This document shows, piece by piece, positions 1-64,000 of a DNA stretch of 64,000 nucleotides. How positions within the stretch are numbered: the first letter of the stretch is position 1; each line of letters opens with the position of its first letter. Origin of the DNA: Cenococcum geophilum (Eukaryota); the NCBI GenBank assembly GCA_050273025.1, contig CP158635.1, positions 10,850,001 through 10,914,000 on the forward strand, in the 5' to 3' direction. Position numbers and translations under genes: made by a program. Under the pieces are notes generated by a model, which saw only the letters and a program-made list of their open reading frames with translations, was not told the DNA's origin and searched no databases.

Positions 1-1566
1 CTTATAGTCCTCTATAAGCGTATTATTAATTATCTTAGCTAGCATATTTAGTTAGTAATTAAGCGGCAATAGGACCTAGATTCTAGTAGGATCCTACTAA
101 GGCGACCTAAGTTAATACTAGTATCGTACTAAGATAGTTAGGAAGGTTAATTTCCTAACACTACTAGGGCCTTATATTAGCAAAATACCGCCTATTATAT
201 ATTTAAGCGTAGTACAGGCATCTATTTGCTCTTTATTAAGTAGCAGTAAAACGGCCTTAAGGGCATTATTAACTAAGTTCTTCCTATACTTAGCGATATT
301 ATAGTTAAAGTAATTAATATACGGGAGATCTATAAAGTTATTAGATAGCGTAATTTAGCGCTTAATATAGAAACTGTCGCCTCCTTACTATAGGTGGTAT
401 AGAGTATTAATCTTTTAGGAGATTCTAACCTTAGGGACACGCTTAGTTACGAGATATTTAATACCCTATACTATAATTAGGGCCTTACTTAGGTTACCAA
501 CTATTATAAAGTTGTTACTGCTTAGGATATACTCTAGAGCAAATATAGGGTTTAGTATAAACTTATAACCCACCTATAGTTAAAAAATAAAAGTATAGTA
601 GTTATAGCCGGAGCTAAAGGGAGTAGTATTAATAATAACTTCTTCCTAGCTGGCCTAGCTATCTGCGTCTTTACCTAGGAATAAGATATTAATAATAGAG
701 TTAGTATAAAGGGCAAGACTATTAACTATTTAGATAGTAGCGTAGTAGACTTAGTTTGCGCTACCTAAGAAGGTAATAAGATAAATAATAGTAGGTACCT
801 AGGGGTTCTGATTAACGGCTTTAAGGCTCGCGACTATGGTATAGAACTGGACTATAAAATACTTAAGAACGCTATTGAACTAATACCTTACGGGGATTTT
901 ATATAATGGTCGGTCCTCCACTAAGAGCTATATACTAAGTTGGATATTTATATTATAGTTCTTCTACTAGCGACCTAAAGGATTATTAACGCTCTGCTGT
1001 TATAGGCTCGCGTTTAGGCTCGCGATATAACTATTAAGCTATTTAGTGCCTAGTGTAAAGAAGTAGACAACGACTATAGGATTATTTAACAGCATATTTT
1101 AAGCTTTATAGATTTGTGGTATAAACGGGCCGAAGTCCCTGTTAATAAAGAAGTACTTACTAAGTAACGTGCGCGTACCTAGTGTAAGTTTATTAGAGGC
1201 GATAATGAACCTAATATAGTAAAGTTATAGGGTTATAGTATCTTGTGGGAGAATATAAGTAAGATACTTAAGCGTAGTTAGACGTAATAGTTGTTAAGTA
1301 ACTAGAGAAGCAGTATTAGTAGTATTAACCTTAATATTACCGGCGATATTGGTATTTGTAAATCGGATAGACGCCGTCTTATATAAATAATAAGTAGGTA
1401 TTCTACCGGTCTTGTAAGACGCCTAGAATATAATACTATATGCTATAATATACTCTTTAATAATTTGCATAACAAACTAAACTATAAAGTAGTTATTATT
1501 TAGAAGCTAAAGTATATTTAAAGGTTCGGCTATTACGGAATTGCTGTCCTTTATATAGGTGTCTAG
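1..1566 (+). pseudogene. RIP-degraded ORF relic, 5' end outside window; weak resemblance to an SF2/SNF2 helicase C-terminal lobe
   Basis: Frame from 1261 reads LLSN*RSSISSINLNITGDIGICKSD..*IISR; stops are TAA/TAG as expected from RIP. Only loosely similar to helicase motif V. Confidence 0.3.
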
Positions 1567-2620
1567 ATTATCTACTAGGCTATCTACTACTAGATAGAAG
1601 CTGGCTGTATTAAGAGGTTTAGGTAATAGAGAGGTAGTAGTACCTAGTGCATCTACCTTACCTAAAGCGGTTACGGCGTCTATTACCTAAATTAAAGTAG
1701 GTCTACTTATGCAATTATTAATATTATACCCTATAACTCCGTAGTTCTTATATACCTAACTATAAAAGATAGTTTAATGGTCTAGGGAGCTATAGTTTAG
1801 GCAAGTTTACTTTTTCTTACCTAATAGCTAGGGACAGTCTCACTTTCTATAGCCTATAGCACTATATTAGTTACACGTTATACTAGGATAATTACTCTTA
1901 AGATAACTAGCTTCCCTATAATTATTATATATAGGGTTAAGGCAGTTAGCTTTAAAATAACTAGCCTTACTATAGCCGCGATAAAGTTAAAAAGCTTTCT
2001 TAAGAGGACAATCGGCGCGTATATGGCCGGTAAATAGATAAAGATAGCATTTTAGAGCGTTATTAGCCGAGAGGTATAGACTGCTAAGCTCTAGAAAAAG
2101 AGGCTCGTTAAGCGTAGGGCCCTTACTATTACCTTACAAGACACTAGAGCTTATAGTCGCTTTAGTTAAGGTAATTTTAAAAACTATAACGCCCTTAGCG
2201 AACTTTTTATAGTTACGGATATAGTTAACGTCGCAAGTTATAAAATAATTAGTAGGTAAGTCTATTTTAGTAGTAGGTTGTATTAAGCGGTAGTTTATAT
2301 AAACATATTAGTAGATATAGATTCTCTATTATATAGCTAAGGCTAAAGATAAGGTAGCTAACTTACTACGTTATAAGGCTCTATAGCTTAGATAGATCTA
2401 CGGAGGCACTAGTTATAGAGGTAGATGCTAGTAAGGTAGGAGTAAGGGTAGGTAGTTAGTAGAGTTAGGTTAACTAGTAAAGGTAAGGAAATAAGGCGCG
2501 CCCTAATAAAATTATATAAGTAAGGCCTTGGCGGTAAAGTATACGGTTATATACTTTATAGGTTAAACGCGTATAAGGGTAAATCTATAGTAATAAGACT
2601 AACCTATAAAGGAAGACGCG

Positions 2621-3865
2621 GTATAGTATAAGTTATAGGGACTACCCTACCTAGCCTATCTCTTAATATAGGCTAGGCGATAGTCTAGCACTATTAAGCT
2701 CTTATAGTTTATAATGCGAGTATATAGACATATAAAAGGGTAAGGGAAAAGAGAAGTAAGTAGTAAAGTAAAAGTACTTTATTATAGGCAGGCTAATTAC
2801 GTTATAGGTAAACGGAAACTTAAATACTATAATCCGTTAAAAATATCACTAATAAGCACAGCCTACCACTGCTAGAAAGTATAAGTCTTTTCCTCCCTTA
2901 ATTAGTAAGAGAAAAGGCATTATTAACTAAATAATCTTTTACTAGAGTATAGGGTAGAAAATAGGATATTATAAGACTGTATATAGTTCTAAATAAATCT
3001 AAAATAAAGATATTAAATTTAAGAGACTCTAACGTAATAAATACTATAGTAGAATACTAACCTTTTATATAACACTAAATAAATAAATAGTAAGATAAGT
3101 TAATATTACTAAGCGGCTAGATGCTAGTATATATAACATATTTACTATCCTAAAATACCCTAAAATGCTATAAAATGCCGCAAAATACTATTAATTATAT
3201 AAACTTATAATATAAAATATAAAACCTTTTACTACCTTTTATAGTAGATATACGTTTAAATAAGCACTAGATATTTATGCATAGATATAGATCCTGCGTA
3301 CTAGATAATTATTATTCTAAATAGACTTATCTAGTAGGCCCTTAAGTGCTATATAGTATAATAATAATACTAGCAATTATAAAGTAAGTATAATACGTCG
3401 CCGTCTACTAGAAGTACTACCTATTATATACTAAGTACTTTATAGTAATGGAGTCCGCATATATAAACATAGGCTAGCCCTATAACTCTAGTGGCGTGTA
3501 TATCTACCGACTTTATATAATAATAAGAAATATAGTAACGCCTATAATAAGTGCAATATATTACAATTTACTAGAAATACTACCTATTATATAGTAAACA
3601 CTTTATAGCAATAGAGCCTATACGTATAGATATAGGCCAGCCCTTTAACTCTAGCGGCGCGTATATATACTAACTCTATATAATAATAAGAAATATAGTA
3701 ACGCCTATAACCTCCTATATTCTACTATATTATAATAACTAGTTACCCCTTTATAGGCACTTAATAAATTGCTTATATTAAAAACTATAAGAGTTTAGCA
3801 GTACTAAACCGCCACCTAGCCCTAAATAGGCTAGGTAGGGTGGTCCCTATAAGTTATATAATTAT
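2621..3865. repeat. Inverted repeat pair (about 2621-2745 and 3742-3865)
   Basis: Reverse complement of 2627-2659 (ataggctaggtagggtagtccctataacttata) matches 3826-3858 at 31/33; 2671-2710 also pairs with 3782-3821. Confidence 0.8.
3406..3710. repeat. Direct duplication, about 142-bp unit with 163-bp period
   Basis: 3406-3547 and 3569-3710 align (tactagaaRtactacctattatata...ataataataagaaatatagtaacgcctataa); most differences are transitions. Confidence 0.85.
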
Positions 3866-4189
3866 ACCCTTATTTAACTATATAGTACTAAGTCTAGCTA
3901 TATTTACCCTAACTAATAGTAGTAAACTATAGCTAATTTTACCTCTATGCGGGCACGTGCGGGCAATTATAAGATTTACCTCTTTACCTCTTCTTAATTA
4001 ACTTTACTTATCCTACCTTTTATCTCTCCTATAACTAACCTCTAACTATATCTAATACTAGAGTTATACTAGTATACTACTAGCCAGCTACCGTATAAAG
4101 CCCTTTTACTTTAATAGTTACCTTCTACTTAATATATGCTATAATATTATATATACCTAATTAAATAAGCGACTTAATAATAATATAAA

Positions 4190-7100
4190 TATAGGTAAAG
4201 CTAGACGCGTAGTATAAGGCGAACCTAAAGCTAACTAAAGATGCGGATATTGCCTAAGGCTTTAAAATAAGTATTAAAAACTATAATAAACTAAAAGAGA
4301 CGGTTAAAGATATTGCGATTAAAGTTAAACCTAAGCACGTAATATATTGCGGTAACTCTATAATATTAAAAAAAGGGTATATTAAGGAGTTTTATAAGTA
4401 ACTCCTATAATTTACTAATACTCTACTAGATTAGAAACTACAGGTAATCCTAAAAATTATAGAAAGTACTTATTCTAATCACGTAAGGAGGGTACTAAGT
4501 ACCTTTAAGAGTGGGCGCGCTCTGCGTAAATATATATTACCCCTAAAAACCAAAGCATAAGACAAGATAATGCTACCTTAGCTACTATATATAATACAGC
4601 CTATAGACATTACTATAACCCTACTATATAGTATCCCTTCGCCTTAGCTAGTAACCCTAGTAGTAAGTAACATAATTAATATAGGAGATATTAAGATTAA
4701 AATTTAATTCATAGGCTTAATAGGTAGGTTAATAGTTAGGGTAGTTTAAGTCTTATATCTAATAAGCGGAAACCTATATATAGCTCTAGGCAAGCTATAA
4801 GAGGAACTATAAGCCTATATAGAGCTTAATATTAACGGTCCGCCCAAAAAGAATATCTATATATTGCTATAGAGATATAAAAACCTCGCAATATAGTTAG
4901 AGGGCATACTTATTATAGCTCTTAGCGAAATAGCAAGAAATAGTATAAAGGAGGCTATACTTATAGCATTACTTTCACCTCCTAGCTTAAACTCCTAAGT
5001 CGCTACTACTAATAATATACCGCTAGCTATTAAATCTAAGGCACCTAGACGTAATAGACGTAGCGTAAAAAATAGCTAGTAAGTCCTAACGCCGTATAAG
5101 GTTAGCGATAAGAGTAAATTAGGAGAAAGTAAGAAGTAAAGTTAATTAGGATTAGCAGTATATAGCTCTAAGGAAGGTAGTAAGGGTAAGCCTATTAGAT
5201 ATAAGAAATCGGATAATAGTAAGACTAAATTAGGTAGATATAATAAGTGGCCTTAACTAAAATTAGTAATAAGTACTTTGGCGGAAGATAATAAAAGCAA
5301 GCCGGCCGCGCCTAGGAAGTTAAATAGTTATAAGGCCAGCCTAAATAGAAGTAGGAAATGCCCTTAAGCAAAATTAGCGGTAGATACCCTTATAGAAAAC
5401 AGTAATAATAAGCCGGTTATACATAGAAGGCAATTAGTAAAGAGAAGACGTAACCTATTTACCTATAAGCCTACATTAGAGAGTAACAGCGGTACTAGAG
5501 AAATTACCGTAGATAACGGTAAATCGCCATAACCTATTACTGAACCTAAAGGTATATACTAGCCTAATAATGTAATAGACGACCCTACTACCGCATCGCT
5601 AACTATTAATACCCCTTAAGATATTACCATAGAGGATAGTAAATTGCCGTAACGTACTAGTAGATATAATAATTAGTTCTTATATTACACTAACTTTAAA
5701 AACACGGAGAGTAGAGATAAAGATAAGGATTTAGTTAATAATAAGGACTAAGACAAGGATTTAGTTAATAATAACGACTAAGATAAGGATTTAGTTAATA
5801 ATAACGACTAAAACATAGATGTAGAGGAAAAGCTTAACTAGTAATCTTTTTTAGCCCAGCTTTAGAAGGCTAGGAAGGATAACCTAAATAGCGTACTAGC
5901 GTATATAATGGAGGCGGATCTTTTACTTACTCTAGAGTATTTCCTACTTATTTTATTAAAAGTACTCTCTAAGACCACCCTAATCGAACTCCCTAATTAG
6001 GGCCTCGTATTAGGCTTTAAATTTAGCCTATACTAAGTAGTATATATAGCTTAGGCATTTAAGCAAGAGAGGACAATTAAAGGAGGCGGTATCTGTGTAG
6101 ACGAACCTGGCGCGGGCAAGACTATATAAATAATTACTTAATAGCTAATAAACTACTTTTATTATTAGAATATAATAGATATTTAAGAGGCCTAAGCCGC
6201 TAGGGACGTAGCCCGCTACCTACCTAAGATACATCCGCCGGATATAAAATACCTATAAGTAGTAAAGCAGCCGATTATATACTACTGCGAAGACAACTTT
6301 AAGAAACTATACCCTACAGATCTATAGTAAGGCTACTTAGTCGTCCTTACGCTAACCTTGGGCCTGCTAGGATTCCTAAAGAACACAAGTGCAATATTAT
6401 AAGACGGCGCGATTATAAAGCGCCCTAACCCGCCTTAGATTATAATTCTCGCCCCTAGCTATAATAAAGTTAAGATATTTAGTAAACTAAAAAAGGATAA
6501 ATAGCCGTAAATCTATAAGGCTCTTAAATGGACCAATAAGGAATAATAGGAGAAAAATACTAATATATATCTGGTTGGCAAGACTCTCCTATTATACCTA
6601 TAGGGTAAAGCTAGGTTTAAGAATAATTATTACCTTACCCCTAATGCGACAGAACTATTAGCGCTAAGATACTTAACCTAATTCCTTCTAATTACTATAC
6701 GAAATTGTATTACCACATAACTAATACGCGGGTTTATTACTATATAAACTAGTATATAGAAACACCTAAAGGGTAAAACCCCTAAATCGTATTAGAAATT
6801 AAAGAGTGTAATATAGGTTAGGCGTATCCTCTAGGATAAATGCCACCTAGACGTAACCGGTAGAGTCTTAATATCGTTTATTAAGGATGTAGTTAAGGAG
6901 TACTATATCGCGTATAATCGCAGCCCTACTATATAGGGTATATCTGGCACGCTTAATAACGGGAACCTAATGCAACTAATACGGTTTATTATAGCAGGAT
7001 TAAAGAGGCCTAAGTAGGAAGAAGTAGATAAGCTAAAGGGAACGGAGTTTAAAGTACTGCTTAAGCTTAAAGAAGAAAACATCTAGCTAAAGAAGAAGGA

Positions 7101-8250
7101 ATTTAACCGTCTCTATAAGGATATAAAGACTAACCTATCTAAAGTAATAGCAAATAAGAAATTCGGCGAACTAGCTATATTTTTCCGTATAGTTATTCTA
7201 ACGTTTTAGATATATAAAGGGGAGTTAACACTCTAGTTTAACTAGTAAAAGCTTATCCTAAAGAACAGCTATTTTAAATTAGTTACGTTATAGGCCAACC
7301 CTAATAACACTAAGGCGGCTATAATTATAGCTATAGAGGACTAAGTAAGGATAGAGTAAAGGCGCCAATATAAGGAACTTCTGGCTATATAGGAGGAAGA
7401 TAGTAGCGATCTAAATACTAAACCTAAGATACTAAAACTTACCTAAGCTAAGTTATATACTAACGCGAAAACGGCAGTAAGCGTAGCTTAGGTTGTCCAA
7501 TACTGGGACTAGTATACCCCTATTATAATCGAGTCTAATAAGTCTAATAAGTCTAATAATAAACGCCTAAAAACTTAAAGTTGCATACTTAAGGACCTAA
7601 TTATCGCTAAGTGGACTACTAACCTACTTAGTAAGAAGTTCACCAATATACTTAACCGCTATTTTTAATAAAATACAAAGTTCTTTAAAGCTAAAAAAAT
7701 CTATAATTACGTTTATGACGAAAATGGACAAATGGTTTAGCGTGTAAGATTATTATTACTACTTACTTACCTCTTATACTAGCTTATTAGTTTAATAGGC
7801 TATATAAAGAATATAGCGAAGATAAGGTGCTCCGCTATACAGCCAGTATATCTAATATTAAAAAGGCTGAGGCTAGGTAAACCTTTAATACTAATAACTC
7901 TAAGTAGATCCTACTTTGCACCTTTACATTAATTAGGCTAGCCATTAACCTATAGCGCGTAAATTATACTATTATGGTTAAGCCAAGCTATAAGCTCTTA
8001 GAGGTAAAGTAACTGTTTACTTAAATAGATTAACGAGGATAGACCGAGCCTATTTGCTATAGTATTATTATAGCTAATTAGAAGTCGAGTATTAAGTAAA
8101 GGATATTAAAGTTAACTAAATTTATATCGTTACTGCAGAAGTTGGTGTATAAGGAGAAGGCCAATTTAAGCTTAAAAGTAGGCTAAGGTAAGAAGGAAGA
8201 CACTAAGACTATCTAATGCTAGTAACGATTATAAGAGTATAATATAACTA
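4190..8250 (+). pseudogene. SNF2-family (SF2) ATPase/helicase relic; helicase core about 5950-8100, with a probable low-complexity N-terminal region
   Basis: Motif I GGGICVDEPGAGKT (about 6082-6123); motif II RIL*DKCH, de-RIP RILWDECH (about 6822-6846); motif III *GISGT (about 6934-6951); motif VI-like EPSY...Q...R..QRGQ (about 7980-8045). Many RIP stops; start and end approximate. Confidence 0.75.
5721..5811 (+). repeat. 30-bp tandem repeat x3, originally coding an acidic DKDLVDD-like unit
   Basis: gataaggatttagttaataataaSgactaa repeated three times. Confidence 0.8.
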
Positions 8251-8587
8251 TAGATAGTTCTAAATACTATATATAGTTACTATATAGCGAAACCTATTAT
8301 AATTATATAGTGGTATATATACGGGCTAAGGGATGTGTCTTCTAGTAACTTATAAGTAGTAGCGTAGCGTATATAGTAAACTTAGTTAAAATATTTCCAG
8401 TATTATTATTTCTAAGAGAGTATTAAGCTATATTACGGGACTAACACGCGTTATTATAATTTGGCTTATAAGCGTACGCGTATATATAAGTATAAACTTA
8501 ACCCCTAAGCAACGCGTATATATACTACCTTACCTCCTATATAGATCTTTACGCGACATTAATCATATACTTTTACCTTATACCTTA

Positions 8588-8650
8588 ATAGTCAGCTTAT
8601 ACTGTAATAGTCGGCTTATACTATAATAAGCGGCTTATACTGTAACAAGC
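8588..8650. repeat. 19-bp tandem repeat x3
   Basis: Units like tagtcggcttatactRtaa repeated. Confidence 0.7.
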
Positions 8651-8679
8651 TGCAGCTTGCAGCACTATTATTATTAAGG

Positions 8680-9169
8680 CAGCGTTTAGCCGCAAAATGC
8701 AACTAAATGCGGCTAAATGCCGAAATTGCTAGATTAGCATAAACCTAACTTAAGATACTAGTAAATTTTTTCATAATGCTAGAGCCTTAGCGAGATTTTT
8801 ATAGGGGTAGTAACTTTAATATTTATTAATAATATATAAAATATAAAATATAAAAATTATTAAAATTACTAAAATTATAAAATTATACTTTTATGCATGC
8901 TTACTAATATTAATAAAGTATATATAAAATATAAAATTTATAAAATTTATACTTTTATATATGCTTAGTAATCTTATAATTAGCGCTTAGTAGCTAAATG
9001 CTAAGACTTAATTATAAATGCCGTATTTAGCCGCTAAATGTAGCATTTATAACTAAGTACTAGCATTTAGCTGCTAAATGCTAGGAAATGCTGGAAATGC
9101 TAGGAAATGCTAGGAAATGCTAAAATGGCTAAAAAGTAAAAATAAATGCTGGTAAATTTTTTCCTAACG
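8680..9169. mobile_element. Right terminus of a large TIR-type element: AAATGC subterminal repeats and two copies of a terminal motif
   Basis: atactagtaaattttttcataatg (8755-8778) and atgctggtaaattttttcctaacg (9146-9169) resemble the ...aaatttcctgatg end at 42806. Arrays of gctaaatg/ggaaatgct lie at 8685-8720 and 8990-9125. Confidence 0.5.
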
Positions 9170-9479
9170 TAGAACGTATAATTATCTAATTAATAGTATA
9201 GAATAAGAGTTATAGGTAAGTAGAAGATAAGTTAGGGTAGAACGATCTTTATAAATAAAGGATAAATGCTTTCTAACCTCTTCTATTTAGAGACTAATTA
9301 CTAGCTCTTCTCTAAAGGAGAACTAGCTCCCTATATGATTTTTCTAAAACGCTAGTAAAACCCTTTACCCCTTATCTATCTAACTATGTCTTTTAGGACG
9401 TAGATGGAATATAGATAGGATATAGATAAAACCTCCTACTGTCTTATCTAATATATACCTTCTAGGGGATTCCGTTATA
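9170..9479 (-). repeat. 3' LTR of the 9170-21653 element
   Basis: Near-identical to 21340-21653; ends ggattccgttata (RIP of TGTAACGGAATCC on -). Confidence 0.9.
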
Positions 9480-11284
9480 ATTGCCTCCCCTTTAAGGGTC
9501 TTAGTCCTTTAAGACTTTACCTCTACTAAGCTTTTATAGAGTTCCGGCTAAAACTACTAGGGAAGATTCTTAGTGGAAAGGTACTTTATAATACGGCTTA
9601 TAGCTAGTTCTTTATTAGCGTAGAACTTTACTTTATCTTTAGTTCCTCCGCTCTTCTTCTACTATAGCTTTTTATAATGCCTTTATAATAGAACTAAAAT
9701 AATAATAATAAAAATTAGATGGGATTTACCTTTCTTATTATAAGAGTTTGTTATAAGTTAATTTAGAGGTTATCCTATACAACGCGTCTATAAGCTACTA
9801 TTCCTATTTACCTAAAATAGGTTCTAATAATAACATCTTAATTTTAATTTCTTCTAGTTTATAAGCTGTTGTCTCTTACGCGTCTTTTTATTAACAACAC
9901 TATTTGTCTTATCTCTTAGCAGACTATTTTTACTATATCTTAGCTTTTAGCTTCTATATCTCTAGCTATTCTTTTATAACTGCTTTATTCTCTTCTTATA
10001 ATACATTTATAAATAATAGGATCCCTATTTTATCTCCGTTAATAATACTAACTTCTTATAATATTCTCTTATAATGTCTTATAGTTATACTGCGCGTTCC
10101 CTAACTAGCGGCAATATTGTTTTAGTGCTACCCTAGACCACCTCTATTGCTCCTATAGTAATCTCTTTAAAGTGCTACCGTTATTATATTTACGCGCTTA
10201 CGCTAGACCTATCTTACGCCTATAAGATGCCTTACTCTAATAAAAACAAATCTAAGTATTCCTATTGCCGTAGTAGAAGAAAGACTTATATTTTAGTATT
10301 TTCCATTCTATTTTATTCTAAATTTTACTAATTATATTAGATCCCCGCCATTTATATATATAAGACTTATAAGCTCTATTACGCCATTTAGGATTTCCGC
10401 CTATATTTAAAAATAGTAATAGATAAGGATAGAAGGTATCTACCCTTGCTTATAGGCTCTTTAATTTAATAAGGGTTTCCACTATTATAGAGACGTAATA
10501 ATCTCGGATATATAGTATTTAAGAGCGTATATGCGAGTAGCTTACCCTTATAAATAATAACATTTATACTCTTACGTGGGCCTTTTTAGCTAGGTAAGTT
10601 TCTCTAGTAATATATTTAGGAACTATACTAACTTTCTTAGCTAACGGCTTTTAGATCCCTATTTAAATACTAATCTATCTATCGCAGTCACGTGAGGGGA
10701 TATTTAATTTTTGTATAATTGGGAGGCGTAGGGCTATAAGGTCGCTCTAGGGCTAGTTCTTAGCAGTTTTACTAGTTCCTAGCACTTAAATCTGCTAAGG
10801 ATTTGCCCTAAAGCGGCTAGATGTCCCCGACCGTAAGCCTATAGCTATAAGACTATCTAACTGTAGTAGTCGCATTAAGGTTGGCTCTTAGTAGTTTTAC
10901 TAGTTCCTAGCACCTACTAAAGAATTACCTTAAAGCGCTATCTATATATAATACATACTAAGTATAAGGGATGGCGGGTGGGGAAAGCGAATTAGCTACG
11001 TAGTGACTGCGTTTAATATTCGCGAATATTACAGGAGGTCTTAGCATTGTGCGTTGCTAAGGTAGATGCTGCCAAGCAATATATAGACGCTAGTATCTAT
11101 CTATCACAGTCACGTAAGGGGATATTTAATTTTTGTATAATTGGGAGGCGTAGGGCTATAAGGTCGCTCTAGGGCTAGTTCTTAGCAGTTTTACTAGTTC
11201 CTAGCACTTAAATCTGCTAAGGATTTGCCCTAAAGCGGCCAGATATCCCTAAGCGAAGCTCCTGCGCCCAATAAGACATTACCG

Positions 11285-11427
11285 TATTCTGCTATATTCT
11301 GCCAAATTCTACCACCTTATTGCATTCTGCTAAATTCTGCTATATTGTCGCATTCTGCCAAATTCTACTATATTATTATATTCTGCCAAGTTCTGCTATA
11401 TTATCGTATTCTGCCAAATTCTACTAA
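11285..11427. repeat. Degenerate tandem repeats (attctgccaa/attctgctat) in the Ngaro 3' region
   Basis: Repeated ~10-bp units visible directly. Confidence 0.75.
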
Positions 11428-11589
11428 CCCTAAGTTATAAGCTAACCAATTAGGATTTTCTATGCCCGGTATAGAAAATCGCTATTAGCTTGCTTACCAC
11501 TAGCGCCTTAGCGGCCCTCTTAACATCTTAACCTACTATATAGTAATCCTTACGCTAAGAGCGGTACACTACGCTAAAAGTAAGAGTTA

Positions 11590-12600
11590 AGGCGATGGAG
11601 GTTAGTAGTTTTAGTCCTAATATATAGGCGAAAGGCTTCTAATAACCACCGACCTAGCTACTAAATTTGTTAATATAAACACCCTAAATCTTTAGCGAAC
11701 TAGGCAGCGCCCTAGCGGAAGGAGTAGTTTAAGTAACTATTTAGGTTAATCCTAGCAGCTACTAAACGGGAGAAAAGGATTTTGCGAACCCCTAGAGAGG
11801 TAAAGGGTTTACTATTAAGACTGAATAAGGGAAAGTTAAGGGGTTAAGGGTCCCTATTAAACAGCTTTATTATAGCAGTGACTGGGCATAATAGGCCGCC
11901 TACCGCCGCGATGGCGACGTTAACGCCCTAGTGTTACTTATCGGCTTTACTCTATTTAAGGCGGAATGTTATCCTACTAGGCGTAAAGGTGATATTATAT
12001 TGAGTGGCCTTTTTTGCTAGGAAGGTCGTTCGGTTCTTAAGCTCCGCCGTAATATACATAATTTCGCCTATCTATAGAAATCTAGTAAATGCGAGGGTAA
12101 ATGCGGTATTAGTATTAATATCTAGTAGCGATGGGCTGTATATCACTACCTAGGCTAAAATATCCCTAGTAATAGGTTACTTATCCTTTTTTGCTAAGGG
12201 AGAGATAGCGGCTACTCCGGTGAGTAATCGGTATACTATAGGATCCTTAAATACTGTAATTAAGATGCCGTAATCCACGTAGCGCGAGCGAATTGCGGAG
12301 ACGTAGGCTTATAAGGTTTCGGCCTTAAGCCTGCCTATTTATAGCTAGGAGGTACTAAACGCGCGGCAGGTAATCTATTCGCCTAGTTTATACGGCTTAG
12401 CTAGGTAGGGGGAGACTCCTTTAAGTGCGTAGTATAACTCCTAGCTGTTAACTGCTAAGGAATAGTTTCTACGGGTTACTGGCGTAAGGCTGTTCTAGAG
12501 AAGGAGCGCGTAGAGGTTAGATAGCGCGTTAATATTATCTTTAAAGTTTATAGGCGGTTGTAAGTAGTCTATTAGGTTTACGGCACCTATTAAAAACTTA
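11590..12600 (-). pseudogene. Tyrosine recombinase of the Ngaro element
   Basis: Reverse complement of ~11700-11735 reads YLNYSFR*GAA, de-RIP HSFRRGAA (HxxR motif), followed by a LGRW-like segment. Confidence 0.85.
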
Positions 12601-12699
12601 TTAGCTTTAGTAGTAATAAATTAAGGGCCTAGTATAGGCAGAACTAATAGATAGCCGCGGCCTAGAATTAAGATAGTGTATTAGCTAAGCTATTTAAAT

Positions 12700-14250
12700 C
12701 ACCTAGGATCTACTTCGCGGATATTATAATATCGTGAGCTATAGCAGCTAGCATAATCTTGCGGAGCGATTTGTTTACTACGCTATAGATAACGGTATTC
12801 TTGATGCCCTGGTAAACCACTATACTATTAGTATAAATAGATAGCGCGCTATACTGCTAGTTGGTAGACCATAGATTAAATACGTAAGTAATAGTATACA
12901 TCTCTTTCGGATTAATATAGTCTACTTATTAACTAGGCTTAGGTAATATACTAAACGCCTAAGATTAAGGGAGGTTGGCTATATACTACTGCTAGTTATC
13001 CTCGTATTTAAGTTCCTTAAAAAAAGTAAAAGCCGCTAAACCCGAACTAGGTAGAGGTATTAGTAAAGAGATAAATACGGGTACGCTTAACGTCATTAAA
13101 GAACAATACCCTATTACTTATAGTAAGTAGGTTAAGCCAGATATATAAGTTACTTTGTAACTTAGTGCTAAATTACCTAAGTTTATACTTATTTGCCAAA
13201 GTCTCTAACTAAGCAGTAATAAAGATCTAGAGGGATTTAGAGTAAGATTAACCAAGTCTAATTATATAGGCGTACTATATAAGGTAGCCCACAAGCTACT
13301 AGGCTTAAAGGAACAATAATAAGCCGTATTAGAGTGCGGTAGTGACTTTCTTAATAGTACGTGATTGTTTCTATGGTAATAATCGCGTTTGCATTTATAC
13401 GGTGTTAATAGTATATCCTAGAACTTTAATAACAGTTCCTACTATGTTTTTAAAGCCATTTTAAGGGATACCTAGGAAGTTAGTAATAGAGATATAAGTC
13501 TAGGTAATAGCCGCTAAGTTATTCGGGTTAGCAAGGATAAAGATAAAGTTATCTAGGTAGTATTCTACCTCGTAAGGTAGTTGTAAATAGAGTATCCAGT
13601 ATAGGCCTTCCGCGAAGAGGTTAAATATAAGCGGCGCAGTTTGAAGACTAAAGGATAGGTAGTATTCCTAGTAGGTAATACCTTCCTAGGAGAAGCCTAT
13701 TAATGTTCTTACCCTATAAAATAGGGGGACTATACGGAACGCGTCTTTAATATCTCTTTTAAGCAGTAGATATCCACAACCTATAGAAATAACGTGGGCT
13801 TAAATAGCGGTAACTATAGTATATACTAGTGCTCTATATTCTTCTAGGATTGCGTCATTAACTAAAAATGCTAGTAGAAAGGAGAGATTATAAATTCAGC
13901 GGTATCCTCTATCCGATTTTGGCACTAGGCCAAGAGGTAAGACTATAATAGGCCCTATCGCAATTCTAATATATCCTTTTTTAAGGTCTAATATTATCTT
14001 CTTAGAGATAAGGTCGGCGTTATCCTAAGAGGAGTTATAGTTCCTATAAGATCTTGGGGTAGGGATAGACTTAGCTCCTATCTCGCAGCTATAGGTTAGG
14101 ATGCCTACTAAGGTGGCTAGTAGATTACCTAGGTAGTTAGATAGAAGGGAGTGCCACGCTAAGATCCTTAGGGGCGATGGAGAGTAGTAGAGAGCCTTCG
14201 CCTTTATAAAGGTAGAGAATAATAGTAATGTATTAGGCCTAGGTCCTAGG
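12700..14250 (-). pseudogene. Reverse transcriptase/RNase H of the Ngaro element
   Basis: KRDIKDAFRIVP (~13727-13760), LSFSLQTAPLIF (~13625-13660), YLDNF = YLDDF (~13546-13560). Confidence 0.88.
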
Positions 14251-14339
14251 CATATAATTAAAGTTAGTGTTATTATTAGGCTAGACCCTACTTTATAAGG
14301 TTCGCCTTACTATTCCTAAGCGCAAGCTTTAGATAATGC

Positions 14340-15200
14340 AGTGTAATCTTTACTATACTTTAAGCACTTATATGGGTATTTACAAGCTATATTATTACAG
14401 CCTCTACTATTAAACCTATGGTAGGTATTAGAGGTATAAAAGGTATCCGACCTAGGTCTCTTTAAGGCGGCAAAGCCAATAGCACTAGACATTGTAAGGT
14501 ATAGCGCTATATACTAGGCTAGTATTTGCCAATTAGCGGGCTCTAGTTGGCCATTAGTTATTATAAAGGTATAATAGTTGAGTGCTAAGTTAAGTATATA
14601 ACCTCCCTAGATATACTGGGTTAATAAGGTACAAATTGTGTTTATCTAAAGAAGTATACTAGCGATAAGGTCTAGCGGGCATATACAGAGGGTGCTAGTA
14701 ATAACTACGTAGTTAGTAAAACCTTTAAACCAGACGCCTTTATCTGCAAATAGCTTCCTATCTACCTTTGCCTTCCTTATAACTAGAGTACCATTCTTAA
14801 TCCATATCTTATCGGCGATCTTAATTTAAGTAGTATGGACTTAAAAACGGGCGAGGTTTACTAGATTAAAGGTACCCTTAAAAATGTCCAGGTAATCCCT
14901 TTTTATAACGCTAGGAAGGCGGAGTTCGAGTGACTTTACGCCAGAAGGGAGAGGCTTACTAAGAACATCAGCTATAGTAGCTATTATAGTGGCCTGTAAG
15001 GCCGAAGCGGCTAAGCCTAAATATAATTAAGCCATTTGAGCTAGGTGGTATTTATACTAGTAAGCCTCCTCTACTAGGCGGGCTTTACGCTCTTCCTTAT
15101 ACTTCTAAATCTCCCTTTTATCTTAGGCTTGTTCCCTTTACTTTTTAGTAATTTTACGCTCTTTTACGGCAGCGGCGCGTATATTAGCCTTAGACGGCAT
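14340..15200 (-). pseudogene. ORF1 (gag-like) of the Ngaro element
   Basis: ATG at 15200 near the 5' repeat; C-terminal Cys/His-rich stretch at ~14350-14430; position upstream of RT. Confidence 0.55.
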
Positions 15201-16299
15201 TATAGAACTAGTGGAGGAGGGTATAGCGGTTATAGACGATGGTATAGTTAAGGTAGGTCGTCTAGGTAGGTTTGCTTATTGGGATTATGCACGCATATAA
15301 ATCTCCCAGTTAGTTATAAGCGGTAATAGCGTTATAAAATAATTCTTAAACGAATGGATGATAAATGTATAATAAATATTAATAAGTTTAGCGATATTGA
15401 AAGCGAATTAGCCACGTAGTGACTGCGTTTGATATTCGCGAATATGCAGGAGGTCTTAGCATTGTGCGTTGCTGAGGTAGATGCTGCTAAGCAATATATA
15501 GACGCTAGTATTTAAAGTTTAGGGATACTAAGGATAGTAATAAAAGTTAAGATAAACGTTTTCCTTACTAGTTTCCTACCTGTGCTAGTCCTTCCAGCTC
15601 CTATTATACTAAGAAGAATATTAGTATAAGTGCTAATACTTTTAGGGATAGAAGTCCCAATAATACTATTAATAATAATATTAAGATAGAAGGGGAGGCT
15701 TCTATTACTACTGCTAGTATTTAAGTTATTATTTAGTTCTTCCCTTCTTTTTATAAAATAGCTTTATATAGTGCTTCTTAGGTGCCTCTAGGATGCCCTA
15801 TTATTAGGAATTAACTTTATACTTTAAGGATGCCTTTATTTTAAGCTTCGGTAGCAATTTATATAAAGGCAGTATACTACTATAATCCCTATATATAATA
15901 AACAGGTAGTGTTCCTATAGGTGCTTTATAATTTCTTAAAAATTTTAATTCTTTATAGGCTGTCTTTTTACTCCTCTTTATACTATTAACTTTACTATAT
16001 ATCTCTAGTGCCAAACTAAATACTCCCCTTTTATTCCTAGGGGTCCTTTTAAATCCCTAAGACCTCTTTTTATATTACTACTACTTATTCTTAAATAGCG
16101 TCTTTTTTAGATAGTATCCCTAGTAGTTCTCCTATAGATTTTATAGGCTTCCCCTTATAGGGTTCTAGGATCCCTATTATAATAGCAAAACGTTTCCGTT
16201 TTTAATGCCTATACTTAACCTTATAGTTTTAATTTATAGGGTCTTCCCTATTATTTTATCTATGGTATATCCGGAACTATTACTAAATTTTTACCTTTA

Positions 16300-19200
16300 G
16301 TCCTTAGAAAGGTTTTAATTGCTATATTATATCCCGGCTAAAGGTACTCTTTAGGTTTCTAACTATTATATACCTAAGAATATCCTTCCCAATAGATTAA
16401 GAATTTGCGCTTTTTTAGCGCCATCTTTAGTCTAGAATGTCTTCTATATTCTATTCTAGTTCCCTATTAATTTTACTAGGGGGTAGTAGTTCCGCACTAT
16501 CTTTTCTCTAATATAGCTCTAGTAAGGAAATATAAAATAATTTATAGGCTTAATTTCCTTTAGTTTTCCTAACTATTTTAAAGGGTCCGAGCTACTAGTA
16601 ATCTAGCTTCTTCTTAATACGTTTTATTTAGATATTTTTTATAAATAGTAAGACTTTGTCTCCTATCTTAAATTCTTTTAGTATATATTTTTTGTTATAG
16701 TACCTTTTTTACACAGCCTAAGCGTCTAGTAAGTGCTTTTTAAGTTCTTCTCTGCGAATTCTTATTTGATTAATTCTCTTAGATACTACTAGTGCCTCCC
16801 TTTTAGGAATAATATCCTTAACATTCTAAGGGTTATTTACTTTTACCCTAAACAATACTTTATAAGGGGTCATTTTTATACTGCTATAAATACTTGTATT
16901 ATATACGTATTACGCTAAAGTTAACTATAATATCTAATTATCCTATTAATAATTAATATAGCAGCGGAGGTAGTATTCTAATAACGTATTTAGACGCTTT
17001 ATTAGCCTATCTATTTATAGGTAAAAAGCGGTGCTTATCCTTTGCCGTATTTTTAATAAAAGACAGAATAAAGACTAGAATGCGCTATTAAATATAATAC
17101 CTCTGTTAGATATAATTCCCCTTAGTATGCTAAATAAAAGCTACTGTTTTAAAAATAGGTCTGCTAGTTCTGCTGCTGTAATTATTATTATAATAGTAAA
17201 GTACCCTAAGAACTTTATATATCTATTAACGATTACTAGAATAGTATTAGTAACCTCTCCCGTTCTTATTTTAGTAGGGGTAAGCCTATTATAAAATCTA
17301 TTATTAATTTTAATATAGGTCCCTGCGGAATAGAAAGCACTAATAACTTACTATATAGGCAATATCTAGATATTTATACCCTTTAGTACGTATTATATCT
17401 TAATATATACTCCTTAACCTCTTTAGATATTCTATTCTAAAAGTATTTCCTTTAAACGGCCTTAAGGGTTTTATTAGCACTATAGTAACCCCTAAAAGGG
17501 TTATTATAGAAAACCTTTAAAATTTTATCATAAACCGCTTGGTCCTTTAGGATATATATAGCACCCTTAAAGCGCAATAAACCCTTTTAGTCTTGCTATT
17601 ATAGCTTTTTAGTAACTTTAGCTAAGTTGGTCTCTACTATATCTTTCCACCTCTCCTTAGAAATAAAGGCGTCCCTCTATTATACTTAAAGAAGAAGATT
17701 TAAAAAGGTTTTATATAGATTGCTTACTTCTATTTTATCTACCGCTATTATAAATATAAGGTATAGCATAAAATATTTTAAACTATTAGTGCTAGTAGAT
17801 TCTCCTACTATTATATAGTATGCTACGCTACAGATAGGTATCTTACCTATCCCCTTTAGATCTAGACACTTATAGCTAATACGCCATTAAGTTAAAGGTG
17901 CCGCAATACCCCTAGTATATCCTATAGAATTCTCGCTAATTCTAAGGTATACTAACTTTATAATATCTACCTAGCCTATAACCTAGTCCGTAACTATATC
18001 CTACGGCTTTATAATTATAGCGCTTTATAGCTATATTGCCGGGACCTCTACCCTACTATAAAATTCTATAATTCTAGGGAAAGAGTCTTTTTTTTTTAAG
18101 CAAATTTTGCAATCTAGGGATTATTTCCCCTGTGCTGTTCTAGATCCTTCCTGTCTTAAAATCTAGATATTTTAATAACCTATTAGTGGGATTTATCTTT
18201 CCTAGGCGGTATATAATCTTAAAATCGTACTATAATAGTGCCTCTACCTATCTAGCTTATTAACCGCTTAATACCTTTATAGTTATAAAGTATTCTAGGT
18301 TGTTATGGTCTGTAAGGACTTTAATAGGGTAATTACTTCCCATATAATAATATCGCTAGTATTTTATTGCTATAACTATTATAAGTAGCTTCTAGTTATG
18401 TATTATATAATGCTATTTTATAGGGGTTATTTTCCTTAACCAAAACGCTATAGGATGCTATTCTCCGTCTTTTAATTAAGATATAATTGCCCCTAGGGCA
18501 AAGCTGGATATATCCGTTTTAAGGTATATATATAGCTCTTAGTAGAAGTATATTAGGATAGGCGCTAACGTAAATAAATCCTTTAACCGGTCTATAGCCT
18601 ACTTAGCAGCTTCCCTAAATATAAAGGGTCCTAACTTCTTGCTATTCTTAGATCCTTTTAGTAGATTAGTAATTAGGAGTATTACTTATAAATAGTAAAC
18701 AATAAATGTTTAGTAGAAGTTCGCCGTGCCTAAAAAAACCTATACTTCTCTAAATATTATAGGGTAGGGCTATTCCCTAATGGCGTCTACCTAACTTTTC
18801 TCTATTAACACTCTATTAACGCTAATAATAAAGCCTAGAAAATTAATGCTAGTAGTATAAAACGTGCACTTTTTTAGGTTTATATAGAGCTTGTATTCCT
18901 ATAGTCTTTTTAGTACTATTTATATATAATATATATATGCTTTATAGTTATTAGAGTAAACTATAATATTATTAAGGTAGACTATATATATTGTGTCTAA
19001 CAGGCCTAATAATGCCTTATTAATATAGGCCTGAAATATCGCCGGTATATTAGTAAGCCTAAATAGTCTTACTAGGTACTTAAAGTGGCCGTACTATATT
19101 TAAAACACCGTTTTCTACTTATCGCCAGCTTTAATCTAGATTTAATAGTATATATCCTTTAAATCTAATTTCGTAAATATTTTTACGCCTAACAGTTTAT

Positions 19201-21290
19201 TAATAAGCTCCCCTATTAAGGGTAATAGGTAGCAATTCTTTATAGTAATCTTATTTAGCGCTTAATAGTTAATATAGAGGCAAAGGGTCTTATCCTTCTT
19301 GGGTATAAATATAATTGGTGCCCCTACTAAGCTTATAAAGGGCCGAATCCATTCTCTCTAAAGATTATCTACTATATATTAACGTAGTACCGCTAGCTTA
19401 TTTTTTAATAGGTTATATAATAGTCTAAAAGGAGGTTATTTATCCCCTATGTCTATCTTATACTTTAACCAGTATAGGGTTAGGTAAGGTTTATATAGCC
19501 TCTTTACTAGAAATATCCTTTAAGTCTATATATTCCTATAGAATCTCTAGTTCCTTAACTGTGTATAGCTGGATATCCAAAAATAAATATCCTATATCCC
19601 CGTTCTTAGTGTTAAGAGTGGTATATATAGTATATACCTACCCTTCTTCTTATATATAGTTTAAGAAAGTCTTTTAATCTTTAACTATAATACGTGGTTA
19701 AGACTTTTAATATTAATACGAGGCTAAAGGCTAATTAATGTCCGGATTAACTTAGTAAAGCTATAGGTATCCTAAAATAAGGTTATACCCTTTGATTTCT
19801 ACGGCACAGAAGTATATCTCCTATATATTCTATAGACTATTGCGGTTCTAGCTAGCTATAGAAAAAGCCTATTCCCTATAATATAGAATTTAGTGGCCTC
19901 CGATGCTTTAAATAGTGCGTACTTATAAGCCGCTAAGGTCTAAATCTAATTCTTTTACTAGTAATTAAGAAATAAACCCTATAGTTACGCCGCTATCTAT
20001 AAGGCAGTCTTATATTACCTATTTATTATTAACTTAAATAGAGACAGGAATAACTATACGGCAGCTTACTCCCTCCTTTTCTTACTAGCCCAGTATAAGG
20101 GAGTAAAGATCTACTAGGCTCTTTCTTTTCCCAATTAATCTAACTCTTATTTCTTTTACTAGTAGAAGTACTTTATATAGCCCTTTTTACCGCAGTTATA
20201 ATAAACGCGTAACTCTTAGTTCCACTTATTTAGATTAGGTTTTTGCCTATTATTATTCTAGGGCTAACTAGCGTTACTTTAGGGCTTTAAAGCCTACTTA
20301 CGTTATTCTTTTATAGAGTAGTTACGTCGGAATCTACCCCTATTATTAAAGCTACGTCTAGTCCTACGCTCTTTATTATTAGCGTCTCGTTTCTTTTACT
20401 TACCTAAATAATCTCTTTTAGCATTCTTAATCTAAGTAGCTTTAGAGATAAGCTTTTCTTAAGAGGTAGGAATTTCGCCCTTCTCCTATATAGCCTATTA
20501 AATCTTAAGTTATAACTTGGCAAGTAGCTGGTAAAGTTATATAGTATTATCCTATAGGTTTAAGTAGGGTATATTATTTTCTAGTTCTTCTAAGTAGTTT
20601 ATAAACTAGACTACACTCTAGCCTTCTTGCTATTTAGTATTATAGTATCGCTAGTTATAATCCATCCTTTAATTAGTAAGGTCTTAGACCTAATTAACTA
20701 ACTAGAACTTAAGTTCGCTAAATTTAAGGGGTATAGTAAGTTTCTTCTTATAGCGTGTCTATAAACTCTTAACAGTGCCACGCAGGAAGGTAAAAGTAAT
20801 TAGTGTCTAATTATACTCGTTAGAGTAACATTTTAGATCTAGCTAAAACTTAGTTTTATATTAACGGATAAAATAATTATAGTTCCGGAGACTATTACCA
20901 TAATACTTATTAGGTTCCTTTATATAGAATTTAGGTTTTTTTAACGTTATAGCGTAGTATAGCGTTACCCTATTAAGTCCGCTTCGTGTCTAGGGTGTCT
21001 ATACTTCCCCTAATTATCCTTATAATTATTCTTAGTAGTTTTAATATACTTATTTTAATCGTATCTCTAATTCCTTTGTTTTTTATACGGTCTTACATAG
21101 CGACTACTTTAATAACTCCCTAGCGGTAATTATTTTTAAGGGTCTTGTAAGGTTAGATAGACTAGCCGTAGCTTCTTTATAGGAAGAGGGAATGCGCTCC
21201 TCTAGGGAGACTCTCTAAGCCTCTTATAGTAGGGGCGTCGTTTTAGGGGGTAAGGAGGTATAGCCCGTTATTATTAATTAATAGCCATAC
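16300..21290 (-). pseudogene. gag-pol (PR, RT, RH, IN, chromodomain) of the 9170-21653 element
   Basis: Domain motifs in Gypsy order on the - strand, broken by RIP stops. Confidence 0.88.
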
Positions 21291-21339
21291 GTTCCTTCCG
21301 TAAAGGATTAAGAGTAATTAAAATTATAAGAGGCTAGTT

Positions 21340-21653
21340 TAACCGGAACGTATAATTATCTAATTAATAGTATAGAATAAGAGTTATAGGTAAGTAAAAG
21401 ATAAGTTAAGGTAGAACGATCTTTATAAATAAAGGATAAATGCTTTCTAACCTCTTTTATTTAGAGACTAATCGCTAGCTTTTCTCTAGAGGAGAACTAG
21501 CTCCCTATATAATCCTTCTAAGACGCTAGTAAAACCCTTTACCCCTTATCTATCTAACTATATCTCTTAGGACGTAGATGAAATATAGATGGGATATAAA
21601 CAAAACCTCCTACTGTCTTATCTAATATATACCTTTTAAGGGATTCCGTTATA
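21340..21653 (-). repeat. 5' LTR of the 9170-21653 element
   Basis: Direct repeat of 9170-9479. Confidence 0.9.
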
Positions 21654-21712
21654 AATAGCAATGTCTAATATAATTAATTAACTACGTTATTTCCTACCTA
21701 GTTCGGACGTAT

Positions 21713-21788
21713 AATAACGCAATAGCTTAGCGACAACGCAATAGCTTAGTGATAACTTAATAGCTTGGCAATAACGTAATAGGTCGGC
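21713..21788. repeat. 19-bp tandem repeat x4
   Basis: Units like gacaacgcaatagcttagc at 21713, 21732, 21751 and 21770. Confidence 0.8.
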
Positions 21789-23518
21789 GCTAAGTAATAA
21801 AAGGAAGGGGAGGGAGGAAAGGAGATTAGGGGTAGCTTAGCCACTACAAGAAGGTTTTAATATTAGTATAGTATTAAACTTTAAAAATCGTATCCTAGGA
21901 GCTTAATTAGCGACCTTTATATAAAACGTTAATAATATTTAATTATAGAGCCTTAAACTGGTAGATTTTTTAGGAATACTTATTATAAGTAGCTTTAAGT
22001 ATAAAATCTAGAATATTTAGTAGTAGTATAAGTATAGAATAGGGTATATATTTACGTTCCTAAATATTATTATATAATGTAATTTTTAGATAATAAAAAC
22101 TAGCCATTAATATTACTTAACTAATACTTACTAGAGGCTCCTTGTTACGGGCCTTATATTAGTAGTAATAACACTACTAAGAAGAGATATAAACGGACTA
22201 GTGGTGGAAGTACGGGAGGTACTAGAACTAGTTAAACTATAAGATAAGGGGTAGCCGAGTTATGTAGTAAGTTACGTTATAAGTTTGGAACGTAGAAATG
22301 TGGGAATATAGGAACGCGATATACCGACGTACTAACGTACTAACGTACTTAGTACATTTTTTAGGCGCAGTATTATATATTTAAAGGACCATAGTCCTTA
22401 CCTAAATAGTTCTCTTCTTTGTAGTAAATCTTAGAATATAATTAGAGTTAATCTATTAGGTAATTACTCTACTAGTTATTATTACGTTATTAACTTTCTA
22501 TTTACCTATATACCTAGCTTATTAATAAGTTTACCATAGTATTTCCTATAAGGCTACTTTATACATTTACTACCTAGTTAGAGTATTAATAAAGTTAAAT
22601 AATATACTACTAAAAGCAGTAGTTATAACGGTGTTTGCAATAGCGACTACCTTAGGGTTAGATAACAACACTAGTATAGTAAATACTAACTTGCAGCTAG
22701 TTACGGTTAAATAGTTATAAATAATAGTTAATTAATTAATAGATAATAATAGGATATTTAAAGAAAGAATTAATGGGATTAAAGCGGCTAAGATTAAGCT
22801 ACTATCTATTAAGCGATTCCTAGGGGAGAAGTTAAAGCTTAAGGGATTCCTTATATAAATGTATCTTAAGGTTATATAAGAGGGAGCGAAGTTAGTAATA
22901 GCTATAAACTAAATAGCCTACATAGGACTATTTTTAATAGGAAGGGCACTTAATGTTAGCGACTTAGTTAATCGAGGCATAAGTATAGCAAAAGGGACGC
23001 GCAAGCCTGTATAATTAGATTGTCTATAAACAAGAATCTAAAGCTAAGGAAAGGAAAGGAGAAGAAAAGTAGCGCCGTTTAATGTTTTATAAGATCTTTA
23101 TGTTACGTAACCGCAATATACGGCAATCTGTGGCAACTTGCCGGTATATAGTTCTGCTAAGTTCTACCAGTGCCGTAACATTACCCCCCCCTCTAAAAAA
23201 GCCTGCCCTTAGGCTTTGCCGCTAAAAGTCTTAGTAAGAGAATCTAACTAATTAGATAACTTTAACTGCTAGTTAAAGTTCCTAAATATCTTAAGACCTT
23301 ACGTAACTAAAAAATTTCTAGGGTATTTTTATCCTTATATTCTTCTAGTAGCTTATTATCTTTATTATACTAGCATTCTATCTACTTGTCTAGGTACTTT
23401 AGCGGTCTAAGTTTATTAGGGTAATAGCTATAAAACTCCTAAAGCTTATAGGGCTACCTATAAAGTTCTATATAGGGTACTAAGCAGGGTCTAGGTTATA
23501 TCCTTTTTAACTAATATA

Positions 23519-25365
23519 ATGTACTTTATAAGCGAGTCGCGTATATAAGCGAGTCGCGCACCCTATTAACTTTTTATACCTTTCTAGCTACGTAGATTAA
23601 CAACGCATTAAAATAATATAAATATAGTAGCTATTCTAATTTAAGCAGTATCTATAGTATCCTTTTTATAGGTATATAGGTTGTGCCCTTACTCCCTACA
23701 GCGCGTGTAGCGCGAAAGAGCCCGCTGGCTTATACTTAATTCCCCCCCAACTTAACGCCTTTCGCTCTCCTACAGCTGCCCCACCCCTTTTTAAGTAATA
23801 AGCTCCTCTCCCTTTACTAAAGTTAAGGTACCTCCCTTCTGGAGGCGCTTCCTTTTACGCTGTTAACGCTTTATAGTAGCCTTATTTGCCCTTTTAAGAG
23901 CAGAGACTTAATTACGTAGCAATACTAGCTTATAGCCCATTCCTCTAGCGCCCTTTATAAGGTGATTAAACGCGCTAATAATTAACATAGGAGAAGAATC
24001 TTAATGCCTCTAAATCTAATTACGTACGAGCGTTGACTAAGCATCTAGCTTGTGTGCGTTGCCTAGTGTATAAGACTCCCACGGAGTCTCTAGTATAGCC
24101 AGTGGTAGTATATAAAGCTTTATATTAAGCCTTAAGAGCACTACCTCTGGATTATATAGAATAAGGCCAGCAGCCTAGAAGCCTGCGTAGATATTCTCCT
24201 TTATAATTAATCGCTGGTGCGCTACGTAGTAGGTAGGCAGGAACTCTATCTTTGTAATATGGTTAATATGGTTCCGGGTTAGGTCGCTAATCTCTGCTCC
24301 ATACGCGCGCTTTAATGGTAAAAAGTAGGCAATATCTAACGGCTGTAGAAAGTGTAATAAATGTGGCGGCATATAGAGAGTATAGATTTTGTTTTCCTTA
24401 CAAATTGCCTAAAATTTAAGCGAGTTATAGCTCTTATGGCCGTTAAGGATAAGCAGCTGCTATGCGCCTACTCTACAATTCTTTATATACGTAATAAAGT
24501 GCTTTAGCCAGGCAACTCTAAGATTATTAGTAGTCTAACCGTTATCGCTTATTATAAAATACTAGTTGCGTGGTATACGCTCCTAGTACTAGGTAAAGAG
24601 GTAGTATTTACTAGCAAAAATAATAAAGGGCGGGATTGCCTACCCAGCAGCATTAATTCCGTAAATTACTGTTACCTACTCGCGATTGCCTAGCTAAATC
24701 CCCTTTAGCCTACTACGTCTTTCTAAGCCTATAATAACTAGCTGTGATAATATTCTGCCTATTATAAAACTAGTCTTATTAAAGTTATAGAAATTCTTAT
24801 CCCTAATCCCGTATATAGCTCTTATACGCTTTATAAGCTTAAACTAGGCTTCTATAACCTTAGGATCCTTATAAAGGGCTCGCTGTTAATTATACGGTCG
24901 ATTAAATTGTATTATAAAGCTGTCCGTTCAATTAACAAAGTTCCTAGGCTACTACTTACCTACCTACCTAGCAGCCCTCTTAGTAAGCAGTTTATTAGCT
25001 ATATCTTATATAGCACCTAGCGTAGGCGCAAACCCTCGCGAATTAAGGTCTAGTATATGCCTTATAATTACCTCCTCTTCTAGCTTTATAAGCTTCTTTA
25101 ATTTAGGCTCATAATCGCGTTAGGCGAGCTTTCTAGCGTATTAGTTACGGAGCGTGGATTTGGGGACGTTATATATTGCTACAGCGCGCCTACTACTTTA
25201 AATCTGCCTTGAATTAAGAGCTGAGATAGTAAGAGATATATGGGCCCGGTTGTAGGACTGTCGAGCATAAGTTTATTAAGCCATTGTAGTTTATAGGTAA
25301 CGCGTTACAAAAAGTTAGTGGGGTGCACGACTCCCTTATATACGCGACTCGCTTATAAAGTACGT
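23519..25365 (-). mobile_element. Tc1/mariner superfamily, Fot1/pogo-type DNA transposon
   Basis: ~45-bp TIRs (aYgtactttataagcgagtcgcgtatataag...) with an internal direct repeat; TA TSD (23517-23518 / 25366-25367); 1847 bp; splits the host chromodomain. Confidence 0.95.
23641..25284 (-). pseudogene. Fot1/pogo DDE transposase relic
   Basis: Track ORF 24175-24372 MPPH..HFLQPLDIAYFLPLKRAY; YNFNKTSF (de-RIP YNFDETGF) near 24775; LILNGHKSY near 24440; C-terminal C..C...GH....C. Confidence 0.92.
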
Positions 25366-28300
25366 TAATACTTTAACGTTCCCTTTACAAGTTTACAGGC
25401 TAGTATTTCTTTAATTTCCCATTTATTATTATTGTTAACTTAAATTAGTAGGGGAAGTTTATTCTTTTATCCGGGCAGTAGGTTATTTATAGCTTTCTAT
25501 AACTTATCTGGTAAGAAAATAGGGTGAACTTTAATTAAGTCTAGGAGCTTAACTTTATACAAGTTGCCTACTTTATTAAAAATCTTATACGGTCCTACTA
25601 TTTTATAGTCTAGCTTATAGCTAGGCCGTTCTATCTTCTAGTTCTTTATTATAATCTAAACTATATCACCTATAGTAAAGTTAGGCTCGCGCCTATACTT
25701 ATTCGCCTACTATTTTATTAATTTTTAAGCCTTTTCTAGGTTTGTATAAGCTACTTTCTAGGCTTCTTCTAAGCGCTTAGTGTACTGCTAGGCTTCCTTA
25801 TAAGATAGTTTTCGCGTACAGTCTAGGGCCCTTTTAGTCTTTCCTAGTTAAAGCTTATATAGGGTAAGTAACCTATTTCTAGTTAAATAGGGGCAAATCT
25901 AGTAGAGTCGTAGGGTAGGGTAGCTTAGGCGTAGTCTATTAAGGGCAGCAGTTTAGCCTAGTTATTTTAAAAGTAGTTAATAAAAGGCCAGAGTCTCTAG
26001 TCCAAGTATTAATTTACAATCTCTATTTAACCGTCTGTCTAGGGGTAATATACTATAAAAAGCTTTAGCTTAATGCCTAGGATTTAGGTAAACTTATTCT
26101 AAAAGGCTAATATAAACTACGGCTTATAGTCGGATATAATAGTATCTAGTAGTCCATAAATTTGGTAGACGTAATAGATATATAATTAGGCCGCCTCTTT
26201 AGCATTAATATTTTTATAACAGGGAATTAAAAACGGGCGTTTACTAAAGCGGTTAACTAGGATTATAACTATATTATATCCGTTACGGTCTAAAGGTAGC
26301 TTATAAAAATCTATAGAGATATATTACTAGGGGCGGTTAAGTATTAGGAGGGGTTTTAATAGTCCTAAGGTCTTATCTTATAGAATTATAGATCTATAGC
26401 AGTTATTATAGTTCCGTATATAGCGATTAATATTTATAATTATTCCAGGCTAGTAGTAGCGGTCGCTAATAATCCTACAGGTTTTTTTTTTTTAGGGTAG
26501 GCCGTAGAGACCTAGGCATATACTTCGGCAATAAGCTAAGTCTATAAGTTCTATTCCTCTGCTACCACTAGCCGTTTATAGTACTTAAGTAGTCTACTTT
26601 TAAGGGACTATAGGCTAGAAACATTCTTTGCCTTTTTACGGTACTTCTATAGAGAAGGGGCCGTATAGTTTACCTATAGTAGTTTATTAATAAGGTTTAG
26701 TTCCATAGAGTTAATAGGGCATATCTCAGCATCTAAAAAGTCTATATTTAGTTCTGCCCGTATTTAGGAGTTAAGGTACTCTAGTTATAGTAGCGCTTAG
26801 GTCTATAATAAGATCTTTACGGCTATCTGGTTATTTATATCCTATTTACGCCTTATAAGAGCGTCCGCACGGTTAGTAGCGCTTAGCCTATATATAATTA
26901 GGAAGTTAAACTAAAATAGGGTATCCGCCTAGTGCGCCTATTAGGCTATAAGGGCCTTTATTATTATAAAATATTCTAAGGCCTTATAATCGGAAACTAC
27001 CTAGATAAACTTAGGGGTACCTTTTAGTTAGGCTCGCCAGTACTAAAAGCTAGAGATAATAGCCAGTATTTCTTTATTATAAATTGGGTAGTTTAGCTTA
27101 GCATCTACTATTATCTTTAAATAGTAAGCAATAGGGTGCTATTTTTTGTCTATCTACTTTTAGGAGTAAACGCTAGCTATAACACCATTTAAGGCATCGG
27201 TTTCTAGCATTAAGGGCTATTCTATGTTAAAGTAGGCGAGTAAAGGAGCGGAGATTAGTCATTTCTTAAGCTTATTAAAGGCTTACCTTTCCCTTAGGCT
27301 AGGGCTTCTTTCTCTTTAATTATTTAATTAATTTTGTATAAGCTAGTTATAAAGGTAACGGTATTAGGCTAAACTAGGTTTTAGTAGAATCCTATAGCGC
27401 CAATATAGTAGATATTAACTAGTGGGAGATCTATAGGTTTCTTTACGGATATTTATCAGGCCGTATTTTGCGGTATAGGGTTTATAGTCTTCCTTAGCTC
27501 ACGTTCCATTTTCCGTAAGTTATCCTTTTAGTTTATTAGTTTGGTATATCGCCTAGTGTCCCTAGCCTTCCTTTATAGCTACGTAGGGCCTAAGTTCTCT
27601 ATTAGGGACTTAGCTAGGCCACTACTAACTTCCTAAGTCTTTAGTGCGGGTAGTATAATATAGGCAGTCTAGGGGCGGCGTAGTATATAGATCCGTTGCA
27701 GATTAAGCTATATATCCTTCTTAAAAGCCTAGTCCCTACGCGTTACATTAGCCTAGTAAATAGTGTTTATCTACGGCCGTATAAGGTTTTCTATTATAAT
27801 ACTAATCTCTTTTATAAAGGAAGGCGTTAGGGGCATAGTTTTAGGCTAAATAAGCTGCCTATTCCGTACGTTAAGCTATAAGCCTAAATAGGCTAGCCAT
27901 TTTCTTCCTAAGATTATATTATAGCTTCTAAGGTCCGTAATAAGGAAGGGGATATTATACTACCTTTATCCGTTAACGCGGAGGTAGATCCGCAAGATAG
28001 TTATAATAGGTAGCCCTATTTATCCGTTATAGCCGCAAATATGGATTAGTTTAGGCAGTTCTTTAAGGGGTATATTTAAAAAGTTAGCCAGTTTTATAGC
28101 GCACTTTATATTAATTAAGGTAAAAGTATTTACTTCTAAGTTAGCTAAAGCAAAGGTTAAAACTTAATATTTATTACGGAATAAAGTATAAGGGATAGTA
28201 TAGCTTCTTTTACTAACTAGCTAACCTAGATCGACATAGGATATATTAATCCCTTTTAACCCTAGAGAGGAGTCTTCCTCTAAAGTTCCTCTTTTTCCAG

Positions 28301-31300
28301 TTTTATATTATCCTCCTAAATTAATAGAACCTTATTTGTCTTTGCCTTTATTAGGTAGTTCCTTATAGGGTAGCCTATTTAACCGTATAAAAAGTAAGCT
28401 TCTTAATTGCTAAGGGCCTATATATAGGGGTTACTGTATATAGGCCGGGTATACGCTAGGCCCGTAGTAGGGGTAGCTACGCGGCTAGCTGCTAGGTTAA
28501 CTATAGGAGTTGCTAATTATACTAGGGCACTATAGGCCGTACTTGCAGTATTTATGGCCTAGTTTGTAAGGTTTTTAGTTTTTAGCTAATTAGCGCGTGC
28601 CTTAATTTAATAAAGGCCTTAGTTAATAGCTAGGCAATAGTCCGTAAGTTCCTTTAACGTCTATACCGTAGTATAAGCTAGTAATATGGCCCGCTATAAG
28701 TCTAGGGTAAGCTTATTAAAGAGGTCTAGTAGTAGGTCTTCTTAGGGGATCTAGGCCTATCCGGCTAGGTATAAAAAGTAGGTTTAAAAGGCTAAAAAGG
28801 TCTCCGTTATTTTTATATTTCGGCTTTTATAGCTAAAGCAGGCGTTCTATACTTTAAAAGGGTCTTTATAAATAGAAGATAAGTGTTTAATTATTTCTTC
28901 TTTAGCGATAAAGGGGTCTGCTAAGTCTTTAGTGTATTATAGGCGTAAATACGTCTAGGCATCTTCGCCAGTACGGCTAAAAACGTAAGCCATTCTGGCT
29001 TGGGCGTTAGGGAAGTAGTCTACATTAACTTTAAGCTTATCCCGTAATTAAAGCTTCTAATTATTAAATATAGGGTTAGTTCCGTCTATAAGTAGTAGGG
29101 AATCCATAACCTTTACTAACCGCTTTAGTGCTATATAGGCCTTAGTAGATCTACTAAGGCGCTAAAATAGGGCCTAAAGGACTATAGCAAGTCTTTAATT
29201 ATTTAATAATGACTTATTATTAGATATAGGGGTATCTCTGGCTTTAAGCAGCTCTTACAGTCATTTAATTTTAGTATTAGCAGCTATAAGCTCCGCCTAG
29301 GGGGTTAAAACGTTAATTATTTCTTTGTCTAAAGTATTTAAGGGTCCTACAGCTGCTTTACCTACTACTATAGTTCGTGGCATAGTAGTAGGGGTATTAG
29401 GTAATTCTAGGTAATTTCTTTAGGGGTTCTAGTCTATGCGTATCTTATAGGTTCTTTCCTTAGGGTTTTATTCTTTTCTTTTAGGTCCTGTCTTTATAGT
29501 CCTAATAATATCCTTAGGGTTCTATTCTATGTTCTTATAGATATATTTAAGTTCCTTCTTAGGAAGAAAGAGTAAAGTAAGCTTGATGTTTTATAAGATC
29601 TTCGCGTCACATAACCGCAATATACGGCAATCTGTGGCAACTTGCCGGTGCGTAGTTCTGCTAAGATCTGCTAGTGCCGTAACACTTAAGTGGTTTAAAC
29701 CTTATTTTACGGAGATATAGGAAAACGGCATAGTAACTACTAACTAAGAAGTATAATATATGTTTGCTAGTTAGAATAGGTTTGCAGAATAACTAATATA
29801 AATATTTAAAGACCTAGAGGTAACTACTACGGCAGAAAGAAAGCTTTAAAATCTATTATAATAAACCTTAGTAATTAAATATACGATATAATTCTAAATA
29901 TTAGCAATATAGGTTAAATAGAACAATAAGGCGCTTATGGCACAATATAAACAGGGACTTAAGGTAAAAGTCTAGGACGTAATTATCTTAATAGAAGATA
30001 TGGATATACTTAGGGAACTAATAGATTAAGTAATTGAGATTAATAATAGGATCTATTAACGAGAATAGACTAAAAGGGGTTAAAATAGAGTTCTGTAGTT
30101 GTATAAGGCGTAAAGCACGCATTAACTAAGTTAGAAATAATAGAATAGTAGACTAGAGCTAATAGACCTAAGTAGTACTAAAGAGTATAAGAGTAAACAA
30201 CTATAGAAACCTAGAAGATAAGGATTAAGTAATTAAAGATCTAAGGAGTAGAGGCTAAACTAGTGATCTTAGTAGCAGTAGACGTTTAGGCGGACTCTAT
30301 AGCAGGAAAAATTGTTTAAAAAAGGAGCTTATATAAATTGCAAAAAATAGGGTTATTTTACTAGAAACTGTAAAGATAGTTAGAGAAACTATGCGGTAAA
30401 AGGAACTAAAGAGTGTTTAATCTAAAGTTCTGCGTTTTGTTATAATAATATATACTAAATTTATAAAGACGCTAAGTATAGCGCAAGCTATTAGCTATAG
30501 GAGATAAAATTATTAAAATTTAAAGGAATTAACGATCTATTACGCAGATCGGATATTAAAGACGATGAATTTAATATAGGTGAAATATTTACTAATAATA
30601 GAGTAATAAAGGTAGCTTACTGGGAGCGTATAGACCTTAAAATAGTTATATTAGAAGTAGAGACTAAAACCACTATAAAGTAAGGATTAGTAATGGAAAT
30701 TATAATACTATTAGATACAGTATCTATTGCTTTATAAGACAGAAGGAGAAATATTTAAGAAAAAGGATTAAGTAAGTAGACAGCTGCTAGTACTAGCTTA
30801 CTACTTAATAAAGGTAAAAGGCCATAGGCTTAAGATTCTTAAGACGAGATAAGAGACGCTTAAGATTTTTAAAAATGGATAAGATAAGCTTAAGGACCTA
30901 TAATAGACGATAACCGATAGAGTAGAGTAATAGCTTAGTTCAGTAATATACAAATAAGCTTAAAATGGAGTTTACTAGAGGTATAAGACTCTTAAGACTT
31001 AATAAGTAAGATTTAAGACTTTTAAAACGAGATAAGAATACTATAAAAGCCTAGTTAGACTAAGGCTAAAGTATAGCTTAAGAAAGAAGTAAGCTTAGGA
31101 CTAAAAATCCTATAGGATTAAAAATTTAAAATATAAATAGGAATATTAACAAAAGCAATAATAAGATTATAAAGTAAGAAGATTTTAAAGATCTACTTGC
31201 GAGATAAGATATAAAGGAAACTATAGAAGAATTTAGGCAAAGAATCCTTATATGGTAAGAATAGAAACTAGACTAGAGATCTAGTATACTAAAATGTATA

Positions 31301-32195
31301 AGAAATAGAGCACCTATATAATGAATTACTAATAGGCTAAAGGTAGGGACGCTAAGAGTAAAATAGTTAAATAAACTAGAGTAGGAAGAGGATCTAGGGA
31401 TTTTAACTAGATTTAAAGAATAATATATAAAGGGCTATTACAATATAGTAATAAAAAGATACTTTCTTATAGAGAAACTATACACACTCTAATAACTGTA
31501 CTAAAAGTGGTATAGGCAATGATATAATAATAAGTAGGAAGACTTTTATATATAGTTAGATAAATAAGTTATTCAGGACCACCTAATTATAAAAAAAGCT
31601 ATAAGTTATATTAAGGGAGCCTTAATTATAATATTAAAGAACCTAGAAGAATAATTAGAGGACTAAAAAAAAAGGTAAATCTTAGTACCCGCAAATAAGG
31701 TTATAACGTTTAGATTAATATAATAAAGGTTTAAACTTAAGGATAAAAACAAACTAAGAGTTAACCTAAAGCACCTAGCGTATTATATACTGGCGTAGAT
31801 TATATATATAGATAATATATATAATATATACAAAAATCCGAAGGAAAATAATTAGAAGTACCTTATAAGGATATATTAGGCGCTAGAGAAGTAATAGTAT
31901 AGAAATACTAAATACCTATATAGATGGTATTTAATAGAAGTTTAGGAGTTAGGAAACTTAATACTTTAACTAAAAAAAATTCTTATAGAAGAATGCTTAG
32001 ATGGATAATCGTAGTAGGAATACTTAGAGAATACGTGTTTATAGTATATTAAGGATAAAAAGTAAACTAGGCATTAGCTAAAGAGTAAGCTAAGTATAAT
32101 AGGATTAAGCAGCTAATAGTTAGGAAAAGTAGAGGCCTATAAAACTAAAGGGAGCTAGTAGTAGAGCTTTAGACCCTTAAAGGAATTTAAAAATA

Positions 32196-34153
32196 CATTA
32201 GGAAATTTTTTTGGGGCACGTTGTTGCAGATTGCGGCAATTTACTACAAAACGTGCAAAACGTGCAATTTAAGCGGTCGTATATAGTCAACAGCGTTTTG
32301 TGTAAACCGCACATTTTATAATAAATTTATACTACCTACTAGCAAAACGTAGTAAAATGCGCCTTATAAATACAAATTATAAAAACTATATAAATTGTAA
32401 AAACTATATAAATTGTAACTATATAAATTATAATTATATAATAACCAAATTATTATATATTCCCATAGATTGCTATAATATAATTTTAAATATATTTATA
32501 TTATAACTATATAAAATATAAAGCTATTTACTTAGGCTTTAAGGGGGAAGTCTTTTATAGGCTCTAAATTGTTAATTAGCCTAATACCTACCTACCTACC
32601 TACCTACCTACCTAACTACCTACCTATCTACCTAACTGCCTACCTACCTACCTAACTACCTGCCTATCCGTCCATCTATTCGTTTATTTATTTGTCTATC
32701 TATCTATCTATCTATCTATTTATGCCTACCTATCTATACCTACCTATCTATGCCTACCTATCTATACCTACCTGTTTATGCCTACCTATCTATATTACCT
32801 TAATTTAATCAATTAATTAATCGAATTATTTATAGTGTTCGCTGGCTGGTCGTTTAAACGGTTGTTATATAGCTCTAGCGACGGTTATACGGCTCTGGCG
32901 ACGGTCGTATGGCTTTGGCGACGGTCGTGTGGCTCTAACGGTCGTCTAGCTCTAGCGACGGTTATCTAGCTCTGGCGACGGCCGTCTAGCTCTAGCGATA
33001 GTTGTCCAGCTCTAACGACAGTCGTTTAGCTCTAACGACGGTCGTCTAGCTCCGGCAACGGTCGTCTGGCAATAACAACGGTTGTCTAGCGATAACAACG
33101 GTTGTCTGGCTCTAGCGACGGTCGTCTAACTCTAACGACGGTCGCCTAGCTCCGGCGACGGTTATCTAGCTTTAGTGACAATTGTCTAGCTCCGGCAACG
33201 GTTGTCTAGCTCTGGCGACGGTTGTCTAGTTCTAGTGACGGTTATCTACTAGCTGTCGTTCTAGTGTCTCCCTAGGTAGGGAGGATATAAGGAAGAAAGG
33301 GTAAAAAATAAGGTGGCTACCTAGGTGTATATAGGGGGTATACTTGGTAAAGGTATATATAGAGGCTATTAGGAATATAGCGGGGACCCGATGTAGAGCT
33401 TTATGTAGAGCCTCTATACGTAAAGCTTTATATAGAGCTTTATATAGAGCTTCGTGTAGAGCTTTATATAGAGCTTTGTATAGAGCTTTATATAGAGCCT
33501 TATATAGAGCCTCTATATATAAAGCTTTATATAGAGCCTTATATAGAGCCTCGTGCAAAGCTTTATATAGAGCTTTATATAGAGCTTAGTATAGAGCTTT
33601 ATATAGAGTCTATATAGAGCTTTATATAGAGCTTTATATAGAGCTTCGTATAGAGCCTTATATAGAGCCTTTATATATAGAGCTTTGTATAAAGTCTTAT
33701 AAAGCCTATAGAGCCCTATATAAAGCTTTATATAGAGCTTTATATAGGGCTTTATATAGAGCCTTATATAGAGCTTTATATAGAGCGTTATACAGAGCTT
33801 TATATAGAGCTTAGTATAGAGCTTTATATAGAGTCTGTGTAAAGCTTCGTATAGAGCTTTATATAGAGCTTTATGTAGCTTTATGGTATTTTTATTATAA
33901 TTTTATAGTATTTTTATTACAGCTAAAATTAGGGTCTACTTAAGTCGCAATTTTAGCAATTTATAGCAATTTGTAGTAATTTGCATAAGTAGCTTATATA
34001 TTTATAGCAATTTATAGAAGTCTATATAAGTAGCCTAGCAAATTACTGCAAATCGCCGCAAGTCGCCGCAAATCGCCAAAATCGCGACTTACGCCGGTTT
34101 TGCAGACCCTGATTTTCGCTTACGACAATATGCCCAAAAAAATTTTCCTAATA
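32196..34153 (+). mobile_element. Non-autonomous 2-kb TIR element filled with minisatellites (copy 1, heavily RIPed)
   Basis: Ends cattaggaaa...tttcctaata; 2-bp duplication ta/ta, judged against the uninterrupted host-family site at ~51995-52025; collinear with 40702-42806. Confidence 0.88.
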
Positions 34154-37100
34154 TAACACCTACATTTATAAGTTAATTGGTAAAATTAACAGTTTAAAGC
34201 ACTAATAGATAGTAAAGTAACTAGGAACTATATCTTACTAGTAGTAGTAAAAAGGATAGGATTACCCTATAGACAGAAGGAGCACCCTTATCTATTAGTT
34301 ATAATTTTAGAAGATTTAATAATTTATAGAGGAGGTATTATTAACCTTAAAATAGGACCTATTTAGATAACTATTAAAGGGAGATAAATTAAAATGTCTT
34401 TTAATATCCTACTATTAGGACAGGATAAGGCAGTATTAAGTATACCTTAGTTATAGGAATATAACCTAAAAATTAATTAGATTACAGGCCAGGTTAATAT
34501 TAAAGATACTTAATAACATAGAATATATATAGCAACTAAGCTAGTATAGTACTAAGTTAGAGCGATATATAAAGAAACCGAGAAAGGGTTATTATACGTG
34601 CTAAAGAGATACTATAAGTATGGCAAAAAACTATAAAGCCTAGAAAGTAAGAAGCTATTAAAATATATAGTATAGGACTATAAAATAGAGTTAGAACTAG
34701 GAATAAGTTTAAAGTTTTTTCTAATCTATAAGCTAACTAAAGAAGAGTTATAAGCACTTAAAGAGTTTATTTAAGAAAACCTAAAAGGGATATATTAAAC
34801 TATTATCGTTATTAGTAGGTTATCTAGTACTATTTATACTAAAGAAGAACGGAAAACTTAAACTATATATTAACTATAGACAGTTAAACAGCATTACTAG
34901 AAAGGATAGGTATCTTTTACCCTTAATTAGCAAAATTTAGAATTAGATAGGCAATATATAAATCTTTATAAAGATAGATCTAAGATAGGTATATTATTAG
35001 ATTAGGATTAAGGAAGGTAATAAATAAAAGGTAGCCTTTAGGTTAAAGGGAGAACTGTATAAATTATTAGCTATATAATTTAAGCTTATAAACGTACTAG
35101 TAATATTCTAAAAGCGAATTAATAGTATATTAGGAGAACACCTTAATAAGTTTATTATAGTATATTTTGATATTATTATTATCTACTTAATAACTAAGGA
35201 AGAATATAAAGAATATATTAAATGGGTCTTAAAGAGACTATAGAAAGAATAGATATTAGTAGCAATTAAGAAATATAAGTTCTTTACTAGGAAGACCGAT
35301 TTTATTAGATTTATTATTAAACTAGGTTATATTAGTATAGACCTAAAGAAGATTAAAGCTATAGTAAGTTGGTAAGAACTAGAAAGTATAATATAGTTAA
35401 AGTTATTTCTAGGGTTTTATAATTACTATAAAAGGTTTATAGCATAATAGTTAAAGAATATTAAACTATTTACTAGGCTTATAAAAAAGGAGAAATTATA
35501 GGTATAGAGAGATAAGTAAAGGAAACTGTTTAAGGAACTTAAGGAGTTATTTACCTAGAAGCTAATCCTTAAGATCTATTAACTAGGACTAGATATAGTT
35601 ATGGAAATAAATATATTAGACTTTATACTAGAAGTATATTTACTATAGAAGTATAGAAATATATAGCATCTAGTAGTATATTATAGTTAAAAGATAACAC
35701 TACTAGAGTTAAACTACAATATCTATAATAAGGAGTTATTAGGTATAGTTACAGCACTTAAGAAATAAAGGGCATTCTTATAAGGAGTAAAGAAACTATT
35801 TATAGTTAAGACGGATTATAAGAACCTAATAGGGTTCCTAATAATAAAAGAACTTAACTAAAGATAAGTTAAATAGGCAGAGATGCTTACGGAATACTAT
35901 TTTAAGATTTAGTATACTAAAGGCATTAAAAATATAAGAGCAGACGCACTAAGTAAAAAGGCTAAATTATAGAACAATAAGAAGCTATTAGGAGTAATGC
36001 TATATAAGAATAGTAATGGATTAATTAGGTATAATTATCTTAAGATTATAACAACTTAGAAATATAAGCTACTAGAAAGTAATTAGATAAAAAGGATCTA
36101 AGAGGCGTAATTTAAGGTCCTAGAAACGGACCATTACGAGTAGAGAATAAATATATATATCCTAAGAGGAATAATAGGAAAATGTATTAAAAACTTCTAT
36201 AAGGGAATAATATAGGGACATAATGGAGTAATAGGCTTAGTATTAAGACTCTAAGAGAAGTATATTATTTATAGAATCTAGGGCCTAGTAAGAAAAGTTA
36301 TAAAGGAATATTTAAATTGCTAAAGGAATAAGCTAATAAGGTATAAGCCGTATAGGAAGCTATAGCCTATTAAAGTACTAGAATGTCTATAGGAGATAAT
36401 ATTATAGGACTTTATTATAAAGTTGCTAAAGTTAAAAGATTTTATAGTAGACAAGTTAACTAAATAGGGCTATTTTATAGCATATATAGAAGAAATCTTA
36501 GCAGAAGATATTACTAGAATCTACGTTAAAGAAGTATTTATAAGGTATAAAGCATAAAGTAAAATTATATTAGATAAAAACCTAAAATTTATAGCAGTAT
36601 TTTAGAAAGTATTTTTAGCGGAATAGAGAGTTAGAGTAGTAACTTCTACTATATATTATCCGCAGACAGATAAATAGATGGAAAGATTAAATTAGATACT
36701 AGAATAATATTTAAGATACTATATTAACTACGCGCAGAACAATTAGGTATTATTACTACTAGTTATATAACCGTAAAGTTCTGCTAAGTTCTACTAATTA
36801 AGTTCTACTATTTTTTGCTATAGCATCTTCCTTTAAGCGGCTTATAGTATAATATAGCTAACTATTAGGAGTAGTGTAATAATTAATATTGCTATTTAGC
36901 TTGTTCTTAAGTTAGTTAAAAAAGAAGTATAGTTTACTCCTTTTACCTAAATAGGCGGGAGGGTTAAAAAGGCGTTTAGTTAGCTTTTTTATAGGGGCAC
37001 TAATTAGCAAATTTAGGGTTAAAAGGCTAGTCCTAAATACGTTTCTTTTGTTTAATACTTATAGGTTAATACTAGTAGAAGTAGGTAGGGGTAATTGTGT

Positions 37101-38243
37101 AGTAAATAGTAGGTTATAATAGACCTCTTTAATTTTTTTCTTGGAAAATTTTTTTTATTTTAGTATTAGGCCTTTTATTAAGCTAAGGCGTCTATAAAGA
37201 CCTTTTATAGGCTTTTTATTTATTTAGTAAATATATTATATAAGTTAGTTATAAATATAGGAGCTTTTAGGTTATTCTATATGCTAGGTAAAGTAGGGCG
37301 GTATAAAGTATAGGTTTAATATAATATAGTATTATGGAATAAGCATAAGCGATAATAATATATAGCGAAGTAGATACTATTAAGCTATATATATAAACTA
37401 TATAATAAAGTTAAACCATTATATAAGAAAACAAGGTAAGAAAATAGGAAGAAAGGGTATATATTGTTTACTTAGTTACTTAGTTAATATTTATATAGAG
37501 TAGAATAGAATTCGGGTAGTAGTCCTAGTAGAACTTTGTAAAATTGGCGGAATATAGCAGAATATAGCAGATTTCTGTTAGATTACTATGAATTACAGCA
37601 ATTTATAGTCTGGTGGTCAGCTTTTAATTACTAAATTAATGGAAACAGGTAAATGTGCATAAGGTATTATAGGGGTGTCCCGTAATAGAAGGTAACTACT
37701 TTATATATAAAATAAGTTACTCTATCCCTTAAACTATAAAATTAACTTTTTAATAAAAATGGTTAATAATATCCGCTAATTAATTCTATAGTCTAAGCTT
37801 ACTAAGATAAGCTTAGACGCGATTCCGTTAGTACGGATAGGGGTTTTTAATCAGCCTACGTTTATAGTGCTCCACTGGAATTACGTCTAAGGCACTTTTT
37901 TAACGTTTATTACTAGCTCTAGCAATATCTACAATTTCCCCTATATTTACGGTTAACCATAACGGCTTAAAATACTATTAAAAGTCTATTAATTAGAGAG
38001 TCTATCCGATATTTTATAGATATTAGGTCTAAATTAGTCCACTACCCCTTAGAGTTAAGATTATTTTCGTTAAAAAAAATTCCGTTATTAAGGATTACGG
38101 AGATAGCTATAATGTCGCAATGGGTATATAAAAGGCCTAAAAATTAATTAATTATAGAGCTAGTTCTTGCAATTATTTTAAGCCTATATACAACCCTAGA
38201 CCTTATATAGGCGGCTTTAACAATTTTATTAAAGAAGGCGACT

Positions 38244-38667
38244 TATAACGAAACCTTGTAGCAAGAACTACGGTGGGCTCGTTATTAGGCTAGGTATATA
38301 GGTAATATAAATTAAAGTTAATAACGTAATAATAACTAGTGGAGTAGTTGCCTAATAGATTAACTCTAATTATATTCTAAGAATTACTATAAGGAAGGAA
38401 CTATCTAGGTAGGGATTAAGGGTCCTTAAATATACAACCATACTTCTATAAAATCCTTCTTATATGTAATAAACGTACGCTTTATTTACTCTATTATAGA
38501 TTATATAGATTATATAGATTATATAGATTACATTATATAACCTTAGTTACTATTCCTCGTTATATAGTTCTATTAGTTCTATCCTAAACCGTACTTATAT
38601 TAATTAACTAGCTTCTTCTAACTCTTCCCTAAGTAGTTATAATATTATACTTAAAGCATCTATAATA
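38244..38667 (-). repeat. 3' LTR
   Basis: Aligns with 53921-54346; followed by polypyrimidine ctatctcccttctc (PPT on -). Confidence 0.88.
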
Positions 38668-40922
38668 CTATCTCCCTTCTCTCTATCTTTGTCCTTAAAG
38701 ATTCCTAATATCTCTAAGTTGTTTACTAGAGGTGTAATATCTGTTTAATTAATTTAGTTAATATTATTACTTATTATACCTAAAGCAATTTCTTCCTCTT
38801 TAACTGTTCGTTGTATTTGTACCGTTACTATAATACTATCTCTTAGTAAGATTATACTATCTCTATATTCTTATTATTTAAAAAAGGGGTTAGTTTATGT
38901 TGTATTAGTAAACCCATCTTTACAATAACCGTCCTCTTACTTAGAATGCACTAAAGCGAATATTTATTTGTCCTATAACGTTCGCTTTATCTCTAATACT
39001 AAGTATATATAACCTATTACTCTTAATAGTTATCTAGTTCCCTAATTAATTTATCTTAAAGTCTTATATTTAATTTACTACTACGTGGTTAAATAATAAA
39101 CTATCTATTGCTCTAGCAAAGTTATGCCGTTCTTATAACGCAGAATAGGAGGCTATTAATACTTAGTAACAGGCCCTTAAGTCTTATCTTACAGCGCCCG
39201 CTTAGTTAATCCGTCTTAAAAAGGTTTGTAAGAAGGTCCGTTTTAAGGAGTAAAAACTTATAAAATAGGGTCTATAGGAACTTAGTAATAAAAAAACGGA
39301 TTCTCTTTTAGCCGAGAAGGAAATAGATCTAAGTAGCTCGGCAACTACTCTTCTTAGGTCCCCCTTAGGTAACTTATTCTTTAGCGATCCTTTTTTATTA
39401 ATACTACCTAACCTAATCTCTTTTAATACTCCTATACCTTTCCTATAACGTTCTTTAGATTCTCTAGTAGTTTTTAGGTAGTTTTATTATAGCCTATTTA
39501 CTTTACCTTATACCATACTCTATTATTAACGTCCTTATAACTAATAATCTTTAAAACTTACTATTTATCTTCTTCCTATCCTTTATATATGTCTACTTCG
39601 TAAACTAATAGCTTAATATTCCTGTATACTAGCTCTAGCATTATAATATACTATATAGGGCAAATCTTTATTTTAGCTAGTAGGTTTAACTTAAACATAA
39701 TTGGTAAAATCCTTTACTTAATTTTAAAAGGTTCTAGTCTAATATAGTTTAACTTCTTACTTAGTCGTCGACTCTTAAAATTTTTATATAGTAGCTATAC
39801 TTTATCTCCCTCCTTAAGATCTAGTCCCTTAGATCTCTTAGTATTATAGTACTTTTTTATTCCTTTTTATACTTTCTTTACTAATTCTATAAGGTCTATA
39901 TAAAGATTAATTAGTGTCTTTATTCTTTCTTTAGCTATACTACTCGTTTTCTTTACTTATTATAGTAACAATAATATTCTTAGCTTATATCTATAATTTG
40001 CCTTAAATAGTAATATATCTATTCCTTTTTATAGTGTTATATTATATGCAAACTATATAACTAGTAATAGCAATACCTAATTATTCTATACGTAATTAAT
40101 ATAATATTTTAGATACTACTCTAGTATCTAATTTAATCTTTCCGTTTAACCGTCTGTTTGCGGGTAATATATAGTAAAAGTTACTACTCTAACTCCTTAC
40201 TTCGCTAAGAATACCTCCTAGAATACTACTATAAATCTTAAATCTTTATCTAATATAATTTTACTTAGTACTCTATATCTTATAAACACTTCTTTAATAT
40301 AGATTCTAGTGACATCTTCTACTAATATTTCTTCTGTGTATACTATAAAGTATCCCTACTTTATAAGCTTATCTACTATTACTAAGATCGCGTTATAATC
40401 TTATCCGGTAATAGGATCTTTTAATTTTAGTAACTTAATAATAAAGTCTCATAATATAACCTCCTATAGTCTCTTTAGTATTTTAATAGGTTATAGCCCT
40501 CTATACGGCTTATACCTTATTAGTTTATTTCTCTAGTAATCTAAATATTCCTTTATAACTTTTCGCGCTAAGCCCTAAATTCTATTAATAATATACTCCT
40601 CCTAGAGTCTTAACACTAAGCCCTTAGCCCCATTATATCCTTAAGTTAATCCCTTATAGAAATCTTCTATAAAGTACTCTGCTATCCTTCTTAGGATATA
40701 CCATCAGGAAATTTTTTTTTGGGGTCGTTGTTGCGGTTTGCGGCAAATTGCCGCAAACTGTACGATCGCGGCAGACGTATATGGTCGATAGCAATTTGCG
40801 CAAAACGCACGTTTTGTAACAAGTTTGCAGCACCCTAATAGTAAATTGCGCATTTTGTAACAAGTTTGCAGCATCTAATAGCAAATTACGGCAAAACGCT
40901 ACCTTATAAATAAATAGTGCGC

Positions 40923-41012
40923 AAACTGTACGAATTGTAAAAACTGTACAAATTGTAAAAACTGTACAAATTGTAAAAACTGTACAAATTGTAAAAACTG
41001 TACAAATTGTAA
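40923..41012. repeat. 18-bp tandem repeat x5
   Basis: aaactgtacaaattgtaa units. Confidence 0.9.
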
Positions 41013-41184
41013 CTATATGTAACTATATAAATTATAATTATATTACATAATAACCAAATTATCACATATTCCCATAGATTTCTATAATATACTTTTAAAT
41101 ATATTTATATTATAACTATATAAAATGTAGAGCTATCTACTTTGGGCGTCAAGGGGGAAGCCTCTCGCAGAGACTCTAAATCAT

Positions 41185-41191
41185 CTACCTA

Positions 41192-41230
<39 letters not shown>

Positions 41231-41385
41231 ACCTACATGCCTACCTGCCTGCCTGCCTACCTGCCTACCTGCCTACCTGCCTGCCTACCTGCCTGCTTGC
41301 CTACCTACCTGTCTGTCCGTCCGTCTATACCTACCCGTCTATGCCTACCTATCTGTGCCTACCTGTCTGTGCCTAACTGTCTATG
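41185..41385. repeat. (CCTG/CCTA)n microsatellite
   Basis: Seen directly; the RIPed counterpart is at ~32585-32795. Confidence 0.9.
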
Positions 41386-41446
41386 TCACCTTGATTCGAT
41401 CGATCGATCGAATCGTTTATCGTGTTCGCTGGCTGGTCGTTTGAAC

Positions 41447-41912
41447 GGTTGTCGTGTGGCTCTGGCGACGGTCGTGTGGCGATGACGACGGTCATCTGGC
41501 TCCGGCGACGGTCGTCTAGCTCTGACGACGGTCGTCTGGCTCTGACGGTCGTCTAGCTCTGGCGACGGTCATCTGGCTCCGGCGACGGTCGTCCAGCTCT
41601 GGCGACGGTCATCTGGCTCCGGCGACGGTCGTCTAGCTCTGACGACGGTCGTCTGGCTCTGACGGTCGTCTAGCTCTGGCGACGGTCATCTGGCTCCGGC
41701 GACGGTCGTCCAGCTCTGACGATGGTCGTCTAGCTCTGACGACGGTTGTCCAGCTCTGACGACGGTCGTCTGGCTCTGACGACGGTCGTCCAGCTCTGGC
41801 GACGGTCGTCCAGCTCTGGCGACGGTCGTCCAGCTCTGGCGACGGTCATCTGGCTCCGGCGACGGTCGTCTAGCTCTGACGACGGTCGTCTAGCTCCGGC
41901 GACGGTCGTCTG
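41447..41912. repeat. 21-bp minisatellite (gctctggcgacggtcgtcta-type)
   Basis: More than 20 units; counterpart at ~32860-33250. Confidence 0.92.
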
Positions 41913-42084
41913 CTGGCTGTCGTTCTGGTGTCTTCCTAGGTAGGGAGGATGTAAGGAAGGGTAAAAAATGAGGTGGCTACCTAGGTGTATATAGGGGTAT
42001 ATTCCGTACTTGGCAGAGGCACGTGTAGAGGCTATCGGGAATATAGCGGGGACCCGATAGTAGTGTGTCGTGCGCACACACAAA

Positions 42085-42572
42085 GGCTTTGTGTAGAGCT
42101 TCGTGTAGAGCCTCCGTACGCAGAGCTTCGCGCAGAGCCTCGTGCAGAGCCTCTATATGTAGAGCTTCGTGTAGAGCTTCGTAGAGCTTTGTGCAGAGCT
42201 TCGTGTAGAGCTTTATATAGAGCTTTGTGCAGAGCTTCGTGTAGAGCTTCGTGCAGAGCTTCGTGTAGAGCTTCGTGCAGAGCTTCGTGTAGAGCTTCGT
42301 GCAGAGCTTCGTGTAGAGCTTCGTGTAGAGCTTCGTGCAGAGCTTCGTGTAGAGCCTCATGCAGAGCCTTAGTACGCAGAGCTTCGTGTAGAGCCCGTAG
42401 AGCCTCGTGCAAAGCTTCGTGTAGAGCTTCGTGTAGAGCTTCGTGCAGAGCTTCGTGCAGAGCTTCGTGCAGAGCTTCGTGCAGAGCTTCGTGCAGAGCT
42501 TCGTGCAGAGCTTCGTGCAGAGCTTTATGTAAAGCCTCGTGCGGAGCTTTATGTAGAGCCTCGTGCAGAGCC
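42085..42572. repeat. 12-bp minisatellite (gYagagcttcgt)
   Basis: Long array; counterpart atagagctttat at ~33390-33880. Confidence 0.92.
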
Positions 42573-42929
42573 TCTAGCCATCAGAAAAAAAAAATTTGGG
42601 CACGTTGCAAGCGAAAATCGGGGTCTGCGTAAGTCGCAATTTTGGCAATTTGCTACAAACACATAGATAGGCCAGCATAGGTAGCCTATGTGTTTGTAGC
42701 ACATTGCTGCAAATTGCCCGCAAATTGCCAAAATTGCGACTTACGCAGGTTTTGCAGACCCCGATTTTCGCTTGCAACAACGGGGCCAAAAAAAAATTTC
42801 CTGATGACTTTACTTCTTAATTTTTATATATATCCGTCTATAGATCTTCTAGCTATACTTCTAGAATTCTTTATACTTAAAAGCTTTCTAGTAACTTATA
42901 AACTCTTTTTAGTTCTTCTTAAGTTGTTA

Positions 42930-45900
42930 TATCACAGTGCTGCAATGAAGTAGACTAAATAACTACGTTGTGGTATAAAGAGGAGAAGGTAAAAAGGGGG
43001 TATTATATACAAATAGTAGGGCCAGCCGCCAAGGCACTAGTGGTGGGCCAGCTAACAGTAGGAAACAGTACGAGACAGTATGGAACAGTATGCGTTAGGT
43101 CAGTGCCGTAACAGTACTCCTCTCTCCTAGATGGTTTGGTCTCCAAACTAAATAGATAACTCTAAAATAGGCAGTATATAGGGTTACCTGTTTTTTACTA
43201 TAAAGATATCGGTTCCGCTTACCGCCCTTAACTAAGCTAATGGCAATTTTCTATGCCAGGCATAGAAAATCCTAATTGGTTAGTTTAGTTAGTAATATCG
43301 GCAGAACTCCACACCGCCACCTAAACCAATCCGTATGGCGCTTCTTAGCAAGAATCTGGCTAATTAGACAACTTTAACCGCCGGTTAAAGTTCTATAACA
43401 TCTTAACTACTACAAATTTTAATACGGTGGTCGGCTATAACCTTAGCGTAACTTCTTCTTATCTTATACCCAGTCTAGGGGTCTTAGCTTTTTAGGGTGT
43501 TGCTTATAGAAGCGCTATATAGCTTATTCGCAACCCTTTAGGTCTTCTTCTAGCTGCTAGGTGGTGTCCTTATAATATTTCCATTTAATCTTATAAGTTA
43601 GGCCTTAGGGGTCTTCGTTATGTATATTAAGGATTTTCTTAAACTCCCATTTATCTTCTATATTGCCGTTATTATCTCTCTCTACTACTCGTCCTTATAT
43701 ATTACGGCGCTCTACGGTATTAATATTTACTTAGCTAGGGATCTCTTCGGCAGCCTAGAGGCGGACCTTAGATGTATAAAAGGATTTATTTACTTAGATA
43801 TAGTCCGGGAGGTCTACTATAACTACCCTTTAGTATACTGCGAGTATAGGGTACGGGCCGTCCCATTTATCGTCCTATTTCTTCTTAGGTCTGTTTATCT
43901 TTATATTTTCTAAGCTAACTATAACTATATCGCCTTCGTAGAATAACGCGCTCTCATCCCTATAGGTATTAGCGTTATCTTTATAGCGTTACTATAAAAT
44001 CCAGGCTAGGGCCTTAAGCTATATTAATATCCGCTTAAAGCGGTTAGCCATAGAGTCTACGCGGAAGAACTCCTTTTTTACTTATACTAATAGTGTTAGT
44101 AGGCAGGGGCCAGCAGGCTTAATTCCAAGGTAAGGGTTAAAGCTATAGTTTATAAAGAACGGGGAGATGCCTATACTCTTATTAACTTAGTTATTTATAG
44201 CAAACTTAGTAAGCGGTAGGTAGTTAACCTAGTTATCCTATATAAAGCTAATAAAAGTACAGAGGTACTTATTTATGGCGGCATTAATAATTTTAGTTTG
44301 GCCGTCCGTTTTTAAGTGCTAGGCTAAGCTTAGTCGTAAGGTTATCTTAAGGCGTTCACTTAGTTATCGCCAAAAGTTGCTAATAAATTATATACTATAA
44401 TCGGAGATAATCGTGCTTAGTACACCGTGGAGCTTATACACGTTATTAACAAAGCTATTAACTAGCTCCTTTATTAAGAGTCCTGTTACTAAAATAAGGT
44501 ATTATATTTTAGTTAGGCGGTCTATAATAATAAGAATATATTTATATGCCTTACCGTAGCGTTAGTATACTGGCAGTGTTATAATATAATTAATCGAAAT
44601 ATTTATCTATAGGTAAGCGGGTAGTTCTAATAGCTTTAGGAAACCGGGCGGGGCAGAACAGAGGGTCTTAGTGCGAAAGTATAGAGTATAGTTTTTAACG
44701 AAGGTAGCTATAAACTGGGAGATTCCTGGCCACCAGTATGTTTAATTTAGGAGGTTAAGGGTCTTAACCCGGCTAGGGTAACTAGCAGGGCCGCTACTAT
44801 AAAATCGGTAGATAACTTTTAGGCGGAGGTCTAGGGCGTTAGGGATAAAGAGGCGTTAGCGGAAGTAGATCTGTCCGTTAATAATACTACATTCTAACTT
44901 ATCGCAATAAAGTAATTTCCTAATCTTCTTTAGCTAACGGCGAGCTTTCTAATCTTATAGGGCCGCCACTATATCTTTTATAAGTTTGTTCTCCTGGTAT
45001 CCTAACCAAATTAGCTTATCCAGTGACTTTTCGGCTATTTTAGGGTCTAGAGCGGCTATAAACTCCGCGTTATCGAAGTTGTGGGACTTATATAGTAATT
45101 CTTCTAAGATTATAGGGTTAACTTTCTGGGGCGGTATAACAACTTGGGCTCGGTGGCGGAGGCGTTCGTTATTAGTGTCCTTAGGTCTCGTTCCTAGCAG
45201 CCGGCTTAGGGCGTTAAAGAGCGTGGCTTTGCTACTAGGTCTATATATAATTACAAAGTTAAACTATAAAAGGAACTCTGCCCACCGGACTTAGCACTAA
45301 TTTAGCTGCTTAGTAGTCATAAACGTCTATAGGTTCTTATGGTCGGTAATAATTTCAAACGGCTCCTTAGTCCCTTATAGCTTAGGGCGCTATTCCTCTA
45401 AAGCCTTAATAATAGCTAAGAGTTCTTTATTATAGATCTTGTAGTTACACTTTAGTATAGAGTGCTTTACAAAGAAGAATGCGACCGGTCTTAATTTGCC
45501 ATTATCGCTATACTAAAAAAGGACTCCACCAGAGGCCCAATTTAATGCGTCTGTCTCTACTACTATTTTCTTTATATAGTTGTAGTATGCTAGTACTAGT
45601 ACTAAAGTAAAGGCTCTCTTAAGGGCCTTAAACGATTTAGCTTGTTCTAGTCCCCATAGCCATCCAATATCCTTCTTTAGGAGTTTTATTATTAGTGTAG
45701 CGACGGCAGAGTAGCCTTGGATAAATCGTTAATAGAAGTTTATAAAGCCAAAAAATTATTATAGTTCTTTAATTAACGTTAGGTCCTTCTATTCCTGTAA
45801 GGCCTATACCTTCTTAGGGTCCATAGTCATGCTATTAGTTAAGATAATTAAGCTAAGGTATTTTATTTTAGTAGAGTAGAACTTAGACTTATTAATATTA

Positions 45901-48900
45901 ATCTAAAGTCCAGCATTACCGAGTCTTTAGATGACTTTATTTACATACTTAGTATACTCGGCGCGTGTTTTAGAAAAGACAAGGACGTTATTAAGGTAGG
46001 TAGTGCAGTAGTTATTAAGGGCGTTGTGTAAAATATAGTTAATATAGTTCTGGAATATAGCGGGTGCGTTATAGAGGCTAAATAGTATAACTAGCATCTT
46101 ATAGAGTCCGAACCGGGTAATAAATGCTATAAGCTACTTATGGCCCTCCGTAATCCGGATCCGGTTAAACGCAGCAATTATATTAAGTTTTATAAAATAC
46201 TTAGCACTATAGAGTACGTTAAGTGTCTTGCAGATTAGTGGCAATAGGTACCAATTCTTAATAGTAACTGTGTTTAGGCCTTAGTAGTCGTAGTAGATTC
46301 GCATACCGCCGCTAGGCTTAGCAGCGAGGAGGAGTGATGCGGTAGCTGGTAAGGTCGATTCGCAGATAAAACCCTTATCTAGCATCTCATTAATCCACTT
46401 CTTTATACACCTAAGTTCAGCAGGTAAAAGTAGTCTATTTTTATAGTACGGGGCCTAGTTTCCGGGGATAATCTCAATTTTATAGTCCTATGGTTAGTAA
46501 GGGGGCAGCTTATCTACATTCTTAGGGAGGAAGTGCTTAATATATTCACAAAACTCCTTTAGTAGGCATTATAAAATGTCCTCGTAGGTTAATCCTAGTT
46601 TGCCTTTTAGGAATTTCTTAATATTAGTGTTAATTATCTTCTGGCGTAGAAGCTTAGGCTTAGTTTTTAAATTTATCTTAAGAAAGTTATAAAAATAGGG
46701 GGGCAGCGCCTTACGGGCTTCCTCTATTATATAGTTACCTTCTACTAGCCGGCGGAAGGATTCTTCTAATAGGTTCGGTACCTCTATTAAGCCTATAGGC
46801 AGTTCCTTAAGCAGCTATTAGTGCTCTTCTTATTTTATTAGTTCTACTAGCTCCGTTATATAGATCCTTATTACCTTTACGCTTTTTTATTTACAAAACT
46901 AGGCGAAGTTTATAGCGCGTACGTTTATAATATCGTCCAGATTAGGGCGTATTTGGTCTTCTCCCAATATCGCGGCGGGGCTAGCTCGTCTTGGTTAGCT
47001 CTTAAAAGCGGTTCCTAAGCGGCGGCCTTATATAAGGCGTGCGAGGAGTGGGTATAAGGTTAGGCGTTACGGTGGCTCGGTTTCTATTATCCGGGTCTTA
47101 GTAGTTCTATAGCCAGTCCTTACTATAACGCGAGCTATAGTGTGTGCGTATGGTATATGGCTTAGTTCTAGGTGTTAGGCTGGGCGGCTGGGGTTTAAAG
47201 GGTGTCTGGGTTGGCGTTGGACTCTTAGTGGTAGCAGCGTAAAGCGGACCTTCTTTCTTAGTCTCGGCGAGGCTAGCTAGCCCGTTATTTTGGTCTTAAG
47301 TGCTAAGGTAGTCCGGTCTTCTGCTGTCTCGTTACTTTATAGCTACATAAGCTCCCCTTTATTAGGAATGTCTTCTACTATTAGGGCTTTATATATAGTT
47401 TTAGGCACTAGGCTTAGTAGTGCCGAGTATCTACGCGGGGCGTCCCTGCTACTGTCGGTTATCCCCTATAAAAGGTAGTACTTAGAGCAGTAGTCTAAGT
47501 TAAAGCGGATCTTAAGCTTCCTAAAGCTAGGGCAGGGCTTATACTTTTAAAGCTAAGGCATACCTAGAATAATTAGGGTAGTAGGTGAGAGTTTAGTAAT
47601 AAAAAAGAGTATAGCTTTAGTATAGAGGCCAATTAACATTTAGGCGGTGAAGTAGTCTATAACAAGCGAAGTTGGGATGCTATCTGCAAGGCGCAGTAGC
47701 CTAGGTGCTAGCAGCTTCTTAGTTATAACGTTATACTTTCTTATAATAGACTCTGCGTCGGTAAATGCCATTACAGTACTACCGGAGTCTACTAGGCTTA
47801 CTGTATTAATATAGACTTAGGGGTATAGGTTACATAGTAAGGAGAGTTGGGTTTAAACAAGGATTAATTTCTTATTACTATTTGCTAATCTAAGATTAAG
47901 TAGCAGTTTACTAATAGAAAGGACTAATTAATCTAGTAACAGGGACCTAATCTTCTCGTCTTCCTCCTTATATAGTTTAGACCCTTAGACGCGACTTAGT
48001 CTAAAGGTTTACCTTTTAATAACTAGGGTACGGGGCTGTCTTAGCGGGGCGGTCCAGTGTCCGTCTGGCTGGCGGTGTTAGTATTAGTATTAGTTGGGGT
48101 ATAGAAAGATAATACCTCGCTAATAACATAGCCGTGTTCATATTCGTTAGCGCGGAGTTACTAATACTAGGCGGTATTAACGGGCTAAGCTCCTATATAG
48201 GGCATTATTTAGAGTAACTAAGCCATAGGGTTAAAGGGGGGGGGGTTGTCCGCCGCGGCTATAATAGGCTCCGCGGTCGCCGCGTCTATAATAGACTCTA
48301 TAGTTGCCGCGTCCGCGGTTATTAGTTCGCGTTATTTAATGGGGTGGCATTAGGACTAGGTTTACTATCTTAGCGGGGTTATAGGCGTCCTTCTAGTAGC
48401 TGGGTAGGCCATAGGTAAGGCACAGTCTATTATTAAAGCGGCGCTTATACTCTATATCTGAGATTCTATTAAGGTCTATAGGTTCTTTAGTTACTACTAG
48501 GGTCGGAGTTAATATAGGGGTAGGGGCTTAAGTAGGTAGGCGGTAGTTAGCGTTCTTCTTAAGGTTAGCTTAGTGTGTATAGTTTACGAGGTTCTTAGCA
48601 AATATATCTATTTACTTACTCTAACCTATATAGTCGTTATTGTTAATTTTATAGGCAAGTCTAAGTACTAGCTCTTCCATCTTTAGAGAGATAAACTTCC
48701 GGAGTAGGTCTACCTTTTATTTGTTTGTCTTCTTAGCGCGGCCTATTAGCTTATTAAGCTCTCCCTTTTAGGACTAGTAATTACGCTCGCCCTAGGGGAA
48801 ATGGTTAAGCTTGTTCTTTGCAACCTAGGTTATATTAAGAACCTTATAGTAGGCAGTAAGGTCTTTAAGTATATTTTCCTTAGCGGGCCATTTCCACGCA

Positions 48901-49842
48901 GATATATTATTTAGGTTCTCGTGTATAAGCTCTAGGCCCTACTTAATAAACTCATAGGCCTTATCCTCTAGTATATCCGAGATGTAAAGGATTTAGGACT
49001 AAACTATATTAAAGTAGTCCTAGTCACGGTTAAAGACTCCCTTAATCTTAATATGCCAGGTCTTAAAATTAGCTTATTGTTTTAGCGGGGTACCTTTTCC
49101 GCTAAATATTAGTGGGTCTTTAGACCTCCGTTTTTTCTACTAGGTTACTACCGTTATTATAGAGGTTAATTGTTTTAAAACGGCGATAGTCTCTACCTAG
49201 GAGTTAATAGTTCCTATCTAGGAAGCAATAAGGGCACTAAGGTTTTCGTTAGCTTTCTTATTAGCGGTGTTTGTATTATATATACACTATAGTCTTACTT
49301 TAATGTTGTTAAGGAACTCGTTGGTATAGTTAGTAAGGGTAAGGTAAGCTTTACTAGGCTTAAAGGTCTTAGGGTATAGTGGGGAGCGGCGGATTATCTA
49401 CGCGATATTAGGGTATATCTATATAAAGAGGTCTACGAAAACGTTGCGGGGGTTCTAAGTTTCGGCCATTTTAGTGTCGTTAGTATCGCCCATCTAGGTG
49501 CTAGGTAAAAACTAAGGATTATTCTAGAACTGTGCTAGGGACGTATTGGTTTTAGCAGAGGCGCGCGTAGGTCGCGATTACTCTAGGGCGGAGGTTAATT
49601 AGCTAAGGTATAGGGAATTGGTGATCGCGACGGGGCGCAAATTAAAGATACCACAAACTGTCACAGTGCTGTAATAAAGTAGACTAAATAACTACGTTGT
49701 GGTATAAAGAGGAGAAGGTAAAAAGGGGGTATTATATATAAATAGTAGGGCCAGCCGCCAAGGCACTAGTGGTGGGCCAGCTAATAGTAGGAAATAGTAC
49801 GAGACAGTATGGAACAGTATGCGTTAGGTCAGTGCCGTAACA
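42930..49842 (-). mobile_element. Full-length Ty3/Gypsy chromovirus, RIP-inactivated
   Basis: 184-bp LTRs (42930-43113, 49659-49842); 5-bp TSD tgtta; PPT at 43114-43128; TGGTATC (possible tRNA-iMet PBS) near the 5' LTR; protease LVDSG ~47790; RT YLNN = YLDD ~45990; RH, IN and chromodomain (~43450-43620). Confidence 0.95.
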
Positions 49843-50946
49843 TGTTATAATTTTTAGATAATTATACCTAATTAATCTATCTGTGTCTTTTCGCAGTAAA
49901 GCCCCTAATGGCTTTTTATTATTTTATAGTTTAGCCTTTTAACTTAGAGCGTCTACTTATATATTATCTGTACCCTTAGTATACTAAATCTTAAAATAGT
50001 ATTCTATAAGCATTTCTGCCTATCTAACCTATTTTTAGTTAAGTTTCTTTATTATTAGGAATTCTATTAAATTCTTACAATCCGTCTTAACTATAAATAG
50101 TTTCTCTATACCTTATAAGAATGCTCTCTATTTCTTTAGTACTATAACTATACCTAATAACTCCTTATTATAGATGTTATAGTTTAACTCTAATAGTATT
50201 ATCTTCTAACTATAGTATACCACTAAGTGCTATCTATTTTAATATTTTTATATAAAGTACGCCCCTAGTATATAGTCTAATGCATTTATCTTTATAACCG
50301 TCTCTAGTCCTAGTTAATAGATTTTAAGAACTGGCTCCTAGGTAAATAACTCTTTAACTTTCTTAAATAACTCTTTTTGCTCTTCCCCTTATACCTATAA
50401 TTCTTTTTTCTTTATTAACCACGTAAATAGTTTAATTTCCTTTAACTATTACGCTGTAAACCTTTTACAGTAATTGCAAAACCCTAGAAATAATCTTAAC
50501 TATATAACGTTCTCTAGTTCTTACTAATTTACTATAGCCTTAATCTTCTTTAGATCTATACTAAGTTAGCCTAGTTTAATAATAAATCTAATAAAATTGG
50601 TTTTCCTAGTAAAGAACTTGTATTTCTTAATTACTACTAGCATTTATTCTTCCTGTAGTCTCTTTAAGACCTATTTAATATATTCTCTGTACTCTTCCTT
50701 AATTATTAAGTAGATAATAATATTGTTAAGGTATACTATAATAAATTTATCTAAGTGTTCTCCTAATACGTTAATAATACGCTTCTGGAATATTACTAGT
50801 GCGTTTATAAGCCTAAATTGTATAACTAATGGTTTATATAGTCCTTCCTTTAACCTAAAGACTGCCTTTTATTTGTTACCTTCCTTAATCCTAATCTAAT
50901 AGTACGCCTATCTTAGATCTATCTTTATAAAGATTTGCACGTTGCC

Positions 50947-51202
50947 TATAAGGCAGTATTGCTAGGGTGTACGGTAGGGAGCAGGCAAGCCGAGCATAAG
51001 TTACATAGGGAGTCGATGGAAGAGGACGATATGGTAAAGAGTAGGCAATAGCCTCGTACGGAGACGAACCGATGGGGGAGGAAGGAGGCTGTAAGCCTGA
51101 GGAGCTTATAAGGGGTGGCCAAGGCCTAGCTGAAGGCTAGCCTTGGCAGCCCCTGAGAGCTCCCGGGATGTAGCCGAGTAAGGGACCAAAAGTACCCTTA
51201 CA
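50947..51202. mobile_element. Solo LTR (256 bp) of a further family, inserted in the host RT
   Basis: Ends tataagg (RIP of tgtaagg)...ccttaca; 5-bp TSD ttgcc (50942-50946 / 51203-51207). Confidence 0.9.
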
Positions 51203-53920
51203 TTGCCTATCCTATCTTAGATTTCGCTAATTAAGGGTAAAGGATACCTATCCTTTCTAGTAATACTATTTAACTATCTATAGTCAATATATAGCCTTAA
51301 TTTACCATTCTTCTTTAGTATAAATAGTACTAGATAACCTACTAATAACTACAATAGTCTAATATATCCCTTTTATAAGTTTTTCTAGACAAACTCTTTT
51401 AATACTCTACCTTCTTCTTTAGTAAGCTTATAGATTAGAAAGAACTTTAGACTTATTTCTAGTTCTAATTCTATCTTATAGTCCCATACTATATACTCTA
51501 ATAGCTTTTTACTCTTTAGTAACTATAGTTTCTTACTATACTTATAGTATTTTTTTTAGTATATAGCTTAGTCCTTTTTCTGTTTCTTTATAGGTAGCTC
51601 CTACTTAGTACTATACTAACTTAGCTTATAGTTATATCTTACGGCGTTAAGTATTCCTAATATTAACTTAACCTATAACCCAATTAATCTTTAGATTATA
51701 TTCCTATAACCAAGGCATTTCTAGTACTGCCTTATTATTCCCCAATAGTAATATATTAAAAGATATCTTAATCTATCTCCCTTTAATAGTTAGCTAAATA
51801 GGTCCTATTTTAAGATTAATAATACCTCCTCTATAGGCTATCGGATCTCCTAAAATTATTACTAATAGGTAAAGATGCTCCTTTTTCCTATATAGTAACC
51901 CTATTCTTTTAACTTCTATTAGTAAAATATAGTTCCTTATTACTCCACTATCTATTAATGCTTTAAACTGTTAATCTTACCACTTAATTTATAGGTTTAG
52001 GTATTGTCCTTAAATTCCTTTAAGGGTTTAAGGCTTTACTACTAGTTCCCTCTAGTTTTATAGGCCTCTACTTTTCCTAACTATTAGCTACTTAATCCTA
52101 TTTATACTTAGTCCACCTTTAGCCAATATTTAGTTCGCTTTTTATCTTTAATATACTATAGACACGTATTCTCTAGGCATTCCTACTACTATTATCTATC
52201 TAGGCATTCTTCTATAAGGAATCTTCTTAGCTAAAGTATTAAGTCCCCTAGGCTTTGTACTTTTACTAGGTGCTAACTATATATATACTTAGTATTTCTA
52301 TATTTCGCCTTATCCGGTGCCTAATATATCCTTACTAAGTACTTCCGGTTTTTATCTTTTAGTACTCTATATATATTATACGCATTATCTATATATACGA
52401 TCTATGCCAATATATAGTATACTTAGTGTCTTAGGTTAACTCTTAGCTTGTCTTTAACCTTAAGTTTAAACCTTTCTCGTGTTAATCTAAGCGTTATAAC
52501 TTTATTTATAGGTATTAAGATTTACCTCTTGCTTTTCTAATCCTCTAATTATTTCTTTAGATCTTTTAACGTTATAATTAAGGCTTCTTTAATATAACTT
52601 ATAGCCTTTTCTATAATCGGGTGGTTTTAGACAACCTTTTTATCTAGCTATATATAGAAATCTTCCCATTTATTATTATGCCTTTACCTATACTATCTTT
52701 AATATAGCTGCTAGAGTGTATACGGCTTGTCCGTAAGGAAGTATCTTCTTATTACTGCATTATAATAGCCCTTTATATATCGTTCCTTAAACCTAGTTAA
52801 AATCCCTAAATCCTCTTCTTATTCTAGTTTAGTAAGCCACTTAGCTCTTAGTATGCCTATTCTAGGCCTATTAGTAATTCTTTATATAGATACTCTATCC
52901 CTTATACGGCCTAGTATACTAGATCTCTTATCTAGTTTCTAATCTTACTATAAGGTAATTCTTACTTTAAATTCCTCTATAGTTTCTTTTCTTTCGCGTC
53001 TTATAAGTAGATTCTTAAAGTCTTCTTACTTCTTAATCTTATTAATAGTCCTTATTTATATGTTAAAGTCTTAGTCCTATAGGATTTTTAATCCTAAGCT
53101 TACTTCTATCTTAAGCTTTACTCCTACCTTAATCTAACTAGGCTTAGATATTCTTATCTTATTTTAAGAATCTTATGCTTATAGGAAACTCTATTCTAAG
53201 CTCATTTGTATATTTTTAAACTAAGCTATTACTTTACTCCATCGGTTTCTATCCATTATAGGTCCTTAAGCTTACCTTATCTTATCTTAAAAATCTTAGT
53301 CGTCTTTTATCTTATCTTAAGAATCTTAAGCCTTTGGCCTTTTATCTTTATTAAGTAATAAAGTAACACTAGCAGTTGTCTACTTATTTAATCCTTATGG
53401 GATACTCTTCCTTTTATTTTATAAAGCGATAGATACCGTATCTAACAGTATTATAATGCCCGTTACTAAACCTTGCTTTATAGCGGTCTTAGTCTCTACT
53501 TTTAATATAACTTCTTTAAGGTTTATACGCTCCTAGTAAGCTACCTTTATTACCTCATTATCTATAAATATTTTACCTATATTAAACTTGTCATCTTTAA
53601 TATCCAATCTGCGCGATGGTTTATTAGTTCCCCTATATTCTATAGGTTTTAGCTCCTATAGCTAATAGCTTACACCATACTTAGCGTCTTTATAAATTTA
53701 GTATACGTTATTATAACAAAACGCGAAACTTTTAATTAAACATTCTTTTATTCCTTGTAGTATACTATTATCCCTTTATACGTGTATATCTTCTACTACT
53801 AGTCTAGTTCCCTTTATTATATAGTAACCTTAACTATCTTTATAATCCCTTATAAAATGACCTTATTTCCCGCAATTTATATAAGCTCTATCTTTAAACT
53901 ACTAACTTTGCTATAGAGTC

Positions 53921-56365
53921 TGTAACGGAATCTTGTAGTAAGAACTACGGTGGGTCCTGTTATTGGGCTAGGTATGTAGGTGATGCAAATATAGAAGTTA
54001 ACAACGTAATAATAACTGGTGGAGTGGTTGCCCAATAAATTAACTCTAATTGTATTCTGAGAATTACTATAAGGAAGAAACTATCTAGGTAGGGACTAAG
54101 GGTCCTTAAATATATAACTATACTCCTATAAAATCCTTCTTGTACGTAATATACGTCTTATATATAAGGTACGTGAGTTCCTCTCGTTTCTCTTATTTAA
54201 TATATAGCATGTTATATAACCTTAGTTACCATTCCTCGTTATATAGTTCTATCGGCTCTATTCTAGACCGTGCCTAAATTAACTAACTAGCTTTTTCTGT
54301 CTCTTCTCTAAGTAGTTATAATATTGTACTTAAAGCGTTCGTAACACTATCTCCCTCCTTTTTATCTTTGTCCTTAAAGATTTAAAACATCTCTAAGTTG
54401 TTTATTAGAGGTATAATATCCGTCTAATTAATTTGGTTAATATTATTGCTTATTATACCTAAAGCAATTTCTTCTTTATACGCCCAACGTTGTGCTCATA
54501 CTGTTGCTGCAATATTATCTCTTAGTAATATTATACTGTCTCCGTATTCTCGCTATTTAAAAGAGGGGTTAGTTTGTATTGCGTTAGCGAACCTATCTTT
54601 ATAACAACCGTCCTCTTGCTTAGAGTATACTAAAGCGAATATTTGTTTGTCTTATAACGTTCGCTCTACTTCTAATACTAAATATACGCGACCTATTACT
54701 CCTAGTAGTCGTCTAGTTCCCTAATTAATTTGTCTTAGGGTCTTAGGTTTAATCTACTGCTATATAGCTAGATAGTAAACTATCTTAAGCCCTTACTAAG
54801 TTAGAATGTTCTTGGGATGTAGAATAGAAGGCCTTAGATGCTTATATCGCGGTATCTACTTATCTACTTTGTCTTAAGAAGGTTTATAAGAAGGTTCGTT
54901 TTAAGGAGTAGAAACTTATAGAATAAGGTTTATAGGAACTTAGTAATAAAAGAACGGATTCTCTTCTAATAGAGAAGGAAATAGATTTAAGTAGTTTAGT
55001 AACTGCTCTTCCTGGGTCCCCCTTAGGTAACTTATTCTTTGGCGATTCTTTTTTTTAATACTGCCTGACCTAATTTCTTTTAATACTCCTATACCTTTTC
55101 TATAGCGTTTTTTAAATTCTCTAGTGGCTTTTAGGTAGTCTTAGTATAGCCTATCTACTTAACTTCATACTATGTTTTATTGTTAATGTCCTTATAACTA
55201 ACGATCTTTAAAACTTACTATTTATTTTTTTCCTATTCTCTATATATGTCTGCTTTATAGATTAGTGGCTTAATATTCCTATATACTAGCTCTAGTATTA
55301 TAATATGCTATATAGGGTAGATCTTTATTCTAGCTAGTAGGTTTAACTTAAATATAACTGGTGAAATTCTTTATGTGATTTTAAAAGGTCCTAGTCTAAC
55401 GTGGTCTAACTTCTTGCTTAATTATTAACTCTTGAAATTTTTATATAATAGCTATACTTTATCTCCCTCCTTAAGATCTAGTCCCTTAGATCTCTTAGCA
55501 TTATAGTACCTTTTTATTCTTTTTTATACTTTCTTTACTAATTTTATAAGGTCTGTATAAAGATTTATTAACGTCTTTATTTTTTCTTTGGCTATACTAC
55601 TCGTTTTCTTTACTTGCCGTAATAATAGCGATGTTCTTAGCTTATATCCATAGTTTGCCTTAAATAGTAATATGCCTATTCCTTCTTAAGGTGTTATATT
55701 ATATATAAACTATATAACTAGTAATAGCAATACCTAATTGTTCTATACGTGATTGATATAATGTCTTAGATACTATTCTAGTGTTTAATTTAGTCTTTCT
55801 ATTTAACTGTCTATTTGTGGATAATATGCGGTAGAAGTTACTGCTCTAACTTTTTACTCTGCTAAGAATACCTTCTAGAATGCTACTATAAATCTTAGAT
55901 CCCTATCCGATATAATCTTACTTAGTACTCCGTGCCTTGCAAATACTTCTTTAATATAGATTCTAGCGATATCTTCCGCTGAGATTTCTTCTGTATATGC
56001 TATAAAGTATCCCCACTTTATAAGCTTATTCACTATTACTAAGATTACGTTATAATTTTATCCGGTAATAGGATTTCTTAATTTTAGTAACTTAATAATA
56101 AAGTCCTATAATATAACCTCCTATAGTCTCTCTAGCGTTTTAATAGGTTATAGCCCTCTATATGGCTTATGCCTTATTAATTTATTCCTTTAGCAATCTA
56201 AATATTCTTTTATAACTTTTCTTGCTAAGCCCTAGATTCCGTTAATAATATATTCTTTTTAGAGTCTTAATACTAAGCCTCTGGCTTTATTATGTTCTTA
56301 AGTTAATCCCTTATAAAAGTTCTCTATAAACTACTCTGCTATGCTTTTTAGGATATACTTTACTC
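53921..56365 (-). mobile_element. 3' part (LTR, chromodomain, integrase) of another copy of the 38244 family, inserted in the sister copy's gag and cut by the DUF3435 element
   Basis: LTR TGTAACGG...CGTAACA at 53921-54346; 54347-56365 is collinear with 38668-40701. Confidence 0.92.
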
Positions 56366-56722
56366 CATTAAAAAAGAAAATGGAGATCTGACTGCTGGTT
56401 TTGGAGGGTTCTGTTGCCGTTTTTGGAGGTTGCGTTGCTAAAACTCCCCGCCGCCCTAAGCCTCTTGCTTACCGGTCTAACGTTAAGCCTCTTGCTTACC
56501 TAGCCTGTGCCCCGTTTTTTACAGGCAGACCAGTTTATCTAAAAGTATAACCCTTCCACGTGCCTGGCGCTAAACCTATATATACTCTATAGCTCTTACC
56601 TCTAATCCGTTTAACCTAGGCCCCGTTTCTCTTATTCTTTACCCTTCTATCTCCTTAACCCCATATTACTCTCTATATCCTTTCCGCCGTTATTACCCTA
56701 AGTTCTCTTCTAGCTCCCTAAA

Positions 56723-59186
56723 ATGCGGCACGCTTAATTATTAAATCGCAGCTTATTATCCAGCGTTACTAACGATGAGTATATGGATATGGATAGTAAC
56801 GGTGACAGCTACCGGACAGAACCAACTGTCCTTGACAGTGATACTAATAGCACTACTAAATCTAAAAATGCTTGCGAAGCGTCCGCTTAAGTATGGCTTT
56901 ATAAGGATTAAGACTATCTACTAGAATATTACCTTAAACAGTTAAAAGAGTTTAAGGAATCTAATTTTACGACGCAGGACTATACCGATGCCACTATAGC
57001 TCTCCTTAACCGCATTAAAGAACACTGGGATTAGTAAATAATAACCTATTTAGTGGCTTCCTCTTAAGCCTAACTTGGCAGAGAGCTAATAATTTCTAGA
57101 TACTGCACCTATATAGGGAAAGACCCTAAGAAAACGTACCGAGTCCTCTCGCTTTAGCTCCTTTATAGCTTCTTTAACTGGTCCCTAAACTAGAAACGAG
57201 GGAAAGGTAGTAGGAAATAGTGCGGGACGAAGGTTTCTAGCTCGCTTAGCCTATACTAGAAGTACTATCGCCTTATATACAAGAGAGTAACTAAAGGGAA
57301 AATTGCTAGCGAACTAAACCGCTAGATGTATAAGGTGATTATATTCCTAGTTAATCCTTTAACCTAGTAAGGTAAGGCAAAGCTAAGATATCTTTCTTAG
57401 GTACTTCGGAAACTGGCGGAGAAATATGGTCTAAGCGAGAAAAAGTAAGAAAAGACTATTATGGACGTGGAGGATCTCGCCCTAGTCCTTAAGACTAACT
57501 TAGTCACAACAAGGAAGCGATATATAGTTAGACGACATCGGATACAAGTGCATTTCTTAATATAACTAGGTCTTTGTACTGCGAGCTAACCTAAAGCTCT
57601 TCTAAACCTATGCTACCGATATATAATAGTTACACTTATTTAGGACCCAAAGGGCGGTCCCTATAACATCGTGCTTAAGTTTATATTTAAATTTACTAAG
57701 GAATATCTTAGCATAAAGGAAGCGTGTGTTATCTTTCTACCTTATTCCTCTTACCTTATGCTTATAGAGAACTAGTAATACTTTCCTAATTCCTGAGATT
57801 ATCTTTAACCCTTTACTTATTCTTAGCCCTTACGTCTTTCTCTTAGGCCTCCTCTTTGCTAATTAAGCTTTTAGAGCCCCTAACCTAACGTCCGCGGAAT
57901 AGCTTACTAAGCTATATATTAAGCCTAGGCGTAACTAGTTGCCGCTACTACTCCATCCAGACCTAGATAATATCCCCGTATTTTAGCGATCAATTAAAGC
58001 TTTCTATGGCTATAAGGTCTTACCCGACCAACCTTTATAGTACTTAACTCTTTTACTGTAGATTAAGGACCTTAGCACAATTACGGGATTTCGGCAGGTT
58101 GCGCGCCTATATAGTCTCCGTTACGGCGTAGGCAAGGCATTTAATAAGAATAGTAAGTTTTATTATATAGAGCCGGTTCTACTAAGACATTTCTAATATC
58201 TTTACTACTTAGGTAATGTAACTAATGCCCTCCGGAACCTAATAATGTAGTACGCCGACGCTCAAACGTTCCTAAAGCACTACCTTTTACGGCGTATTAA
58301 CGTAGATACATAAGTAATCGTTTAAGGCTTAGAGCCTTAAGAAAAGTTAATAAAAGCAGTATACCGAATGAGCCAATTAATTAACCTGCGGCGGCCACAG
58401 CACCTAATAACAGAACAATCCTTATTGGTAAACGAGAACCCGCGTATTTATTTTTTGATTAAAGTTCAAAATAAGCTAAAGCTTAGCCTTAAGTACAAAA
58501 CCGCAGGAAGTATAGAATACTAAAAGCTTAGCTAAAAAATCACAAATAAAAGGCAACGTTAGAGAAATACGCTATTAGAAAATATTAAAAAGAATTGGGA
58601 TAATAAACAAGCTGTAATTAACATTAAGCGGCAACTTTCTAGAGTTATATTTAGTAAGGATATTAAAGCAACCTTAGAATCTAATAATAATAAATTAGCC
58701 GAACACAAATGCCTTATTAAAGTGATTATAACGCTACCTAGTACATCACTAGAAGATAAGATATATAGACGCAATAATGCTATTAATACAGTTGTAGATT
58801 ACTGCAATATTGAGGAAGGTAGAGCGTATCGGCTAAGTTATCACCAGAGACAATTTAAGGCAGGTGTCGCCCTTAGCCAAGTCAAGATTAAAGAAGATGC
58901 TAAGATTTTAGAAGTGGCTAAAGCGCTAGAGAATACAAAGTTATCCTTATATAAGGAGAAAAGACCAAAAATATACTTTATCTGCCTTAGGAACCAAAAG
59001 CTACTAATTAGTAAGCGTATATATAGGTTCCATACTCTAACTGCTCTCATAAAGCATTTCTAACAAGCGCATCTCTCTAAACTCTTATAGTAGGGTAAGA
59101 TTAAATATAACGTTTATAAAGTGACCCTTAAGCACAAAATGCATCTTTAGAACTATGCGCTTAGTATACATAGGACCTTTTCCTAG
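56723..59186 (+). pseudogene. DUF3435 tyrosine recombinase (Starship captain-like) with C-terminal Cys/His zinc-finger region; multi-exon, RIP-inactivated
   Basis: EYYLKQLKEFKES (~56923), TAS*P (de-RIP catalytic R, ~57580), RLYSLRYGVGKAF (~58105-58141), ALRNLIM*YADAQTFLKHYL (~58226-58285), track ORF 58722-59063 KRPKIYFICL...ALIKHF, then HKMHL*NYA; putative GT-AG introns near 57035, 57335, 57725 and 58154. Confidence 0.85.
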
Positions 59187-59544
59187 TCATTTCGCGTTTA
59201 TCTTATTATTCTTTACCACTTTTTATTTCATTTTAGTCTGTTATTATCCAATCCTATTCCAGTATTTAGTAGAATAGATACAATGACTAGGATTTTATAA
59301 TTCGTCTAGGGGGGCAAGGGGTAATAGGTAAGGTGAGGGTAAGGGTAAGGTAAAGGATAAGATAAATAGTGGGGTAAGGGGTGAGGTAAGGGGAGGCTAA
59401 TAGGAGATAGATAATACAGTTGCTACACAATATCTGACGGACCGACTATGGACAAGATATACATTTGAATTTCTTAGATTAACCCAAATAGAGAAAGGAA
59501 GAGAAGTATTATATAATAACTTCCTACCTAAGCCAATCTCCTAA

Positions 59545-60660
59545 GCTATATATCTTTACTTATATATAACGCTCGCACCTTTTACAACGAAGTATATAAG
59601 GGTAATTAGGGTTAGACAGATAACTGCTGTCCTTAATATAATATATAAACTCGGCTCTATAACCAATATTATAACAGGTCCTGGTCATGCAGAGGGTATT
59701 AAAACAGTTATTAATATTTTCGCTTTTACGCTCAGCCACGGCGTACCTCGCCTCGGCGGATTAAAGCAGTGATTTTATTTATTATAGCTGAGATTAGACA
59801 GCTTAAAGTTTCTATATAAAATTTTCCTCCATATCCTTAGATGCGGTAACCACCATCCATATAATACCAATGGCGAAATCGCTTATAACATCTAGCCCTA
59901 CAAAGTCCTCAAGTTTAATAAGCTCTTTAATGTACTCGGCCGCTATTAAGGTGATTATATTATACAATACTAAGTCGCCTATTAGGCTAAAGACATCCTT
60001 AACAATATTAGGAAACCTGTTTACGGACTAGCTAGTTCCTAGAATACGTTAGATTTTTATATTTATAAGCTCTTTTAGCTGTGGTATATTATAATAATCG
60101 GCAATTATATTAATATAGACGTGGCGAAGTGTAATATAGGCCGTTATCGGCCATATTATTGTGTCTCTATCATCGCCACCACTACTATCTAGTTTAGATG
60201 GCAATAAGGCATTAGCATTATCAAGTTACGCTACCTCTAATTCTATAAATTAAAGCTTAAGTATAGATAAATTAGATTAGCGTGCGAATATATCCCTTAC
60301 CTTAGCCGAGCTTTTCCACACTTACAATATTAGATCCTTACTCCTCCTCGCCATTATTATAGTCCCTCTTATATATAAATTGGATTATTCTCTTAACGGT
60401 GCCGGAATCGAACTCATTAATATTTATAATGTTAGTCGCCGCCTCCTACCCGTTAGTTAGTTCCTAGTTAGGGTTAATTCTATTAAACGTTTAGTTAGCT
60501 TTTACTTAAAAGCCTCCATTATATACAGCTGTAAGTACAGGAGATTAGGTGCATATAATCGCTTTATAGACTTTAAACTCTAGCCCCTAGTATATAAGTT
60601 TTAAGTTACTATATTTCTTGCTATTTATAAGCTGCGCTAAGCCAAGTAGAACATTTTTAG
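59545..60660 (-). pseudogene. BTB/POZ-domain protein relic (cargo)
   Basis: Minus strand reads KYSNLKLIY*GLEFKVYKAIICT*SPVL...GGF (de-RIP YSDL.L.C.G.EFKVHKAIIC.QSP), an intron, then INEFDSGTVKRIIQFIYK.DY and AIADYYNIPQLKEL; Cys-rich C-terminus. Confidence 0.8.
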
Positions 60661-61149
60661 ATAATATATTTTGTTAGTTTTCTTTCCTAGTTCTAGTTTC
60701 GACTACGTCTCAAGCAATGTTTGAGGGTGTGATTTAGTGTCAAATAGGACAATTAAAAATGAGAATTCTGCTTTATTAAACGTGGCTTTAGAGCCTCTAT
60801 ATATATATTAAGAAGTTGTTATTAGCTTCGTCTAATCTGCGACGGATTTAGTTAATTAGTTAGAGCTTTAAATATTAGTCGCTTAACTAAGGACTAATAT
60901 GACTTCTAAAGTTATAAGTTGATATTTAGCTTATATACATGCCAAGCATTTTCTACTACCCTTCTACCTAGATAAAGCTAGTTATATAACTAGAAAAACC
61001 CCACTATCTATATCTAGTAAAAGTACGGAAAATTATAAGACAATAAATAAACACTATATAAACGTATGCGGCGGCTATAGGTAGAGGAGCATACATTACA
61101 GTAAAGGAAAGAAGGTAACTATATTTCAGCCTAGTTAGCCCATAGGCCT

Positions 61150-62450
61150 TATAACTCTACTAGTAAGCCCTAAATTTCATAATGGTAAACAGAACCCAGG
61201 CTTAATATAGTCAGCCATTAGCAAAGCAATATTAAAGCACCTACTTAGATTTAGGATTAAGTTAATTCTCTAAGGAATATAGGGAAGAATCTAATTAGTT
61301 CCCAGCAGGAAAGGCTTTTAGGGTATAGAACCTTAATTAAGGCTCGTATTAACTTATCCTAGAAATCTCCCATCTGTCTAGTTTAAGTAATTAATTCAAC
61401 TCTTTAGGGACGCGATGCCGAGGAGGCTAGTATCTTACAATGAAACAGGGTAATTATTATAGGCTTATAATAAAGAGAGCGATATAGAGCTACCTATAGG
61501 ATAAGCTTATTAGAACGTAAAGAGAACCGGTAAACAAAGGCAAATATAGGGTTAGCGTACCCAGAGAGGCACCAATATAATATCGTCATATAGACCAACC
61601 CATTGTCATATCTATAACTTTATTAGCTACATTAGGAGAAGGCGGAAGCGTAGACTAGTAGCATTAGCCGGTTTTATATTACTAGCGGTTAATTAGGTTA
61701 ATATAGTTAATATAGTTAATATAGTTAATAGGGTTAATGGGGTTAATAGAGTTAACGCGGTCAATAGCCTTACCCTAGTAAATAGCACTCCGCGCAGTAA
61801 TACCAACTTCTTATTTTAACGCCACTACATATAATAAGTCTTACTGCTAGGTCTAAAGCTAGTAATATATAGGCTGTTGCTAGACATTCTAAAACTTAAT
61901 AGAAGCGGTTCTTGGTAAGTAGGGATATAAGTACAGCCTTAACTCTTAGTAATAAAGATCGGCAAACATTTACATAGGAAGAAGCTAAACAACTTCGCTT
62001 ATTATATCTAATACGCTCTACTTAGTTTAAGGTTCTTATAGATAAATAGGAGGAGCTTTTAGAGCGTTTAAATAAGCTGCTAGCAGCTAAGAGTATACCC
62101 TAGGTGGCTACTAAAGTCCTTAATTAGCGTATAATACAAGCCGTTAGGAAAGCCCATTGTTAGTTTTATTATATTATAGTTAGAACACTTATACTAACTT
62201 AGGTTTTAGCTTTATTAAATATAGCGTCTAAGGAGGAAGTAAGCAAATCGACTAATTAACCCTAGGCATTAACTAAGTAATATAATCCTATAAGAGATAT
62301 AGGCCCTACAAGACGTAAGAGTAGAGGGGCGTCGTTTAAAAAGGTTGTTTTAGTTTTCTAAGTAGTTTATATATTAACGCTAGTAGCGCCCCCACTTCTA
62401 AGTCTTCTTACTTAAGGAGGCTTATTTATACCGGACTTTATTAAAGAGAT
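61150..62450 (-). pseudogene. Degraded hypothetical gene relic with a 9-bp (IDP/IDH-like) repeat
   Basis: 9-bp repeats at ~61685-61770 and codon-like RIPed sequence; family not recognised; strand and limits uncertain. Confidence 0.3.
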
Positions 62451-63644
62451 TAGGCTTTTAAAGGGTTAATAGGGAGATAAGGAGCTAGATAGAAAACGTT
62501 TATATTAATCTCTAATGTTAACATATACGGTTATAGCCAAGATACGCACGCAGACAATATGCCTCGTTTTGCTACTATATACCTTATAGCACCCATCTTA
62601 TATACTATACAAATGATATAAACCGGCGATCAATATATAGGCTATAAGACGCGTCATAGACGAAATGGCATATACCCCACGACTTAACTCCCTCCTATTT
62701 ATTAATATAAGACGTATATTTAGCTCCTATGTATAACTAGAACCGAAACTAAGCCCCGGTATATAGCCCTATACTTTAAGCCTATTACTTAGCTTGGACT
62801 TAAGAGGATATTAGTATAATCTAGCACTCTAGTACTTACTAGCTTAGCTATCCAAACGCCTCTATACCCGCAATGGCCCGCTAATGAATTTTTTTATAGG
62901 TAATTAGCGTTTCGTTCTCGTTTTCTAGGTTATTTAACGCCCCCGATTTTAGACCTACGTATACTTTCGCATAAATCTCTTCACTCTTTAACATTTTTAG
63001 TCTTTTAATTTATCTAAGTTAAGGTTAAGGATATAGTATACAGTTAATCAAAAACAGTTATACGCTTAGCTCTAAGAATACTCCTCTAGCGTTTCTAACA
63101 TCTATAAAATCGTATCCCTAGTAATATATTCCGTGTATAATATATAGAACAATTGCTAGTCTTTATATATAAGTTTTTATAGCTTTATATATTATAGCTA
63201 ATCTAGCTTTTAACGCTAAAATAGAGTAAAATTAGCAACAACTAAAAGAAGGAATTCAAAAGACAACGCGGCATTATTTACTCTTATTTTAAAGACTATA
63301 AGTTAATAACGGATAATAAAGAAGATAAGGCTTTTTAAAACCTTATTAATTACTATAACACTTATAACAATCTAGAGAAAGTTTAATATTTAAAGGAGAT
63401 ACTACTTAACCTTAATTAGGGTAAGACTTAATAAGAGATGCTTACCAAGAAAATATTATAAAAAGGATAGGAGATATTAAAATATAGAATTTAAATATAC
63501 TATAGGCCTTAAGAAGCTCCTGGATATAACTTAGTAATAGCATAGCAGTGCTTAATAGATAATCTCCCCCGTTATAGCTAAATGTATAATATAACTTTTA
63601 TTTATCCTCTAATTAACGCCTAGTATATAAATAGGATATTAATA

Positions 63645-64000
63645 GGTAAGCTAGGCGATCCTATAAGCTGGGTAATTATATAAGCTAGGTAATTATACGA
63701 GCTAGGTAATTATACAAGCTAGATACTTATAGGAGCTAGCAAATCCTACGAGCTAGGTAATTATGCAAGCTAGGTAACCATATAAGCATAGTGCTTATAG
63801 GAGCTAGGTAATCCTACAAGCTAGGTAATTATGCGAGCTAGGCAATTATGCGAACTAGGTAATCGTGCGAGCTGGGCGATTGTGCGAGCTAGATGCTTAT
63901 GGGAGCTAGCAGATCCTACAAGCTAGGTAATCGTGCGAGCTAGGCAATCGTGTGAACTGGGTAATTGTGCGAGCCGGGTAATCGTGCGAGCCGGGTGATC
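63645..64000. repeat. 17-bp minisatellite (agctRggtaatYRtgcg), continues past the window end
   Basis: Repeated units, with a higher-order variant block (agatgcttatgggagctagcagatcctac) recurring. Confidence 0.9.

Follow-up and report, generated by a model that had tools for sequence, protein, structure and literature searches.

Positions 1 to about 8640 of a window from Cenococcum geophilum are probably the right-hand portion of a repeated two-gene helicase unit, in a dead copy that RIP has mutated. The window is the whole stretch of 64,000 nucleotides that we analysed (assembly GCA_050273025.1, contig CP158635.1, positions 10,850,001 to 10,914,000 of the forward strand), and the region under study is its positions 1-9169. 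The unit would consist of two long intron-free genes, which are divergent and face away from each other. Given the repetition, the patchy distribution, the intron-free long ORFs and the short contigs, the reading to which we commit, and which we hold with somewhat better than even confidence, is a selfish unit present in multiple copies, ~10-12 kb in size and coding for two motor proteins only. Its coding capacity may be limited to the two helicase genes. Since one of them is cut by the window edge, further genes may also lie leftwards.

In plant-associated fungi, AT-rich blocks degraded by RIP are usually dismissed as repeats that cannot be classified. The relic studied here, which Pfam could not read, became readable via surviving intact relatives. 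This exposed a conserved two-helicase unit, neither of whose proteins is named or has a known role. A mobile unit would bring a gene combination that is new among the described elements with helicases; a host cluster would be the second case, after X3X3R8, of helicase genes that were amplified and then sacrificed to RIP. Either way, more than 8 kb of ‘dark’ repeat receives a usable annotation, and the idea of a TIR transposon ending at 9169 is corrected.

Gene A: zinc knuckles and a UPF1-like helicase

The gene A relic runs on the minus strand from 2265 to 1. Its match to the intact protein P0163 identifies it as the first 761 of ~1355 codons of a gene for a CCHC-zinc-knuckle and UPF1-like SF1 helicase protein (E=2.2e-285, 446/761 identities or 59%, amino acids 1-761, 94% coverage). 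The gene continues past the left window edge, and ~1.8 kb of it is missing. Its start codon has changed from ATG to ATA at 2265-2263. The first-pass annotation, which was made from this sequence without database searches, had suggested a possible second helicase-like relic at 1-1566. The helicase relic is real, but its extent is larger, reaching from 2265 to 1 and beyond the window on the minus strand.

The class of the helicase is established through P0163, which matches the Pfam families zf-CCHC and AAA_12 (71.6 bits, cut-off 27), with AAA_11 at 22.1 bits, below the cut-off of 27. The helicase core is similar in sequence to UPF1/NAM7, and UPF1 chains match at E 6.7e-13. Only the N-terminal part of gene A, to just beyond Walker A, is inside the window. 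The Walker A motif is at 142-171 (minus strand), where alignment pairs GPGGVGKSTF in the intact protein with GPSSVRKLTF in the relic. Six CCHC zinc knuckles, computed from amino acids 72-186 of the intact protein P0164, occupy 1708-2052 on the same strand. Changes of Cys to Tyr and of Gly to Ser or Asn are visible in them, e.g., KCYLYLFTGHIRADC. The knuckles match Air2 (E 4.5e-9), a member of the Air2/CNBP-type zinc-knuckle proteins. We also considered the CCHC motif at 2052-2008 as part of an LTR retrotransposon gag-pol, and rejected this assignment, as the frame matches the knuckle-helicase protein over its whole length. The gene A product thus has six CCHC knuckles, a ~490-aa region with no recognised fold and a UPF1-like SF1 helicase. 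The predicted structure of the middle region has a pLDDT of 28.8, and this region may hide a nuclease.

Gene B: a divergent SNF2-like ATPase

Gene B is a dead but complete SNF2-like DExH ATPase gene at 4180-8216 on the plus strand, colinear with intact proteins of 1328-1332 aa. Its start codon has changed from ATG to ATA at 4180, its stop codon is at 8214-8216, and its reading frame is +1 up to 7722, where a 1-nt frameshift leads into frame +3. Alignment to the intact protein leaves no intron gaps. The translation (with X at stops) matches P0001, which has 1328 aa, with E=0, 1536 bits, 61% identity and 87% coverage.

An SNF2 ATPase relic with motifs I, II, III and VI had been proposed in the first-pass annotation, and both this match and the motif mapping, which places the motifs within 6100-8042, bear the proposal out. 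Motif I (Walker A, DEPGAGKT) is intact at 6100-6123. Motif II is at 6835-6852, with DECH in intact homologues and DKCH (E to K) in the relic. Motif III (SGT) is at 6943-6966, and motif VI is at 8025-8042 in frame +3, with IDRRGQ in intact homologues and IDXRGX in the relic. All four motifs (GxGKT, DExH, SGT and QxxxRxxRxGQ) are near-invariant in an alignment of 11 family members.

Pfam places the intact homologue in the SNF2 family, although its scores barely pass the cut-offs: P0001 reaches 27.2 bits for SNF2-rel_dom (cut-off 24.9) and 27.3 bits for Helicase_C (cut-off 23.5). Among 15 relatives, 12 have Helicase_C and nine have SNF2-rel_dom. By contrast with known SNF2 ATPases, the intact gene B protein has no PDB sequence match at E<=1e-3. 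The relic itself gave no Pfam family in any of the six frames of 1-9600, and its translation has no helicase match in the PDB. Its SNF2-rel_dom signal stays at E=0.033-0.074 (12.6-13.7 bits versus the cut-off of 24.9) and comes from motif I alone. We describe the gene B product as a small helical domain, a beta-grasp-like domain, a long charged disordered linker and a very divergent SNF2-like DExH ATPase. Neither this protein nor the gene A product is an orthologue of a known housekeeping helicase.

Damage by RIP

Both genes have been mutated heavily and in one direction. In 1326 aligned pairs between gene B and P0010, of which 63-68% are identical, 453 of the 482 mismatches need only C to T or G to A changes, seven need only the reverse, and 29/1326 non-RIP differences are left. 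For gene A and P0164 (755 pairs, 63% identical), the corresponding numbers are 275 of 282, four and 7/755. Thus, 94-98% of the codon mismatches in the two genes are of RIP type only, as opposed to 1-2% that are of reverse type only. The damage totals 125 in-frame stops (85 in gene B and 40 in gene A), one frameshift and the loss of both start codons. The dinucleotide indices of 1-8760 agree with these directional changes and mark the segment as RIP-mutated: TpA/ApT is 1.7-2.4, (CpA+TpG)/(ApC+GpT) is 0.12-0.45, and the composite RIP index is 1.2-2.3 in all segments.

RIP acts only on DNA that is present twice in one nucleus, so this fungus would have had two or more copies of the whole block, which measures at least 8.6 kb. 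The first-pass annotation had considered these genes to be part of repeated DNA, and the heavy, even damage over more than 8.6 kb supports this. We found no second copy of 1-9169 within the 64-kb window, either with blastn or with a transition-blind purine/pyrimidine (R/Y) comparison. Multiplication could have occurred by transposition with help in trans, by transport inside a larger element or by ectopic recombination. No ends, target-site duplication or mobility enzyme of the unit turned up within the 64-kb window. The present copy would contain nothing functional.

Intact relatives and apparent gene pairing

If RIP-type changes are left out of the count, identity between the relic and the intact forms is ~98-99%, and the intact forms would therefore be the living members of the same family. 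The SNF2 cluster has six distinct full-length or near-full-length variants with 94-98% identity to P0001, and its members overall have 93-100%. It could be that the 12-13 members of each cluster represent different strains or species, not paralogues. The members on a public contig of 19,995 bp have broken ORFs, with a bias in the direction of RIP of 11:1 and 8:3.

The same longest-contig size occurs in both protein clusters four times: 20005 (P0002/P0164), 12438 (P0004/P0166+P0167), 11654 (P0010/P0174) and 19995 (P0011/P0170+P0172). On the strength of these identical sizes, genes A and B appear to be linked on at least four outside contigs and to travel as a pair, as the first-pass annotation had supposed.

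Among 1.84 billion representatives, there are 262 matches at E<=1e-3 and 20 at <=1e-30. Relatives were found in Lindgomyces, Kalmusia, two Plenodomus species, Mytilinidion, Coniosporium and Phaeosphaeriaceae. The named relatives are all from Dothideomycetes, mostly Pleosporales, and are hypothetical proteins. This helicase family is small and divergent, and is not a housekeeping remodeller.

Spacer, flank and right-hand neighbours

The spacer between the divergent genes (2266-4179) is also RIPped, with a composite RIP index of 1.36-2.27. A block within it (2607-3876) is bounded by an inverted repeat whose arms of ~110 nt are 89% alike in R/Y space, and this block contains a 163-nt tandem duplication (3383-3548 / 3546-3711). 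The 3′ flank of gene B (8217-8640) is RIPped as well, with a (CpA+TpG)/(ApC+GpT) ratio of 0.23, and ends with three 19-nt tandem units (8577-8645).

Beyond about 8640, the RIP signature is lost. The following 529 bp (8641-9169) form an un-RIPped island, where the same ratio is 1.12, versus 0.30+-0.07 in 161 windows of 1-8600. The island holds two direct modules (8670-8778 and 9011-9169), with ratios of 1.89 and 1.75, and an AT-rich palindromic stretch between them. Each module finishes with the 18-mer GTAAATTTTTTCMTAAYG, which occurs on the plus strand at 8761-8778 and 9152-9169; two or more matches were seen in 8/100 shuffles. Since the tail is un-RIPped and the genes are RIPped, 8641-9169 is probably a separate, younger piece. 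Its un-RIPped look could partly reflect the repetitive AAATGC motif.

At 9170-9480 (minus strand) is the 3′ LTR of a neighbouring Ty3/gypsy retrotransposon, which matches 21344-21654 with 100% agreement in R/Y space and 94% identity. The gypsy element spans 9170-21654 on the minus strand, with RVT_1 (4.3e-17), RNase H and integrase at ~16.5-19.3 kb, and its polypurine tract AAAGGGGAGGCAA is at 9481-9493 (reverse complement). This LTR is the right limit of the finding and lies outside the helicase unit. Both the tail and the LTR would be later neighbours of the helicase genes.

Alternative explanations

The first-pass annotation had read the region as a large TIR-ended element, possibly the large relative of the 2-kb CATCAGG elements, with the helicases as its cargo or accessory genes. 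In this model, a single autonomous DNA transposon of more than 9 kb ends at 9169 or 8778. We consider this improbable. The reverse complements of 9152-9169 (CGTTAGGAAAAAATTTAC) and of 8761-8778 (CATTATGAAAAAATTTAC) can be compared with the TIR, CATCAGGAAAT(9-10), and the order of terminus, GCAAAT-type motifs and AT-rich tandem repeats is like that of the left end of the element at 40702. A RIP-tolerant alignment to that end scores 136, compared with a mean of 94 and a maximum of 126 in shuffles, and a 25-nt subterminal match has 19/25 identities. The terminus-like sequences are therefore present, and direct and inverted subterminal repeats are real, but the terminus is a weak one. It resembles the CATCAGGAAA TIR in only eight of the first 10 nt, and after the A/T run, all five true termini (32196, 34153, 40702, 42579 and 42806) have a GGGGCACGTTGTTGC-like core, which 9169 and 8778 lack. 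The degenerate pattern was written to include the 9169 and 8778 sites, and also matched two unrelated places. Kinship with the 2-kb elements thus comes down to ~8 nt and short GCAAAT/AAATGC-type motifs. The 18-mer has no inverted partner within the 64-kb window. With gene A truncated at the window edge, no left end is visible, and one could lie outside the window. The six frames of 1-9600 show no transposase or recombinase domain, in a direct test that RIP damage weakens, and no transposase families were found in P0001, P0163, P0167, P0174 or the 15 relatives. Moreover, an un-RIPped tail beside heavily RIPped genes is not what a single element, mutated throughout, would show. The gypsy LTR simply starts at 9170, and the data do not support either 9169 or 8778 as the end of the RIPped repeat. 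The helicase pair is best described as a dead copy of a repeated two-gene unit, for which the status of a TIR-ended transposon, and of the genes as its cargo, is an unproven reading.

Alternatively, segmental duplication or ectopic recombination could have multiplied a host gene cluster within repeat-rich or chromosome-end regions, as proposed for X3X3R8 and telomere-linked helicase genes, and the cluster would then have been RIPped. We view this as rather unlikely, although a 26-kb helicase repeat is interpreted as an endogenous cluster (PMC3017866), helicase-bearing subtelomeric repeats are described (bioRxiv 721753), and we found no mobility enzyme for the helicase unit here. Telomere repeats are absent from the window, the helicases are not of RecQ type, and a relic of a ubiquitin-conjugating enzyme was not seen. 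A family so tiny and patchy is also easier to reconcile with a selfish or horizontally moving unit than with a conserved host function. The proposal that two ordinary single-copy host genes were killed by RIP leaking from adjacent transposons is very hard to sustain. The region is single-copy in the window and lies in a transposon-rich AT block beside a RIPped gypsy element. Leakage is reported to fade within ~1-4 kb, but 29-45% of codons are altered in each 400-nt bin over more than 8 kb with no gradient; this evenness over both genes argues that the block itself was duplicated DNA hit by RIP. In addition, the un-RIPped 529-bp island separates the genes from the RIPped LTR, and several intact variants exist elsewhere.

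Beyond the selfish two-gene unit that we prefer, a bolder version is a long shot. The pair might be the entire coding set of an undescribed fungal selfish element, restricted to Dothideomycetes and with no classical transposase. Such an element would multiply via its own nucleocapsid-like CCHC/UPF1-type helicase and a divergent SNF2-type DNA translocase, and intact near-identical ORFs in several public assemblies would represent living copies that still circulate.

Comparison with known systems

The closest precedent, compared by description only, is X3X3R8 of Stagonospora (Parastagonospora) nodorum SN15. X3X3R8 is described as a repeat of 26 kb that contains three genes for Rad5/SNF2-like helicases, one Rad6-like gene and two unknown ones. 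Gene models exist for nine of its copies, and it was read as an endogenous cluster (Hane & Oliver 2010, PMC3017866). The similarities, as far as this description goes, are the host order Pleosporales, a large multi-copy unit of helicase genes including SNF2/Rad5-like ones, and copies that are mostly RIP-degraded with some ORFs intact and no transposase identified (PMC3017866). The genes differ: X3X3R8 combines Rad5-like helicases with a Rad6-like ubiquitin-conjugating enzyme, whereas our unit pairs a CCHC/UPF1-like SF1 helicase with a single, very divergent SNF2-like gene, and we saw no UBC gene within the window.

Telomere-linked helicase elements (yeast Y′ and fungal TLH/RecQ-like) are also repeated units that consist mainly of a helicase gene. 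Such repeats increase in number without any transposase and undergo RIP in sexual fungi (bioRxiv 721753, PMC4522978). Their helicases are RecQ- or DEAD-type and adjoin telomere repeats, in contrast to the SF1/UPF1-like and SNF2-like proteins here. The window has no match to (TTAGGG)3 with up to two mismatches, which sets our unit apart from this class.

Helitrons combine Rep (HUH) with a Pif1-like helicase. Like AcademH and KolobokH, they are mobile elements with a helicase among their own genes. AcademH and KolobokH carry DEAD/Helicase_C helicases (PMC10799480). P0163, P0167 and P0174 have no match to Helitron_like_N or PIF1 even at E<=1, nor to DDE or other transposase families, and the gene A helicase differs from that of Helitrons in being UPF1-like. 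The order of zinc fingers, middle region and SF1 helicase in gene A does loosely recall RepHel.

Two relics of helicase genes

AT-rich sequence (GC 0.28-0.36) with abundant TpA makes up the first 10 kb of the window, and positions 1-12000 contain six stop-to-stop ORFs of at least 60 aa, the longest being 78 aa. This AT-rich, ORF-poor and TpA-rich sequence looks like RIP-mutated fungal DNA. Per-frame stop density has a triplet pattern in frame +1 (and its antisense) at roughly 4200-7800, and a second triplet-patterned stretch occurs in a minus-strand frame at 1-2400. These stretches belong to the relics of two genes, one SNF2-like and the other encoding CCHC knuckles and a UPF1-like SF1 helicase.

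When positions 1-9600 were translated with X at every stop, no Pfam family was found in any of the six frames. SNF2-rel_dom reached E=0.033-0.074 on the RIPped translation (12.6-13.7 bits, below the cut-off of 24.9, in a 30-residue match at motif I), and a PDB search with this translation returned nothing related. The translation of the SNF2-like relic matches the intact 1328-aa public protein P0001 with E=0 (1536 bits, 61% identity, 87% coverage). In P0001 itself, the Pfam domains SNF2-rel_dom and Helicase_C narrowly pass their cut-offs (27.2 and 27.3 bits, respectively). A codon-by-codon alignment places the relic on the plus strand at 4180-8216 with no intron gaps, a single 1-nt frameshift at 7722 (frame +1 to frame +3) and a start codon that is now ATA. 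Two small length differences fall in tandem-repeat regions that are also variable among the intact proteins. In an alignment of 11 family members, the Walker A (GxGKT), DExH, SGT and VI motifs are nearly invariant; they map to 6100-6123, 6835-6852, 6943-6966 and 8025-8042 of the plus strand. Given the P0001 match, the two domains in P0001 and the mapped motifs, the SNF2 ATPase relic proposed in the first-pass annotation is real. Within the ORF, internal tandem repeats at 5103-5431 and 5710-5820 (111-nt and 30-nt units, respectively) encode a charged linker, and their copy number varies among intact public variants.

The SNF2-like protein belongs to a small family. A HMMER scan of 1.84 billion representatives with the C-terminal 911 aa (P0003) returned only 262 proteins at E<=1e-3, of which 20 reached E<=1e-30. 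Full-length relatives are 28-51% identical. All named ones come from Dothideomycetes and are hypothetical proteins (Lindgomyces ingoldianus, Kalmusia sp., Plenodomus lindquistii, P. biglobosus, Mytilinidion, Coniosporium and a Phaeosphaeriaceae species). With P0001 as query, no PDB sequence matched at E<=1e-3, and a transposase, integrase or nuclease family is present in none of 15 relatives. The N-terminus is kept among relatives. The predicted fold of its 523 aa (mean pLDDT 52.1) has two confident small domains, modelled as a helical domain (residues 7-110) and a beta-grasp-like domain (161-265), with about 300 disordered charged residues after the latter. The top Foldseek match to the N-terminus is a PB1/beta-grasp domain (E=6.1e-3, with none at E<=1e-3); this predicted resemblance is only a lead.

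The second gene lies on the minus strand, where the translation matches the 1355-aa protein P0163 (E=2.2e-285, 59% identity, 94% of the queried region). Residues 1-761 of P0163 align without a frameshift to a relic that runs from 2265 to 1 and beyond the left window edge; its start codon has changed from ATG to ATA, and about 1.8 kb are missing beyond position 1. The second helicase-like relic suspected in the first-pass annotation is therefore present, but it extends further than given there and lies on the minus strand. Pfam finds several CCHC knuckles in P0163 together with AAA_12 (71.6 bits) and, less strongly, AAA_11, and its relative P0164 has six CCHC patterns. Among solved structures, UPF1/NAM7 is the closest (E 6.7e-13), and Air2 is the closest to the knuckles. 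A protein atlas gave the same family level only, namely AAA_11/AAA_12 with CCHC for this gene and SNF2-like for the other. The motif KCYLYLFTGHIRADC (2052-2008, minus strand) was considered as a retrotransposon Gag knuckle, which is ruled out by the full-length match to a knuckle-helicase protein. The predicted fold of the first 896 aa of P0167, another SF1 relative, was unusable (pLDDT 28.8). The 490-aa middle region of the SF1 protein may hide a nuclease.

The spacer between the genes contains a block (2607-3876) bounded by inverted repeats with arms of about 110 nt, and within it a 163-nt tandem duplication. The block may have arisen as a MITE-like insertion, or it may be a promoter region that is natively palindromic; it has no clear target-site duplication.

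RIP damage and its extent

We compared the relics codon by codon with intact relatives, scoring which base changes could turn a codon for the intact residue into each mismatched codon. Between the SNF2-like relic and its relative P0010, 453 of 482 mismatched codons are derivable by C>T/G>A alone and only 7 of the 482 by the reverse changes alone. The corresponding counts for the SF1 relic and P0164 are 275 and 4 out of 282. After RIP-type changes are discounted, differences are left at 29/1326 positions (SNF2) and 7/755 positions (SF1), and the ancestor of the relics was therefore about 98-99% identical to the intact forms. With 85 in-frame stops in the SNF2-like relic and 40 in the SF1 relic (125), one frameshift and both start codons lost, the genes in the window are non-functional.

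RIP targets duplicated DNA, and where it leaks into unique DNA the effect fades within about 1-4 kb. Counted per 400-nt bin, a fraction of 0.32-0.43 of the codons is changed in the SNF2 gene and of 0.29-0.45 in the SF1 gene, and neither gene shows a gradient from either side. RIP indices are high not only in the genes but also in the spacer and the 3′ flank. Judging from these substitution patterns, the damage is RIP and affects the whole block. Because the load is even over more than 8.6 kb, as opposed to the 1-4 kb of leakage, the block itself probably existed at least twice, which agrees with the earlier proposal of repeated DNA.

Apparent pairing of the genes and proposed nature of the unit

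Relatives of the two genes were clustered from JGI/IMG, ENA and Logan (12 members in the P0001 cluster, 13 in the P0163 cluster). In four cases, members of both clusters have longest contigs of equal size: 20005 bp for P0002 and P0164 (each seen on 3 contigs), 12438 bp for P0004 with P0166 and P0167, 11654 bp for P0010 with P0174, and 19995 bp for P0011 with P0170 and P0172. We infer that equal-sized contigs are the same contigs, with both genes aboard. Two of them span only 11.7-12.4 kb, of which the coding sequence of both genes takes up about 8.1 kb and the spacer a further part, leaving little room for a third gene. P0011, P0170 and P0172 are broken ORFs of both genes, apparently from one 19,995-bp contig. 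Their differences from the majority are mostly in the RIP direction (11:1 and 8:3), suggesting that a lightly RIPped copy is also present in public data, outside the window.

On balance, we lean towards the helicase pair being a selfish multi-copy unit, because it is repeated and compact, lacks introns, has a patchy distribution and carries no name. Judging from the protein families, a living unit would encode two nucleic-acid motors driven by ATP, one combining a single-strand-binding knuckle array with a UPF1-type 5′-3′ helicase and the other being a SNF2-type double-strand DNA translocase. Such a unit might multiply by transposing with help in trans or by being carried in a larger element; recombination, which has been proposed for X3X3R8 and for subtelomeric helicase repeats, is a third possibility.

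The closest precedent of the pair is X3X3R8 of S. nodorum, described as a RIP-affected repeat of 26 kb in which three Rad5/SNF2-like helicase genes are accompanied by a Rad6-like gene and two unknown genes (PMC3017866). Further known kinds are the helicase-bearing transposons Helitron, AcademH and KolobokH (PMC10799480), and subtelomeric helicase repeats (bioRxiv 721753, PMC4522978). Mini-chromosome 11 of Colletotrichum higginsianum is described as encoding a protein of 1,276 residues that scores weakly for Helicase_C and SNF2_N (bioRxiv 721753); it is similar to the SNF2-like family in size and scores, the only features compared. Full-text literature searches found no description of a CCHC/UPF1-like (zinc-knuckle-helicase) plus SNF2-like pair as a repeat unit.

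The right boundary and the 2-kb CATCAGG elements

A 311-bp repeat begins at 9170 and has a twin at 21344-21654 that is 94% identical, or 100% with transitions ignored. The purine/pyrimidine-collapsed (R/Y) BLAST was run with stringent settings, since BLAST statistics break on a two-letter alphabet. Between the repeats, the minus strand encodes RVT_1 (4.3e-17), RNase H, integrase and a Tf2-type SH3 domain at about 16.5-19.3 kb, and a polypurine tract (9481-9493) adjoins the LTR. The LTR pair, pol domains and polypurine tract thus identify a minus-strand Ty3/gypsy LTR retrotransposon at 9170-21654, whose edge is 9169. Its target-site duplication is ambiguous: TAACG (9165-9169) fits TAGCA (21656-21660) only with a 1-nt shift in R/Y space. 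The distance from pol to the 3′ LTR, roughly 7 kb, is too great, and this stretch probably includes nested insertions, e.g., the repeats 10673-10827 and 11095-11249.

The RIP signature switches off near 8640. The ratio (CpA+TpG)/(ApC+GpT) is 0.30+-0.07 across 1-8600 (maximum 0.49, 161 windows), 1.12 in 8601-9169 and 0.19 in the adjoining LTR. The tail (8641-9169) is therefore a 529-bp stretch without RIP signature between two heavily RIPped blocks. It contains two direct modules (8670-8778 and 9011-9169; ratios of 1.89 and 1.75), each ending in an 18-mer, with an AT-rich palindrome between them. A perfect 14-nt palindrome, CAAGCTGCAGCTTG, also occurs in the tail at about 8646-8659. Such an un-RIPped island is best explained as a later arrival, and the supposed terminus at 9169, which coincides with the gypsy LTR edge, is thus probably not part of the helicase unit.

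The first-pass annotation had also suggested that the block might be a large relative of the 2-kb CATCAGG elements, and this is not supported. True termini of that family in the window (32196/34153, 40702/42806 and an internal inverted copy at 42579) all carry a GGGGCACGTTGTTGC-like core after the A/T run. The sequences at 9169 and 8778 have only C[A/G]T[C/T]A[G/T]GAAA and the A/T run in common with them, and then diverge. A RIP-tolerant alignment of the tail with a 2-kb element is marginal (it scores 136, shuffled sequences at most 126). A subterminal match of 19/25 and common GCAAAT/AAATGC-type motifs give a hint of a distant relation between the tail and the 2-kb element.

One of the two 2-kb copies (32196-34153 and 40702-42806) is RIPped and one is not (GC 0.51). 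Identical 2-bp flanks at each copy (TA/TA, AC/AC) may reflect a 2-bp target-site duplication. On the right, the second copy ends in a foldback and has an internal inverted copy of the TIR at 42579.
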